Assembly: GCA_045863395.1 (NCBI GenBank) | Contig: BTVJ01000007.1 | Span: forward strand, 96,001-160,000 | Direction of reading: 5' to 3' | DNA: 64,000 nucleotides | DNA from: Myxococcales bacterium | GTDB taxonomy: Bacteria > Myxococcota_A > UBA9042 > JABWCM01 > BTVJ01 | In this document: positions 1 through 64,000 of the stretch, piece after piece | Numbering within the stretch: the stretch's first letter is position 1 | How the letters are laid out: every line of letters starts with the position of its first letter | Program-made: the position numbers and the translations under genes | Notes under the pieces: model-generated | What the model was told of the DNA's origin: nothing | The model's input: only the letters and a program-made list of their open reading frames with translations | The model's database searches: none

Positions 1-1295
1 TCCTTGACCCCGACCGTGAAGGTCATGCCGAACTTGCGCGAGACGTTCTCCTTCGGGTCGGCGTAGATCGCCGCGAGGTCCGCCGTGAAGGCGAAGCCGA
101 CCCGGCCGTCGAGCAGCGGCCAGACCGCGCCGGGGACGTCGACGCCGACTCCCTTCAGCTCACCGAAGACCTGGTCCAGGTCCTCGCCGTCGGCGCGGGC
201 GAAGAGCCGCACGACCTCCATGGCGACCGCCGGGTCCACGGTGCCCGCCGCGGCGAACATGGGCCGGTCCGCGAGGGACCTCAGCACGGCAGGCGCGCCC
301 TTGGCGCCCTTGAGGCCCCGCGCCAGCAGGGTGCCCTCCTTGAGGCGCCCCCACGCCTTGAGGTTCAGCGCCGGGCCTTCCACCTCCAGGCCCAGGGCGA
401 GTCCGTCGAACCCCCCGACGAGCTGGCGGAGGAGCTCCAGCTCCGCCTGCTGGCGCTTCGACCAGCGCTCGTTCTCCGCGTCCATCCTGGCCTTGTGCTC
501 CTTCGCCCAGGCGTCGTCCGAGGGCATCTCCACGGGCTTCTCGCCCCGGTCTGCCAGGTCGGCCTCGACCGCCGCCACGAGGGCCTGGGTGTCCACCCAG
601 ACGGTCGCGTCGCGCCCGAAGGCGAGACCGGACAGGGCCCCCTTGAAGCGGTCGCTGGCCAGCAGGGAGCCGTCTCGCCTCTGCGTGGCGACCCGTCTGG
701 CGTGGCGCATGCCCTCCTCGCCGCCCCGGTCGCTGATCACCAGGAAGGCGGAGTCGGGGGCGACCACGAGCACGGCCTCCGGGTCGCGTTCGGCGTAGAC
801 GAGCGTGACGTCCCCCTCCTTCTGCTCGATGGGCTCGCCGCCGCCGGCGCGGGCCATGAGCCCCTTCACGAAGGTGATCAGCTTCTGGGGCTCCTTGAGG
901 GTGAAGAAGACCGCGATGGCCTCATCCCTCGCGTGGAGCCACGCGAAGCCGAACGGAGCGTCGGGGTCGACACCGAAGCCGGCCCACGCCGCCGGATCGA
1001 GCAGGTCGTGGCCCGAGAACAATGTGATGGCGGCCGCCGCCTTCGCGTAGGTCAGCCCGAGGGCATCGGTGACCTTCGTGCGGCCGAGCTTCTCTGCCAG
1101 GTCCTTTGGGGAGGCGCCCAGGACAACCGCCAGCGCGTCCGCCGGGATGCGCGCGAGCACCGCCGCGTCGCTTGCGGCGGGCTTGGAAGCGGCGAGGCCC
1201 TGAGCTTGGGCCGGGGGCTGCGGTGTCGGCGTGTCCTTCTTGCAGGACCAAATCCCCAGCGCCAGGACGCAAGCGAGCGCGATTCGTACGAGCAC
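1..1295 (-). CDS. Lipoprotein of unknown function (possibly DUF3352-like); 3' end runs off the window
   Basis: Absent from the ORF track because there is no stop in the window. GTG at 1295 follows GGAGG and reads MLVRIALACVLALGIWSC|KKDTPTPQP (lipobox); the frame is open to position 1. The + strand ORFs here are its antisense shadows. Confidence 0.75.
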   Translation of the reverse strand, partial: MLVRIALACVLALGIWSCKKDTPTPQPPAQAQGLAASKPAASDAAVLARIPADALAVVLGASPKDLAEKLGRTKVTDALGLTYAKAAAAITLFSGHDLLDPAAWAGFGVDPDAPFGFAWLHARDEAIAVFFTLKEPQKLITFVKGLMARAGGGEPIEQKEGDVTLVYAERDPEAVLVVAPDSAFLVISDRGGEEGMRHARRVATQRRDGSLLASDRFKGALSGLAFGRDATVWVDTQALVAAVEADLADRGEKPVEMPSDDAWAKEHKARMDAENERWSKRQQAELELLRQLVGGFDGLALGLEVEGPALNLKAWGRLKEGTLLARGLKGAKGAPAVLRSLADRPMFAAAGTVDPAVAMEVVRLFARADGEDLDQVFGELKGVGVDVPGAVWPLLDGRVGFAFTADLAAIYADPKENVSRKFGMTFTVGVK

Positions 1296-1398
1296 GGTTC
1301 ACCTCCATATATAGGGGCGGACCCTAGCACCGATGGCGAAGGGCGGCAATGGACTCGGACGGTGGCGCCATTGCGGGGCGCGGTCTATCATGGTCTCC

Positions 1399-1965
1399 AT
1401 GCGCGCAGAGATGAATGCCGACAAGGTTCACGCGGTGCTGAAGGCGCTCGGCAGGGAGGCTCGTGGGCCCGGCAGGGTCTACCTGACAGGGGGGACCACC
1501 GCCGTACTCGAGGGCTGGCGGCAGGCGACCATCGACGCAGACCTCAAGCTGGACCCGGAGCCCGCGGGGATCTTTGCCGCCATCCGCCGGGTCAAGGATG
1601 AGCTCGACGTGAACGTGGAGCTGGCGTCTCCCGACGACTTCATCCCCCCCCTCCCGGGCTGGCGGGATCGCAGCCGCTTCATCGCCCAACATGGGCCGGT
1701 GCAGTTCTTCCACTACGACCTCTATGCCCAGGCGCTGGCCAAGGTCGAGCGAGGGCACGACCGGGATCTGGCGGACGTGCGGGAGATGCTCCAGCGCGGG
1801 CTCGTCGAGGCAGGGGAGCTCCGCCGCCTGTTCGCGGAAATCGAGCCGGACCTGCTCCGCTATCCCGCAGTGGATCCGGACACCTTCCGCCGCACGCTGG
1901 GTGAGCTGCTGGCATCGACCGAAGACGGGAAAGCCGCCGCTCCCGCCGGGGGCCGCGATGAGTGA
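1399..1965 (+). CDS. DUF6036-like nucleotidyltransferase (putative toxin)
   Basis: Pol-beta NTase-type motif VYLTGGTTAVLEGWRQATIDAD, followed by AQALAKVERGHDRDLAD. Start trimmed to MRAEMNA. Confidence 0.75.
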   Translation: MRAEMNADKVHAVLKALGREARGPGRVYLTGGTTAVLEGWRQATIDADLKLDPEPAGIFAAIRRVKDELDVNVELASPDDFIPPLPGWRDRSRFIAQHGPVQFFHYDLYAQALAKVERGHDRDLADVREMLQRGLVEAGELRRLFAEIEPDLLRYPAVDPDTFRRTLGELLASTEDGKAAAPAGGRDE

Positions 1966-2257
1966 CTGGACCGGCCTTCCGGGCGCGGACCTCGTGACGG
2001 AGGGCCTGCGGGACCTGGAGGCCGGGCGGGAGTCCGTCGTGGCGCTGCTCGTGGCCGTGGCGACGACCAGGCTCCGGGGCCTCGGGGTCCCGGTGCCCGC
2101 GCACGGGTACACCGAGGCCGAGCTGTTGTTGTACCGCGCCCTGTGCCGTGAGGTCGGAGATGCTGCCTATGGGCGCTACAACTCGCTCCTGGGTCGCCTC
2201 ATCAGCTTCGTCCACGCCCTGGACCGTGAGGAGGGGCGGCTCAGGGCGGGGCGCTGA
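1958..2257 (+). CDS. Small helical protein, probable partner/antitoxin of the NTase
   Basis: MSDWTGLPGADLVTEGLRDL...AYGRYNSLLGRLISFVHALD (99 aa). Its ATG overlaps the NTase stop by 8 bp. Confidence 0.65.
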   Translation: MSDWTGLPGADLVTEGLRDLEAGRESVVALLVAVATTRLRGLGVPVPAHGYTEAELLLYRALCREVGDAAYGRYNSLLGRLISFVHALDREEGRLRAGR

Positions 2258-2293
2258 GCCGGCGGGCAGGGGACCTCGTTTTGTGCGCGCAGA

Positions 2294-2306
2294 TCTCAAT
2301 TTGAGA
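2294..2306. promoter_or_regulatory. Palindromic operator TCTCAA-T-TTGAGA (T-N11-A, LysR-box-like) upstream of the pirin gene
   Basis: Perfect 13-bp AT-rich dyad in the intergenic region, about 110 bp before the pirin ATG. Confidence 0.35.
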
Positions 2307-2414
2307 GCAGCCCGCGTCATCGGCTCGGATGGAAGTGTCTGAAATCGCTGTTGTCCATCCTGTGGCCCGGTTCCTGCTCAACCGTGAACCAGACACGGAC
2401 CCACGGAGGACGCG

Positions 2415-3209
2415 ATGACACGACGAGAGCTGCTGGGGGGATTGGGAGCGACGATGGCAGGGACGATAGGGCTCGATGCGCTGGCCCAAGGGAGTGGGGA
2501 GACCCTGGCGCCCGTGCTGGTGCGACCCGGCGCGGAGCGCGCCCGCTTCGACCACGGGTGGCTGGACACGCGCCACACCTTCTCGTTCGCGGCGTACCGC
2601 GACCCGCGCTGGATGGGGTTCCGGCAGCTCCGGGTGATCAACGATGATCGCGTCGTCCCCGGGGAGGGCTTCGGCACCCACCCGCACCGCGACATGGAGA
2701 TCTTCACGTGGGTGCTCGACGGCGGCCTGGAGCACCGGGACAGCATGGGCAACGGGTCGGTGATCCGGCCGGGCGACGCGCAGCGCATGACCGCCGGTAC
2801 GGGCATCACCCACTCCGAGTTCAACGCGTCGCAGAGCGAGGCCGTCCGGTTCCTGCAGATCTGGATCTACCCGGAGCGCGGAGGGCTGCGGCCGGGCTAT
2901 GACCAGCGGTCGTTCACTCGCGAGGAGCGGTCCGGGCGGCTGCGCCTCGTCGCCTCCCGCGACGGCAGGGACGGGAGCATCACGCTGGCCCAGGCGGCGG
3001 ACATCCACGCGACGCTGCTCGCGCCTGGGCAGGCGGTGGAGCACCGCGTCGAGGGCGGGCGTCATGCCTGGGTCCAGGTGGCGCGGGGGGAGGGGACCAT
3101 CAACGGGCGGGCGTTCGCAGAGGGCGACGGGTTCGCGTTCACGGGCCCGGGGCCCGTCCGTATCGCGGCGTCCGCGGACGTCGAGCTGCTGGTATTCGAT
3201 CTGGCCTGA
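2415..3209 (+). CDS. Pirin family protein (YhhW-like) with a putative Tat signal
   Basis: HGWLDTRHTFSF, GFGTHPHRDMEI, MTAGTGITHSEFN, LQIWI. N-terminus MTRRELLGG...ALA. Confidence 0.92.
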   Translation: MTRRELLGGLGATMAGTIGLDALAQGSGETLAPVLVRPGAERARFDHGWLDTRHTFSFAAYRDPRWMGFRQLRVINDDRVVPGEGFGTHPHRDMEIFTWVLDGGLEHRDSMGNGSVIRPGDAQRMTAGTGITHSEFNASQSEAVRFLQIWIYPERGGLRPGYDQRSFTREERSGRLRLVASRDGRDGSITLAQAADIHATLLAPGQAVEHRVEGGRHAWVQVARGEGTINGRAFAEGDGFAFTGPGPVRIAASADVELLVFDLA

Positions 3210-3228
3210 ACCAAACAGGAGGCTGACC

Positions 3229-3777
3229 ATGAAGCTGTTCGCGCTCGCCGCCTCGCTCCGCGAGGGTTCACACAACGCCCGCCTGCTCGAGCTGGCGGTC
3301 GCCCACGCCAAGGGGGCTGGCGCCACCGTGGAGATCGTTCCCTATTCGCGTCTGATCACGCCCGCCTATGACGAGGGTGCGCGGGCGGGTGGGTATCCCG
3401 AGGGGGCCGAGGAGCTCAAGCGGCTCCTGGAGGGCTCTGACGGCTTCCTCCTCGCGTCGCCCGAGTACAACTACTCGTTCCCGGGCTCCCTGAAGAACAC
3501 CATCGACTGGGTGTCGCGGTACAGGCCCGTCCCCTTCACGGGGCGTCACGCCCTGCTGCTGTCCGCATCGACGTCTCTGGTCGGCGGCAACCGGGGCCTG
3601 TGGCAGCTCCGAGTGCCCCTGGAGGCCCTCAGCACCCACGTCTACCCCGATATGTTCTCGCTGGCGAAGGCCCAGGAGGCCTTCGACGGTGGGGTGCTGC
3701 GTGACGAGGCCCTCGGGCGGCGCCTGGAGGGGCTGGTCCGGGGGTTCGTGGGGCTGGTCGGGCGGGTCCGGGGGTAG
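3229..3777 (+). CDS. NAD(P)H-dependent FMN reductase
   Basis: ASLREGSHN, SPEYNYSFPGSLKNTIDWVSR, GGNRG. AGGAGG RBS before ATG 3229. Confidence 0.92.
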   Translation: MKLFALAASLREGSHNARLLELAVAHAKGAGATVEIVPYSRLITPAYDEGARAGGYPEGAEELKRLLEGSDGFLLASPEYNYSFPGSLKNTIDWVSRYRPVPFTGRHALLLSASTSLVGGNRGLWQLRVPLEALSTHVYPDMFSLAKAQEAFDGGVLRDEALGRRLEGLVRGFVGLVGRVRG

Positions 3778-3786
3778 GTTCCCGGG

Positions 3787-4245
3787 CTACAGCGGGCGAT
3801 GCAGGCCGTCGAGGACGCGGCGGGCCCTGTGCGGGGGCAGGTTCGTCACGATGATCGCCGGGCGGCCCTCCACGGAGCGCGAGAGCGTGCGCCAGCCCGT
3901 CGGGCACCCGCGGCCATCGAGGCAGCCTGCCGGGTGCAGATCTGGGGGGATCGCGCCCGCGCCAATCCACAGGGCGGGCTCTCCCGCGGCGTCGATGCGC
4001 ACCCACCACCCCTCCTCCGGCGGCAGACTCCAGGCGATGCGGCGGGGCGGCCAACTCAAAGGCTCAGGCAGATACGACGGGACGAGGGGGAGCCCTGCCT
4101 CGGGGGGGACCTCACCGATCGTCGAGGCGGACTGCCACCCCACCGGGGGCCGGGAGCCGAGCACCAGTCGGTCCGCCGCCGCCAGGGCCGCCACCAGGCC
4201 CACCGTCCACAGGACCGCCCGCGCCGTGCGTATGGCCGGCCTCAT
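3787..4245 (-). CDS. Hypothetical membrane-anchored protein
   Basis: MRPAIRTARAVLWTVGLVAALAA...LVPSYLPEPLSWPP. ATGA overlap with the upstream peptidase gene. Confidence 0.6.
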   Translation of the reverse strand: MRPAIRTARAVLWTVGLVAALAAADRLVLGSRPPVGWQSASTIGEVPPEAGLPLVPSYLPEPLSWPPRRIAWSLPPEEGWWVRIDAAGEPALWIGAGAIPPDLHPAGCLDGRGCPTGWRTLSRSVEGRPAIIVTNLPPHRARRVLDGLHRPL

Positions 4246-5198
4246 CCGATGCTCCAGAGCAGGGCGAAGAGCACCACCACGGTGGTGACGCGCAGGCCGA
4301 CGGCCGGGTGGTGGTGCAGCGGGGCGTCGAGGAGCTGGCGCACGCGGGCCCGGGTGGACTGGAGCTCTGCGTGGCGCAGGACCTCGGCGCGGGCGCGGGC
4401 GAGCAGGCCGGGGCCGTCGGTGTCCGGGTGCGCGTGCGCCTTGATCAGCGCGGAGGCCAGCGCCGCGGGCCTCCCCGTGACCCGGGCGGCCACCTCGTCG
4501 CAGGCGCCCTCCTCGGCCTCGACGAGGGCCCGGAACAGCACGAGGGCGCCGGGGTTCGGCGCCTGGAGCGCGCGCAGCGCCCAGACGAAGAGGATCCCGA
4601 GGTTCCCGCCGCGGACCCAGTGGGCCAGCTCGTGGGCGACGGTCGCCTCGCGCTCCTTGTCGTCGAGGGTCCCGAGGAGGCCGCGCGACGCAACGACCAC
4701 GGGCGCGGTGATCCCCGTGAGCCCGGCGACGGCGTCGTCGGTCTCCAGGCGCCGCGCGTGGGGAGGCCGGCCGCGCGAGGGGACGAGGCCGCTCTGGCGC
4801 AGGCGGGAGAGGACGTCCTCGGTGACCTGGCTCAGCTCCGGGTCCTGCACCGCGTCGTGGCGCATGCGCCCGCGGCGGTGACGCCAGGCCGGGGCCGCCT
4901 CCTGGACCAGGAACAGGGCCGCCGTGCCGGCGAGGAGCGCCCCCAGGAGCCAGGGCGCGACGGGGTTCGCCGCCAGTGCCTCGGTCCACAGGTCGACCCG
5001 CAGCGTGGTCAGGGCGTCCGGCGGAGGCGGGAGGCCCAGCACGCGCAGCGTGGCGACCAGCGGCGGGAGCCCGAGGCACAGGCGCAGCACGTCGGCCCAC
5101 AGCGTCGGGGACAGGGGGCCGGCAAAGCGGCGCACGCCCACCGCCCAGGAGAGGGCCACGAAGCCGTGCAGGAGGTTCGCGACGAGCAGCGCCATCAC
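4242..5198 (-). CDS. M48/M56 (BlaR1/HtpX-like) membrane zinc metallopeptidase
   Basis: VVVASRGLL...EREATVAHELAHWVRG (HExxH), EGACDEVAA, LASALIK. Several hydrophobic helices. Confidence 0.85.
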   Translation of the reverse strand: MMALLVANLLHGFVALSWAVGVRRFAGPLSPTLWADVLRLCLGLPPLVATLRVLGLPPPPDALTTLRVDLWTEALAANPVAPWLLGALLAGTAALFLVQEAAPAWRHRRGRMRHDAVQDPELSQVTEDVLSRLRQSGLVPSRGRPPHARRLETDDAVAGLTGITAPVVVASRGLLGTLDDKEREATVAHELAHWVRGGNLGILFVWALRALQAPNPGALVLFRALVEAEEGACDEVAARVTGRPAALASALIKAHAHPDTDGPGLLARARAEVLRHAELQSTRARVRQLLDAPLHHHPAVGLRVTTVVVLFALLWSIG

Positions 5199-5367
5199 CT
5201 GTGAGGGTGTAGAGCGTCGGCGGGGCCGTGTCTAGGCACTTTTACCAACCCGCGCTGGGGCATCGTCCCGATTTCGGGCCCCCCTCGGGCGGACGATACT
5301 GTGCGTGGAAGGGGGAGATGAGCGGATGAGACGACACATGCTGAAGCGGAAGCGAACGGAGGTCACC

Positions 5368-5787
5368 ATGAAGTTCCAGTCGACGCAGCCTGCTCCTTAC
5401 GGCCTCTACATCTCCACCCGACCGCTCGACGTGCGGTTCGTGGGCGCCGACGGGGAGTCCCTCGACGGGCTCCCCGGCGCCGCCTACAGCCGCGTCCCCA
5501 CCCTGCTGGCGGTCCTGCTGGCGCCGGTGCTCGGAGGGGCCTTCGTCATCGCGTTCCCGATCCTCGTGATCGTGGCGGCGGTGGTGGGCCTGCTGCGGGT
5601 CACCTTCGGCGGCATCCGGAAGGCGGCGGGGGACAACGCCTGGCTCGCCAGCTCGCGCTGGGAGCCGTCCACGTCGTACCTGAGCAAGAACGAGAAGAAG
5701 GAGGGCGCGGACGTGCCGCCCGAGCTCGCGGACCTGGCGAGCGAGGTGGATGACAAGCGCGCCGAGGAAGACTCGACGAGGTCCTGA
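5368..5787 (+). CDS. Hypothetical membrane protein, first gene of the cytochrome operon
   Basis: GGAGG RBS before ATG 5368. Central hydrophobic hairpin (LLAVLLAPVLGGAFVIAFPILVIV). Confidence 0.7.
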   Translation: MKFQSTQPAPYGLYISTRPLDVRFVGADGESLDGLPGAAYSRVPTLLAVLLAPVLGGAFVIAFPILVIVAAVVGLLRVTFGGIRKAAGDNAWLASSRWEPSTSYLSKNEKKEGADVPPELADLASEVDDKRAEEDSTRS

Positions 5788-5809
5788 GAGAGGGGCCGAA
5801 GGAGCTGCC

Positions 5810-6883
5810 ATGCGAGCCGGACAGCCTGCCATGGCTCTCGCGCTGCTCTTCGCCGTGGGGATGGGCCCCGCGGCGGGGGAGGCGAGAGCGGACGCCATCG
5901 GGGAAGCCAACCAGGGCTGCCTCGACTGCCACGAATCAGACGAGGACTCCACGCTGACCTTTGGAGACGAGTCCACCCTGGGGGTGATGGTGGACCCGGA
6001 GGTCTGGAAGAAGTCGGTCCACGGGACTGAGCTGAAGTGCACCGACTGCCACGCGGGCATCGAGGACCACCCTCACCCCGACGTGGATCTCCCGACGGCG
6101 CGGGCGTACCAGCTCGACAGGGCCGGCTCGTGCAAGAAGTGCCACTATGCGTACCACACGCGCATGCTGGACAGCATCCATTACAAGGAGCTGGAGCGCG
6201 GCAACCAGAAGGCCCCGACCTGCACCGACTGCCACGGCGCCCATGACGTCGGCGACCCGGCGGAACGCAGCTCGGTGACCGGGCGCTGCGCCAAGTGCCA
6301 CGAGGACGTGGCGACGGCGTACCAGGCGTCGGTGCATGGAAAGGCGCTGCAAGGGGAGCACGCAGCGGACGTGCCCACCTGCACGGACTGCCACGGCGCC
6401 CACGCCATCGCCGACCCGAGGGCGCCCCAGGCCCGGGTGAGCTCCTGGACGGTCTGCGGCAAGTGCCACTCCGACGAAGAGAAGATGGAGCGCCACGGCC
6501 TGTCGGCGGATGTGCTCACCACCTACCTGGACGACTTCCACGGGCGCTCCAACGCCCTCTACTCCCAGGGCGCGGGCCTGCCCGGCAAGCCCATCGCGAC
6601 CTGCGTCGACTGCCACGGGGTCCACGACATCCAGTCGTTCCGCGAAGGTGGGGCGACGGCGTCCGAGGTGCGCGAGCGCGTCATCGTCGCCTGCCGCAAG
6701 TGCCACGAGGGCGCCCCGGTGGAGTTCGCGGACGCGTGGCTCTCCCACTACCCGCCGACCTTGGAGTCGGCACCGCTGGTCTGGGCCGTGCAGTGGGGCT
6801 ACCGCATCCTGATCCCCCTGATCATGGCGGGCCTCGTGCTGCACATCCTGCTTCACCTGTGGCGCGCCCGGATGCACCGGTAG
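5810..6883 (+). CDS. Nine-heme periplasmic cytochrome c with a C-terminal membrane anchor
   Basis: Nine CxxCH motifs (CLDCH, CTDCH, CKKCH, CTDCH, CAKCH, CTDCH, CGKCH, CVDCH, CRKCH), an N-terminal signal peptide and a C-terminal TM helix. Confidence 0.92.
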   Translation: MRAGQPAMALALLFAVGMGPAAGEARADAIGEANQGCLDCHESDEDSTLTFGDESTLGVMVDPEVWKKSVHGTELKCTDCHAGIEDHPHPDVDLPTARAYQLDRAGSCKKCHYAYHTRMLDSIHYKELERGNQKAPTCTDCHGAHDVGDPAERSSVTGRCAKCHEDVATAYQASVHGKALQGEHAADVPTCTDCHGAHAIADPRAPQARVSSWTVCGKCHSDEEKMERHGLSADVLTTYLDDFHGRSNALYSQGAGLPGKPIATCVDCHGVHDIQSFREGGATASEVRERVIVACRKCHEGAPVEFADAWLSHYPPTLESAPLVWAVQWGYRILIPLIMAGLVLHILLHLWRARMHR

Positions 6884-6892
6884 GAGGTCGTC

Positions 6893-7705
6893 ATGACACG
6901 CATCATCGAGAAGAACGGCACGGTCCTGGTCGAGCGATTCTCACCCATGCGCCGCGCAGAGCACATTCTCGTCCTGGTGACCTTCATCGCCCTGGTGGTC
7001 ACGGGCCTGCCGCAGAAGTTCGACGGGTCGTTCTCCACGTGGCTGCTCGGGGTCATGGGCGGCCTGGACAACGCGCGGCTCATCCACCGGGTCTTTGGCA
7101 TCGTGTTCTCCGTACACGCGGCGGTTCACATCGTCGGCTTCATCATGGGCGTGCTGCTCGGCAGGATGCGGCTCACCTTGCTCCCGACCCTCCAGGACCT
7201 GCGCGACGCCCGCGAGAACCTGTTGTATTACCTGGGGCTGCGCAAGAAGGCCCCGGAGCTCCCCAAGTTCGACTACCGCCAGAAGTTCGAGTACATCGGC
7301 ATGGTCCTGGGTGGGCTCGTGATGGTGGCGAGCGGCCTCATCCTCCTGTTTCCTCAGCTCGCGTCGGGCTTCATGCCAGGCCAGTTCATCCCGGCGGCCA
7401 AGGTGGCCCACTCCAACGAGGCGATGCTGGCGCTCCTGGTCCTCATCGTCTGGCACGTCTACGGGAGCCACCTGTCGCCGGAGGTGTTCCCCATGGACAC
7501 CAGCGTCTTCACCGGCTTCATGACCAAGGAGGAGCTCCGCGAGCGCCACGCCCTCGAGTTTCGGCGGCTGTTCCCCGGGGAGCCCGTCGAGCACGAGCAT
7601 GGGAGCGGCGAGGTGGAGGTGGAGGGGGAGGCGGAGAAGGTGCCGGCGCCACACAGAGCCGCTGGGGAGTTGGGGAAGGTAGGGAAGGTGGAGTCGGGGG
7701 TGTGA
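6893..7705 (+). CDS. Cytochrome b, FdnI/HydC-type di-heme membrane subunit
   Basis: RFSPMRRAEH, VTGLP, LIHRVFG, KFDYRQKFEY, AHSNEA, WHVY. Four TM helices with His ligands. Confidence 0.88.
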   Translation: MTRIIEKNGTVLVERFSPMRRAEHILVLVTFIALVVTGLPQKFDGSFSTWLLGVMGGLDNARLIHRVFGIVFSVHAAVHIVGFIMGVLLGRMRLTLLPTLQDLRDARENLLYYLGLRKKAPELPKFDYRQKFEYIGMVLGGLVMVASGLILLFPQLASGFMPGQFIPAAKVAHSNEAMLALLVLIVWHVYGSHLSPEVFPMDTSVFTGFMTKEELRERHALEFRRLFPGEPVEHEHGSGEVEVEGEAEKVPAPHRAAGELGKVGKVESGV

Positions 7706-7838
7706 CAGAACAACGGCCCGCGGCGAAGATCACCGTCAGTCAGTGGGTCGACGTCAATGGCACGCAAGCCGAGTGGTGGTATGCACCGGAGTCAGCAGCA
7801 TCCGGACCCCAAGTGCCAAACCTCAAATCGCCGCTGCG

Positions 7839-8171
7839 TTATTGCCCCTCGGTTGTTTGTCGTGGCGCGGCAAGCTTGTTGTTGACCCGACTGCACATGC
7901 AGTTATCGAACGAGTCTGAGTGGCACTCATAGTCAGCGGGGCAACTGATTCTCTCGCAACATCTCGCCGCGCGGCAGTAGCAGTCGTCCCCTGAGCCGTC
8001 GCACACGGGCTTGTCTCCCGAGCACGCCTTAGCTTCACAACAGTACCTGGAGGGAGGATCATCCCCACAGCCTTGCATGCACAGGCCGAGGACCAGAAGG
8101 CCGATGAAGGTAATTGCAGCTAATACGCTCCTGCAGCTCCCTTTACTCCTACCGAATTGGATCTCGCCCAT
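7839..8171 (-). CDS. Small Cys-rich lipoprotein with two 6-Cys repeats
   Basis: GGAGA RBS, ATG 8171, lipobox-like LCMQG|C. Repeats CCEAKACSGDKPVCDGSGDDCYC and CCERISCPADYECHSDSFDNCMC. Confidence 0.6.
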   Translation of the reverse strand: MGEIQFGRSKGSCRSVLAAITFIGLLVLGLCMQGCGDDPPSRYCCEAKACSGDKPVCDGSGDDCYCRAARCCERISCPADYECHSDSFDNCMCSRVNNKLAAPRQTTEGQ

Positions 8172-8257
8172 AATAGATTCTCCCGTGGCAGAGACTCGCG
8201 TCGAAATGGACGCTACACTCGGTGGGTAGTGGCCCATCCGTAAGGTTTCTGTGCGAG

Positions 8258-9178
8258 TTACTTCAAACTCCATCCCCACCAAGGTCCAGACGAGACCGTC
8301 ACTCCCACGGACAAGTGGGACGCGGCATCACCCGATTGGAGTGTAGAAGCGGGGATGTGAATGAGCATGACTGTCGGCCCAACTCGAAAGTCTACAGTAT
8401 CGGTCCTCCCGACGTAGCTGATTGCCGCCGTTGCCAGGAACAGCCCACCTCGTGGGTCGAAGCTCTCCAGCTTATTGCCAGATGTGCTGGTTCTTGAGTC
8501 GACGACCGGGTCAGGGGCCCCTCCCAGAGTAGTGGAGATGCCCAGGCCGTGTGACATGGCGTCTGGCGAGCCCCAAGAAATGTCGCCAGAGAAGCCAACG
8601 CGGAGCGTCGCTCCGGAAATATTGGTAGTGACACCAGGCATGGCGTTGGAAGCGCTGGAGAGAAAGTAACTGGATCCCACGATGCCGCCGACGGAGTAGC
8701 TCACATCCGCCCGTCGATATCTGATGCCAATGAGCGCATTGAGCCCGAAGTCCAAGCTCGGGCCCAAATCTATCTGCCCAAATGGGCCCGTTGTGGCTTC
8801 GAGAAGCCCGGGTTTCGCCACAACGGCACCGAAGTCGAAGGTAAGGCAGGGCAATACGAAGAAGACGTCCTCGTCTTGAGCATTGGTGAAAGCAGGCAGA
8901 CCCGGAGTCTCTAGACTGAGTGGGTCCAACACTCCGTCGTCGGGTCCCCCCTTAGTTCCCTGCTCCGGGTACTTGTTGCCCGGATCGACCGCGGACGCGT
9001 TCGGGGCTGCTGCATCGACGTCGGACTCTGCAGGTTCATGCAAGGCGGAACCGTCGACCGTAGCTGGCGCCACCGTTCGCGTAATGCTCCATACACTGTA
9101 ACCTGTATGTGCCAATGCTCCAGCGCCCACAAGCACTGGCGCTGCTCCGGCTGCCACCCTCAAGATCCACATGGTCAT
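8258..9178 (-). CDS. Hypothetical exported protein with a possible C-terminal outer-membrane beta-barrel
   Basis: 306-aa ORF with ATGA overlap to the upstream gene, a hydrophobic N-terminus and alternating beta-strand-like segments in the C-terminal half. Confidence 0.55.
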   Translation of the reverse strand: MTMWILRVAAGAAPVLVGAGALAHTGYSVWSITRTVAPATVDGSALHEPAESDVDAAAPNASAVDPGNKYPEQGTKGGPDDGVLDPLSLETPGLPAFTNAQDEDVFFVLPCLTFDFGAVVAKPGLLEATTGPFGQIDLGPSLDFGLNALIGIRYRRADVSYSVGGIVGSSYFLSSASNAMPGVTTNISGATLRVGFSGDISWGSPDAMSHGLGISTTLGGAPDPVVDSRTSTSGNKLESFDPRGGLFLATAAISYVGRTDTVDFRVGPTVMLIHIPASTLQSGDAASHLSVGVTVSSGPWWGWSLK

Positions 9179-10449
9179 TGGTCCCTCCAGCGCCAGTTCT
9201 GATCGTCAAACCCTCGCTCCAGGAGAACGTCGAGAGTCGCTCCATCGATAATCTGGAGTACGTCTCGTTCGCCGCTCTTTGCGTTCCAGATGAAGTCCGG
9301 CACTCCGTCGCGGTTATAGTCCGGTGCCACAGCGATCTGGCGCCTCGTTCCATCAAACTCGCTCTCCTGAGTCTGGAGCGATGAAAGAGTCTTGCCAGAT
9401 ATCACATCTACGCGGGAGCCCGTGCAACCGTTGTAGCAGGTCGATGTGCGAGCAAGGTCATTTACGCCGTCTCCATTGACGTCATCAAGCACGCTGATTG
9501 TCTCGGTGATACTCCCGGTCTCAGTGCTTGGAGGCAGCAGAGCATCGCCCATTCTGAGTATTTCACACGTAGTCGGGTCGAGGAGCACGAGGGAAACATC
9601 GATGCTCTCGGCTTTGTCCACTGAGCCGACAACTACCCGCGGTGATTGGGTCATGTCCGAATTTGCGACAGGAACAACTGTCGCCAGTGAAAACCCGAAG
9701 TGTGTCATGTGACTAGGTGAGCAGGACGAAACTTTGGAACCACTCGCTCCTGAATGAATCGAGAGCGAGAAGGAGTCTGTGTCTCTGTTGTAGGTGGTGG
9801 CAACTGCCTCGCTCAACTGGTCTCCGTCAATGTCAAGTAAGAGTCCAGTTAGGATGTGTGCATACTCGCTGTTCTTCTGGAGGGCGATTTCCCACAAAAC
9901 TTCTCCATTGGCGCCCGAGACCGCAGCCCAACGCTGTCTATCAGGCGATCTCAGTCCGAAGTCCTCAAATCCGTCTCCGGAAATGTCCCCAAGACTATGT
10001 GCAAGGCTGGACGCGAACTGGACAGCCCCGACTTCGGTGAACCATTCCGCGTCAATTATGTGACAAACTCCTTTCCATTCGCCTCCCCGAGCGCGTTCAC
10101 CAGGTGCACAGGCCACCAAGCGACCGGGACCCGTTGGGGTTGCCAGCGAGATTATTGAGCTTCCTAGGAATGCCCCCCCGTTTGCTCCGTAGTGGCATGA
10201 ACGTGTTACGCCGGTTTGGCCGGAAATGACGCACAGTCCACCGGCATTCACTCGTGTTCTTCTATCTCTGGAGAAACTGTGTAGCGGAATAGCCGCGATG
10301 ATGTCTTCCACCCCGTCACCATCAATGTCTGGAACGACGGCGAAGCTGTGTCCGAAGCCCGCTTCAGATGGCGGCTTAGGGTCGCATGCGAGGAAGAACA
10401 GCGCCAGCAGTCCAAGTGCGGGCGAGCGGATGACAGTCGATGCACTCAT
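9175..10449 (-). CDS. FG-GAP / integrin-alpha-like repeat lipoprotein
   Basis: LLALFFLA|C lipobox. FGHSFAVVPDIDGDGVEDII, LGDISGDGFED, DIDGDQLSE, DVNGDGVND, DYNRDGVPD. Start placed at MSASTVIR. Confidence 0.8.
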   Translation of the reverse strand: MSASTVIRSPALGLLALFFLACDPKPPSEAGFGHSFAVVPDIDGDGVEDIIAAIPLHSFSRDRRTRVNAGGLCVISGQTGVTRSCHYGANGGAFLGSSIISLATPTGPGRLVACAPGERARGGEWKGVCHIIDAEWFTEVGAVQFASSLAHSLGDISGDGFEDFGLRSPDRQRWAAVSGANGEVLWEIALQKNSEYAHILTGLLLDIDGDQLSEAVATTYNRDTDSFSLSIHSGASGSKVSSCSPSHMTHFGFSLATVVPVANSDMTQSPRVVVGSVDKAESIDVSLVLLDPTTCEILRMGDALLPPSTETGSITETISVLDDVNGDGVNDLARTSTCYNGCTGSRVDVISGKTLSSLQTQESEFDGTRRQIAVAPDYNRDGVPDFIWNAKSGERDVLQIIDGATLDVLLERGFDDQNWRWRDQ

Positions 10450-10834
10450 TCCTAAACTCCTGCCTGCAATCACACTGTTGATCTTGGCCGAAAGGCCCTT
10501 CACAAGTCTCGTGCCCTTCGGGGTTGCGCAGCCAATTGTAACAGGCCCAAAGACGCAGCTTGCGCAACTTCGCGGACGTACAGTATGGTACGGCATGGGC
10601 AAACGCATTGGTACTGGGCTGCCCAATGCCTTCATCATGCCGTGCATTCCAGATCAACCACAGCAGTCAATTTAGCATCATCGAGAGGGTTCGAGCAACG
10701 AGGTTGTCCTAGCCGCGTGACACCTGGGCATTCGTGCAGTCACCTGATCCGTCGGAATCGGCAACGGTGAAATCGATAGGTGAATAGTCGTCCGGGCGTT
10801 TTTTGGGAGTTCAGAGACAGGAGGCCGTAGGGAG

Positions 10835-12556
10835 TCAGTGAAGCATGAATGCCTCGATGTGAAACCCCCCAGAATCGTCCGAAACGTCAGAATCCAGGTT
10901 CGGGGTGAAGGAGATGTGGAGGGGGGAGGGGCAGTCCTTCGCTCGGAAGAGGGCGCGGTGGGCGGCGGGGTCGTTGGCCAGCGCTTCGGTCTTGGCGCAG
11001 GCGAAGGTGACGGGGGCTACCGTGCCGCCGGCGACCTTCTCGATGTGGCTCCAGGCGTTGAGGGGGCCGGTTTCGATGCCGGCGCCGATGGCCATGAGGC
11101 CTCGGACCTCGACGAGGACGTCGGCGACCGGGGTGTCGAGGGGGATTAGCAGGTCCGGGACCTCAGTGAGCCACGGGATCTTGGCTACCTTTCCGCGGCG
11201 GAGGACGCCCCCTCCGAGGTACTTGCCCACCGGGTGGCCCAGGCGGAAACCGGGGGCGTCGCTGAGCAGCAGTGGGTGGTTCGCCGGCGCTGGGTAGATG
11301 GTCACCTTGAGGCTCCCCTTGTTGTCATCCCACGCCGCCGGGTCGTTGCCTAGGCCGTCGTGGATGGAGAGGCGCAGGATGTGGCTGGTGGGGATTGCTG
11401 CGAAGAGGTACGTGCTGGCAAAGAGGCACTCGCGGACCAGGGTCGGGGGGAGGCCGTCCACCTGGAAGGAGAAGTTGGCGTCGACTCGATCAAAGTCGGG
11501 GAAGTAGTCGCAGCCTACGCACACGGGCTCCGACGGGTTCGCCTGGTAGGGCTTGTGCCAGCGGCGCAGGCCGTCCTGGCAGCCGTCGACGGAGAACATG
11601 AAGACGCCTCGCACCAGGAGGAAGTACGTGGCGCCGGCCTTCACGCCCGGGACCAGCGTTCCTTGCTGGGAGGTGGCGTCCACTTCTACGGTGAGGCTTC
11701 CGGGCGGTGGGGTCTCCAGACAGCCGACGGGTGTTGGGGGCGTCACGCAGGGGCCGAAGGGAGCGAGGCCGACGAATCCGGTGCCAGGCAGCGTCGATCC
11801 TGGTAGCGGAGGGACCGCAGGCTTCTCCGGGGTTGGAGGGTTGGGGGCTGGCTGCTGTGCGGACTTGGCCGCGGGTGTGTTCTTCTGGGCAGGATCCGGT
11901 GTGGGCGGCGCATCGGGCGTGGGCGCGTCCTTCGCGACCGGGGAGGACACGTCCCCGGTGGCCGGCTCGGGCGCCACGGCGGGGCTCTTGTTGTCCGCCG
12001 CCTGTGGGGGTGCCGCGCCGGACCCGCTGCTCTTCGAAGCGACCGGCAGTCTGGCGCCCCAGAGTGCCGGGGATGAGGGCAAGAGGGCGACGAGCTGATC
12101 ATCCGGTGCATTTGCGATCCCGAGGTCCGGCGGGTGCTCCGGGATCTCCAGGCCGGCGTAGATGGCGCCGCCCGGCGCAACGGTCGGGACCTGGACGTCC
12201 GCAGCGAACGCATGCGCGGTCACTCCGGGGGCTGCCCTGGCGGTGGGCTGCTCCCGCGGTGATGTGCTGCCCGGCTCGCCGACATGGGCAGGTGCTCGCG
12301 CTGGTCCCTTCGGCGTGCTCCCCGCCGACGTGCCGGCCTGCGGCTCCGCCGGATCTTCGCCTTGCGGAACCTTCTCGGGCCCATGGACCCAAGGCAGCCG
12401 CAGACCGCGCAGTGGATCGCTCTTGTCTCCCCGCTCCCGCCGGCCCCGGGCTCCGTTGTCATCTCCCTCTCCGCCGCTCCCGGTCCACCACACTGCCGCC
12501 ACGCACCCGAGAAGAGCGAGCACCAGGAGCGCGCCGCCGGCTCGCCGCGTGGTCAC
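10835..12556 (-). CDS. Membrane-anchored protein with a Pro/Ala-rich stalk and two C-terminal beta-sandwich (possibly LecA/PA-IL-like) domains
   Basis: GTG 12556 overlaps the upstream stop (GTGA). N-terminal TM, long PA-rich linker, and two domains ending in WDDNKGSLKVTIY and SDDSGGFHIEAF. Confidence 0.65.
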   Translation of the reverse strand: MTTRRAGGALLVLALLGCVAAVWWTGSGGEGDDNGARGRRERGDKSDPLRGLRLPWVHGPEKVPQGEDPAEPQAGTSAGSTPKGPARAPAHVGEPGSTSPREQPTARAAPGVTAHAFAADVQVPTVAPGGAIYAGLEIPEHPPDLGIANAPDDQLVALLPSSPALWGARLPVASKSSGSGAAPPQAADNKSPAVAPEPATGDVSSPVAKDAPTPDAPPTPDPAQKNTPAAKSAQQPAPNPPTPEKPAVPPLPGSTLPGTGFVGLAPFGPCVTPPTPVGCLETPPPGSLTVEVDATSQQGTLVPGVKAGATYFLLVRGVFMFSVDGCQDGLRRWHKPYQANPSEPVCVGCDYFPDFDRVDANFSFQVDGLPPTLVRECLFASTYLFAAIPTSHILRLSIHDGLGNDPAAWDDNKGSLKVTIYPAPANHPLLLSDAPGFRLGHPVGKYLGGGVLRRGKVAKIPWLTEVPDLLIPLDTPVADVLVEVRGLMAIGAGIETGPLNAWSHIEKVAGGTVAPVTFACAKTEALANDPAAHRALFRAKDCPSPLHISFTPNLDSDVSDDSGGFHIEAFMLH

Positions 12557-13353
12557 TTCGTGTCCTCTCTGGAAGCGAGCGCCACTGCGTCGAGGGCATC
12601 GAGCGAGCGTGGGCCTAGCCTGCCCCCGTTGATGCCGCCCCACGTGGCATCCGGCTGGCGCGCCACGACCTCGGTGGGTCCCTCCCCTTGCTTCACTATA
12701 GTAATGATGTACTCCCCGTCTTCGAGCGAGGTGTCGCCGTCGCCAACGTAGATGCGAAGGTAGCCCCCGTCGTCGACCAGGCGGAGCGTCGTGGTCCTGC
12801 CGGGGTCGCCTCGGAGCGCGACGCGCACGGACTCCTCGCGCCGACCGCCAGCGGCGGCTAGAGGGTAGGCGCGGGAGCCTTGCCCGGCCCGCTGCGCCCT
12901 GCGGCAGCGCACGCACGCAACGAGCCCCTCTACGTGCGCTTGGATCCAGGCCCCGAGGGTCGCGTCCGGCGCCTTCGCCAGCGCTTCACCTGAAGGGTGG
13001 AGCACCAGCAGGATCTGCGTCAGGGTGTCGATGCGTCGCCGACGGAACGGGGCCCCCTGCCCACCGCCAGGGAACCGTGTGAAGTAGGCGGCCAACGCCG
13101 CAGGCTCTGCCCCGGTGGACGCGAGCGCCCCGAGCAGCTCGTCGCCCGGGCGCCCCTCCTCGGCCAGGATGAGCCAGGCGGCCTCCCCCGCCGGCCAACA
13201 CCCGGCCGCACGCAGCCCCTCGCCGCACGCGGACTCGGCCGCCCGCAGCAGCACATCGGAGTTGGACGCATCGGGCAAGGACAGGTGCAGCGCGCGGAGT
13301 GCCGCGAGGACGCGCCGTTCTTGCACCAACAGGGGGTCTCGGTTGCTCAGCAT
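12553..13353 (-). CDS. Putative zinc-finger anti-sigma-like protein with an internal YPLAAA motif and a C-terminal domain duplicated at 14841
   Basis: GAGGGA RBS, ATG 13353. Contains HVEGLVACVRC (H..CxxC), then SRAYPLAAAGG, then a ~75-aa beta-rich domain. The CDS is well supported; the function is inferred. Confidence 0.55.
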   Translation of the reverse strand: MLSNRDPLLVQERRVLAALRALHLSLPDASNSDVLLRAAESACGEGLRAAGCWPAGEAAWLILAEEGRPGDELLGALASTGAEPAALAAYFTRFPGGGQGAPFRRRRIDTLTQILLVLHPSGEALAKAPDATLGAWIQAHVEGLVACVRCRRAQRAGQGSRAYPLAAAGGRREESVRVALRGDPGRTTTLRLVDDGGYLRIYVGDGDTSLEDGEYIITIVKQGEGPTEVVARQPDATWGGINGGRLGPRSLDALDAVALASREDTK

Positions 13354-13363
13354 CGCGCGTCCC

Positions 13364-14701
13364 TCAGTTGCCCTTGCATCGCTGTGGTGCCTGACTGCGT
13401 TGGCTGCCGCGCCCCGATGTCGTCCCTGTTGGCGCGGACGTGCTGGTCGGAGTGGTCGCCTTGTCGAAACGGTCACGCACCTCCCGAAGTATGTCCAGCA
13501 GCTCGTCGTGCATGCAAAAGAGATCGCAGATCGTGCTCGACTTGCGTCGGAGCCACGCGTCCAGGCAATGCGGCTCCAGATCATCCGGGTCGGGGCGCTC
13601 CCTCGTTGCGGCCTCCCTCACGGAGGCTTCGCTCCACCACGTGCGGTGACGGGCGCGCTTGAGGCGCTGGCGACCCGCGTCGGTATCATTCCTTGCGCCC
13701 GGAAGGTAGTGGTCGTCGCGCACAGAACCATCCAGGTCCAGGGTGCCCTGGAGGAACATCACCACCTCGTGAAGGATCACGTCCTCGACCTCGTGCCAGG
13801 CGCTCGGGGCCTGCTGCTGCTGCGGTGCCGACGTGGAGGATGACTTCGATTCGTCGGTCGCTCCTTGTGTCTTCGGGCCATTGCGGTGCTTCAACCAGCT
13901 CTGGGCGCCCGCGAGGACGGACAGCTTGAAGTCCAGCAGGAGACGCACCCAGCCTCCCTCCGGAGGGGAGAGCAGCTCGTAGGTCTGCTGGGTACGCGCG
14001 ACCGCCGTCGTGAGCCGCTCGACGTGTCGCCTCTCCTCGCCCCTGAAGCTCGTGTGGTCCGCGGCGAGCTGCATGGCGACCGAGCGCCATGGTGGCTCCG
14101 CAACGCAGGTCGCCAGCGCGATGTGCTCCGCGACCTTCGGACCGGGCCACAAGACGTCCTTGCCGAACCCCACGGACACGGCGCTCGTCGCGGAGGCCAT
14201 CGCGTCCAGCGGGCCGGGCATCCGCCGCCGGGCCATCTCGAGCATCTGGAACTCCGTCCCCGACGCACCCGCGGCCTCGCCGTGGAGCAGCGCCGGGAGC
14301 TCATTGACCAGGACCGCGGGGTAGTAGGACTTGACCCGGGGAGGAGGCTCGCAGTCGCAGATCCTGGCGACGCCCAGGACGATTGCCGCCTGGACCGCCA
14401 GCGGGTACTCGGTGCACAGCCGTTCGAGCGCGCATCTCGCGCACGCACCACAGGTACAGGGCGCCTCGCCGGGTCTCTGCGGGTGAATCCATTCCGTGTA
14501 GCCGTCCGCGCAGTCCTCGCAGACGGCCACTATCTCAGCCAGGGCGGCGAGCAGCAGGCAGCGTTCCTCATTCTCAGACGGGAGCTCGAGCTGGGCGGAG
14601 ATGGTCCCTGCCAGCTCCTCGGTGTTGCCCGTGGCGGCGTCCTCATAAAGAACTTGCAGCAGTTGTATCCACTTCTGAACACTTTCGAGCCCGTATGGCA
14701 T
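13364..14701 (-). CDS. Cys-rich hypothetical protein, possibly a highly divergent ECF-type sigma factor
   Basis: Start MPYGLESV. ALERLCTEYPLAVQAAIV resembles sigma region 2.1 and DAGRQRLKRARHR resembles region 4.2. Cys clusters CEDC and CTCGACARC. Ends 10 bp before the anti-sigma-like gene. Confidence 0.45.
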   Translation of the reverse strand: MPYGLESVQKWIQLLQVLYEDAATGNTEELAGTISAQLELPSENEERCLLLAALAEIVAVCEDCADGYTEWIHPQRPGEAPCTCGACARCALERLCTEYPLAVQAAIVLGVARICDCEPPPRVKSYYPAVLVNELPALLHGEAAGASGTEFQMLEMARRRMPGPLDAMASATSAVSVGFGKDVLWPGPKVAEHIALATCVAEPPWRSVAMQLAADHTSFRGEERRHVERLTTAVARTQQTYELLSPPEGGWVRLLLDFKLSVLAGAQSWLKHRNGPKTQGATDESKSSSTSAPQQQQAPSAWHEVEDVILHEVVMFLQGTLDLDGSVRDDHYLPGARNDTDAGRQRLKRARHRTWWSEASVREAATRERPDPDDLEPHCLDAWLRRKSSTICDLFCMHDELLDILREVRDRFDKATTPTSTSAPTGTTSGRGSQRSQAPQRCKGN

Positions 14702-14840
14702 CGCCCGCACCTTCCATTCCCCGTGTAGTCGAGGTATATCCCATGTTGCTCGACCTGGGAAGTCCGCATTCAGGGTGTCACGCATGCACCCCGCTCTACG
14801 GCAGCGTGTTCTGATTCCCGCGGGGAAGCGGAAGGCCAAC

Positions 14841-15104
14841 ATGGATCGCTGGATTACGCTCCGAACATTCGACGACCACGGGTGGTTGCGGTTCGTCCTG
14901 GACGCGCCGGGTGCGCGCGACGCCGAGTCGCAGTACCGCGTGACGTTTCGGCTGAACGATGGGACGCACATGGAGGCCGTCTTCCACCTACCTCGCGACG
15001 TCTGGTGGGGTGTCAATGCCGGCGCCCTCGGGAGGCACGACGTCGATGACATCGAGGCGGTGGTCATCGAGCGCGATGCCCAACCTGAGGGCGAGGCCGA
15101 CTGA
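14841..15104 (+). CDS. 87-aa stand-alone paralog of the C-terminal domain of 12553..13353
   Basis: MDRWITLRTFDDHGWLRF...WWGVNAGALG. TGATG coupling to the next gene. 23/74 ungapped identities by hand alignment. Confidence 0.75.
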   Translation: MDRWITLRTFDDHGWLRFVLDAPGARDAESQYRVTFRLNDGTHMEAVFHLPRDVWWGVNAGALGRHDVDDIEAVVIERDAQPEGEAD

Positions 15105-17428
15105 TGCGCATCCCGTGGTGGCTCGGCGTCCCCTTCGCCCGGCGTAACGCCCTGGGGCTCTGTCTGGGGATTCCGCTCGCCGTGTTCCTGGTCATCCTCG
15201 TGGCGCTCCCCATCCCGCGCATCGAGTGGGAGCCTCTCCCCGTGCCCGACGAGGGAAACGGCTGCCGCGCTCCCGTCCTCGACACGCTGACGGTGCCCTC
15301 GATCTGCCGTCCGATCACCAACACGCCGGTGTCCCCGCTCTACTCGTGCAGCCCGATCGGGTTCAGCGACGCGGATTGGCGGATTGAGGTCCGACTGCGG
15401 GGGCTGACCGACGGGTGTGAGTACGCCTTCGAGTGGGTCTCGCTGCCGTTTCGCCGGCTTGACCCGGGGCGGGTGCGCCCGGCCCTCGGGTTCTCTCTCG
15501 ACCCGCAGTACGCTCCCCCCGTCTGTGACGTGCCGGCGGACGGGGTGACCCGGTGCGCGACCGATGCGGCGCCGTGGAAGGCGTACTACCTCGTCGCGCG
15601 ATCAGTGTCCGAGGGCGGGCAACAGTCCGGTCCTGCCTACGCGGGCGGGTTCGAGGTGTATCAGACCGACGGACCCAACATCCGAGGCCGAATGGCCGCC
15701 CGGGGACTTGGCGTCGTGCTCGGCGGCGCGGGTCTCCTGCTGCCGCTTGCCCTGTGGTGGAGGCGGCTCAACGCCGGTGTACCCCGTCTCCCGCGCAGCG
15801 CGGTGGTCGCGACCATGACCGCCTGGGGTGGCGCCGTCACGGCCCTCGCTCTCGCGCTGCTGCCGTCAGACCTGGGGGGGCCGGACCTCCTCAGGCTCGA
15901 CCGCCTGGTATGGCAGCCGTTGTACGGCGCGGTAGCGGGCGCAGCGCTCGGGGTCGGCGCCGATGACCTCCGGCGCCGGTACAGCCTTGCGAGCACCGCG
16001 GGGCGTCTGTTCATCTTGGGGACCTTCGTCGTCCTCATCGTCGGGGGGGCGCTGCTGATGCATCACTCCACGAGTGCTGGCAGCGGCCCGACGCTCTCCT
16101 TCACGTATCTGAAGTACAAGTCTCGCTACTACATCTACCTTCTGCTCTCACTCACCCTCCCATTGCTCGCCGTCGGTCAGGTCCCCTGGCGTGGTCCGGA
16201 GTGGAGCCTGACGGGGACACTGAACCCCACGCGCTCCGTGGCTGCGCGGACTCTCCTGGTTGCGTCGCTCTGTGGGGTAGCGACCAACGCCGTCGCGCTC
16301 GCCGTGGGCTCCGTCGTCGAGGTCCCCAACATCGGGACGTCCATGTCCGGCTTCTTCAAGCCTGCGTCTGCCTGGGGCATCCTGGCGTGTCTCCTCCCGG
16401 CGCTCGGCACCCTGGCCGTCGCGGTCAACCTGGGTGAAGGCCGCCCCCCGTGGGTCCAGTCATTGGTCGCCTTGGCGGATGAGCTGCTCCGGTCCCAGGC
16501 CGTGGACACCACGCGCCGGGCTGCGAAGGGGCGGGAGCTGCTCGGGTCAATGATTGCTGCCGACCCGGCGACCCTGAGCCGGCACGCACGCCAGCTCCTG
16601 CCGGTGGCGGTGTGCCTCCCCGAGGTGATCGGCGCCGTGGCTACCTCTGCGCACGACGTGGAGCAGCTTGCGGAGCAGCTCAGCCTCCCTCCGTCCGTGG
16701 CCTCTGAGAAGTTGCGGGTGGTTCAGGACATCCTCGCCGCTGCCCGGCAGGCATGGACTCGTGAGACCACGCGCGGCTTGGTGCCCATGGTCGGGCGCGA
16801 CGGGACGCTCCACGCAGGGGTCGTGCACAGCCATCTGGGGCCGAACCTGGCGCCCGAGCCGGAGCCCCGGCTCGAGGTGTGGTGCAATGGGCGACTGCAC
16901 CTCGCGGCGCACCCCGTCGCGACGAGCGTGCAGGCGGTCTTCAACGGCGTCCGGGATGCCTGGTTCCCCCGCGACGACGTAGCCGTCCTCAGGTGGGCGG
17001 TGGTGCAGGTCCACCTCGATTATCCTGACGAGCCCATGCTTGGGAGCATGGGCCGCGGTGTCAGCGGCCAGAGCTACGAGCTCGCCGTGGCCCTGAGTCT
17101 GCTGGAGCTGATCCTCGCGCAACCGCCGGTCGTGCCTTGGGCCGCAACCGGGCTGATCGATCACGGGAGCAGAGTCGTCACGGGCGTGGACCACGCCGCC
17201 ACCAAAGCGGGGATCACCACCGATCGCGTCCTGCTGCTCCCACCTCAACACGTCGCAGAGGTCTCGCCGCACGTCGACCACGTGCTGGAGGTCTCCACGC
17301 GCATCGACGCCGACCGGGTCCGCGCAAGGCTCGCATCCGGTGTCGTCGCCGGGCAGCGGGTGGCCGTGGCCGTGGAGTCCGTCTACCTTGCGGCGGCCGT
17401 CCTGTACGGGGAGCGCCTGGACGCGTGA
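15104..17428 (+). CDS. Multi-pass membrane protein with a C-terminal Lon-type (S16-like) Ser-Lys protease domain
   Basis: About 8 hydrophobic helices and a 6-Cys loop after TM1. The C-terminal VQVHL...SGQSYELAVALSLL...WAATGLIDHGSRVVTGVDHAATKA...LLLP matches the Lon protease-domain pattern. No Walker A motif seen. Confidence 0.75.
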   Translation: MRIPWWLGVPFARRNALGLCLGIPLAVFLVILVALPIPRIEWEPLPVPDEGNGCRAPVLDTLTVPSICRPITNTPVSPLYSCSPIGFSDADWRIEVRLRGLTDGCEYAFEWVSLPFRRLDPGRVRPALGFSLDPQYAPPVCDVPADGVTRCATDAAPWKAYYLVARSVSEGGQQSGPAYAGGFEVYQTDGPNIRGRMAARGLGVVLGGAGLLLPLALWWRRLNAGVPRLPRSAVVATMTAWGGAVTALALALLPSDLGGPDLLRLDRLVWQPLYGAVAGAALGVGADDLRRRYSLASTAGRLFILGTFVVLIVGGALLMHHSTSAGSGPTLSFTYLKYKSRYYIYLLLSLTLPLLAVGQVPWRGPEWSLTGTLNPTRSVAARTLLVASLCGVATNAVALAVGSVVEVPNIGTSMSGFFKPASAWGILACLLPALGTLAVAVNLGEGRPPWVQSLVALADELLRSQAVDTTRRAAKGRELLGSMIAADPATLSRHARQLLPVAVCLPEVIGAVATSAHDVEQLAEQLSLPPSVASEKLRVVQDILAAARQAWTRETTRGLVPMVGRDGTLHAGVVHSHLGPNLAPEPEPRLEVWCNGRLHLAAHPVATSVQAVFNGVRDAWFPRDDVAVLRWAVVQVHLDYPDEPMLGSMGRGVSGQSYELAVALSLLELILAQPPVVPWAATGLIDHGSRVVTGVDHAATKAGITTDRVLLLPPQHVAEVSPHVDHVLEVSTRIDADRVRARLASGVVAGQRVAVAVESVYLAAAVLYGERLDA

Positions 17429-17503
17429 CCGCCCCCTCCCAGCGCATGACACGCACCGCCCACCGGAGTAGCATGCGCCCGAGGCACATGAGCGGAGGGC
17501 GCG

Positions 17504-20500
17504 ATGAAGAGGTGGCTGTGGTTGGTGCTGGTGCTCGGGGCGTGCGGCGAGGGGGTGACCACGGGCGGCGGTGACGTTGCAGACACCAGGGGCGACAGCC
17601 TCGGGGTAGACTCCGGGAGCGCCGACGCCGCCATCGCGGACGTGGGGGCGCCCGACGTCGCCTCCGTGGACGTCGCTGAGGAGGACGCCGGCACCGCCCC
17701 GACCTGCGACGACTCCGACAGCGGCGGCTTCGGCTGCCCCTGCGCGACGAACGCGGACTGCGAAAGCGGGTACTGCCATGCCGCCAAGAGCGGGAGCTTC
17801 TGCACCGTCGTCTGCGAGGAGTCCTGCCCCAAGGGGTGGCAGTGCAAGAGCACGGTGACGGGGCCCGACATCGTCTGGCTGTGCGTGCCCAAGGCGGACA
17901 TCCTGTGCGAGCCCTGCGCCGACTCCAAGGAGTGCGGCGAGCTGGCGGACCTGTGCACGCCGGTCGGCGACTCGGGCACCTTCTGCACCCTCGGGTGTGC
18001 CACGGACGCCGACTGCCCCATCGACTACCGCTGCGGCGACGTCGGCGAGGCGGGGGGGCTGACCGTGCGCCAGTGCCTGCCCGAGACCGGGAGCTGTGTC
18101 TGCACCGCTGCGCTCGACGGCACCAGCGAGGCGTGCTCGATCACCAACGACCACGGCACCTGCTACGGGCAGCGGACCTGCGACGGTCCGGCCGGCTGGT
18201 CCGAGTGCAACGCCAAGGCCCCCGCCGTCGAGACCTGCAACGGGTTCGACGACGACTGCAATGGGGTCTCCGACGATGGGCTCGCTCCTCATGCGTGTGA
18301 GGCCAGCAACGAGCATGGTTCGTGCGCCGGCACCGAGACGTGCAAGGGGGTCGACGGCTGGGTCTGCGACGCCCCGCTCCCATCGCCGGACCTGTGCGAT
18401 GGCCTCGACAACGACTGTAACGGCGTGACGGACGACGCCTTCCCGACCCTGGGGGAGCCCTGCGACGGAGATGACCCGGACACCTGCCCGTCCGGCACCT
18501 GGGCGTGCGCCGGTGACGGCCTGAGCCTGGTGTGCGTGGGCGATACGCCGTCTCTCGAGGTGTGCGACGGCCTCGACAACGACTGCGACGGCCTGACGGA
18601 CGAGGACTTCGCGCTGCTCGGCGATGCGTGCGACACCGACGACCCGGACGAGTGCGCCGGAGGCACCTGGCAGTGCACTCTCGATGGCAAGGGGACGGCC
18701 TGCGCCGGGGACGTCAACCAGGTGGAGGTCTGCAACGGCGCGGACGACGACTGCGACGGCCAGACCGACGAGGGCTTCGGGGACTCGGACGGAGACGGGG
18801 GTGCCGACTGCGTGGACGAGGACGACGACGGGGACGGGGACCCCGACGCGAGCGACTGCGCCCCGCTGGACCCGGCGATCTACAGCGGCGCCGCCGAGGC
18901 GTGCAACGGTGTCGACGACGACTGCGACGCCCTGATCGACGAGGACTTCCCCGACACGGACGGGGACGGCAAGGCGGACTGCCTGGACGACGACGACGAT
19001 GGGGACGGCATCAAGGACCCGAACGACAACTGCCCGCTCGTCTACAACATCGATCAGAAGGACACGGACGACGACGGCCTCGGTGACGCCTGTGACGACG
19101 ACGACGATGGGGACGGTGTGCCTGACAAGCAGGACAACTGCCCGCTCGTCTGGAACGCGGGCCAGCAGAACAGCGACGAGGACCCCCTCGGTGATGCCTG
19201 CGACGACGACGATGACGACGACGGGGACCCGGATCAGACCGACTGCGCGCCGAAGAACCCTGCCGTGCACCATGGGGCCGTCGAGGTCTGCGACGGCCTC
19301 GACAACGACTGCGATGTGGTGGTGGACGAGGGCTTCCCGGACACGGACAAGGACGGCGTGGCGGACTGCGTGGATCTGGACGACGACGGCGACGGGGACC
19401 CGGACGAGACGGACTGCGCGCCGCTGAACCCGTCGATCTTCAACGGGGCCTTCGAGCTGTGCAACGGCAAGGACGACGACTGCGACGGGGAGACCGACGA
19501 GGGCTACCCGGACAAGGACGGAAACGGCGTGCCCGACTGCCAGGACGACGACATCGACGGGGACGGCGATCCCAACGGGTCGGACTGCGCCCCGGAGGAC
19601 GCGACCATCCACCACAACGCGCCGGAGAAGTGCAACGGCAAGGACGACAACTGCAATGGCGTCGTCGACGAGGGCTTCCCCGACACTGACAAGGACGGGC
19701 TGGCGGACTGTCTCGACACGGACGACGACGCCGACGGCGTGCCGGACGAGTCCGACAACTGTCCCCTCGTGTCGAACCCGACCCAGGCAGACAAGGACGG
19801 CGACGGAGTGGGGGACGCCTGCGACCCGGACCAGGATGGCGACGGAGACCCCAACCAGACGGACTGCGCCCCCCTGAACCCGCAGATCGGCCACGGTGCC
19901 ACCGAGGTCTGCAATGGCGTGGACGACGACTGCGACGCGCTGATCGACGAGGAGGGCGCGTCCGGGTGTCAGCCGTACTCCTTCGACGGAGACAACGACG
20001 GGTTTGGCAATGACGCAAACGTCAAGTGCCTGTGCGCCCCGTCGGGCAAGCACACCGCGCTGCTCGGGGGAGACTGCAATGACGCCAACGCGACCGTGTT
20101 CCCCGGGGCCGCGGAGCTGTGCAACGGCGTGGACGACGACTGCGACGGAGAGACCGACGAGCAGGACGCGGGCGGGTGCAAGCCCTACTATGCGGACACG
20201 GACGCGGACGGGTATGGCGCTGGGGATCCGGCCTGTCTCTGCAAGGCCGCGGCGCCGTTCACGTCGAGCGTGGCAGGAGACTGCGACGACGCGGCCAAGA
20301 CGGTCAATCCCGGCGTGGCTGAGACGTGCAATGGCGTCGATGACGACTGCGACGGCCAGGTGGACGAGGTCGGGGCCGGCGGCTGCCAGGTCTGGTACAT
20401 CGACGGCGACGGAGACAACTATGGCGCAGCGGGCACCGGCCTCTGTCTGTGCGGCGCGAGCGCGACGCACACGGTCAAGCAGGGCGGGGACTGCAATGAC

Positions 20501-23308
20501 GGAGACCCGACGATCAACGGCGGCGCGGCGGAGCTGTGCAACGGCATCGACGACGACTGCGACGGCAGCATCGACGAGGACGGCGCGGCGGACCCGGCCT
20601 GCATCGCGTTCTTCAAGGACGGCGATGGAGACAAGTACGGCACCGGCTCCTCGAAGTGTCTCTGCAAGGCGGACGGACAGTGGTCTGCGATCACGGACGG
20701 AGACTGCAACGACGCGGACCCGGCGGTCAATCCGGGTGCCCCGGAGCTCTGCGGGAACCTCAAGGACGACGACTGTGACGGCCTCACCGACGAGGAGGGC
20801 GCGACGGGGTGTCAGTCCTGGCTCAAGGACGCCGACCAGGACGGCTACGGGGTCACGGCAGACTCCAAGTGCCTCTGCGCCCCCACCGCCCCCTACTCCG
20901 TGAAGGTCGGCGGAGACTGCGACGACGGGGACCCGGCGGTCAAGCCGAGCGCGAAGGAGTCGTGCAACGCCGTGGACGACGACTGCGACGGTACGGTCGA
21001 CAACGAAGGCGCCACGGGCTGCGACAAGTACTACGTCGATGGGGACGGCGACGGCTACGGGGCCAATCTGCCGCCCAAGTGCCTGTGTCTCCCCGCGGGA
21101 GACTATCAGGCCGTGCTGCCCGGAGACTGCAACGACGGGGACAGCGGAGTCTATCCGGCCCATCCCGAGTTGTGCGATGGCAAGGACAACAACTGCAACG
21201 GCAGCATCGACGAGGGTGTGACCACCACCTGGTATCTGGACCAGGACGGCGACGGCTTCGGCGCGAGCTCCACGCAGAAGGAGGCGTGCACGAAGCCCGT
21301 CGGGTATGCGGACAAGGGCGGAGACTGCGTGGACTTCAACCCGGCCATCAACCCGGGAGCCAAGGAGATCTGCAACGACCTCGACGACAACTGCAACGGT
21401 GCCATCGACGAGGTGAACCCGGCAGACCCCAATGACCCCAACAAGAAGGTGCCGGTCTACAAGGACCTGGACGGAGACGGGCACGGCGCGGTCCAGGCAG
21501 TCGCCGAGCTGCGCTGCCTGTACGACACGGATGGAGACGGCGCGGGGGACACGCCGCCGGCGGGTCTGTCCCTGGTGAAGGACGACTGCAACGACTCCAA
21601 CGCGACCGCCTACCCCGGGGCGCCCGAGCTCTGTGACGGAATCCTGAACAACTGCTCTCAGGCGGTCGCCGACGCCCACTGCCCGACGAAGTGTGCCGGG
21701 AGCTGGCCGGTCACAGCAGGCGGAAGCTCGGGCTACCCCGTCGTGGCCCAGCTCGACGACGACAACGACCTGGAGGTGGTCGTCCAGCAAGGCGGAACCG
21801 TCCGCGTCCTGGAGCACACGGGCGCCGAGAAGTGGAGCGCGGCGGCCGCAGTCAACTACAGCTACCCGGTGGTCGCCGACATGAACGGCGACGGCACCCT
21901 GGACGTGGTGGTGGGTGGCGGCGGCGTGCTGCGCATCTTCCACGGCACGACGGGTGCGCTGCTCTCGTCCATCTCCGCGGGCAGCATCGGCTCCTACTAC
22001 GGCGTCAGCGTCTTCGACGTGGACAACGACGGGGTGCTCGACGTGATCCCCACGGGGTCTGCTCCCTACCACTTGCTGCTTCTCAACGCCAACCTGACAC
22101 TCAAGCAGGACATTCTGCTGAGCCCCGTTGGCGGAGACGGCTTCTACCTGGCCCAGACCACGTTGGCAGACCTGGTCGGCGACGGCGTCCCCGAGATTGC
22201 CCTCGGCAGCGGCAACTGGACCTGCCAGTCGAGCCCATCCACGTGCAAGGGGCGCATGTACGTGTTCGGCGCGAGCGGCGCCCTGTGGAACGACCCGACA
22301 GGCGCCGACCTGGGCGCGCCACAGTTCGCCGTGTCTGGCTACCCGCTTGGCTACGCGGGCGAGGGACGGTGGCCCGTGGCGGCGAACATCGACGGCGCCG
22401 GCGGCACGGAGCTGCTCCAGGCGTTCGCGACCGCCGGCCCCCATGTGTGGCGCAAGGACGGGACGGACCACCCGCAGACGGGGGCCTTCGGGGCCTCGTT
22501 CCCGATGCTGGCGCCCATCAACTCTGCCGGCGCATCCATCAACACGCTCTCTCTCGTCGCCGGTCCCGTCGCCGACGTGGACGGTGACGGCATCTACGAG
22601 GTCTTCGAGGGGGGCGCGGGCCTCACTCTCCGCAAGGCGGGCGCGGTCATGGACGGCTTCCCCGTCAAGCTCGGCGCCAGCCCGCCCGTCATCGCGGACC
22701 TCAACCGCGATGGCCAGCTCGACGCGCTGTTCCTGAGCGGGTCCAACAACGCCGTGAACTGCTACACGCTCGGGGCCGGCACCTACGACGACGCGCGCAT
22801 CCTCCACTACGGGACCGTGGACGGCCTCGGCCGAAACCACGGCTACACCGGCGCCCTCGACCCCTTCGAGCCCAACGACGTGCGTCAGGCGCCCTACGTG
22901 CCTGCGTCGAGCCCCAACCCGGTCCTGGCGTCGCGGGCGTACAAGATCCGCGCCCTGCGCGACGTATACAGCTCCGGCGGGGGCTGGACCCACCGCCTGC
23001 GCGCGCTGATCTCCGAGCCCGGTGACCGGGACCTCTACACGCTCAGCGGGTCCATCATCGCGGTGACGCTGAGCGCGCTCGCGAAGGACTATGACCTCCA
23101 CGTACACATCTTCAAGCCGGACGGCACCTACATCGACACCCTGAGCAGCACCAAGGGTGGCGCGGCCGCCGAGTCCATCACGTGCCACACCACGACAGGC
23201 TGCCCGGCCGTCGGGGGCAGCATCTTCCTCATCGAGGTGCGGGGGAAGGACGAGGCCACCGACTTCGGGCCCTTCCCCTACATCCTGAACACGAGCTGGG
23301 CGAACTGA
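17504..23308 (+). CDS. 1934-aa surface lipoprotein: Cys-rich N-domain, MopE-like ExCNGxDDDCDG repeats, TSP3-like repeats, FG-GAP propeller, PPC-like C-terminus
   Basis: LVLGA|C lipobox. Many ELCNGxDDDCDG, DxDGDG and DNCP units; [34 protein letters not shown]...DRDLY...DYDLH. Confidence 0.88.
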
Positions 23309-23387
23309 GGCGGAGCATCCTTCCTGGCGATGGCGCCCCCTCGCTGCTACCCTGCCTCGTTGCCGGCGCCCGGGGTGGCCCGGCGCT

Positions 23388-25472
23388 GTGAGGTCTTCGT
23401 TGAGACACCTGCCTTCGTGGCTGCTGCCGGCCCTCGTCGCCCTGACCGCGTGCAGCGACGACACTGCGACCACGGTTGACACGTCAACCGTGGACCTGGA
23501 CGCGACCCCCTTCGTGCCGGACGCAGGGCCGCCCGACGCGCTGCCCTCGGACGTGGACGCGGCGCCCTTCGTCCCGACGGGGAGCTGCGACGACGGCACC
23601 GTGCGGGTGCTGCGTGTGGCGCCGTGGCCTGGGCGGGGGCTCCAGATCACGCTGGAGCTGCGCACGCCCGAGGGAGCGCCCGCCACGGAGGGAGAGGCGA
23701 TCAGCGCGCGCCTCTTGAGCCCTGGTGGGGAGCACGAGGCGGTGATCAAGAAGGCCTGGCAGACCGGCGGCATCACCGGCGTCATCGTCGTCCCGTCGCC
23801 GGACGCGGCGACCCACGCGGCCCGCGTCGCCGCCGCGAGGGCCTTCGTCGCGGCCCTCCCCGAGCGGGAGCGGGTCGCCCTGTGGGCAGCGTCCGTGCCC
23901 GTGACGCTCCTCGCCGAGCTCACCGACGAGAAGGCCCACCTGGACGCGCGCCTGGCGGCGCTCGCGCCCTCCGCCGGCAGCGCCCCCGCCGGCCCCCAGC
24001 TCTCCGGGATCAGGCAGGCGCTCGTCGCGGCGGAGGGGGCCTACGGCCCGCCAAGCCGGCACCTGGTGATCGTGGACGCGGACGCCGGGGACCCCGACGC
24101 GCTGCCTCTCGTTGCCATCCAGACGTCGTGGCTCCTGCCGGGGGAGGACGGTGCCTCGCTTGCCGCCGACCTCGTCGCGCGCCGCTACGGCATCGTGCGG
24201 GTCGGGGCGTGCCCAGGGGCCGCGAAGGGCGAGGTGCTCACGCTGGAGCTCGACGGGACCCCCTGTGCCCTGAAGGCCCCTGCGCCCATCGATCACATGA
24301 CCGAAGAGCCCTGCGACCCGGCGGCCGCAGCCCTGGACGACTACCCCTTCCCGGCGACCATCGAGCTGTCCTTCACGGCGACGGAGCGCGCCGCCTGGCA
24401 GGCCCGCAAACAGGCGAACAGCAAGGAGGACTTCCGGACGTCGGTGCGCCTTGGCGCCGGGAGTCCCATCGCCGCGACGGCTCACCTGCGGGGGCACACC
24501 TCGTTGAGCTGCGACCGTCGCAACTACAACGTCAATCTGGACGGCGGCGACGAGCGGCGCCTCGCCCCCGGGGCCGCCACCGACAAGTTCTATCTGATCA
24601 GCATGTGCAAGGACGTGGGCTACTTCAACCAGACCTTCGCGGCCCGGCTGCTTGCGCCCCTCGGTGTGTTCAACCTCCAGTGGCGCTACGTGCGCCTCGT
24701 GGAGGATGGCGTGGACCGGGGCGCCTACCTGCTGCTGGAGCAGCCGGACGAGGGCCTCGTCCAGGACCACGTGGACCTGGCCGCAATCATCCGGCGCCGC
24801 TTCGACCCGGAGGATCAGCCCGAGGACGTCAAGCTTGCGAAGGCGGGCAACGCCAAGGCCCTCGCAGCCTATGAGGCGGTGGTGGACATCGCCCAGAAGG
24901 CGCCCCTCGACGAGCTGGAGCAGCGCCTCGGCGAGGTGCTCGACGTGGACGCCTACCTGCGCTGGCTCGCGTTCATGACCTTCATGGTCAACGGCGACTA
25001 CGTGGACGAGGTCTACTTCTACGGAGCCGAGGAGGCGGGGCACGTCTACTTCCGCATCCTCAACTGGGACCCCGACGACCTGTTCAGCCCGTGCCACCAC
25101 GGCAGCAAGTTCGCCTACAAGGACCCAGCGGGCATCCTCTACTGCTCCGAGGGCAAGATCGACGAGGCGGTGCTCCGGTCGCCGGCGCTCTACGGGCGTT
25201 TCGTGCAGCACCTGGAGCAGGTCATGGCGGACCACCCGGCCGACAAGCTGGCCTGGACCATGGGGGAGATCCGGGACCAGCTCTTCGCCGTCGTCGCCAC
25301 CGACGCCACCGCCAAGGCCATGGGCGAGCTCCAGCAGTCCCACCCGGACGCGGGCACCCAGGCCGGGTTTCGGAAGGTGGTCACCACGCTGACGGAGGAG
25401 ATGCTCGCTGCGGCCGAGGCCTCCCGCAAGGACCTGAAGGCGAAGATCGTCGTGTGGAGGGCCTCCCGATGA
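23388..25472 (+). CDS. CotH-family kinase lipoprotein with a vWA-like N-terminal region
   Basis: LVALTA|C lipobox. HLRGHTS..RRNYNV, GAYLLLEQPD, NGDYVDEVYFY, ILNWDPDDLF. Confidence 0.75.
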   Translation: MRSSLRHLPSWLLPALVALTACSDDTATTVDTSTVDLDATPFVPDAGPPDALPSDVDAAPFVPTGSCDDGTVRVLRVAPWPGRGLQITLELRTPEGAPATEGEAISARLLSPGGEHEAVIKKAWQTGGITGVIVVPSPDAATHAARVAAARAFVAALPERERVALWAASVPVTLLAELTDEKAHLDARLAALAPSAGSAPAGPQLSGIRQALVAAEGAYGPPSRHLVIVDADAGDPDALPLVAIQTSWLLPGEDGASLAADLVARRYGIVRVGACPGAAKGEVLTLELDGTPCALKAPAPIDHMTEEPCDPAAAALDDYPFPATIELSFTATERAAWQARKQANSKEDFRTSVRLGAGSPIAATAHLRGHTSLSCDRRNYNVNLDGGDERRLAPGAATDKFYLISMCKDVGYFNQTFAARLLAPLGVFNLQWRYVRLVEDGVDRGAYLLLEQPDEGLVQDHVDLAAIIRRRFDPEDQPEDVKLAKAGNAKALAAYEAVVDIAQKAPLDELEQRLGEVLDVDAYLRWLAFMTFMVNGDYVDEVYFYGAEEAGHVYFRILNWDPDDLFSPCHHGSKFAYKDPAGILYCSEGKIDEAVLRSPALYGRFVQHLEQVMADHPADKLAWTMGEIRDQLFAVVATDATAKAMGELQQSHPDAGTQAGFRKVVTTLTEEMLAAAEASRKDLKAKIVVWRASR

Positions 25473-27049
25473 GGCGCGCGCTCGCCCTCGTGCTGCTCCT
25501 GGCGTGCGATGACGCGGGGGACCGTGCGCCCGAGGCCGGAGCGGCGGACGTTCCCGGCGACGGGGGGAGCGGCAGCGTCGATGCAGGCGACGCCGGCTGC
25601 CCCACCTGCCCCACGTTCGACGTGACCGTGGACACCACCGACGTCCTGCCCGACGCGCCGCCAGTCCTGGTCTCCGTGGAGCTGCCCCACGAGCTGGTCC
25701 CCGGCCGGCCCGCCACGGCGGTGCTGCGGGTCCCCGCGGGGGAGCTCGGTCCGGTCACGGCCACCGTGGATGTGGTGGTTGGGGGGACGACGCGCAAGGC
25801 CACCATCTACCGCGGCGTCGGCAGCCTCCCGGTGGTGGCCCCATCCGAGGGCGAGCTGACCATCGCCGTCGCGGGCGACGGGCTCGCCGGTGAGCGCGCG
25901 GTCCCCACCGTGGCCAGACCCGCGCGCACACTGACCGGCGTCTTGTCGGGGGGCGACCTGGCGTGGGGCCCGGAGCAGGACGTGCGCATTACTGGCGAAG
26001 TCGTGGTGCCGGCTGGTGAGACGCTGACAATCGAGGCCGGCGCGCGGGTGCTGCTGGAGCCCCAGGCGCGTCTCAAGGTCGACGGCAAGCTGGTCGCCGA
26101 GGGTACGGAGGACGCCCCAGTCCTGCTGACCAGCGCCTCGGAGCCGTGGGGGGAGCTGGACGTCCCGGGTGACGCGACGCTGGCCCACACCTGGCTCATC
26201 GACGGCGGTGGCGACGGGTCGCGCGCGGTGGGCCACTCCAAGTCGCAGCCGGTCGTGCGCGTGGTGGGGGGCTCGCTCACCATGACCGGTGGCGGCATCG
26301 CCGACAGCCCCGGAAAGGCGCTGTGGTCGGACGGCGCCAAGGTGCACCTGGACGGCGTGCTGATCACGCGCTGCGACACGGGCGGCGAGCACAAGGCGTC
26401 GGAGGTGATCCTCTTGCGCTCCCACGTGCTGGAGATCCCCGACGGGGACGGGGTGGTGGCGGACGACGACAATGACGGCATCTACCTGGGCGGTGGGGAC
26501 ACGGGCGGCCCCCAGAGCCACATCGGGGACACCACCTTCGCGGTGGGGGAGGACGACGCCATCGACCACAACGGCGCCAAGGTGCGCATCGAGCGGGTGT
26601 GGATCGAGGGCTTCTTCCACGAGGGCATCGCGACCTCCACCGGCGGGCGGGTGGAGGTCATCGACACGGTGGTCAAGGGGTGCGCGCAGGGCATCGAGTG
26701 TGGCTACGGCGCGCCCGATGTGTCGGTGGTGGGGTGCCTCGTCACGGGGAACGGCGTGGGGCTCCGGTGGGGGGACGACTACGACTGGGAGGCGAAGGGG
26801 ACGTTCCACGTCGAGCGCACCGTGGCCGTGGGGAACACGACCAACGTCCGCTTCGAGGACGACCAGCAAGGAGCGCCGCCGGTGGGCGCGACCTCGATCA
26901 CCTGCTCCATGGTCGACACCCCCGCGTGGGACGGGGTGGGGAACAACGGCGCCGGCATACCGGGCGGGGGCCCGGGTGGGTGCGTCCACCAGGGGAGCGT
27001 CACGGTGGGGCCGACCTGTGGCGTCGTGGGGCCCGGAGCCTGCAAGTGA
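25469..27049 (+). CDS. Right-handed parallel beta-helix lipoprotein
   Basis: ATGA overlap. MRRALALVLLLA|C; VVVPAGETLTIEAGARV...GTEDAPVLLT; DDDNDGIYL, GEDDAIDHNG. Confidence 0.75.
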   Translation: MRRALALVLLLACDDAGDRAPEAGAADVPGDGGSGSVDAGDAGCPTCPTFDVTVDTTDVLPDAPPVLVSVELPHELVPGRPATAVLRVPAGELGPVTATVDVVVGGTTRKATIYRGVGSLPVVAPSEGELTIAVAGDGLAGERAVPTVARPARTLTGVLSGGDLAWGPEQDVRITGEVVVPAGETLTIEAGARVLLEPQARLKVDGKLVAEGTEDAPVLLTSASEPWGELDVPGDATLAHTWLIDGGGDGSRAVGHSKSQPVVRVVGGSLTMTGGGIADSPGKALWSDGAKVHLDGVLITRCDTGGEHKASEVILLRSHVLEIPDGDGVVADDDNDGIYLGGGDTGGPQSHIGDTTFAVGEDDAIDHNGAKVRIERVWIEGFFHEGIATSTGGRVEVIDTVVKGCAQGIECGYGAPDVSVVGCLVTGNGVGLRWGDDYDWEAKGTFHVERTVAVGNTTNVRFEDDQQGAPPVGATSITCSMVDTPAWDGVGNNGAGIPGGGPGGCVHQGSVTVGPTCGVVGPGACK

Positions 27050-28335
27050 GATGGTTCGTCCTGGCGCTGCTCGTGGCCTGCGGAGGGTCGCCGCCCGAGC
27101 CCGCGGACTCCGGGTGGGCCGATGTGGGCGCCTTCGACGCGGGGGCGCTGGACGTGGGCGATTCGGGTGGGCCGACGGACACGACCGGCGGCGCCGGTGA
27201 CACCACGGCGCCCGACGGGCCAAAGCTCCTGCGCATCGACGTGAAGGTGGGGGCCAAGGCGTGGGATCACCTCCACGCGGACCCCAACGGGACGGATGAG
27301 ATCGAGGTGGAGCTGACCGTCGGCGGCCAGACCTTTCCCGGCACGGAGATGGAGCTGCACGGAGGCTTCGCGCGCACCGTCCCAAAGAAGTCGTATCGCT
27401 TCTCCATCGACGACGACTTTGGCTCCGAGCTGGACCTGTTCGGCGACGGCGTGGAGCGCCAGCGCCGCTTCGTGCTCAAGGCGTCCTGGAATGATCGCAC
27501 GTGGATGCGTGGCCCCCTGACCATGGACCTGCTGCGGGAGGCCGGCGGCCTGGCGCCCCGGGAGCGCCACGCCGAGCTGTACGTCAATGGCGGCTACTTC
27601 GGCCTCTACGTGCTCGTGGAGCGCATCGACAAGCTCTACCTGAAGCGGCAGGGCCTCGAGAAGGACAAGGCGAGCCTCTACAAGGCGGAGAACCACAACG
27701 CCAACTGGAAGCCCAAGGCCGATCCGCTGGCTGGCTATGATCAGGAGCTGGGGAAGGAGGGGGACGTGGGGGACCTCGCCGCCCTCCTCGACGCCTGCGG
27801 CAAGACGGAGACGACCGCCGAGGCCTTCGCGGCCAAGGTGGAGCCGTGGCTGTCCCTGGAGGACTTCGTCCGCTGGCAGCGCGTCAACACCTACGCCGAC
27901 AACAAGGACACCTACACCAAGAACTACCTGCTCCACCACGACAGGGCCGCGTCCTACGGCGCTCCCACCCACCCGTTTCGCTTGATTGCGTGGGACGCGG
28001 ACGCGACCTGGGGCAACAACTGGGACGGCGAGCCGCTGGAGCCCGACGCAGGTGCCTGGCATGGCACGGACGGCTTCTCCCCGCGGCTGTTCTCCATACC
28101 CGCGTGGCGGTCGTCCTACCTTGCGGCGTATGAGGACGCCCTGGCCGGTCCGTTCCGCCCGGATGCCATCGGCGAGCGCATCTCTGCCCTGACCTTCAAG
28201 CTCCGTGCGGCGGCCATGAAGGACCTGGCCAAGTGGCAGCCGGGGTTCTCCTTCGACGCGGAGATCGCGCGGCTGCGGTGGGCCGTCGAGCAGCGCCACG
28301 AGCGCATGAGCGCCGTGATCGGCGCACTGAAGTGA
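27046..28335 (+). CDS. CotH-family kinase lipoprotein
   Basis: GTGA overlap. LALLVA|C; LHGGFARTVPKKSYRF, YFGLYVLVERIDK, NKDTYTKNYLL, IAWDADATWG. Confidence 0.85.
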   Translation: MRWFVLALLVACGGSPPEPADSGWADVGAFDAGALDVGDSGGPTDTTGGAGDTTAPDGPKLLRIDVKVGAKAWDHLHADPNGTDEIEVELTVGGQTFPGTEMELHGGFARTVPKKSYRFSIDDDFGSELDLFGDGVERQRRFVLKASWNDRTWMRGPLTMDLLREAGGLAPRERHAELYVNGGYFGLYVLVERIDKLYLKRQGLEKDKASLYKAENHNANWKPKADPLAGYDQELGKEGDVGDLAALLDACGKTETTAEAFAAKVEPWLSLEDFVRWQRVNTYADNKDTYTKNYLLHHDRAASYGAPTHPFRLIAWDADATWGNNWDGEPLEPDAGAWHGTDGFSPRLFSIPAWRSSYLAAYEDALAGPFRPDAIGERISALTFKLRAAAMKDLAKWQPGFSFDAEIARLRWAVEQRHERMSAVIGALK

Positions 28336-28393
28336 CCGCCGGCGCTGTCCCTGGCGACGCGGTCCCGCTATCATCGCCCGCCCGGAGGTGTTC

Positions 28394-29140
28394 ATGAAGC
28401 TGCGCCCCCTCATCGCGCGCCTCAATGGCGCCACCAACACGCTCTACCGCCGCCTGGCGACCCGGCCCCACTACTTGGAGGTCTACGGCCGCATGGTGGA
28501 TCGGGCGGTGATGGACTCCGACGCCATCATTCATCTGGGCTGCGGGCCCCTTGGCTTCGACCAGGTGTGCCGGGTGCCGCTCCAGGGCAAGACCGTCTAC
28601 GCCGTGGACCCCGACGCCGAGGCCCTCGCGCGGAACCCGTGCCCCAACCGCATCGTCGCCTATGGGGAGGCGGTGCCGCTGCCGAGTGGATGCGCGGACA
28701 CGGTGGTGCTGGAGCACGTCGTGGAGCACCTGGATGATCCCGCCGCCGTGCTGCGCGAGGCGCACCGGCTGCTGCGGCCGGGCGGCCGGGTGGTGTTCAC
28801 CACGCCCAACCTCCTGTCCTACTCGGGGCTGGCGACGCACCTCACGCCGATGCAGTTCCACGTCTGGTATCTGGGGCTGATGAGGCGGGGAGGCTCGGGG
28901 GGCAAGCGGGACCCGTACCCCACGGTGTTCCACATGAACACCATCGGGAAGATCCGGCAGATCGCAGCGGACACGGGCTTCGAGGTGGAGGAGCTCTCCA
29001 CGGGCGTCGACTGGCCCACCTACACCTGGCCACTGCCGGTCATCCACCAGCTCGCGGCGCTCTGGCACCTGGTCCTGGACCGCGTGGAGGCCCTCGCACC
29101 GCTCCGGATCACGCTCACCGTGTCGCTGCGCAGGGCGTGA
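28394..29140 (+). CDS. Class I SAM-dependent methyltransferase
   Basis: IHLGCGP, YAVDPD, VPLPSGCADTV, VVEHLDDP...LLRPGGRVVFTTPN. Confidence 0.85.
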   Translation: MKLRPLIARLNGATNTLYRRLATRPHYLEVYGRMVDRAVMDSDAIIHLGCGPLGFDQVCRVPLQGKTVYAVDPDAEALARNPCPNRIVAYGEAVPLPSGCADTVVLEHVVEHLDDPAAVLREAHRLLRPGGRVVFTTPNLLSYSGLATHLTPMQFHVWYLGLMRRGGSGGKRDPYPTVFHMNTIGKIRQIAADTGFEVEELSTGVDWPTYTWPLPVIHQLAALWHLVLDRVEALAPLRITLTVSLRRA

Positions 29141-29143
29141 GGC

Positions 29144-31171
29144 TCACTGTGGCGTGTACCAGATCGGCGACGTCCAGGCGCGCTCCTGCGTCGTCTTCGT
29201 TACGGCAGGGTCCGTGCAGGCCGCCGGGCGCTCCGGCTCGGGGAGGGACAGGCACTCCCAGGCGTTGTAGCGGCAGCTCGGGTTCTCGATGACCCGCACG
29301 TACCAAAGAGCGCGCTGAGCGGGGTCGAAGGTGGGGTCTTCCCACACCGCGCAGAGGGAGTCGGCGCCTGCGCCGACAGGGGCGCAGGTGGCCGGGTCCA
29401 CCGAGGCCCCGTTCGTCGGGTCGCCCGCCACGTCCCACACCTGCTCGTGGCCCGCGCCATCTGCGTCCACCCACCCCTTGACGATCTGGACTCGCTGGAG
29501 CTGCACCCCTGGCAGGTCCGGGGTGCCCGGATCGCGCTGCGCCAGCACGACGAAGCGCGGGGCGTCCGTCGCCGGCAGGTCGCCGCCCATGGGAACGCCG
29601 CTGGCGTAGCCCTTCTCCACCAGGTCCGGATCGTCGCACAGGTCTGCCGGGTAGCTCCCGCCGAAGAAGCGCACCGTGATGCGCGGCCCGCTGGTCGCGA
29701 AGACCTCGCGGCGCCGCAGCGCCTCGAAGATCGCATCCCTGGACTTCTCCACCGCCCAGACGCCGGCCAGCCCGCCGGGGGTGTTCATGATGCCGCCGGG
29801 AAGGAGCCCACCGACGCCGAGGCGCTTCTCCGGCGTGTCGTCCTCCAGGCCCACGTGGCCGGGGAAGCCTGGCTCATCAACCGCTCCGGGGGTGCCGTTG
29901 TGGGTGTCCGTGCTCCCGATGAGGCCGAGCTTGTAGGGGTTGGCGCCGATGCGCGCCTCCTCGCGGAGGCCCTCGACCAGCGTGGTGCGCACGAAGTCGA
30001 GGCGGGAGACGCACCCCAGGTTGACCATGCCGCCCTCGCCGACACCGTCGCCGCAGTCCTCGAAGGGCGGCTTGCGGAGCTTCTCGAAGGTGCACAGCTC
30101 GTCGGGGGGGCCGAGCGGGCTCGCGAGGCCGGGGCTGCACTCCGAGTCGCCCTTGTGCTGGAAGACCTCGACGAGCGGCTCCATGGCGACACGCTCCGCT
30201 GCGGCGGCCCCCTGCTCAGCGAGGGTCTGCGCCTGGCCGTACTCGATGGCGAACATGCGCCCGTTGCTCCAGTTGGAGTTGTGGGGAATCGCCAGCACGT
30301 CGCACCCCGTCGCGGCCTCCAGGCAGGCGCCCCGTAGGGCGGCCCACAGGCCACGCGGCTCGGGCTCGTCGAAGTAGTGGACGGGCAGGGCCGGCACGGC
30401 CGCGTTCCTGAAGATCACGTTGCGGTGGATGTTGCTCACGTAGGGCGAGCCCGAGTACTCGTAGCCCACGAAGGTCGTGAAGGTGCAGGCCGCTGTCCGG
30501 TCGTAGAAGTCCTCGGCCGCGTCTTGAAGCTCCTGCCAGATGGTGCTCGCCTCGGCTGCGCAGAGGGCCCCGTCCTCTCCACAGATGCCGGCGGGGTGGG
30601 AGGGGGCTGGCTTGGACAGGCGGATGCCCAGGGTCGGGACTCCGCCGACGCCCGTGTAGCTCTTGCACATGGCCGAGTCTGCCGCCGGGCCGTCGCCGGC
30701 GCACAGCGACGTCTCCGCCATCAGCTCCGCGTGGTCCGTGACCGCCGCGAAGTCCAAGGGGCGCCGGAGCCGCACCTCCCGGGTCCCCTTGCCGTCCGGG
30801 CCCAGCGGGGGGAGCCAGACGGACTCGCCCCGCGCGAAGGCGTAGGCCTGCGCCGGGGTCGTGCGGACGTCGTAGCGCGAGGCGTCGAAGGAGTACGCCG
30901 TGTGGACGTGGAGGTCACCGAAGTAGGCGTTGCGAAGCGGGTTGCGGTCCGCGCAGGGCTCCCGGTCCTCCGTCAGCGTGACCAGCGTCGTGTCGTCCGA
31001 GCCTGGCTGCACGTCGCTTGCGCCTGTGGGCGCGTCGGACCCGGTGGTGTCCGCCTCGACCGTGGGGGTGTCCCCTTGAGGCGCTGCGTTGGTGTCGGTG
31101 TGGTGAGCGGCGCCGTCGGGATCGGTGCAGGCCACTCCCAGGACAACCAGCATGGGCAGGGCGACCTTCAC
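29144..31171 (-). CDS. DUF3604 family lipoprotein (PHP-like metallohydrolase)
   Basis: YFGDLHVHTAYSFDA, LDFAAVTDHAE, IPHNSNWSNG, IGSTDTHN, FATSGPRI, QERAWTSPIWY. Confidence 0.9.
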   Translation of the reverse strand: MKVALPMLVVLGVACTDPDGAAHHTDTNAAPQGDTPTVEADTTGSDAPTGASDVQPGSDDTTLVTLTEDREPCADRNPLRNAYFGDLHVHTAYSFDASRYDVRTTPAQAYAFARGESVWLPPLGPDGKGTREVRLRRPLDFAAVTDHAELMAETSLCAGDGPAADSAMCKSYTGVGGVPTLGIRLSKPAPSHPAGICGEDGALCAAEASTIWQELQDAAEDFYDRTAACTFTTFVGYEYSGSPYVSNIHRNVIFRNAAVPALPVHYFDEPEPRGLWAALRGACLEAATGCDVLAIPHNSNWSNGRMFAIEYGQAQTLAEQGAAAAERVAMEPLVEVFQHKGDSECSPGLASPLGPPDELCTFEKLRKPPFEDCGDGVGEGGMVNLGCVSRLDFVRTTLVEGLREEARIGANPYKLGLIGSTDTHNGTPGAVDEPGFPGHVGLEDDTPEKRLGVGGLLPGGIMNTPGGLAGVWAVEKSRDAIFEALRRREVFATSGPRITVRFFGGSYPADLCDDPDLVEKGYASGVPMGGDLPATDAPRFVVLAQRDPGTPDLPGVQLQRVQIVKGWVDADGAGHEQVWDVAGDPTNGASVDPATCAPVGAGADSLCAVWEDPTFDPAQRALWYVRVIENPSCRYNAWECLSLPEPERPAACTDPAVTKTTQERAWTSPIWYTPQ

Positions 31172-31174
31172 CCG

Positions 31175-33754
31175 TCAGCTCTGAGCGCCGGAGCGCCGAC
31201 GCAGGGACCAGGCGCGGCGACGGGTCGCAAAGGCAATCGCCGCGAGGGTCAGCGCCAGCCATGGGCCAGCGGCGCCAGACCGCGTGGACGTGCATCCGCC
31301 GGACGTCGTGCCCTGGTCGTAGATGACCGGCTGGTTGGCGCCCTGGCCCGAGCCGCCCGCTCCGCCGGCGTCCGTCCCGCTGCCACCACCGGCGCCACCC
31401 GCCCCCCCGCCTGCACCACCACCACCGGCACCACCACCGGCACCACCACCGGCACCACCACCGGCACCACCACCGCCTCCGGCGTCGTCACCACCGCCCC
31501 CGCCCCCACCACCGCCTCCGGCGTCGTCACCACCGCCCCCGCCCCCACCACACCCCTCGTCGATCGCACCGTCGCAGTCGTCGTCGCGCCCGTTGTCGCA
31601 GATCTCCGTCGCCCCCGGGTACACGGCGGCCTTCGTGTCGTCGCAGTCGTCCGGTAGACACGCGCCGTCGCCGTCGCCGTCCACACACGCGCCGCAGCCG
31701 TCGTCCGCCGTGCCGTTGCAGTCGTCGTCGCGGCCGTTCTCGCAGACCTCCGCCGCGTCGGGGTGCACCTTCGGGTCGCCGTCGTTGCAGTCGTCCTCGA
31801 CGCAGTAGCCGTCCCCGTCCGCGTCCGTACAGGCGTCGCAGCCCTCGTCCTTCTGACCGTCACAGTCGTTGTCCCGGTTGTCGCCGCACTTCTCCGTGGC
31901 GCCGGGATGGATGGCGGCGTCACCGTCGTGGCAGTCGTCGGCCTCGCAGTAGCCGTCCCCGTCGGCGTCCGTGCAGTCGCAGTCCTCGTCCGTCGCTCCG
32001 TCGCAGTCGTCGTCCACGCCGTTGCCGCAGACCTCCTTCTTGGTCGGGCTGATCTTCGCGTCCCCGTCGTTGCAGTCGTCCGCCTTGCACACGCCGTCCT
32101 TGTCCCCGTCGATGCACTTGCACACCCCCACCGTCTGGTTGTTCGTGAACACGGGCTTGTCGCACGCCTCCCCGACGGGGCAGTGGCCGTCCGAGGTGCA
32201 CAGCTTCCTGCACTGGGTCTTGAAGGTGCCCGTGTTGATGCAGATCAGGCCGTCGCCGCAGTCGAGCGCGGTGGTCAGCGAGGCGTTGCACGTGGCGTCC
32301 AGCGCCTTGCCGTTGCTCGTGAAGCAGTCCATCGCCCCGCCGCTCGTCGGGTAGCAGGCCTCGCCCTTGGGGCAGCCGCCGCCCGTGATCGGGCAGTTGG
32401 CGGGGGGCATGCACTTGTCGATCTGCGTCGCGCACTTGGAGTAGACGCAGGAGGAGTACGCCGCCGGGTCCGTGAGGCTGCCGCACTGCTTGTCCCAGCA
32501 GTCGAGCATCGCGGTGAGCTGATCCTGGGCGGTCTTGGTCCCGCTCCCGAAGCAGTCTGCGGAGCACTGCTGGTTCTGCCCGCAGTCCCCCAGGCAGTCG
32601 TAGACCTGCTCGCAGGTCAGGTTGCCCGTCGGGATGGGGAAGCACGCCTCGATCTGCGCCGCGCAGTTGTTCTGCATGCAGGTCTGGTACTGGCTGTCGG
32701 GCACCGAGCCGCACTTGTTGGTCGCGCACGCGAACAGCGCGTCCATCTGGGCCTGAGCCGTGCTCGTGCCCGTCTGGTAGCAGTCCACCTGGCAGGCGGC
32801 GTTGGTCGTGGGGCAGGACGCGAGGCAGTCATAAGCCTGCTCGCAGGTCTTGGTCTGGCAGAGCGTGTTGTCGCACTTGCCGTCCGCCTTGCACGCCTGG
32901 GCGCAGAAGCACATGCCCGCGTTGGTCTTGCAGCTCGGCAGCGGTTGGCTGATCTTGCCGGAGATCCAGGTGGCGAAGGCGTCGACCCGCGTGTCGATGT
33001 ACGTACCTTTGCACGGGTCGGTCTGGTTGCCGCCCACGGCGGAGTTGACCCCCACGACGACCCACTGGCCGCCCTCCTGCGACAGACCCGGTCCCCCGGA
33101 GTCGCCGAAGCAGATGCCCTGACCCTTGTACTCGCTGTAGTACTCCGTGTTGTAGTAGTCGCTGATCGCCATGGACGCGGAGCGCTTGACCCCGCTGCCC
33201 CCCTGGTTGATGCCGTCGGTGACGCCGAAGCCCACGTAGAAGAGGACCTTGCCGATCCACGAGCTCTTGAGGACCGTCGTGTTGAGCGCCACCGGTGTCA
33301 CGCCTGTGACCGCCTTCGTCAGGTGGACGAGGCCGATGTCGTTCTGCTCGAAGCTCGCGTTCGGCTTGTAGTTCGGGTGCAGGATGAAGGCGTCCGCCTG
33401 GTAGAGGGTGCCCGAGATCGGGCCGTTACCGAAGTTGGCCGGGTTGGCGTTGGTGCCCACCATGAACTTCGTCACCTGGGGCGAGATGGTCTTCCCCTCA
33501 TGCTCCACCAGACAGTGGGCGGCCGTCAGGACCCACTGGGGTGCGATCAGGGTGCCCGTGCAGAAGCTCCCCGCGTAGCCGTAGCCGGGATACGTCATGG
33601 TCAGCGCGCCGACGGCGGTCCACCCCGTCTCGGTCTGGCCATTGACGATGGGCTGGGCGGAAGGATCGTTCCCGTCCGCCTCGGGGGGAGGCTCGCAGGA
33701 GGCCAACGCCGCGACGAGCGCGGCCACGAGGGGGAGGTGCAGGTGGAGCTTCAT
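31175..33754 (-). CDS. Trypsin-like (S1) serine protease lipoprotein with Cys-rich and MopE-like repeats and a MYXO-CTERM-type tail
   Basis: IVNG, LTAAHC, NDIGL, CFGDSGGP; Gly-rich linker; tail GGC...WLALTLAAIAFATRRR. Start MKLHLHLP. Confidence 0.9.
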   Translation of the reverse strand: MKLHLHLPLVAALVAALASCEPPPEADGNDPSAQPIVNGQTETGWTAVGALTMTYPGYGYAGSFCTGTLIAPQWVLTAAHCLVEHEGKTISPQVTKFMVGTNANPANFGNGPISGTLYQADAFILHPNYKPNASFEQNDIGLVHLTKAVTGVTPVALNTTVLKSSWIGKVLFYVGFGVTDGINQGGSGVKRSASMAISDYYNTEYYSEYKGQGICFGDSGGPGLSQEGGQWVVVGVNSAVGGNQTDPCKGTYIDTRVDAFATWISGKISQPLPSCKTNAGMCFCAQACKADGKCDNTLCQTKTCEQAYDCLASCPTTNAACQVDCYQTGTSTAQAQMDALFACATNKCGSVPDSQYQTCMQNNCAAQIEACFPIPTGNLTCEQVYDCLGDCGQNQQCSADCFGSGTKTAQDQLTAMLDCWDKQCGSLTDPAAYSSCVYSKCATQIDKCMPPANCPITGGGCPKGEACYPTSGGAMDCFTSNGKALDATCNASLTTALDCGDGLICINTGTFKTQCRKLCTSDGHCPVGEACDKPVFTNNQTVGVCKCIDGDKDGVCKADDCNDGDAKISPTKKEVCGNGVDDDCDGATDEDCDCTDADGDGYCEADDCHDGDAAIHPGATEKCGDNRDNDCDGQKDEGCDACTDADGDGYCVEDDCNDGDPKVHPDAAEVCENGRDDDCNGTADDGCGACVDGDGDGACLPDDCDDTKAAVYPGATEICDNGRDDDCDGAIDEGCGGGGGGGDDAGGGGGGGGGGDDAGGGGGAGGGAGGGAGGGAGGGGAGGGAGGAGGGSGTDAGGAGGSGQGANQPVIYDQGTTSGGCTSTRSGAAGPWLALTLAAIAFATRRRAWSLRRRSGAQS
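31425..31550. repeat. Coding tandem repeats: 12 bp x4 followed by 39 bp x2
   Basis: (ccggcaccacca)x4 at 31425-31472 and an exact 39-mer twice at 31473-31550. They encode the Gly-rich linker of the S1 protease. Confidence 0.9.
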
Positions 33755-33951
33755 GGACCGTTCCGAGGCCGGTGGTGGGCAATGACAGCCGCGGGGTGCC
33801 GGTTCACCCCGGGGGAGCCGTCGAGCGCCGGGGATCCTGTCGCCGTGGTGGCCGCGAGTCAAGGCGAAGGGGCTCGCTCCAGTTTCCATGCGGCGCGACC
33901 GTTGCCGATGCGGTAGGATGCGCCACACCCGCGCACCCCGGAGGTTCAGCG

Positions 33952-34260
33952 ATGCGCGCTCTCTTCGTCGTCCTGTTGGTCCTGACCGGCTGCAGTGGCA
34001 CCACCTTGCGCTCCGCGGTGCAGGGGGGCCTGGGCGACCCCATCGACGTGACCCAGGTCAAGCACATCTGCGATCTGCCGCCCGGCACACCGATCACCGA
34101 CGACTACGTGCTCCTCGGGTGCACCCCCCAGAAGGCGCCCATCGTCCTCGATCTGGTGTGCCAGCAGAAGACCTCCGCCAGCAGGTCGTGCGCCTTCCAG
34201 GTGGACGCCTTCCTCTACTCGCGCCCGGCTGGGCCATCGTCGATGACCCTGACTCCCTAG
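33952..34260 (+). CDS. Small lipoprotein
   Basis: GGAGG RBS. MRALFVVLLVLTG|C; 102 aa with four further Cys. Confidence 0.7.
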   Translation: MRALFVVLLVLTGCSGTTLRSAVQGGLGDPIDVTQVKHICDLPPGTPITDDYVLLGCTPQKAPIVLDLVCQQKTSASRSCAFQVDAFLYSRPAGPSSMTLTP

Positions 34261-34421
34261 TACATCGTCCGGTAAGTTCCTTGCGTTATTCGAGGGTCGA
34301 ATCGCCCCGCCAGGTGTTCCGGCCAGGCGCAGGAATACCGAGGCGTATTTCAAGCCTGGTCGGGACGCCTGGAGGGGATGAAGCGGCCGTCCAATAATCA
34401 AGGAACTTGCCGGACGATGTA
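34261..34421. mobile_element. 161-bp MITE-like element with 23-bp terminal inverted repeats, flanked by duplicated CTAG
   Basis: Left tacatcgtccggtaagttccttg (34261-34283) and right caaggaacttgccggacgatgta (34399-34421) match at 22/23. CTAG at 34257-34260 and 34422-34425. Confidence 0.8.
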
Positions 34422-34799
34422 CTAGTACCCCGCCGCCGTCACGAACAGCGTCACCACGCAGGCGAGGCCCAAGAACCAGACCAGCGACCGCAGCTGCGCT
34501 TTGTCGGCCACGTAGAAGACCCCGTGCAGGATGCGGAGCCCGATGAAGGACGCCGCGAGCAGGTCCACGCGGCCCTGCGGCGCATGCGCCATCTGGGCGA
34601 CGATCACGCCGGCTGCGAATGGCGGGAACGCCTCGAAGGCGTTGAGCTGGGCCCAGTTGGCACGCTTGCGCCACCCCTGGGCCCGCTCGAGCCCCTCCCG
34701 CGGGGTCCTGTTGTCGTAGTTGGGGACGGACTTGGCCAGCAGCACCCACAGGTAGGGCAGCGCGGCGGCGACGAGGATGCACCAGGCAGCAAGGGTCAT
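34422..34799 (-). CDS. MAPEG family membrane protein
   Basis: YDNRTPRE...RANWAQLNAFEAFPPFAAGV...RILHGVFYVADKAQLRSLVW. Confidence 0.9.
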   Translation of the reverse strand: MTLAAWCILVAAALPYLWVLLAKSVPNYDNRTPREGLERAQGWRKRANWAQLNAFEAFPPFAAGVIVAQMAHAPQGRVDLLAASFIGLRILHGVFYVADKAQLRSLVWFLGLACVVTLFVTAAGY

Positions 34800-34812
34800 G
34801 AGTGTCTCCGGT

Positions 34813-37635
34813 TCAGGGTACGAAGGTCCCCACGGTCGCGGGGGGACTGGAGGAGGGGACGGAGCCGGACTGGATCTCGGCGCGGACGCGGCCGGCACCA
34901 CCGCCGCCACCGCCGGCCGCGACCAGGCCGCCGCTCGGGTTGATGGTCGCGCCGCCGTTGGCCTGGAGCGCGCCGCTGCCGCCGATGGCCTTCGTGCGCA
35001 GCATGATGGAGCCGCCAGCTCCGCTCCCGCCGCAGCCTCCCCGGTAGGCGCCGCCCGGGTTGACTCCGTTGCTTCCGTTGGCCGCGACGGTACCACCGAC
35101 GCTGATCGTCGGTGCCGTGACGACGATCAGGCCGCCGCCCGCGCCGCCCGCGCCGCCGGCGACACCGAACGCCGAGCCCCCGCCGCCCGCGCCCCCGCCA
35201 CCGAAGTATGCGCGGGCGAGCGCCGCGTCCCCGAAGATGCCGCCGCCGCCGCCGCCGCCGCCGCCGTAGTTGTTGCCGTTGCTGCCCCCGCCACCGCCGC
35301 CCGTCCCGCCGCTGCCGGCCGCGCCCGCCGGAGACCCGCCGCCCGCCGACCCGGGGCCGCCACCATTGCCGCCAGGGCAGGTGCTCCCTCCGCCGCCGCC
35401 AGCGCTCTGGCCGGTGCTGCCACCGGCGCCGCCGCCGCCGCTCCCGTTGCCGCCGCACCCTCCGCCTGCTGCTCCACCGCCTCCGCCGCCCGCGTGGCCC
35501 CCTCCGCCACCGCCGCCCGCGCCGTCGTCGTCGTTGACAGTGCTGTCCCCGCCGCCTCCGCCGGCGCCCGTCGCTCCCGCCACCACCCCGCAGCCATTGT
35601 CTCCAGAGCCGCCCCCCGCGCCCCGGGTGCAGCTCTGCTGGCTGCCGCCGGACGACCCGAAGCCGTTCCACGTCTCGCCACCGCCGCCGCCTCCGCCGCC
35701 CGTGCTGCCGGCGCTCCCGCCCCGGTAGCCCCTGCCGGTCATGTGGACCTGACCTCCGCTTTGCACCGTGAACGTCCCCGTGGCGTAGAGGGCCAGGATT
35801 CCCCCGCTCGTCCCGTCCCAGGCCGGCGCCGTGAGGACGCCGCCCGATGACACGGTGATGTCCGTGTGCTGCCCCGCGACCACGAGCTGCGCCCGGTCGG
35901 AGCCCGCGTTCGAGTAGGTGTTGACCAGGGGATCTGCGAGGGTCACCGTCGTGCCTGACACCGCCTTGATGCGCACGAGCTCCCACCGGCCGGCCTCAGC
36001 GCCCAGGGTCTGGTGCATGACGGCCCGCTGCCCCGCCTCGAACCCGGCGCCGGAGGTGACGGTCACGGCCGTGCCGCCGCTGGTCCCCGCTGCTCCCGCC
36101 CTGGCCGGCCCGAGGGTGACCGCCCCCGTCACGACGAGCGCTCCGTCGGTGCCGCTCCCGTAGGGCCCGGCGGCGCCCGCCTGGGAGAGCGGCTGCCAGG
36201 CGGTGCCGTCGCACCCCTCGAAGGCCGTCCCCGTCCACCGGATGGTGCCCGCCCGAGCCTCGGTGCAGGCGCCCCCGTCGAGGCCCACCTGAATGCCGCC
36301 CGCCACGGCCAGCTTCGCTTGCGGGTCGTTGGTGCCGACGCCGACGTTGCCGCTGCTCGTCACCACCGTGAGCTGCTCGGCGTCGCTGCGCCCGATGCTC
36401 AGGCGCGGGCGGCCGCTGTCCGTCACCCGCGAGATCTGCATGGTGTTCGAGCCCGTCTCGGTCCAGTCCGAGAACTTGAGCGAGACCGCGTCGCCCGACG
36501 ACCAGGGGCTCAGGCGGATGGCCGTCCCCGCGCCATAGGCCTGGCTGGACGTGCCGAAGTACGGGATCACCTGCAGGGCGACGTTGTCGGGCGCCGTGAA
36601 GGGCGACACCCCGGCGCCGGGCAGGATGATGGCGCTCCCTTCGAAGATGGCGGCCTTGCTCTGGTACGCGACGGGGCCCGCCACGTGGAGGGGCGCCCCG
36701 GGCGACGCCTTGCGCACGCCCAGGCTGCCCGTCGCCGTGAGGTCGCCGGTGACCGCCAGCGTTCCCGCCGACGTCCCGCCGCCGAAGGCGAGGGGCATGT
36801 GCGACGAGTCGGCCAGGTTGCGCACCCGGAGCCCGCTTGGGACGGCCACGTGGAGCCAGCCGTCGTTCTTGTCGTAGAGGCCGCTCTCCGAGACCTGGAC
36901 GCCGCAGCCCGCGGCGTTGGCGGTGCACGCGCTGACGGACCCGGGCACCGAGAGGGTCCCGGAGAGCGTCAGATTGGAGGCCAGCGCCGTTCCGCTCACG
37001 CAGCCCGAGCATGCGAGGCCCGTGGCCGCGCCGCCCTTGGTCGCGGACGCCGCGAAGCCGAAGGAGACCTTGTCCGCGGTGACCGCCTGGTCCTGGAGGT
37101 GGCTCGTCGCCACGCTGGATGCGCCCAGCTCGCTCGCCGAGACGCAGCCCACGCAGTCGAGGTCCTGGGCCGGACCGCCTTTTGATGATGAGCCCGCATA
37201 GCCGAAGGCCACCTCCTCGCTCGACACGCAGCCCGAGCACTGCAGGTCAGCGCTGACGAGCGCCGTGGCCGCCTGCGACGCGGCGATGGACCAGGCTACG
37301 GGGCGCACGGGGCGACGTGGCAGGGCCTGGCCATCGACCACCGTCTCCAGCCAGAGCGCGCTCGCCGACTCGAACACCCCCGCCGGGACGGGCCCGAGCT
37401 CCACGTCGAAGAGACCCTGGACCACCGCGACGCCGGCGAGCGCCTGCGAGTATGCGGCGGCGCCGCCGGTCTCCGCGGGGTAGAGGTGGAAGGCGAGATC
37501 GAAGGTGCCGTTGGCGGGTGTCCCCCCCGAGGTGTAGACGCTGCCTTGCAGGCTGAGCGTCCGGTCCGGCGACGCCTCTGCCGTCGTCCCGATTATCGCG
37601 ACGAGGACTGCACAGGCTCTCACGAAGCGGCTCAT
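34813..37635 (-). CDS. Secreted fibre/adhesin-like protein with a Gly-rich C-terminal domain
   Basis: Signal peptide; LSLQG...FHLY..ETGG...GLFDVELG...WLE N-domain; three LxCxGCVS repeats; GNVGVGTNDPQAKLAVAG shaft motif; poly-Gly tip. Confidence 0.75.
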   Translation of the reverse strand: MSRFVRACAVLVAIIGTTAEASPDRTLSLQGSVYTSGGTPANGTFDLAFHLYPAETGGAAAYSQALAGVAVVQGLFDVELGPVPAGVFESASALWLETVVDGQALPRRPVRPVAWSIAASQAATALVSADLQCSGCVSSEEVAFGYAGSSSKGGPAQDLDCVGCVSASELGASSVATSHLQDQAVTADKVSFGFAASATKGGAATGLACSGCVSGTALASNLTLSGTLSVPGSVSACTANAAGCGVQVSESGLYDKNDGWLHVAVPSGLRVRNLADSSHMPLAFGGGTSAGTLAVTGDLTATGSLGVRKASPGAPLHVAGPVAYQSKAAIFEGSAIILPGAGVSPFTAPDNVALQVIPYFGTSSQAYGAGTAIRLSPWSSGDAVSLKFSDWTETGSNTMQISRVTDSGRPRLSIGRSDAEQLTVVTSSGNVGVGTNDPQAKLAVAGGIQVGLDGGACTEARAGTIRWTGTAFEGCDGTAWQPLSQAGAAGPYGSGTDGALVVTGAVTLGPARAGAAGTSGGTAVTVTSGAGFEAGQRAVMHQTLGAEAGRWELVRIKAVSGTTVTLADPLVNTYSNAGSDRAQLVVAGQHTDITVSSGGVLTAPAWDGTSGGILALYATGTFTVQSGGQVHMTGRGYRGGSAGSTGGGGGGGGETWNGFGSSGGSQQSCTRGAGGGSGDNGCGVVAGATGAGGGGGDSTVNDDDGAGGGGGGGHAGGGGGGAAGGGCGGNGSGGGGAGGSTGQSAGGGGGSTCPGGNGGGPGSAGGGSPAGAAGSGGTGGGGGGSNGNNYGGGGGGGGGIFGDAALARAYFGGGGAGGGGSAFGVAGGAGGAGGGLIVVTAPTISVGGTVAANGSNGVNPGGAYRGGCGGSGAGGSIMLRTKAIGGSGALQANGGATINPSGGLVAAGGGGGGAGRVRAEIQSGSVPSSSPPATVGTFVP

Positions 37636-37779
37636 GGGTCCTCCTCTCGCCGAGCACGTCCGTCCCGGCGGTCGGCCGGGGGCCCGCGCTCCACGGGTCG
37701 GGGTCAGCTCCATGTCAATGGGCGTATGGTGCATCGGGTGTCGCAGGGGGGTCAAGGGGGGGCGGAGCCGAGGGTGCGC

Positions 37780-38688
37780 TCAGCCTGGCGTCCCCGGCAC
37801 ACCACAGCTCGCGCGGCCCGCGCCGAACACGACGATGCCGACGAGCCCGAGCCAACCGAGCACCGCGAAGACCTGCTCGACAGGGCCTGGCGCGAAGCTC
37901 GGGATCGCAGGCGGGTCGCGCTCCATGGTCGCGACGAGGTCCGGCGAGCCCCACCACCGCCCATCCACGTCGCGGACGGCCGTGCGCCCTTCCCGGATGC
38001 CCTCGACGATCCCGCGTGCGCTCACCTCGTCGACCGCGACCCAGACCCGCACGAGGCCCATGACCCCGAAGGCGTGGTAGTCCGACGAGCCGACGGCGGC
38101 CAAGGAGTAGCCGTCGGCGCGCGCCTGCTCGTAGAAGGAGCGCATCTCCTGGGCGCGGCCGTTCTCCCCCGGCTCGACCCACGCCAGCGGGTGGACGACC
38201 TCCACGGCGTCGAGCCGGTCTCGCACGGGCGCCAGCGCCCTGCCGAAGCGGCCGAAGGGGTGGGCGCCGATGGCGACGCCGCCCTGGCGGTGGATGGCCT
38301 CGATGACGTCGGGGAGCGGCTGATCCCAAGGGATGCGCTCCTCGATGCCCAGCGCGATGACGTGCACGGCGCGGGTGGTGATCTCCTCGCCCACCAGCAC
38401 GATGGGGCCGCCGACGAGCTCCGAGTACCAGCGGGCGACGAGCGCGGGGAAGACCAGGTTGTGCTCCGTCACGGCAAAGGCGTCCAGGCCCGCGCGACGT
38501 GCGATGGGGACCAGGTCCACGGGGGAGACGACGCCATCGCTGAACCGGGTGTGGGCGTGCAGGTCCACCTGGAGGACCCGCCGACCCAGACGCTCCACGA
38601 CGGGAGTCGGCGGCGTCGGGTCGCCGAGAGACCCCGCGAGGAGCCCCACGGCGAGCGCCGCCCACGCGAGCCGAGCGGGCCAGCTCAC
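37780..38688 (-). CDS. PHP-domain metallohydrolase, membrane-anchored
   Basis: DLHAHTRFSDG, AVTEHN, GEEIT, IGAHP, GSSDYH. GTGA overlap with the upstream gene. Confidence 0.85.
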   Translation of the reverse strand: MSWPARLAWAALAVGLLAGSLGDPTPPTPVVERLGRRVLQVDLHAHTRFSDGVVSPVDLVPIARRAGLDAFAVTEHNLVFPALVARWYSELVGGPIVLVGEEITTRAVHVIALGIEERIPWDQPLPDVIEAIHRQGGVAIGAHPFGRFGRALAPVRDRLDAVEVVHPLAWVEPGENGRAQEMRSFYEQARADGYSLAAVGSSDYHAFGVMGLVRVWVAVDEVSARGIVEGIREGRTAVRDVDGRWWGSPDLVATMERDPPAIPSFAPGPVEQVFAVLGWLGLVGIVVFGAGRASCGVPGTPG

Positions 38689-39275
38689 GCGGACACCAGG
38701 AGCGGGGCGAGCTGGTGCGTGCCGAGCAGCCACGCGACGAAGACGCCAAGGTAGAGTGTGTAGTACACGCAGAGCGCCGCGGTGGCGCGACCAGGCGCCA
38801 AGGCCAGCCCGTGGCGGAGACAGGCCCACGTGAGCGCGACGGACCACACCAGGGCGAGCAGGACCGCGGCCTGCAGCACGCCGGCGGAGAGCAGCGCTCG
38901 GAAGGTGGCGAGCAGGTCGGGGGCGAACAGGAAGACTCCCGACGTCGCGAGCAGCAGGAGCACCCACGGGCTCGCGCCGACCATCAGCAGGTCGAGGGCG
39001 TGGGCGAGCCGTACCTGGCGTGCGACCAGGCGCAGCGCCACGGCCAGCGCCAGCGCCTGCGCCAGGGGGCCGAAGGACCACGAGAGCATCGTCGTGGCGA
39101 CGTGGAAGGCGACCAGGCGCTCCGCCGTCGTCAGCGAGATGAAGCAGCCGATGACCAGCAGCAGGAGGAGCGGGCGGCGCGCCGCCACCCAGAGGGTCGG
39201 CGCAGGGAGGGTGGCGGCGAGCGCCTCATAGGTGGCGCGGGGACGCACGATCACACGGAGCTCTGCGGCGATCAT
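38685..39275 (-). CDS. Multi-pass membrane protein (Yip1-like)
   Basis: VIVRPRATYEAL N-terminus followed by about 5 hydrophobic helices. Confidence 0.6.
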   Translation of the reverse strand: MIAAELRVIVRPRATYEALAATLPAPTLWVAARRPLLLLLVIGCFISLTTAERLVAFHVATTMLSWSFGPLAQALALAVALRLVARQVRLAHALDLLMVGASPWVLLLLATSGVFLFAPDLLATFRALLSAGVLQAAVLLALVWSVALTWACLRHGLALAPGRATAALCVYYTLYLGVFVAWLLGTHQLAPLLVSA

Positions 39276-39282
39276 CACGTGG

Positions 39283-39447
39283 TCACTCTGCGCCTGCTAC
39301 GTTTGTCACGTCGGGGGCCGCCACATCGAAGGTCGAGCGCACATGGAGTTCGGCGCGCGCCAGATCGAGGCAGGTGAGGAGGCCAAAGCCGCTGGCCGCG
39401 CCCGTCACGAGGGCCACTCCTCGGGTCTGGGCGGGCGCGGTTGGCAT
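39283..39447 (-). pseudogene. Truncated short-chain dehydrogenase (SDR) N-terminal fragment
   Basis: AGGAG RBS. MPTAPAQTRGVALVTGAASGFGLLTCLDLARAELHV...DVT, stopping after 54 aa. TGxxxGxG Rossmann motif but no catalytic part. Confidence 0.65.
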
Positions 39448-40003
39448 CACGGCTCCTGCTGCGTGGGACGTGGAAGTTCTGGGGGTTCCGGCAGCATACG
39501 GCCGTGGTGGGGCGTGTCAATCAGGGGTGCGGTGCGCGACTGTCGCCCGGTCTGGCGCCCGCGGAGTCGGAGGCCGAGCGCAGGCGGGAGCCTGGCGCAG
39601 CGGTGCGGAGACCTCCGGTGCGGGCTGCGGGCATGGCGACCGGCGTGTGTCGCGGCTCGTACCGTCATGCGCGGGCTCCCCGCGTCGTTCATGCTGGATG
39701 CCCGCGGTTGGTGGATGCTCTGCTCCCGAGGTCAGCGCGATACGGGGCACGAGATGCTGTCGTCCCCCGCAGCGAGGCCTCCCTCCCGAGAAGGAAGCCG
39801 CACGCCTTGGCCATCGGATGGACGTCCCGGAGCGTCCCAGGGAGGACCATGCAGTCAGACCTGGTCGGGATTGGCGGCGCCGGCGGCGGGCGTGGACGTC
39901 GTGCTCCACGGAGGTGCATTCGGGCGTCGGGTAGGTCAGTATCGTGCTTCGGCTGCAAAGGCGGGGTGCGACCATTCGGGTCCACGACCGGAGAGGAGAG
40001 AGG

Positions 40004-42220
40004 GTGACCGAGGAGACCACCGGCGAGGCCGCGAGGGCGTCTACGTGGCGCAGGGGAGGGCCGGCCCTCCACGTGCTCGCCTTTGGCGCGGGAGCGGCCC
40101 TCCTGTTGCTGTGGGCCGGCTGGGGAGCGCTCGGCGACGCCCGGACCTACGGCGGGCCCAACGACGACATCCGGCGGTACTTCGCCCCCCACTACGCCTT
40201 CGTCCGCGACGCGCTGCTCGACGGGCGGCTCCCCCTCTGGAACCCGCACGTGTTCACAGGCCAGCCGGAGCTCGCGTCGGGGCAGTCCGGCGTGCTCTAC
40301 CCGCCACAGCTCGCCGTTCTGCCGGCCCTCGGCGTGACCGCCTGGATCGAGCTGGGGCTACTCCTGCACCTGTGGCTGCTGGCCGTGGCGGGGTACGCCC
40401 TGGCGACCCGGTGGCTCCAGGCGCGCGGGGAGTCGGCCCCCATCGGGGCGGCGCTGGCCGGCCTTGGCGTCGCGCTCTCGGGCTTCTCCATGGGCCGGCT
40501 CGCCGGAGGCCACCTGAGCCTGCTCCACGCGCTGCCGTGGCTCGTGCTCGTGCTCGCGGCCGGCATCGGCGTCGTGGCGCGGGCGTCCCGTGGGTCGGGC
40601 GCTGCGATGGCGGTCTCGATGGCGTTGGCGATCACCGCCGGCGGGATGCAGCTCGCGCCCCTGTTCGCGCCCGTGGCCATCTTCCTCTGGACCACCGTGC
40701 CCCTCGCGCGAGGAGCGGTCCGTCGCGTCGCCGGGTGGGGGCTCATCGGCCTGGCGCTGGCAGGGGCGCAGGCAGTCCCATCCCTGGAACTCGCGGCCCA
40801 CGCGGCTCGTGCGCATCAGCCGCTCGAGGGCATCGCCGAGCTGTTCTCACTTCGCTGGGAGCACCTCCCTGGGCTGCTCCTTCCCCACTGGGTCCGCACG
40901 GTCCAGCCCCACGGCTTCTGGGAGCTGGACGGCTTCGTCGGTGCCCCCATCGTCGCGCTGGCGGTGATGCCCGCCCTCGTCGGGCCCCACCGGGGGGCCG
41001 CCCGGGTGCTCTGGGCCGGCGTGCTGCTCCTCGTGCTCCTGGCGTCGGCTCCGCTGGCGCCCGTGCTCGGCAACCTGCCGGGGTTCCACCTCCTGAGAGT
41101 GCCGGCCCGCCTGCTGGTCGGCCCGGCCATCATCCTGCCGCTGCTCGCTGCGCTCGGCCTGGCCCTCGTCGCGCGGGGCGGGTCCGCCCGCACGACGGCT
41201 GCCGCGGCGCTCACGACGGTCATGGCGCTGGTCGTCGCGCTGGGGGCGTGGGTGGAGACCCGGCTCGCGGTCCCCACGCTGCTCGCCGCCGCCGTCGCGG
41301 CCGCGGCCCTGGCGCTGCGCCGCCTTCCCCCGATGGCCGCGGTCGTCGTCGCAGCCCTCTGCGCCGCTGCGCCGCTGATCGCGAGCGCCGAGGATCCTCT
41401 CCGCGGGAGCCCCGTCGAGGAGCTCGGTGCGCCGCGCCCCACCTCGCTGGTGCCCGGGGCGGGACGGCGACTCGTCGGCGAGGGGGGCTGGAACCTGGGC
41501 ATGGTCGAAGGGTGGCGGAACCTGGGGGGATACGAGCCGGCCCTCACGTGGCGAGCGGCGCTGCTCGTCAGAGCGCTCGACACGGGAGACCCGGCGGGCG
41601 CCTGGATGGACCTCGGGCTCCTGTGGCCTGTCCGCGCCCCGTCCCGCCCCGACCTGGGCCTGCGCTTCGGCTTGTCGCCAGAGGACGTCCTGCCCTCGGC
41701 GGAGTCGCCCGCCACCGCTCGCATGGCGCCCACCCGGGTCGCGCTGGCCGGGTGCGCGGTGTCCGTCCCGGGTACCGAGGAGGCCCTGGCGGCGGCCCTG
41801 GAGCTCCCCCGCCACGTCATCGCAGTGGAGGGAGAGGGGCTCCCCTGCGCCGGCGACTCCTCTGGCGACGTGGGCCCCACACTGGGCCCCGTCCGGGTCC
41901 TCGTCGACGACCCGGAGAGGATCGTCGTGGAGGCAGTCGTCCCACAGGCAGCGCTCCTCGTCGTGCCGGACCTCCCATTCCCCGGGTGGGAGGCCCGCGT
42001 CGATGACCTCTCCGCGCCGATCCTCCCGGCCGATGGGGCGGGTCGGGCGATCCTCCTGTCCGCGGGCGAGCACCGCGTCGAGCTGCGGTATCGTCCCCTC
42101 AGCCTGCGGGTGGGGGCCGCCCTCTCCGCCGGGGGCCTCGTGGCGCTCCTGGTCGCGTGGCTGCTCCCCTCCGGCGTGGCGGCGGCAAGGCGCCTGGCCA
42201 CGCGGTCACACCGGACGTGA
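40004..42220 (+). CDS. YfhO-family polytopic membrane protein (GT-C-like)
   Basis: DIRRYFAP...GRLPLWNPHVFTGQP...LYPP; RVPAR; FPGWEARVD...GEHRVELRYRP. Confidence 0.85.
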   Translation: MTEETTGEAARASTWRRGGPALHVLAFGAGAALLLLWAGWGALGDARTYGGPNDDIRRYFAPHYAFVRDALLDGRLPLWNPHVFTGQPELASGQSGVLYPPQLAVLPALGVTAWIELGLLLHLWLLAVAGYALATRWLQARGESAPIGAALAGLGVALSGFSMGRLAGGHLSLLHALPWLVLVLAAGIGVVARASRGSGAAMAVSMALAITAGGMQLAPLFAPVAIFLWTTVPLARGAVRRVAGWGLIGLALAGAQAVPSLELAAHAARAHQPLEGIAELFSLRWEHLPGLLLPHWVRTVQPHGFWELDGFVGAPIVALAVMPALVGPHRGAARVLWAGVLLLVLLASAPLAPVLGNLPGFHLLRVPARLLVGPAIILPLLAALGLALVARGGSARTTAAAALTTVMALVVALGAWVETRLAVPTLLAAAVAAAALALRRLPPMAAVVVAALCAAAPLIASAEDPLRGSPVEELGAPRPTSLVPGAGRRLVGEGGWNLGMVEGWRNLGGYEPALTWRAALLVRALDTGDPAGAWMDLGLLWPVRAPSRPDLGLRFGLSPEDVLPSAESPATARMAPTRVALAGCAVSVPGTEEALAAALELPRHVIAVEGEGLPCAGDSSGDVGPTLGPVRVLVDDPERIVVEAVVPQAALLVVPDLPFPGWEARVDDLSAPILPADGAGRAILLSAGEHRVELRYRPLSLRVGAALSAGGLVALLVAWLLPSGVAAARRLATRSHRT

Positions 42221-42223
42221 CCC

Positions 42224-42847
42224 TCACGAGGTCCGTCGCGCCAGGCCCGCCCCGCCGCCCATGCTGCGGCGCCACGCGTACAGGCCGCGGGCCGCGAGGC
42301 AGAGGAAGATGACGTACAGGCCCGCGGTGAGCGCCAGGTCCTTGGCCAGGTAGATACCCACCGAGAGGACGTCCACGGCGATCCAGAGGGCCCAGCTCTC
42401 CAGGACCTTGCGCGCGAGCAGGTACTGCGCCGTCAGGGAGAGCGCGGTGGTGGTGGCGTCCCAATAGGGAAGCGAAGCGTCGGTCCATCGCACCAGCGCC
42501 GCGCCCATGACGGCCGCCGTCGTCACCGTCAGGGTGCCCAGCAGTGCCGCGAGCCGCGGCGTGATCCGGGTCACCGGGAGCGCCGCCCGTTGCTCCCCCG
42601 GGTGGAGCCAGCGCCACCACCCGTAGATGGACAGCGCCACGTAGACCACCTGGAGGCCGGCGTCCGCGTAGAGCCTCACCTCCATGAACAGCGCCAGGAA
42701 GAGCGCGGCGTTCAGGATCCCCATCGGCCAGCACCAGAGGCTCTGCCGCGTGGTGAGCCACACGCACAGGAGGCCTGTCAAGGCCCCTGCGGCCTCGAGC
42801 CACGACATGCCGCTCAATAGATCGACCGCGGCGTCCAGCCACGCCAT
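42224..42847 (-). CDS. pnuC: Nicotinamide riboside transporter PnuC family
   Basis: LCVWLTTRQSLWCWPMG, LYADAGLQ, YGWWRW, PYWDATTT, AQYLLARKVLESWALWIAVD. Confidence 0.9.
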   Translation of the reverse strand: MAWLDAAVDLLSGMSWLEAAGALTGLLCVWLTTRQSLWCWPMGILNAALFLALFMEVRLYADAGLQVVYVALSIYGWWRWLHPGEQRAALPVTRITPRLAALLGTLTVTTAAVMGAALVRWTDASLPYWDATTTALSLTAQYLLARKVLESWALWIAVDVLSVGIYLAKDLALTAGLYVIFLCLAARGLYAWRRSMGGGAGLARRTS

Positions 42848-42851
42848 GAGG

Positions 42852-43577
42852 CTACCTCTTCGGGCACTCCACCGAGACCCCGAGGGCCCAGAGCGGCAGA
42901 TCGAGGGCGAGCACGAGCCCTGGCACGTCCCCGGACAGCGTGATGGACACCGGAACGTGGCGCGCGATGCCCTCCTCCATGCCCTTGCGCGGCCTGTCGT
43001 AGCGCTCGTCATCGGCGAGCGGGAAGCGCAGCGCCTTGCCAGGCTTCGCCGCCAGGGTCCGCGCCGTGGAGCCCGGCTTGCCGTAGCAGCCCTCGTAGTG
43101 GACGGTCACCGACACGGGGGCGCCCAGGTCCTCCTTCAGGGTCACGACCAGCGCGCCCTTCTGCACCTTCGCGGTGAGCCCGTCCCAGGCCGCCGCCGCC
43201 GTCACGTGCATGGCCGCCAGCCCGCGACCGACCCGCTCCACGCGGATGCCGTCCCGCCCCTCCACCCAGTCGCTGCGCATCTGCATCATGGGGCACTCGG
43301 GATCGTATTTCAGGGGCGCCGCAGTGTCTTGGGCCTCGCGCCCTGTGACGCTCACCGCCCTCTTCTGGAGCGCCTCCAGCGCCACGTCGCTCCCCACCAC
43401 CCGCGTGAAGCCCACCTCCGGGTGGGGGTTCACCCACTCCACCCTGCCGTCGACGCACTGCTTGTCCGCCTGCTCGGTCAGGAAGCCCAGTACACGCACC
43501 GGCTTGGGCTCCGCTCCGGCGCTGGCTCCCGCCCCCCAAGATGTCGCCACCCCCACCGCGATCCACCACGCTCTCAT
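42852..43577 (-). CDS. Hypothetical exported protein
   Basis: Signal peptide MRAWWIAVGVATSWGAGASA; co-oriented with flanking genes; AGGAGG RBS. Confidence 0.65.
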   Translation of the reverse strand: MRAWWIAVGVATSWGAGASAGAEPKPVRVLGFLTEQADKQCVDGRVEWVNPHPEVGFTRVVGSDVALEALQKRAVSVTGREAQDTAAPLKYDPECPMMQMRSDWVEGRDGIRVERVGRGLAAMHVTAAAAWDGLTAKVQKGALVVTLKEDLGAPVSVTVHYEGCYGKPGSTARTLAAKPGKALRFPLADDERYDRPRKGMEEGIARHVPVSITLSGDVPGLVLALDLPLWALGVSVECPKR

Positions 43578-43614
43578 GGGCTCCTCCTCGGGCTCTGTCC
43601 CTGAAGCCTCAGAC

Positions 43615-46600
43615 CTACTTGCCCACCCGCGGCTCCGTGAGCTGCACGAGGCCGCGACCCGGGTAGTAGAAGGCGGGCAGGAACGGCTTGCTGTCCTCGA
43701 ACTGGTCGCTCGTGATCCACCCTCGGTCCCGCAGCCGCGTCATGATGTGCTGCATGCGGTGCTGCCAGCGGGCGTCGAGGCCTCCGGCCTTCCATTGGGC
43801 GTAGCCGCACTTGGGGCAGGGCTTGAGGCCCATCAGGAACGCGGTCTCCAGCGGGGTCAGGTCCTGCGCCCGCTTGTCGAAGTAGTGGCGCGCGGCCCGG
43901 GTGATGCCCCAGATCTCCGGCCCGTACTCGATGCAGTTCAGGTAGAGCTCCAGGATGCGCTCCTTCGGTACGCGCTGCTCCATGTACCAGGTGATGATCG
44001 CCTCCTCCGCCTTGCGGGACAGCGTCTTCTCCCGCGAGAGGAACAGGTTCTTCACGAGCTGCTGGGAGATCGTGCTGCCGCCGTAGACATAGCGCCCGTA
44101 GTCCAGGTCCATCTTGACGGCGCGCTTGATCAGGTTGAGGCGGAAGCCGTTGTGGTCGTAGAAGGCGAGGTCCTCCGTGGCGATGGCGCCCCACCCCACG
44201 TACTCGGGCAGCGACTTGAGGCGGGTGAACGACCGCGTGCCCGGCCCCACCTTGGTGTTCAGGTCCTGGCCGTTGACCACCACGTCGTTGACATAGCCGC
44301 GGCTGTTGAGGGCGTCGATGTCCATGTCCGCGCTGAACGTGACCACGGAGCAGCTCTTCAGGTCACCGTCCAGGTCGAGCTTGAACGTGTAGCTGTCGCG
44401 CAGGTCGATCCACGCCTTCAGGTCGAACCAGATGATCCCCTTGGTGGTCAGGCCGCCGAGGCGCGGGATCAGCGCCTTCGGGATGGAGCGCGCCACCGCC
44501 GCGCAGTCCTGCTTCGGCATGGCGACGTGCAGGTCCAGCTCGGGCACCCCCGACGCTCGCTTGACCCTGGCCGTGGCCTTGATCTCCGCCTCGCCGAAGC
44601 GCAGCCGCGGGATGTCGACGTCCAGCGTGTCCTTCGTCCGGTCGTAGGCCCCCTTGAAGTCCAGTTCCAGGGTGAGCCCCGTCACGGGCGAGTGGGCGAT
44701 GCGCCAGAAGTCGATGCCCAGGTCCCGAGCGCCGATGCGGCCGGTCACCACCGGGCGCTCGGGGTCGGTCGGGTCGAGGTGCAGCTCGAAGCTCACCTCG
44801 GAGGTCGGCACGACGTGGATCTTCTCCGAGAGCTGCGCGAGCATCTGCGCCAGGCGGCGGCCGCTGGTCGAGACGTCCAGGGACGTGAGGCGCCGCTGGG
44901 AGTCCACGCTGCCCGCGATGCGCAGCGCCGTCGTGTGGGCCCGCTCCTCCGTGACGTGCGTCTCCAGGTCGAAGCGGAGCGCCCCTGGGAGCTCTCCCGG
45001 CGCCAGCACCGCGTCGACGCCGCTGAGGCGCACGGTCTCGCGCCGGTCCCCCCGGCTGCGCAGCACGAGCTCTCCTTCATCGACGCGGAGGTCGAGCAGG
45101 CTCAGGCGGTCCAGCAGAGCGCCCAGGGCAGGGCGGCCGTTGGCGGACATTCCGTTGGGAGGCATGGGGTTCGCCGGCTTCCCCTTGGGTGGCTTCGGCG
45201 TGGCCGGCCCCCCCTTCACCCCGGCCCTCTTCGCGCCCGTCGCGGGAGGAGCGACCTGGTCTTGTGGCTCTGCGCCGGGGTCCACCGTGTCCTCGTCGTC
45301 GAGCAGCGCCATGAGCGAGCCCCACGGACCATCGTCTCCCAGGAGGCCCTCGGGCTCCTCCAGCTCGACGCGGGGGTGGCCGAGGCGCAGTCGGCGCACG
45401 GCGCTCACCGGGTCCGACAGGCGGAGCCCCGCCAGGCGCACGTCCAGTGTGGCGGCGCTCAGGCGCGGCAGGCCACCCGGCGCTCGGGCGTCCAGGTCCG
45501 TGACCAGCGCGTGCTCGATGCGCTCGAGCAGCTCCTCCGGGCTCCCGCCGCCCGCGCGAAGGGTCAGCGTCGCCTTGCCCGCCTTGGCGCTGGCCCCGTC
45601 CCCGGCGGCGCTCAGGCCCTCGACCTCCAGGCGGGTCGCCCGCGCGAGGAGGGCCGCGGCCATCTCCTTGGGGCTCCCGCCCGACTCCCCCTCCGCCGCC
45701 TCGGAGAGCTTCAGCTCCACGAGCGAAGCCCGAGCGGTGCGCCCCCCGAGCGCCACGTCCACGCTCTTCGCCGTGATGGAGCCGATGTCCGCGGGGCGGG
45801 GCACGAGGCCCCCGCGCAGGTCGACGCTCACCTCCGCCGCCGAGAGGAGGCGCTGCCCCCCATCCGGTGAGAGGAGCTCGAGGCTCGTCACCCCGACGTG
45901 CTCGCCCGAGCGCAGCACGAGCCCCGAGATGCGCACGCGCGGGGCCTCGGGCCTCAGGGGCGGCAGGTCCAGAGGCGCGTCCAGGAATGCCTCCAGGTCG
46001 AGCGTCGGCGCGTCGCCCCGCGTCACCCGCGCCGACACCCGGAACCCGACACGCCGAGTGCCTGGCACCGACCCCTGGAGGGTGGCGACCAGGGCGCTCG
46101 GCTCGGCCTCGACGGTCCCCGTCAGGTGCTCCACGGTCACGCGCGCCGTTCCGCCAAGGGGCGGGGTGTCCGTGACGGTCGCGTGGACCGTCGCGTCCTC
46201 CAGGACCAGCCGCGGGAGCCTCCCCCCGTCGGTGCCACCCTGCCGCTTGCCCCTGCCAAGGGCCTCGCGCAGCTCATCCAGCTCGGCGAGGCGCCCGCCG
46301 CGAACGGTCACCCCCGCCCAGAGCCCGCGCAGGACCACCTCGTCAGGGCGGCGGCTCCCCGACAGGACGGCGGCCACGTCGAAGCGCGCCGTCAGCCGCT
46401 CGATGCCTGCGGAGATTCGGCCCGGCTCGCCCGGGGCCGAGACCCGCAGCCCGTGGAGCTCCAGCGTGCCGTCGAGCCCGAGGCGCACGTCATCGACGAC
46501 GACCGTGCGCCGGGTTCGCCGGCCCACCTCCTGGAGCCGCTCCAGGACCTCCAGGCGCGCGAGGTGGAGCAGGGCGACGAACGCGAGGGTGGCGACCGCC

Positions 46601-46665
46601 GCAAGCGTCAGCAGCGTGAGCCCGATGCCCACGAGCCACCGGCGGACCCGCTGCTCGCGGCGCAT
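43615..46665 (-). CDS. Monofunctional peptidoglycan transglycosylase (GT51) with a ~780-aa N-terminal beta-rich extension
   Basis: ATEDLAFYDHNG, GGSTISQQLVKNLFL, RKAEE, KERILELYLN, AARHYF. N-terminal TM. No transpeptidase domain follows. Confidence 0.85.
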   Translation of the reverse strand: MRREQRVRRWLVGIGLTLLTLAAVATLAFVALLHLARLEVLERLQEVGRRTRRTVVVDDVRLGLDGTLELHGLRVSAPGEPGRISAGIERLTARFDVAAVLSGSRRPDEVVLRGLWAGVTVRGGRLAELDELREALGRGKRQGGTDGGRLPRLVLEDATVHATVTDTPPLGGTARVTVEHLTGTVEAEPSALVATLQGSVPGTRRVGFRVSARVTRGDAPTLDLEAFLDAPLDLPPLRPEAPRVRISGLVLRSGEHVGVTSLELLSPDGGQRLLSAAEVSVDLRGGLVPRPADIGSITAKSVDVALGGRTARASLVELKLSEAAEGESGGSPKEMAAALLARATRLEVEGLSAAGDGASAKAGKATLTLRAGGGSPEELLERIEHALVTDLDARAPGGLPRLSAATLDVRLAGLRLSDPVSAVRRLRLGHPRVELEEPEGLLGDDGPWGSLMALLDDEDTVDPGAEPQDQVAPPATGAKRAGVKGGPATPKPPKGKPANPMPPNGMSANGRPALGALLDRLSLLDLRVDEGELVLRSRGDRRETVRLSGVDAVLAPGELPGALRFDLETHVTEERAHTTALRIAGSVDSQRRLTSLDVSTSGRRLAQMLAQLSEKIHVVPTSEVSFELHLDPTDPERPVVTGRIGARDLGIDFWRIAHSPVTGLTLELDFKGAYDRTKDTLDVDIPRLRFGEAEIKATARVKRASGVPELDLHVAMPKQDCAAVARSIPKALIPRLGGLTTKGIIWFDLKAWIDLRDSYTFKLDLDGDLKSCSVVTFSADMDIDALNSRGYVNDVVVNGQDLNTKVGPGTRSFTRLKSLPEYVGWGAIATEDLAFYDHNGFRLNLIKRAVKMDLDYGRYVYGGSTISQQLVKNLFLSREKTLSRKAEEAIITWYMEQRVPKERILELYLNCIEYGPEIWGITRAARHYFDKRAQDLTPLETAFLMGLKPCPKCGYAQWKAGGLDARWQHRMQHIMTRLRDRGWITSDQFEDSKPFLPAFYYPGRGLVQLTEPRVGK

Positions 46666-46724
46666 GAAGAACACGGTGCCGGCGCGAGGCTCTGCGTCCG
46701 GGCGTGGGGCCTTGAGAGGGGCGG

Positions 46725-48839
46725 TCATCGTCGGGGGCGCCGCCAGAGCAGCAGGGCGAGGAGCGGCGCAAGCGACGCAGGACCCGGCGCCGCCCCGCAC
46801 CCGCCCGTGGTCTCCCAGGTGCGCCCCACCTCCTTGACTGGGCCGCCGGGGCTCCAGGGGGCGACGTCCTCGCCCGCCTCGCCCCCTGCGTCAGGTGCGT
46901 CCAGGCAGGGCAGGGCGCTCCACGCGCCGCCGCAGCAGTAGCCGGACGACACGGTCTGGCCGCCACAGATGCACACGTCCTTCAGGAACGGTCCCTGGGC
47001 GCAGGCGAGGGCGTCCGGGTCGATGGTGAAGTCGCGGGGGCCGGCGATGTTGTTGGCCTCGCTGGTCTCCTGCACCTGCTTGAGCGTGTCGATGACCAGC
47101 CAGGACTTGTAGGTGCCCCCCGGGGCGCCGTTCAACGCGAAGGACACCGACGTCTCCTCCCCGGGCAGCAGCAGCTCCACCGTCCGGAAGGCATCCCCGC
47201 GCTCCCCGATCAGTGGCTGCAGGGGCAGGTCGTAGATCACGTCGGCGTCGAAGGGGCCCGCGGGCACGTCGCCCGCGTTGCGCACGGTCGCCAGGTAGAG
47301 CACGTCGTTGCCGGTCACCTTGGCCGCGAAGGTCAGGATCTCGACGTCCGGCCCCGTCACGGGCACCACGACGACGTCCAGGGGGCCCGCCGCGTTGTTC
47401 TTCTCGTCGCTCTCGCCGATGAGGTTCAGCGCGTCCACCACGGCCCAGGAGCGCCACTGTCCCACGTCCGCCGCCGCCCACGTGAGCTCGTAGACGGCCG
47501 CTGCTCCCGGGGCGAGGCCCACGGGCTCCTGGACGTAGTCGCCCTCGGGGATCTGGCCGATGAGCACGTTGGGCTTGTACTCGGAGTCGTAGAACACGTC
47601 CACGTCGAAGGGGCCGGTCGATGCGGTCCCGCCGTTGGTGATCTGCACGGTGTACTTGACGTCGGCGCCGAAGACCAGCGCCTCGAAGGCCGTGACCTGC
47701 AGGTCGGGCGCCGGCCCCGGGAGCTGCACGTAGACGGTGATGGGCCCGATGACGTTGTTCTGCTCGTTCAGCTCGTCCGCCGCGTCACCGACGTCCAGCA
47801 GGACCCAGGCGTGGTGCGTGCCGGTGGGCGCGTCCTCCCAGCCGATGAGCACGGTCTCTGCCTCGCCGGCGCCGAGCGGCGGGACCAGCGCCTCCCGGTA
47901 GTCGTAGGCGGTGAACGTGAGCGGCGTGGGCGGGGTGTCCGAGTCGAGCACCACCACGGCCTTCGTCGGGGGACAGGGCGACTGGCCCACGTTGCGCACG
48001 TCCATCGTGAAGGTCACCGCCGTGCCCATGGTCGTCACGTCCAGCCCGCCCAGGTAGACGTCCGGCTGGAGCTCCTCCACGGTGCCGACCTCCACGGTCA
48101 GGGGGCCGAAGACGTTGTTTGCCTCGTCGGGCTCGGCCACGAAGTCGAGGGAGTCGGCGAGGGCCCAGGAGGTGTATGTGCCTGCGGTGAGGGCGATGGG
48201 CGGCAGGTCGACGACCGCCGTCACGCCCGGTCCCAGGGGGGCGATCCAGACGAACTGTTGCCCCTCGTCGCCTACCTCCGGGGGGCTGTCTCGGTCCACG
48301 AAGAGGTCCACGACGAAGGTGTCCGACTGCACCGTGCCGGCGTTGCGGACCCGGACCTCGTAGAGCGCCACGTCGTCGTAGACCTTCACCGAGAGCTTCT
48401 CGAGCACGATGTCGGCCCCCGGCGGGGCGATGCTGACGGGGACGATGACGAGGTTGTCTGCCTCGTTGCCCTCCTTGACGATCCCGCAGGAGTCCACGAA
48501 CACGGTGCCGACGTGTGGCTCCGTGTCCACGTACAGCACGGTGAGCTGCACGACCTCGCTGGCCTTCGCCGGAAGGCTGGGGATGAACGCCTCCGCGATG
48601 CTGGTGCTCGTGGGCGTGGGGGGGCCGACCAGGTCCCAGAACAGGTCGACGCACACGGTGGAGGCGTCCTGATCCCCGTCGTTGCGGACCGTCGCGGTGA
48701 GGACCACCGTGTAGAGCCCGCCCTCGGACGGGGTGGCCTCCCACGTGACGTCCGCCGTCAGCTCCGGGGACGCCAGGGCGGGCGTCGCCGCCATCACGCA
48801 GGCGACCGCTGCGGCACGGAGCAGGGCTGTGGGGTGCAT
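46725..48839 (-). CDS. CARDB-repeat surface protein (about 5 domains) with a MYXO-CTERM-type tail
   Basis: Repeated VRNxG...VDS/IDT...ExDExNN units; tail GGCGAAPGPASLAPLLALLLWRRPRR. Confidence 0.85.
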   Translation of the reverse strand: MHPTALLRAAAVACVMAATPALASPELTADVTWEATPSEGGLYTVVLTATVRNDGDQDASTVCVDLFWDLVGPPTPTSTSIAEAFIPSLPAKASEVVQLTVLYVDTEPHVGTVFVDSCGIVKEGNEADNLVIVPVSIAPPGADIVLEKLSVKVYDDVALYEVRVRNAGTVQSDTFVVDLFVDRDSPPEVGDEGQQFVWIAPLGPGVTAVVDLPPIALTAGTYTSWALADSLDFVAEPDEANNVFGPLTVEVGTVEELQPDVYLGGLDVTTMGTAVTFTMDVRNVGQSPCPPTKAVVVLDSDTPPTPLTFTAYDYREALVPPLGAGEAETVLIGWEDAPTGTHHAWVLLDVGDAADELNEQNNVIGPITVYVQLPGPAPDLQVTAFEALVFGADVKYTVQITNGGTASTGPFDVDVFYDSEYKPNVLIGQIPEGDYVQEPVGLAPGAAAVYELTWAAADVGQWRSWAVVDALNLIGESDEKNNAAGPLDVVVVPVTGPDVEILTFAAKVTGNDVLYLATVRNAGDVPAGPFDADVIYDLPLQPLIGERGDAFRTVELLLPGEETSVSFALNGAPGGTYKSWLVIDTLKQVQETSEANNIAGPRDFTIDPDALACAQGPFLKDVCICGGQTVSSGYCCGGAWSALPCLDAPDAGGEAGEDVAPWSPGGPVKEVGRTWETTGGCGAAPGPASLAPLLALLLWRRPRR

Positions 48840-48897
48840 GGGGGCCTCCTGGGCGCTCACTCCTCGGAGGAGGTGGAGCTCGGGCATTGTAGCCGCG

Positions 48898-51201
48898 TCA
48901 GCTCTCGACTCCAACCCTGCGGCGGCGGCGCCCCACCAACAGCAGCAGCCAGGCCGCGGGGTCGCCGGCCGCGGCGCAGCCTCCCCGTCCATCCTGGGAG
49001 GCGGCGCGGACGTCGCCCGGAGAGGCCACGGGCTCCAGGTCGCCGCTCAGAGCCGCGTCTCCCTCCGTGTACCCTGCGTCCGCCGGGGCGAGCGCCGCTG
49101 CCGTCGTGTCCTCGGCGCCCGTGGCCACCGGCCCGCCCGTAGCGGGGCGGCACACCAGGGCGGTCCGATCGGCGGTGCAGACCGCGATCCCCGGGATGTG
49201 GGTCCCGAGCCCGCCGAAGCGCAGGGGGCAGGGCGCGCCCACCCCCTCGAAGTCCTCGTCCACCGCGCCGTCGCAGTCGTCGTCGAGCCCGTTGCCACAG
49301 AGCTCCGGGGGCGCGGGCTGGGGCTCGGCGAGGCAGCTCGTGCCGACGCCGTCCGCAGTGCAGCCCAGGGTCCCCGTGAGCGGGCACGCGCCACGCACCT
49401 GGACGGTGCAGGGCGCACCTACCTCGTCGAAGCCCTCGTCCACGAGGCCGTCGCAGTCGTTGTCCTGGGCGTCGCCGCACAGCTCCACCGCTACGGGGTC
49501 CGTGACGGGGGCCCCCGCGGGCAGGCACTGTGCGGCGTCCCCCGCGGCGCTGCACGCGACGAGTCCCGGCACGACGCAGCCGTCGGGGGTGATCTGGGCC
49601 ACGCACGGGGCGCCCAGGTCCTCGAAGCCCTCGTCGACGGCGCCGTCGCAGTCGTCGTCCAGGCCGTTGTCGCACAGCTCGGCTCCCAGGGGGGCGGCGC
49701 CTCCAGTCTGCTGCTCGACGATGACGAGCACCTGGTCTGCCGCCACCGCCTCGACGACCTGCACCGTCCCCTGCGGCCAGCGCACCACCACCTGGTCGAC
49801 GACGGCCACGTCTCCGAGCCCGAAGTGCGCCTCCAACTGGCTCGTCGCCAGGTAGCCCGAGGTGCTCCCGAGCTGCCGCCGCTGCCGGGCGCCCCCCGCG
49901 GCGACCTCCACGAGCGCCCCGAGGCCGTCGCGGTTGCTCTCGACGCCGGCGAGGCGGACGCGCAGCCAGTGGCCGCCGGCCGTGTCGTTTCGCAGGATGC
50001 GCAGCGGGCTGTCCTGGTTCAGGACGACCAGGTCCTGGTCCCCGTCTCCGTCCAGGTCCCCCGACGCCACGACTACCGAATCCGCGGACCCGAGCGCCGC
50101 ATCCGACTCCCCCGCCACGTCCACGAAGGTGCCGTCCTGCTGATTGTGGAGCAGAGCGTTCCAGCCCGGCGGCAGGGTGACGTCGTGGGTCACGTAGAGG
50201 TCCTCCCACCCGTCCTGGTCCAGATCCTCCGCGACGACCCCCCACCCGGACCGGTTCATCACGCTTTGGGTCTCCTTGGCCACGTCGCTGAAGGCGCCGC
50301 AGTGGTTGGAGAACAGGAAGTGCCCCTCCGTCGTGTTCGTCACGTACACGTCGAACGCGCCGTTCCTGTCCAGGTCCGCCACCGCGACGCCCATGCCGTT
50401 GGCCTGGACCGGGGTCATCACGTCGAGGGTCACGTCCACGAAGCTGCCGTCCACGTTGCGGTACACGGTGAACCACGGGTTGCCGCCCGTGCCGCGGTCG
50501 TTGGCCACGAACAGGTCCAGGTCGCCGTCAAGGTCCAGGTCGAGCAGGCGCATGCCCAGGTTGGCTCCAGAGACGATCTTCGTCGGGTCCTTGGTGTTCA
50601 CGAAGCCCTTGCCAGAGGCCCCGGCTGCGTCCGGCACGAGCGCGAAGGTCCCGTCGCCCAGAGACAGGAAGAGGAGGCTCCCGGGGTCGTTCCAGCCGTC
50701 GTAGCGTCCGATGAACAGGTCCAGCCAGCCGTCTCCGTCCAGGTCGCCCCACTGGGCGTCCATGTCCCAGCTCGCTCCAACGGGGCTGAGACCGGCCGCC
50801 GTGGTCACGTCCGTGAACTGGAAGGGCCCGTCGGCGCGCAGGAGGCGCCGTCCGCCGGACGGCACCGCCACGAAGAGGTCCAGGTCGCCGTCGTTGTCGT
50901 AATCCGCCGCCGCCAGGGCCTTCTCGGCGCCGAAGTTCGGCAGCCCGAGGCCCACCTCCGTGAAGGTGAGGTCTCCGGCGCCACGCCACGCGCGCAGTGG
51001 CTGGGATTCTCCGCCCGCGACGATCAGGTCGGGCACGCCGTCCGCGTCGAAGTCGCCGATGGCGAGGCCGCCGCCGCCCCAGGGGATCTTCGCGTCGCCA
51101 TAGGAGTGCGCCACGCCGCTCTGGGGGGTGACGTCCTTGAGCACCGGGATGGCCAGCGCGGGCGTGGTCGAGAGGACCAGCAGCGGGACGAGGTTGCGCA
51201 T
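48898..51201 (-). CDS. CRTAC1/ASPIC-UnbV family FG-GAP protein with MopE-like repeats and a MYXO-CTERM-type tail
   Basis: DYDNDGDLDLFV, DLDGDGWLDLF, HWLRVRL..SNRDGLGA...HFGLG...VRWP; ELCDNGLDDDCDG; GGC...WLLLLVGRRRRR. Confidence 0.88.
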   Translation of the reverse strand: MRNLVPLLVLSTTPALAIPVLKDVTPQSGVAHSYGDAKIPWGGGGLAIGDFDADGVPDLIVAGGESQPLRAWRGAGDLTFTEVGLGLPNFGAEKALAAADYDNDGDLDLFVAVPSGGRRLLRADGPFQFTDVTTAAGLSPVGASWDMDAQWGDLDGDGWLDLFIGRYDGWNDPGSLLFLSLGDGTFALVPDAAGASGKGFVNTKDPTKIVSGANLGMRLLDLDLDGDLDLFVANDRGTGGNPWFTVYRNVDGSFVDVTLDVMTPVQANGMGVAVADLDRNGAFDVYVTNTTEGHFLFSNHCGAFSDVAKETQSVMNRSGWGVVAEDLDQDGWEDLYVTHDVTLPPGWNALLHNQQDGTFVDVAGESDAALGSADSVVVASGDLDGDGDQDLVVLNQDSPLRILRNDTAGGHWLRVRLAGVESNRDGLGALVEVAAGGARQRRQLGSTSGYLATSQLEAHFGLGDVAVVDQVVVRWPQGTVQVVEAVAADQVLVIVEQQTGGAAPLGAELCDNGLDDDCDGAVDEGFEDLGAPCVAQITPDGCVVPGLVACSAAGDAAQCLPAGAPVTDPVAVELCGDAQDNDCDGLVDEGFDEVGAPCTVQVRGACPLTGTLGCTADGVGTSCLAEPQPAPPELCGNGLDDDCDGAVDEDFEGVGAPCPLRFGGLGTHIPGIAVCTADRTALVCRPATGGPVATGAEDTTAAALAPADAGYTEGDAALSGDLEPVASPGDVRAASQDGRGGCAAAGDPAAWLLLLVGRRRRRVGVES

Positions 51202-51285
51202 GGGGTGATCCTGCCGCCGTCGGCGCCGCCTGTCCAGGGGACTCGTCGGGGCGCGAGGATCATGGCGTCGCCCCACGGCACCGGG

Positions 51286-54200
51286 TCACAGGCAGGTGGC
51301 GGGGTCCAGGTCTCCGTCGCAGTCGGTGTCCACCCCGTCGCACGCCTCGGGGGCGCCGGGCCAGGCCCCGGGGTTCTCGTCGTCGCAGTCTCCGGTCTGG
51401 GTCGCCGTCCAATCTGCCTGAGCGGTGCACAGACACTGGAAGAGGGCTGAACCCCAGGAGTCTCCGTCGCCGTCCTGGTAGAGGACTGTGCAGCCCGTGG
51501 AGTTCGGCGCGTCCACCACGCCGTCGCAGTCGTCGTCCTTGCCGTTGCACGCCTCGATGGCCGCCGGATTGACGGCCGCCACCTTGTCGTCGCAGTCACC
51601 GCCGACCGCGGCCACATGGGGCGCGACCGGCGCGCAGAGGCAGGCGCTCTCTCCCGTCAGCCCCCAGCCATCCCCGTCGTCGTCACGAAGCCACTGGACG
51701 CACCCCTTGGCGCCTGGCTCGTCCACCAAGCCGTCGCAGTCCTCGTCGACACCCTTTCCGGCGCAGGTCTCCTCGGCGCCGTGATGCCGCGTGGGGTCCA
51801 GCGGGGCGCAGTCGAGCACGTCCGGGTCACCGTCGTTGTCGTCGTCCGGGTCACAGGTGTCGCCCAGGCCGTCTCCGTCCGTGTCCGTCTGCGACGCGTT
51901 GGAGACCAGCGGGCAGTTGTCCGAGACGTCCGGCACCTCGTCGTTGTCGTCGTCTGGGTCGCAGGCGTCTCCGAGGCCGTCTCCGTCCGTGTCCTTCTGA
52001 TCCGGGTTGTGCACCAGAACGCAGTTGTCTGCTCCGTCCAGCTTGCCGTCGCCGTCGTCGTCCGGGTCGCAGGCGTCTCCGAGGCCGTCTCCGTCCGTGT
52101 CCGTCTGCGCCGGGTCGGGGATCAGGGGGCAGACGTCCACGTCGTCGGGGACCCCGTCGTTGTCGTCGTCTGGGTCGCAGGCGTCGCCCATTCCGTCGAA
52201 GTCCGAGTCCTTCTGCGTCGGGTTGGCCGCGAAGGGGCAGTTGTCGCCATCGTTGGGTTTGCCGTCTCCGTCTGCGTCGCTGTCGCAGGCGTCGCCCTTG
52301 CCGTCTCCGTCCAGGTCCTCCTGGCCCGGGTTCCACGCCAGCGGGCAGTTGTCCGAGCCGTTCAGGTAGCCGTCGTTGTCCGCGTCCGGGTCGCAGACGT
52401 CGCCGATGCCGTCCTGATCCACGTCCCCCTGGAGGGGGTTCGCGGTGATCGGGCAGTTGTCCACCGTGTCCGCGATGCCGTCGTTGTCGTCGTCGGGGTC
52501 GCAGGCGTCCCCCAGGGAGTCTCCGTCTGCGTTGGCCTGGCTCGGGTTCTTGACGGTCGGGCAGTTGTCGGCGTCGTCGGGCACGCCGTCGTTGTCGTCG
52601 TCCGGGTCGCACGCGTCGCCCACCCCGTCCTTGTCGGTGTCCGTCTGGGACGGGTTGACCACCAGGGGGCAGTTGTCCACCGCGTCGGGGTAGCCGTCGT
52701 TGTCGTCGTCGGGATCGCAGGCGTCGCCCTTTCCGTCCTTGTCCGTGTCCGTCTGCTCGGGGTTGGCTGCGCCCGGGCAGTTGTCGCCGGCGTCCAGCAC
52801 GCCGTCGCCGTCCTGGTCTCCGTCGCAGGCGTCGCCCACGCCGTCCTTGTCCGTGTCCGTCTGCGCCAGGTTCGGCACGAGCGGGCAGTTGTCCAAGTGG
52901 TCCGGGACCTTGTCGTTGTCGTCGTCGTCGTCGCAGGCGTCGCCCTTGCCGTCCTTGTCCGTGTCGATCTGGAGGGGGTCCGGAACGAGGGGGCACTTGT
53001 CCAGGGCGTCCGGCAGACCGTCGCCGTCGTCGTCGTCGTCGCAGGCGTCGCCGTTGCCGTCCCCGTCCGTGTCCACCTGGTCCGGGTTGGGGAGGAGCGG
53101 GCAGTTGTCCACGGCGTCTGGAACGGCGTCGTTGTCGTCGTCCGTGTCGCAGGCGTCGCCGATGCCGTCCTTGTCCGTGTCCGTCTGACCCGGATTGAAG
53201 ACGTTGGGGCAGTTGTCCAGCGCGCCCGCGATGCCGTCGCCATCCTCGTCCGGGTCACAGGCGTCGCCGAGGCCGTCACTGTCGCCGTCCTTCTGGTCCG
53301 GGTTGGGCACTAGCGGGCAGTTGTCGGCCCCGTCCAGGACCCCGTCGTCGTCGTCGTCCGGATCGCAGGCGTCCCCCTTGCCGTCCTTGTCCGTGTCCTG
53401 CTGGTCCGGGTTGGGCACGAGCGGGCAGCTGTCCGTCCCGTCGGGCACCTGGTCGTTGTCGTCGTCCGGGTCGCACGCGTCGCCGACCGTGTCCAGGTCG
53501 GCGTCCTCCTGGCCGGGGTTGGGCACGGTGGGGCAGTTGTCGTCGCCATCCAGCACGCCGTCCGCGTCGTCGTCCGGCGAGAGGCAGTCCGCCGTCCCGT
53601 CGCCGTCCGAGTCCGGGAAGCCCTCGTCCGTGACCCCATCGCAGTCGTCGTCCTTCCCATTGCAGGTCTCCGCCACCGGCTGCTGCGCCGAGCACCCCGG
53701 GGCGCCGCCCGCGCAGGTCACGACCCCGAGGCAGAGCCCGTGCTCGCTCTTGTTCTCGCACTGCACGGGGGCCAGGCTCTCGTCCGTCGCGCCGTCGCAG
53801 TCGTCGTCCTTGCCGTTGCACACCTCCGGGGCGGCGGGCGGCCCGTCGCACTCCGTCAAGCCCGTCTCGCCGCAGAAGCGCTCGCCCCCGCAGGTCCCGT
53901 GCTCGTTGCTGGTCGCGCAGGCCGTCGAGCGCTTGAGGGCCTGCGCCCACCCGTTGCACTCGCAGATGCCCGCGGAGGGGCGGCACTGGCGGGCGGTCTC
54001 GGCCCCGCGGACCTCGTCGACGCAGTCGTAGCCCGACGGACACGGCCGCTCCGAGCAGTCACCGCCGCAAAAGGAGCCCTCATCGCCCATGGCGAGGCAC
54101 AGATCGCCCGTCACCGCCCCATCCGGGCGGCAGTCGGCGTCATTCCGGCAGGGGCTGCACAGGGCCAGGAAGTCCTGCACGCACAGGTAGACCAGATCGG

Positions 54201-54576
54201 GGAAGGTCTTCTCCAGGGGCGCGCAGCGGAAGCCGTCCGGGCACGGCTCGACCTCATTGCACAGGTCGGTGCAGGTGGGGCCGGACGTGGTCGCGATGCA
54301 CTGCCCGGAGATGCAGTCCGGGGCGCCCCCCGGACACGGGTAGCCCATCTCTCCAGGCTCGGGGGTGTTGCCCGTGTCGCCCAGGTCGAGACCTTGCTGT
54401 ACGTCGATTTCTGGCGTCACCTGGTCAGGCTGGACGAATCCTGCGTCTCCTGAGGCGTCCTGCTCGACTGCACCATCCGCGGCATCAACCTGCGCTCCCT
54501 GAGTCACGGGATCGCCGTCGCAGGCGACCATCAAGCAGCACATGACGCCGAGCCAGAACGCGAGACGCATCACCAT
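51286..54576 (-). CDS. Thrombospondin type-3 repeat lipoprotein with MopE-like repeats
   Basis: LMVA|C lipobox. About 17 tandem DNCPxxxNPxQxDxDxDGxGDACDxDDDxDG units. Confidence 0.9.
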
Positions 54577-54760
54577 CACTCACCTCACCGCGGGGGGCCG
54601 TAGGGGGAGTCAGCATGCCACCTCCTGGCGTCCGCTCCAACCCTGGCGCCGAACGACTCCGTAAATTCTGCCCGTCGCGGGATTCCGTCTACCCCTCTTC
54701 GTGGGCTGCAAGTACACTGCCCGGACGACCTGTGGCTCAAGAGGCTCCCCGGAGGCCCCC

Positions 54761-57700
54761 ATGAGAGACCTGCGAGCGTTCATCGTGCTGGCCATGATCC
54801 TGACAGCGTGCGGCGAGAGCGTCGTGAGCAGTGGCGGCGACGGTGGCAGCACCGACGTCGACACGCCGCCCCTCGGCACGGACGTGGACGTCGCCCCCCC
54901 TGACGGGGTCGTGGTTCCAGACACGGGGAGCGAGCCTCAGTGCTCGGTCGACGGGGACTGCTCGGCCTTGGCCAAGCCCTGCTCCACGGTGAAGTGCGAC
55001 GCCGGCAAGTGCACCTGGATCCCCCAGGACGACGGGGCTGCGTGCGACGACGGCGACCCGTGCACCCAGGGCGACAAGTGCTCTGCCGGGGCCTGTGCAG
55101 GCATCGACACCTGCGGCTGCGCCGGCGACGCCGACTGCGCGGACCAGGAGGACGGCGATCTCTGCAATGGCACGCTCGTCTGCAAGGACAAGAAGTGCGT
55201 GGTGGACGCCGCGACGGTGATCGCCTGCGACACGAGCGCCGACGAGGCCTGCGCAAAGGCCGCCTGCGACCCGGCGACGGGCTCCTGCGCCATCATGGCG
55301 GTGCCGGAGGGGTCGGCTTGTGACGACGGCGATGGCTGCACGGTCGGGGAGACCTGCAAGAGCGGGGTCTGTTCCGGCGCGTCGCTGTCCTGCGACGACG
55401 GCAGCCCGTGCACCGACGACGCGTGCGAGGGCGGCACCTGCACGAACACCCCCAACACGGCAGCCTGCGACGACGGCAACCCCTGCACGGTCGGCGATGC
55501 GTGCAAGGACGGCCTGTGCCAGCCCGGCGAGGGGAGCTGCCCCTGCGAGACGGAGGCGGACTGCGCTGCGCAAGAGGACGAGGACCTGTGCAACGGAACG
55601 CTGACCTGCGCCGACGGCCAGTGCGTTCCGCTGCCTGGCTCCGCCGTGGTGTGCGACACGTCGGCGGACGGGGCCTGCGCGACGACCGCGTGCGTTCCGT
55701 CGACCGGGGAGTGCGAGACCACCGCCGCCGAGGACGGTACGCCGTGCGACGACGGGACGGCGTGCAGCGGGGCGGACGCCTGCCTGGAGGGCGCCTGCCT
55801 CGGCTCACCCATAAGCTGCGACGACGGCAACCCGTGCACCCAGGAAGGGTGTGACCCGGTGTCCGGATGTACCCACGAGGCGATTCCGGGCTCCTGCGAC
55901 GACGGGGACGCGTGCACGACGGGGGACACGTGCGTGGGCGGCACCTGCGCCGGATCCGGCGCCGGCCAGTGTGACGACGGCAACCCCTGCACCACCGACG
56001 GCTGCGACCCCGCCGGGGGCTGCGTCAACGTCCCCAACGCGGTGCCCTGCGACGACGGCAGCGCGTGCACCACGGGCGACGCATGCAGCGACGGGGCCTG
56101 CGTGGGCGGCGCGCCGCTGGCGTGCGACGACGGCAACCCCTGCACCAGCGACACGTGCTCGGCGGCGACGGGCTGCGTCCATGACCCGATCACGGCACCC
56201 TGCAACGACGGCAACCCCTGCACGAGCGGCGACCAGTGCGAGGGCGGCGTCTGCAAGGGCGTCGGGGGCCTGGACTGCGACGACGGCAACCCCTGCACGG
56301 ACGACGGCTGCACCGCGGAGAGCGGCTGCACCCACACCCCCAACGCGGCGCCTTGCGACGACGGGAACGCCTGCACCACGGGCGACGTGTGTACGGGCGG
56401 CGAGTGTGCGCCCGGACCGTCGACGTGCTCGTGCCAGACCGACGGAGACTGCAAGCCCTTCGACGACGGCAACGCCTGCAACGGCGTGCTGTTCTGTGAT
56501 CAGAGCTCCTTCCCCTTCACGTGCAAGGTGAGCCCGTCGAGCGTCGTGACGTGCTCGACGGCGGGCGATACGACCTGCCAGAAGAACACGTGCGACCCGG
56601 TGAGCGGTCAGTGCTCCCCGAAGCCCTTGAACGACGGCAAGCCCTGCGATGACGGCAACGCCTGCACGGCGGCAGACCTGTGCGGGAGCGGTGTCTGCAA
56701 GGGCAGCGTGCCCACGAGCTGCGACGACAAGAACCCGTGCACCGACGACTCCTGCGTGCCGGCGACCGGGTGCGTGCACAAGTCGAACGCCTCGCCCTGT
56801 GATGACGGGAGCCTGTGCACGACGAACGACCTCTGCCAGCAGGGGCTCTGCGTTGGTGGTCCGCCGCCTGGCTGCAATGACGGCAACCCCTGCACGGACG
56901 ACGGCTGCAACCCCAAGTCCGGCTGCTTCAACACGCCGAACGTGGCGCCGTGCAGCGACGGGAACTCGTGCACGACGGGGGACGCCTGCAAGGGCGGCCT
57001 GTGCGCCGGCGGAACGGGCGTGGCGTGCAGCGACGCCAACCCCTGCACCGACGACGCGTGCGACCCGAAGAGCGGCTGCGTGCACACCCCGAACGGGGCC
57101 GGCTGCGACGACGGCAACGCCTGCACGACCGACGACGTGTGCGCCAACGGGACGTGCAAGGGCCTGAAGGCCGTGCTGTGCAACGACGGCAACCCGTGCA
57201 CCGACGACGCGTGCAACCCGGCGCTCGGGTGCGTGTTCCAGAACAACGCCGCGCCGTGCAACGACGGCAGCGTGTGCACCACGGACGACACCTGCGCCGG
57301 CGGGTCGTGCGTCGGCGGCGCGCCGCTGTCCTGCGGCGACGGCAACCCCTGCACCGACGACACCTGCGACCCGAAGACGGGCTGCAAGAACACCCCGAGC
57401 GGCAAGCCCTGCGACGACGGCAACGCGTGCACGTCAGGCGACGCCTGCGGTGGTGGCTCCTGCAAGCCGGGCTCGCCGGTGGGGTGCAACGACGGCAACC
57501 CGTGCACCGACGATGGCTGCGACCCGCAGACCGGCTGCGTCCACACGATGAACACGGCCGCCTGCGACGACGGGGACGCCTGCACCACGGGCGACGTCTG
57601 CGGCGGCGGCGTGTGCAAGGGGACGGGCGGGACCCAGTGCAACGACGGCAACCCGTGCACCGACGACTCCTGCAAGGAGGGCGTGGGCTGCGTCTACGTC

Positions 57701-60700
57701 GCCAACCAGGCCCCCTGCGACGACGGCAACGCCTGCACCACCGGGGACGCCTGCGCGGCCCAGAAGTGCGTGGGCGGCCCGGCGACCCAGTGCGGGGACG
57801 GAAACCCGTGCACGGACGACTCCTGCGACCCGGCGACGGGCTGCGTGAACCTGGCCAACGAGAAGCCGTGTGACGACAACAACGCCTGCACCGTCGGCGA
57901 CCAGTGCGGCGCCAAGCAGTGCAAGCCCGGCGTCCCGCTGCCGTGCGACGACGGCAACCCCTGCACGACCGACGGGTGCCTGCCTGCGACAGGCTGCACC
58001 GCGGTCCCGAACACGGCGCCGTGCTCGGACGGCAACCCGTGCACCCAGAACGACGTGTGTGCGGGCGGGCTGTGCCAGAGCGGGACCCAGATCTGCGCCT
58101 GCGAGGAGGACGCCGACTGCGCCGCGCAGGACGACGGCGACCCCTGCACGGGCACGCTGGTGTGCAACGTGGGCGTCCTGCCACACACCTGCGTCGTGGA
58201 TCCGGCCACCGTGCCGGTGTGCGACCCCTCGGACGACACGCCGTGCCTGGTCAGCAAGTGTCAGCCCGCGAGCGGGTCGTGCGCTCCCGTGCCCGTCAAC
58301 GCGGGCGGACCTTGCGACGACGGCAGCGCCTGCACGGCGGGCGACAAGTGCTCGAGCGGGCTGTGCGTCGGCGGAGCCACCATCAACTGCAACGACGGCA
58401 ACCCCTGCACCGACGACTCCTGCGACCCTCTGGCCGGCTGCCTGAGCACCCCGTCGAGCCAGCCGTGCAACGACGGGAACCCGTGCACGACGGGCGACAC
58501 GTGCTCGGCCGGGACCTGCAAGGGCACCGGAGCGCTCCCGTGCGACGATGGCAACCCCTGCACGACGGACGCCTGCGACCCGGCGACCGGGTGCACGTTC
58601 ACCAACAACACCGTCCTCTGCGACGACGGCAACGCCTGTACGTCCGGGGACGTGTGCGGCGCCGGGGTCTGCAAGGGCGCGACGGCGGTGACCTGCAACG
58701 ACGGCAACCCGTGTACGGATGACACCTGCGACCCGGCGACGGGCTGCAAGGCCACCAACAACACGGTGCCCTGCAACGACGGCAACGCGTGCACGACGGC
58801 GGATACCTGCAAGGACGGCGTCTGCACGGGCGGCGCGCCGCCGGCCTGCGGCGACGGCAACCCATGCACGGACGACGGGTGTGATCCCGCGACGGGCTGC
58901 GTCCATACGAACAACACGGCGCCCTGCAATGACGGCAACGCGTGCAGCACCGGCGACACCTGCGCTGGCGGCTCCTGCGTGGCGACGGGCACGCTCCCGT
59001 GCAACGACGCCAACCCGTGCACCAACGACTCCTGCATCCCGGCGAGCGGCTGCTCGTTCGTGAACAACACGAACCCGTGCAACGACGGCAACGCCTGCAC
59101 CACGTCGGACGCCTGCGACGGCGGCCAGTGCAAGGGCACGGGCTCGCTGAGCTGCGCCGACAGCAACCCGTGCACCGACGACTTCTGTGACCCGGCGACG
59201 GGCTGCGTGGTCAAGCCCAACACCAACCCATGCAACGACGGCAACGCCTGCACCCAGAACGACGCGTGCTCGGGCGGCGTGTGCCTGGGCGGCTCGGCGG
59301 TGGTCTGCAATGACGGAAACCCCTGCACGACGGAGAGCTGCGTCCCTGCCAGCGGCTGCGTCTACACCAACAACACGAGCCCCTGCGACGACGGCAACGC
59401 CTGCACGCCGAGCGACAAGTGCACGAACGGCGTGTGTGTGGGGTCGGGGACGCTCGGCTGCAACGACGGCAACCCGTGCACGACCGATAGCTGCGACCCG
59501 GCGACAGGCTGCACCTACACCAACAACACGAGCCCGTGCGACGACGGCAACGCCTGCACGTCCGGCGACGTGTGCGGCGGTGGCGTCTGCAAGCCCGGGA
59601 CGGGGCTCCAGTGCAACGACGGCAACCCCTGCACGGACGACGGGTGCTCCCCGGGCTCCGGGTGCACGTTCACGCCCAACACGGCGCCCTGCAACGACGG
59701 CAACGCCTGCACGTCCGGCGACGTGTGCGCGGCAGGCCAGTGCAAGGCGGGCACCGCGGTGACGTGCAACGACAGCAACCCGTGCACCAGCGACTCCTGC
59801 AACCCGGCGAGCGGGTGCGTCTACACGAACAACACGGCGGCCTGCTCCGACGGCAACGCCTGCACGACGAACGACACGTGCGCGGGCGGTCAGTGTGTCG
59901 GCGGGGCGGCCCCCAACTGCAACGACGGCAACGTCTGCACGGCGGACGCCTGCAACCCGGCCACCGGCTGCACGCACACGCCGACGGCCGGACCGTGCAA
60001 CGACGGCAACGCGTGTACGCAGAACGACACCTGCACGGGGGGGGTCTGCACGGGCGGCGCGGCGGTCAACTGCGACGACGCCAACCCGTGCACCAACGAC
60101 TCCTGCAACCCGGCGACCGGATGCACCTACACCAACGCGAGTGGGGCGTGCAGCGACGGCAACGCCTGCACGACCGGCGATGCCTGCACCGGCGGGCTGT
60201 GCAAGCCGACGGGGACTTTGACCTGCAACGACAACAACGTGTGCACCAGCGACTCCTGCAACCCGGCCAGCGGCTGCGTGTTCACGAACGTCTCCGGGCC
60301 CTGCGACGACGGCAACGCGTGCAGCACGGGCGACTCGTGCCAGGCGGGGCAGTGCAAGGGCACGGGCGGCTTGAACTGCGACGACGGCAACCCCTGTACG
60401 GCGGACTCCTGCAACGCGCAGGGAGGCTGTGTCCACACCAACATCACGGGCGGCTGCAACGACGGGAACGCCTGCACGACCAACGACATCTGCCAGAACG
60501 GGGTCTGCACGGGCGGGCCGGCGCTGTCCTGCAACGATGGCAACGTGTGTACCAACGACTCGTGCAATCCCGCGAGCGGCTGCGTCTACACGAACAACAC
60601 CGCGAGCTGCAACGACGGCAACGCCTGCACCACGGGGGACACGTGCTCCGGCGGACAGTGCGTCGGTGGGTCGCCTCCCGTGTGCAACGACAACAACGTC

Positions 60701-62740
60701 TGCACTGCGGACGGCTGCAACCCGGCGTCCGGCTGCACGTTCACCCCGACGTCGGGGTCCTGCAACGACGGCAACCCCTGTACCACGGGGGACTCCTGCT
60801 CTGGAGGGACCTGCGTCGGGGGCGGGCCGACCGTGTGCAACGACAACAACCCGTGCACGAACGACTCCTGCAACCCTGCGAGCGGCTGCGTCTTCACGAA
60901 CAACACGGCGAGCTGCAACGACGGCAACGCCTGCACCACGAACGACACCTGCGCAGGCGGTCAGTGCGTGGGCGGCCCGGCGCCCAACTGCAATGACGGC
61001 AACGTCTGCACGGTGGACTCCTGCAACGCGGCGACCGGCTGCACCAACACGCCCACCTCGGGGAGCTGTAACGACGGCAACGCCTGCACCACGGGAGACT
61101 TCTGCTCCAGTGGGGTGTGCGTTGGCGCAGGGACGCTCGTGTGCAACGACAGCAACGTCTGCACGGCGGACTCCTGCAACCCGGCGTCGGGCTGCGTGTT
61201 TGCGCCCACGTCGGGGAGCTGCAGCGACGGCAACGCCTGCACCACCAACGACTCGTGCTCCGGCGGGCAGTGTGTGGGAGGGCCGGCGCCGGTGTGCAAC
61301 GACGGCAACCCGTGCACCAACGACTCCTGCAATCCGGCGAGCGGCTGTGTGTTCACCAACAACACCAACGCCTGCAGCGATGGGAACGCGTGCACGACCA
61401 ACGACACGTGCTCGGGCGGCCAGTGCGTGGGAGGCGTTGCGCCGAACTGCAACGACGGCAACGTGTGCACCAACGACTCCTGCAATCCTGCGAGCGGCTG
61501 CGTCTACACGAACAACACGGTGGCCTGCAACGACGGGAACGCGTGCACCACCGGCGACGTGTGCGCGGCCGGGACCTGCAAGCCGGGCGCGGCCGTCGTC
61601 TGCAACGACAACAACGTGTGCACCAACGACACGTGCAACCCGGCGAGCGGGTGCGCCTACACGAACAACACCGCCCCCTGCAACGACGGCAACGCCTGCA
61701 CGACGACGGACACGTGCTCGGGGGGGCAGTGCATCGGGAGCGGTGCGCTGACCTGCAACGACGGCAACGTGTGTACCAACGACTCGTGCAACCCGGCGAG
61801 CGGGTGCGTGTTCACGAACAACACGGCGGCGTGCAGCGACGGCAATGCGTGTACGCTCAACGACGTGTGCTCCGGAGGGTCGTGTCAGCCGGGCGCCCCG
61901 AAGGTGTGCAACGACAACAACCCGTGCACCAACGACTCGTGCAACACATCCAACGGCAACTGCGTGTTCACGAACAACTCCAACCCCTGCAACGACGGGA
62001 AGCCCTGCACCAGCAACGACACCTGCTCCAACGGGACCTGCGTGGGCACGTTCTCGTGCACCGGCTCCTGCTGTACCGCGAACCCCACCATCGGGTGCCA
62101 GAACCAGGCGGTCAGCGACTGCGTGTGCGCCATGGACCCGTTCTGCTGCAACAACGTGTGGGACAGCATCTGCGCCGGGGAGGCCGACCAGTGCGGGTCC
62201 TGCACGGGGCCCTGCTGCACCGCGAACGGGACTCCTGGCTGTGACGTGGAGACCGTCGAGGAGTGCGTCTGCAACACGGTGGGCGATACCTTCTGCTGCA
62301 ACGTGGCCTGGGACAGCATCTGCGCCAGCGAGGCCGCCAACCAGTGCGCGGCCTGCGGGCCCGTATGCGGCGACGGTTCGTGCAGCGGCAACGAGACCTG
62401 CGAGACCTGCCCCGGCGACTGCGGCACGTGCGGCGGCGCGGGGTGCCAGGCTGGCGGCGCGACGTGCAGCAACTGCCCCTGCCAGACGTGCGTCTGCGGA
62501 ATGGATCCGTTCTGCTGCAACACGGCCTGGGACTCCCTCTGCGTCAGCGAGTGCGACGTCCAGTGCAACGCCAACTGCACGAACTCTGGCGGGCGCGGCT
62601 GCACGACGGGCGCGGCGGGCTGCGCCGGGTGCCCCTGCCAGGCCTGCGTGTGCGCCATGGACTCCTACTGCTGCCAGACCGCGTGGGACTCCATCTGCGT
62701 GGGTGAGTGCACGAACCAGTGTGGGTTCAACTGCCCGTAG
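54761..62740 (+). CDS. Giant (~2660 aa) Cys-rich repeat lipoprotein (CxDGNxCTxDxC, Dictyostelium-repeat-like)
   Basis: GGAGG RBS; MILTA|C lipobox. Dozens of alternating ~25-aa repeats and four C-terminal CVC..DxxCC..xWDSxC modules. Confidence 0.9.
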   Translation: MRDLRAFIVLAMILTACGESVVSSGGDGGSTDVDTPPLGTDVDVAPPDGVVVPDTGSEPQCSVDGDCSALAKPCSTVKCDAGKCTWIPQDDGAACDDGDPCTQGDKCSAGACAGIDTCGCAGDADCADQEDGDLCNGTLVCKDKKCVVDAATVIACDTSADEACAKAACDPATGSCAIMAVPEGSACDDGDGCTVGETCKSGVCSGASLSCDDGSPCTDDACEGGTCTNTPNTAACDDGNPCTVGDACKDGLCQPGEGSCPCETEADCAAQEDEDLCNGTLTCADGQCVPLPGSAVVCDTSADGACATTACVPSTGECETTAAEDGTPCDDGTACSGADACLEGACLGSPISCDDGNPCTQEGCDPVSGCTHEAIPGSCDDGDACTTGDTCVGGTCAGSGAGQCDDGNPCTTDGCDPAGGCVNVPNAVPCDDGSACTTGDACSDGACVGGAPLACDDGNPCTSDTCSAATGCVHDPITAPCNDGNPCTSGDQCEGGVCKGVGGLDCDDGNPCTDDGCTAESGCTHTPNAAPCDDGNACTTGDVCTGGECAPGPSTCSCQTDGDCKPFDDGNACNGVLFCDQSSFPFTCKVSPSSVVTCSTAGDTTCQKNTCDPVSGQCSPKPLNDGKPCDDGNACTAADLCGSGVCKGSVPTSCDDKNPCTDDSCVPATGCVHKSNASPCDDGSLCTTNDLCQQGLCVGGPPPGCNDGNPCTDDGCNPKSGCFNTPNVAPCSDGNSCTTGDACKGGLCAGGTGVACSDANPCTDDACDPKSGCVHTPNGAGCDDGNACTTDDVCANGTCKGLKAVLCNDGNPCTDDACNPALGCVFQNNAAPCNDGSVCTTDDTCAGGSCVGGAPLSCGDGNPCTDDTCDPKTGCKNTPSGKPCDDGNACTSGDACGGGSCKPGSPVGCNDGNPCTDDGCDPQTGCVHTMNTAACDDGDACTTGDVCGGGVCKGTGGTQCNDGNPCTDDSCKEGVGCVYVANQAPCDDGNACTTGDACAAQKCVGGPATQCGDGNPCTDDSCDPATGCVNLANEKPCDDNNACTVGDQCGAKQCKPGVPLPCDDGNPCTTDGCLPATGCTAVPNTAPCSDGNPCTQNDVCAGGLCQSGTQICACEEDADCAAQDDGDPCTGTLVCNVGVLPHTCVVDPATVPVCDPSDDTPCLVSKCQPASGSCAPVPVNAGGPCDDGSACTAGDKCSSGLCVGGATINCNDGNPCTDDSCDPLAGCLSTPSSQPCNDGNPCTTGDTCSAGTCKGTGALPCDDGNPCTTDACDPATGCTFTNNTVLCDDGNACTSGDVCGAGVCKGATAVTCNDGNPCTDDTCDPATGCKATNNTVPCNDGNACTTADTCKDGVCTGGAPPACGDGNPCTDDGCDPATGCVHTNNTAPCNDGNACSTGDTCAGGSCVATGTLPCNDANPCTNDSCIPASGCSFVNNTNPCNDGNACTTSDACDGGQCKGTGSLSCADSNPCTDDFCDPATGCVVKPNTNPCNDGNACTQNDACSGGVCLGGSAVVCNDGNPCTTESCVPASGCVYTNNTSPCDDGNACTPSDKCTNGVCVGSGTLGCNDGNPCTTDSCDPATGCTYTNNTSPCDDGNACTSGDVCGGGVCKPGTGLQCNDGNPCTDDGCSPGSGCTFTPNTAPCNDGNACTSGDVCAAGQCKAGTAVTCNDSNPCTSDSCNPASGCVYTNNTAACSDGNACTTNDTCAGGQCVGGAAPNCNDGNVCTADACNPATGCTHTPTAGPCNDGNACTQNDTCTGGVCTGGAAVNCDDANPCTNDSCNPATGCTYTNASGACSDGNACTTGDACTGGLCKPTGTLTCNDNNVCTSDSCNPASGCVFTNVSGPCDDGNACSTGDSCQAGQCKGTGGLNCDDGNPCTADSCNAQGGCVHTNITGGCNDGNACTTNDICQNGVCTGGPALSCNDGNVCTNDSCNPASGCVYTNNTASCNDGNACTTGDTCSGGQCVGGSPPVCNDNNVCTADGCNPASGCTFTPTSGSCNDGNPCTTGDSCSGGTCVGGGPTVCNDNNPCTNDSCNPASGCVFTNNTASCNDGNACTTNDTCAGGQCVGGPAPNCNDGNVCTVDSCNAATGCTNTPTSGSCNDGNACTTGDFCSSGVCVGAGTLVCNDSNVCTADSCNPASGCVFAPTSGSCSDGNACTTNDSCSGGQCVGGPAPVCNDGNPCTNDSCNPASGCVFTNNTNACSDGNACTTNDTCSGGQCVGGVAPNCNDGNVCTNDSCNPASGCVYTNNTVACNDGNACTTGDVCAAGTCKPGAAVVCNDNNVCTNDTCNPASGCAYTNNTAPCNDGNACTTTDTCSGGQCIGSGALTCNDGNVCTNDSCNPASGCVFTNNTAACSDGNACTLNDVCSGGSCQPGAPKVCNDNNPCTNDSCNTSNGNCVFTNNSNPCNDGKPCTSNDTCSNGTCVGTFSCTGSCCTANPTIGCQNQAVSDCVCAMDPFCCNNVWDSICAGEADQCGSCTGPCCTANGTPGCDVETVEECVCNTVGDTFCCNVAWDSICASEAANQCAACGPVCGDGSCSGNETCETCPGDCGTCGGAGCQAGGATCSNCPCQTCVCGMDPFCCNTAWDSLCVSECDVQCNANCTNSGGRGCTTGAAGCAGCPCQACVCAMDSYCCQTAWDSICVGECTNQCGFNCP

Positions 62741-62848
62741 GGTCCTCGCCGGGGGCGGGCGACGCCCCGCCTTTGCGCCCGTCGTCCGTCCCTCCTATAC
62801 TCCGCCGTCGGGCAGCGCCGCCCCTTGCTCTGGCTGGAGGACATCGCC

Positions 62849-63502
62849 GTGAGGATCGCCCCCTGTTTGTTGGTAGCCGTCGCCATGGCGGCTTGCTCGA
62901 AGACACCTCAGGCCCCCGCCCAGGGGAGCGCCAAGAGCTCCGTGAGCGCTACCGCGGGGCTGGAGCCCATCCCCGGCGTGACGACGCTCGACTCGGCGCC
63001 GGTCGCAGCGCCTGCCGCTGCGTCACCCTCTGCGCACGCCAACGTGCCGCCGGCTGCGCTGACGCCGACCGGCGACTGGGGCCAGGTGCTCAGCGAGAAG
63101 ATCGAGGGTGGCACTCTGGAGACGACGGTCCAGTCTCCGTGGGGGCCCGTCACGATCACCGGGCCCTCAGAGGGTGCCGGTGGGGCTGTGACCCGCTACT
63201 GGCAAGCGTGGGCGAAGATCGACTTCGGGGCGATCTACCCGATGACCACCGGGGTCATGCGCGAGCGCCTGGCTGAAATGGACACGGAGGCCGGGCGTGC
63301 GGACTATCGGTCGACCATCTCGGATCGCTACAAAGACAACGCGCCCATCTGGTTCAAGGTGGAGGGGGTCTCGGAGCAGGGAGACCGCGCCACGGCCCTG
63401 GTCCGCAACGAGACCAAGACCGGTGAGATCCAGACCCGGGAGTGCACCTTGGTGAAGACGCCCGGGGGCTGGCGCTTCGAGCAGATCCGCGCGCAGCGCT
63501 GA
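62849..63502 (+). CDS. Lipoprotein with a possible NTF2-like C-terminal domain
   Basis: GGAGG RBS, GTG start, VAMAA|C; C-terminal GDRATALV...LVKTPGGWRF. Confidence 0.65.
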   Translation: MRIAPCLLVAVAMAACSKTPQAPAQGSAKSSVSATAGLEPIPGVTTLDSAPVAAPAAASPSAHANVPPAALTPTGDWGQVLSEKIEGGTLETTVQSPWGPVTITGPSEGAGGAVTRYWQAWAKIDFGAIYPMTTGVMRERLAEMDTEAGRADYRSTISDRYKDNAPIWFKVEGVSEQGDRATALVRNETKTGEIQTRECTLVKTPGGWRFEQIRAQR

Positions 63503-63520
63503 GAGGCGGCCGGGGCCTCG

Positions 63521-63847
63521 TCAGCTCCGGTCCCCTCCGTTGCCACCGTCTCCCTGACCCTCTTCTCGTCCCAGCGCCGCGTCCAGGTCCGCCAGGGCGT
63601 CCTCGTCGCTTCGCTCCACGGTGTCGCCTTCACGGATCTTCCGAGCCGCCTCGTCCCCGTCCTTCGCCTGGACGGTGCCGAGGATCTGCACGAACCCGGC
63701 GCGCGGCTTGCGCTTCTCTTGCGGCTTCGCCTCCACGTCGCCGCTCTCGCAGTTGGCGCACTCGACGGCGCCGACCTCGTCGGGGTCACGGCGCCAGATC
63801 TCGAAGTCGGCGCCGCAGGCGTTGCAGTGATAGGGAAGGATCGGCAT
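63521..63847 (-). CDS. FmdB-like zinc-ribbon protein
   Basis: MPILPYHCNACGADFE...ECANCES; AGGAG RBS. Confidence 0.75.
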   Translation of the reverse strand: MPILPYHCNACGADFEIWRRDPDEVGAVECANCESGDVEAKPQEKRKPRAGFVQILGTVQAKDGDEAARKIREGDTVERSDEDALADLDAALGREEGQGDGGNGGDRS

Positions 63848-63860
63848 CGTCAGCTCCTGG

Positions 63861-64000
63861 TCAGGGCTTCTCCCACAAGAACTCTTCGGCGCCCATGCGG
63901 TGGGTGACCCAACGCGAGAGCACGAACAGCGCGTCACTCAGCCGGTTGATGTACGGGATCACGGGCTCTCCGAGGGGCTCCTCACGCGAGAGCGCCACGA
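63861..64000 (-). CDS. 3' end of a PduO-type cob(I)alamin adenosyltransferase (partial)
   Basis: Hand translation ...PVIPYINRLSDALFVLSRWV...EEFLWEKP* contains the YxNRLSDxLF signature. Confidence 0.8.
   Translation of the reverse strand, partial: VALSREEPLGEPVIPYINRLSDALFVLSRWVTHRMGAEEFLWEKP

Follow-up and report, generated by a model that had tools for sequence, protein, structure and literature searches.

The five genes between positions 10,835 and 17,428 of the window (the whole 64,000-nucleotide stretch of DNA analysed here) raise the question of whether the logic of the CalpL-CalpT-CalpS cascade may operate under the control of a transmembrane sensor, as the earlier note proposed. We favour, with a probability of roughly 0.55, the reading that the cassette is a one-component transmembrane proteolytic switch, a membrane-triggered counterpart of CalpL-CalpT in which binding and cleavage would follow the CalpL example. 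Of the original proposal, the co-occurrence of the genes, the Lon domain, the candidate LAAA substrate and the lack of cas genes stand; the sigma factor is not confirmed, the decoy is not a general component and the defence role has no support.

Table 1. Features of the cassette. Nucleotide positions are those of the window; residue numbers are those of each protein.
Feature	Size	Location	Strand	Detail	Basis
Membrane-anchored surface protein	573 aa	10835..12556	-	N-terminal helix, Pro/Ala stalk, conserved Cys-containing C-terminal region of ~300 aa	ORF
Zinc protein / candidate substrate	266 aa	12553..13353	-		ORF
Zinc protein: helical zinc domain		residues 7-157		H119/H140/C147/C150	model and invariant residues
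Zinc protein: disordered linker		residues 162-169		YPLAAA at 163-168	model
Zinc protein: beta-sandwich		residues 173-261			model
Helical partner	445 aa	13364..14701	-		ORF
Divergent intergenic region	139 bp	14702..14840	.		sequence
Free beta-domain	87 aa	14841..15104	+		ORF
Receptor-protease	774 aa	15104..17428	+		ORF
Receptor: N-terminal helix, then extracytoplasmic loop		residues ~36-195		6 Cys	hydropathy and Cys positions
Receptor: further TM helices		to residue ~445		n = 7	hydropathy
Receptor: juxtamembrane helical domain		residues ~450-550			
Receptor: AAA-less Lon-type domain		residues ~553-774		Ser657/Lys701	

All five genes predicted in the earlier note are real, with identical ORF coordinates, and their arrangement in two divergent, tightly coupled operons is borne out by the overlap of the 87-aa gene with the receptor start (TGATG), the overlap of the 266-aa and 573-aa genes, and the 10 bp that separate the 445-aa gene from the 266-aa gene. 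A sigma70-type site was looked for in the divergent region and not found, and a comparison of nine upstream regions yielded neither an informative shared motif nor a promoter consensus. Among the RNA runs, one contained 5% of the words, present as short contigs, which allows no expression statement.

The receptor has the anticipated architecture of about eight TM helices, a 6-Cys loop and a Lon-type Ser-Lys domain. The loop that follows the first helix contains Cys54, Cys68, Cys82, Cys105, Cys141 and Cys151. Seven hydrophobic segments exceed the hydropathy cut-off before residue 445, and an eighth, near residue 270, passes it in both homologues of genome G001. Because the loops display a positive-inside pattern, the Lon domain is predicted to lie on the cytoplasmic side. 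Using a profile built from five intact receptor C-terminal domains, all six PDB matches at E 10 or better were Lon domains (E 0.006-0.017, a modest strength), CalpL chains 7qda and 8b0r among them, with the receptor Ser and Lys in register with those of Lon. Comparison of the C-terminal profile with the Lon-family domains of the same genome by hhalign gave E 0.0012, against 0.24 or worse for 20 column shuffles and the reversed profile. Both comparisons identify the Ser-Lys dyad of an AAA-less Lon (S16) domain, which single-sequence searches miss: individual receptor sequences gave no match to Pfam Lon_C. A SAVED domain was not found in the receptor or its six homologues. The profile of the juxtamembrane helical domain retrieved generic helical matches only from the PDB; the domain has no sequence likeness to CalpL, and its role in docking is therefore a guess.

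The candidate substrate is the 266-aa zinc protein, which has no TM segment by hydropathy. Its model has a pLDDT of 79.8, and residues 162-169 constitute the only segment below 50 (the ESM Atlas models, with pTM values of 0.29 for this protein and 0.24 for the 445-aa protein, gave nothing usable). The previously noted H..CxxC motif, YPLAAA linker and C-terminal homology to the 87-aa protein are all confirmed. The spacing of the motif, which is H-x6-C-x2-C in all six homologues, differs from the His-x3-Cys-x2-Cys of ZASD domains as defined in PMC4598750, a spacing absent from the protein and its homologues; an upstream fourth ligand of the ZASD type is nevertheless present in the invariant His119, located 21 residues before His140. 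The LAAA sequence lies between the zinc motif and the beta-domain in four of five complete homologues, against a background of about 0.5% per 20-residue window in the long ORFs of this genome; the homologue on contig C62 of G001 has LRAS instead. The protein hence has two domains joined by an unstructured, Ala-rich stretch with the LAAA site, as expected of a CalpT-type substrate. A structure search with the beta-domain found the DUF2080-type domain CalpT10 (8b0u_C) at rank 8 of 48,161 (Z 5.4, rmsd 3.7, 74/76 residues, the alignment beginning at residue 168 and at CalpT residue 195), a weak match that is tied with generic beta-sandwiches and lies within 1 Z of the top score of 6.0. Foldseek returned nothing at E 0.001 or better for this domain. 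The idea of a two-domain candidate substrate, with an LAAA linker and a beta-domain weakly like CalpT10, is supported.

The 87-aa protein is homologous to the C-terminus of the 266-aa protein (31% identity over 74 aa, E 6e-10 for the pair) and lacks the linker and the first strand. Its gene is preceded by GGAAGG 5 nt upstream. Two explanations of this ORF were rejected: that it is a recent duplicate of its neighbour, as the G019 homologue resembles it more (41%), and that it is plainly decaying, as an 87-aa relative, 85% identical, begins at the same Met. Its probable origin is an older substrate gene of which just the 3' end was kept. The odds are about even that the domain acts as a product-mimic at the docking site and sets a threshold; otherwise it would be an adaptor or a neutral remnant. 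The free docking domain postulated earlier thus appears intact and conserved, and is homologous; as one of five genomes has it in free form, the system does not in general include it.

The 445-aa protein had been described as sigma-like. The AlphaFold2 model (pLDDT 82.6, pTM 0.84) displays one compact, all-helical body, and a profile search recovered a family of 42 proteins, including the three G001 and G019 members that built the profile. Sigma HMMs gave no match in 43 family members with Pfam, regions 2 and 4 included, or in 45 with NCBIfam, while the region 2 model finds 20 genes above cut-off elsewhere in the same genome. The profile comparison of the family with the genome's own sigmas was not significant: the best window against sigma 2.1 (residues 251-271) reached E 0.036 for one comparison among about 26, and residues 332-354 align with the sigma 4.2 recognition helix at an uncorrected E of 0.015. 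A basic helix of the RKRLxRxR type (residues ~344-353) is found in 33 of 43 family sequences and, judged by sequence, is the only element that appears to recall sigma 4.2; the model has no helix at residues 321-340, just before it. Foldseek against the PDB retrieved no sigma factor and nothing at E 0.001 or better, a wide structure search found generic four-helix bundles (best Z 6.3) and no sigma factor, and neither a second search (best Z 5.5) nor a viral library contained one among its matches. The claim of a sigma fold thus gained no HMM, profile or structure match, although the structure searches covered mainly residues 121-255, so that such a fold is still conceivable. Its most likely role is to control surface-protein genes by binding DNA or RNA polymerase, less probably as a genuine sigma factor of extreme divergence than as a regulator with a new fold. 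With about 40 representatives, a confident model and no structural match, the family is a candidate new regulator fold. Two distant homologues from Polyangium, found in a genome scan with a distant subgroup, have no cassette gene nearby; one locus has an N gap after the gene and the other meets the contig end.

The search for conserved neighbourhoods suggested in the earlier note gave a positive result. Of the 107 genomes of the class, 5 have receptor, zinc protein and helical partner together, at six loci and in four families, with proteins 23-34% identical and a reshuffled gene order; because the five genomes are kin, these counts are not independent. Three genomes (G001, G019, G058) were found by the receptor alone and a fourth (G079) by the helical partner alone, and the other genes were then present. 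At each of the six loci the gene immediately preceding that of the zinc protein encodes the 445-aa homologue. Phylum-wide searches added no further solid member (4/401 genomes, or 5/401 with one weak match in G413), and two metagenome scans found no relatives. Weak matches to the Lon region were also seen in G028, G080 and G099.

The CalpL study describes cleavage of CalpT within LAAA, which exposes a C-degron, and binding and cutting through separate subunits (10.1101/2024.05.08.593097). In the favoured reading, a cue from the envelope or the outside would be sensed by the Cys-rich outer loop and TM bundle of the receptor, perhaps with help from the stalked surface protein. By analogy with CalpL, the C-terminal beta-domain of the 266-aa protein would then attach it to receptor oligomers, the juxtamembrane helical domain being the probable site, and the Ser-Lys site of a neighbouring subunit would cut the disordered LAAA linker. 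After the cut, the N-terminal zinc domain would end in ...LAA, which is a degron of the ClpXP type, and removal of this domain would free the 445-aa partner, most likely to regulate surface-protein genes. In this lineage only, the free beta-domain, co-translated with the receptor, would most likely occupy the docking site. The domains, the LAAA motif and the division of labour between receptor paralogues are seen in the sequences.

The same switch could instead serve defence or growth arrest, the receptor sensing phage or a predator and the freed 445-aa protein or 266-aa fragment being toxic. The patchy distribution (5/107 genomes), the 445-aa fold without a match and the composition of the cassette, whose GC3 of 0.82-0.86 falls below the value of about 0.9 or more reached by many window genes and which adjoins a low-GC insert, are consistent with such an output. 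Against it, PADLOC, PHROG, NCBIfam and Pfam gave no match for the cassette proteins, and the conserved fourth gene encodes a surface protein. Among 32 other window ORFs, chosen by codon bias from 71 candidates, the families matched in Pfam are surface, redox and metabolic ones and include no defence gene; no cas family was found among these 32 and a further 8 window ORFs, and homologous loci were read as ORF lists. The only SAVED match of the genome lies on another contig, C24, beside a nucleotidyltransferase-like gene, and a link with the cassette was rejected. The absence of a SAVED or cas connection is accordingly as first described, and the suggested defence role, unsupported by PADLOC or PHROG, is improbable.

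An alternative we rate just as low is that the protease acts on another substrate, such as the surface protein or the receptor itself, while the 445-aa and 266-aa proteins form a zinc or redox regulator pair that governs only cassette expression. The surface protein, which has no Pfam or PDB match and is a candidate co-sensor or output, is as tightly linked as the rest, homologues being present at five of the six loci and in every one of the five genomes; one zinc-protein homologue lacks LAAA, and RsrA and other soluble zinc anti-sigmas can respond directly to a signal with no proteolysis involved (PMC4598750). The Lon domain is, however, predicted to be cytoplasmic and thus apart from the surface domain; most homologues retain both the LAAA linker and a distinct beta-domain; and the 3' end of the zinc gene abuts a catalytically intact receptor in G019, G079 and, across the contig start, G058.

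The receptors themselves inform on catalysis. The motif G-x-S-[YF]-[EQ]-L with its downstream Lys is present in six of nine copies, at least one in each genome, and the three dead copies occur only beside an active one. In all three genomes with two receptors, one paralogue has the helical domain (86-100 residues) and lacks the catalytic motif, whereas the other has the motif and only 0-14 helical-domain residues. This split into complementary paralogues appears, on the sequences, to be a new observation; it possibly echoes the in-trans dock-and-cut of CalpL, for which the active/dead pairs offer a natural test. The dead paralogue of G019 is spread over two frames and may be decaying. That the Lon-like domain is non-catalytic, the receptor merely sequestering the 266-aa protein through its beta-domain in competition with the free 87-aa domain, would agree with the lost motifs and the variable Ser-to-Lys spacing (44 to 49) but is very unlikely, because none of the five genomes lacks a receptor in which Ser, Lys and the A[TS]G motif are all present, a pattern that points to selection for catalysis.

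More tentatively, the proteolytic switch may represent a new receptor class, oligomeric and with separable docking and catalytic subunits, here fused and in three genomes divided between a pseudo-protease and an active protease, that cuts a soluble CalpT-like inhibitor at LAAA to free a new-fold transcription factor or remodelled sigma, the free domain being its dedicated inhibitor. On this view CalpL-CalpT, the CRISPR version, would have branched off from a broader family that signals from the envelope without CRISPR. The textbook routes from envelope to transcription rely either on phosphorylation or on cutting a membrane-bound anti-sigma within the membrane. If the switch is real, it would add a route in which the receptor carries a cytoplasmic Lon domain of its own and acts on a soluble inhibitor; it would also suggest an origin for the CalpL-CalpT module, and would provide synthetic biology with a ligand-gated, ATP-independent protease with a four-residue site.

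In BlaR1 and MecR1, one polytopic chain joins an outside sensor to an inside protease, and activation removes a cytoplasmic regulator; their protease is an M56 zinc metalloprotease and the regulator a BlaI-type repressor, with no Lon domain and no LAAA substrate. The present receptor is likewise predicted to join an outside sensor to an inside protease, but has a Lon domain and an LAAA candidate substrate. Regulated intramembrane proteolysis of anti-sigmas, as described in PMC4598750 and PMC8767453, leads from an envelope signal through proteolysis to Clp degradation of the freed inhibitor, and the order proposed here would be analogous to DegS/RseP-RseA-sigmaE and PrsW/RasP-RsiW-sigmaW. By contrast, the candidate inhibitor here is soluble, and sensor and cytoplasmic S16 protease share one chain. 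A membrane-tethered Lon domain is also found in DdcP/YlbL of Bacillus, a membrane-anchored S16 Lon with PDZ (PMC8767453). A search of the open full-text literature found no polytopic receptor in which a cytoplasmic Lon domain is paired with a soluble anti-sigma; the CalpL neighbourhood tables may hold related cases.

The CalpL-CalpT-CalpS system of type III CRISPR consists of a SAVED-Lon protease, an anti-sigma and an ECF-like sigma. As in that system, the receptor has an AAA-less Lon Ser-Lys domain, the 266-aa protein resembles CalpT in size, two-domain layout and LAAA linker, perhaps also in its weakly CalpT10-like beta-domain, and a third partner gene is tightly linked. MazF is a beta-rich fold, and the N-terminal part of the 266-aa protein is, in its model, a helical zinc domain and not MazF-like. 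This differs from CalpT, since CalpT24N was assigned a MazF domain, and dock-and-cut in trans is possible for the receptor as for CalpL (10.1101/2024.05.08.593097). In place of SAVED/cA4 sensing there is an 8-TM protein whose Cys-rich loop is predicted to face outward, cas genes are absent and, unlike CalpS, the partner is a 350-445-aa helical protein without recognisable ECF domains. The conserved surface protein, the split active/dead receptor pairs of three genomes and, in this lineage, the free beta-domain further distinguish the cassette from CalpL-CalpT-CalpS.

The five genes that the earlier note had described were all recovered and form a cassette present in a single copy in the source genome. 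It is best read, with a probability of about 0.55, as a transmembrane Lon receptor, a soluble LAAA-bearing substrate and a helical regulator. Genes A and B overlap at TGATG, D and E overlap as well, and the gap between C and D is 10 bp. None of the five products has a significant match in Pfam, NCBIfam, PADLOC or PHROG.

Features of the cassette (window positions)
Protein	Positions	Length (aa)	Description
A	14841-15104	87	free beta-domain
B	15104-17428	774	membrane receptor-protease with Lon domain
C	13364-14701	445	all-helical partner
D	12553-13353	266	zinc protein, CalpT-like candidate substrate
E	10835-12556	573	stalked surface protein

The cassette is real, conserved and rare. Its co-occurrence elsewhere, named as a check in the earlier note, is borne out: the same 5 of 107 genomes of the class carry C, the beta-domain of D and a strong match to B, and three more gave only weak Lon-region matches. 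With B alone as the query, 61 related genomes yielded two strong matches in G001 and others in G019 and G058, in neighbourhoods that contain homologues of C and D and mostly of E; G079 was picked up by a profile of C, and its D, E and two paralogues of B fit into 7.2 kb. Because these genomes are kin and most were used in building the profiles, the counts show linkage, not frequency. No further solid member was found among 401 genomes of the phylum. Relatives could be assigned by name to a 'Deltaproteobacteria bacterium', to Polyangium and to Enhygromyxa salina, suggesting hosts of a Myxococcota-like kind. D lies immediately downstream of C in all six loci, E is found in five of the six (5/5 genomes), and the position and strand of B and E vary, with identities between loci of 23-34%. 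The G058 layout is inferred, its genes being distributed among three contigs. On contig 76 of G001 (L009:11734-16428, minus strand), three secreted-looking genes (928, 194 and 366 aa) replace E after D and before B; two contain short D-x-x-G-D-G repeats, presumably reminiscent of dockerin, and the three are possible alternative output genes.

By hydropathy, B has a hydrophobic helix at its N-terminus, then a six-cysteine loop and six further segments over the cut-off; an eighth, near residue 270, exceeds it in both G001 homologues. Loops rich in arginine come after helices 2, 4 and 6, so the sequence suggests eight helices with the N-terminus inside; the cysteine loop would then lie outside the cell and the C-terminal region within it. 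Three basic residues also occur in the loop that follows helix 5. When five intact C-terminal domains were combined into a profile, it matched only Lon protease domains in the PDB (6/6 at E 10 or better), namely the archaeal LonB proteolytic domain and CalpL (E 0.006-0.017, Ser and Lys in register). Aligned with hhalign to six Lon-family domains of the source genome, it scored E 0.0012, against 0.24 or worse for the controls (20 column shuffles and the reversed profile). No more than ~105 residues separate the membrane from the Lon domain, which leaves no room for an AAA+ module. On the same contig, ~80 kb from the cassette, a 921-aa frame has a strong Lon_C match (G000:C7:27295-27900).

The main addition to the earlier note is that the receptor is split in several relatives. 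A juxtamembrane helical domain (about 450-550) occurs together with the catalytic motif in 3 of 9 receptor copies, namely the window copy and both G001 copies. G019, G058 and G079 have two paralogues each: one retains 86-100 residues of the helical domain without G-x-S-[YF]-[EQ]-L, and its counterpart carries the motif, followed 45-49 residues later by a Lys, with only 0-14 helical-domain residues. The simplest reading is a hetero-oligomer in which docking and catalysis would reside on separate chains, analogous to CalpL, where CalpT is bound by one subunit and cut by the next (10.1101/2024.05.08.593097). Counting against this reading, the helical domain of B has no sequence likeness to CalpL, G019 and G058 belong to the same genus, and the catalytically dead G019 receptor is split over two reading frames (L012:9076-11510, plus strand), either as a pseudogene or through an assembly error.

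The candidate substrate D has invariant residues H119, H140, C147 and C150, a zinc spacing of H-x6-C-x2-C that differs from the H-x3-C-x2-C given for ZASD in PMC4598750. Its model, built from 8 sequences (pLDDT 79.8), comprises a helical domain (7-157) and a beta-sandwich (173-261); the sole disordered segment, 162-169, is the YPLAAA linker. LAAA stands at this position in four of the five homologues with a complete linker, against a background of ~0.5% per 20-residue window; D on contig 62 of G001 has LRAS instead, and the G058 linker, interrupted by a contig end, was left out of the count. The CalpL of Ca. Cloacimonas cleaves CalpT inside LAAA, leaving an exposed LAA end that serves as a degron (10.1101/2024.05.08.593097). 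Among 48,161 chains searched by structure with D, the C-terminal CalpT fragment CalpT10 (8b0u_C) ranked 8 (Z 5.4, rmsd 3.7, 74/76 residues), with D168-263 aligned on CalpT 195-270 from the predicted cut onward. This likeness of the modelled domain is a hint only, since unrelated beta-sandwiches lie within 1 Z and Foldseek with D returned nothing significant.

The homology of A to the C-terminus of D, as previously proposed, holds in pairwise alignment (31% over 74 aa, E 6e-10). A is nearer to the D of G019 (41%), and it stands directly 5' of the active receptor, a place that in G019, G079 and G058 is taken by the 3' end of D; A probably derives from an older D gene of which this end was kept. 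Among the five genomes with the cassette, the free domain turned up in the source genome alone. A does not appear decayed: it has a GGAAGG site 5 nt upstream, a GC3 of 0.82, like its neighbours, and an 87-aa relative with the same starting Met and 85% identity. Relatives of C and D are 72% and 80% identical, and all three appear to belong to one relative. CalpT10 remains on CalpL after cleavage (10.1101/2024.05.08.593097), so the linker-free A would act as a product mimic; by this analogy, an inhibitor is our first choice.

The proposal that C is sigma-like is not confirmed, and a sigma factor is not shown. When 1.84 billion representatives were searched by profile, 42 proteins came back, most of them 320-445 aa long. 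Sigma models matched 0 of 43 family sequences with Pfam and 0 of 45 with NCBIfam, while the sigma region 2 model found 20 genes over the cut-off in the source genome; hhalign against 18 sigmas from that genome gave E 0.10-0.13. A sigma factor usually consists of two domains with a flexible link between them. The AlphaFold2 model of C is confident, compact and all-helical (pLDDT 82.6, pTM 0.84); fold searches barely covered its C-terminal half. Scanned against 13 ECF sigmas, C matched sigma4 best at a basic helix, 332-354 (E 0.015), and sigma2 at 251-271 (E 0.036), both uncorrected for ~26 windows; neither is significant after correction, and alignments of subgroups reproduce them only partly. 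The basic helix, kept in 33 of 43 sequences, would suit nucleic-acid or polymerase binding, but no helix precedes it in the model to make up a helix-turn-helix. The family may also act alone, as two Polyangium homologues have no cassette genes nearby. One of these adjoins an FHA-type regulator-like gene by sequence reading, with tail-sheath-like genes past an N run (L033:1974-5452).

Among 32 other window ORFs scanned, the Pfam matches were to surface-repeat, CotH, cytochrome and metabolic families and, in agreement with the earlier note, to no cas genes. The suggested defence role has nothing in its favour beyond the patchy distribution. The sole SAVED gene of the source genome is on another contig (G000:C24:59087-61344), has an HNH-like N-terminus and lies beside a nucleotidyltransferase-like gene; the pair is probably a CBASS unrelated to the cassette. 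Just downstream of E and on its strand, 7839-10647 (minus) contains three genes that look secreted: a Cys-rich one of 147 aa, one of 306 aa and one of 490 aa with an FG-GAP repeat. Their GC is low (~57%; GC3 0.58-0.64), and they are possibly a foreign insert or output genes. The divergent intergenic region contains, by eye, a 6-bp inverted repeat (14711-14749; GTCGAG, 15-bp spacer, CTCGAC), which could be an operator or chance and has no counterpart in the other cassette loci. Many large surface proteins occupy 17504-54579 (MopE-type, TSP3, FG-GAP and CARDB repeats), along with two CotH kinases and a protein in which trypsin is fused to MopE. A mostly minus-strand ORF run follows at 54940-63937 (0/9 scanned with a Pfam match), in a region of strong AT skew with a very long open frame on the opposite strand (54701-62740).

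On balance, the cassette seems likely to act like CalpL-CalpT, with a membrane sensor replacing SAVED: B would sense a signal and bind and cleave D, exposing a degron, and thereby alter transcription. The analysis itself establishes the domains, the motifs, the linkage of the genes and the division between receptor paralogues. The texts accessible to full-text literature searching held no description of this receptor, substrate and regulator design. The cassette lies outside the CalpL-CalpT family, as it has neither SAVED nor a link to CRISPR nor a MazF-like domain. BlaR1 provides a parallel. The RseA and RsiW systems differ in that their anti-sigmas are membrane proteins and their proteases are of other kinds; DdcP differs in that its Lon domain is extracellular (PMC8767453).
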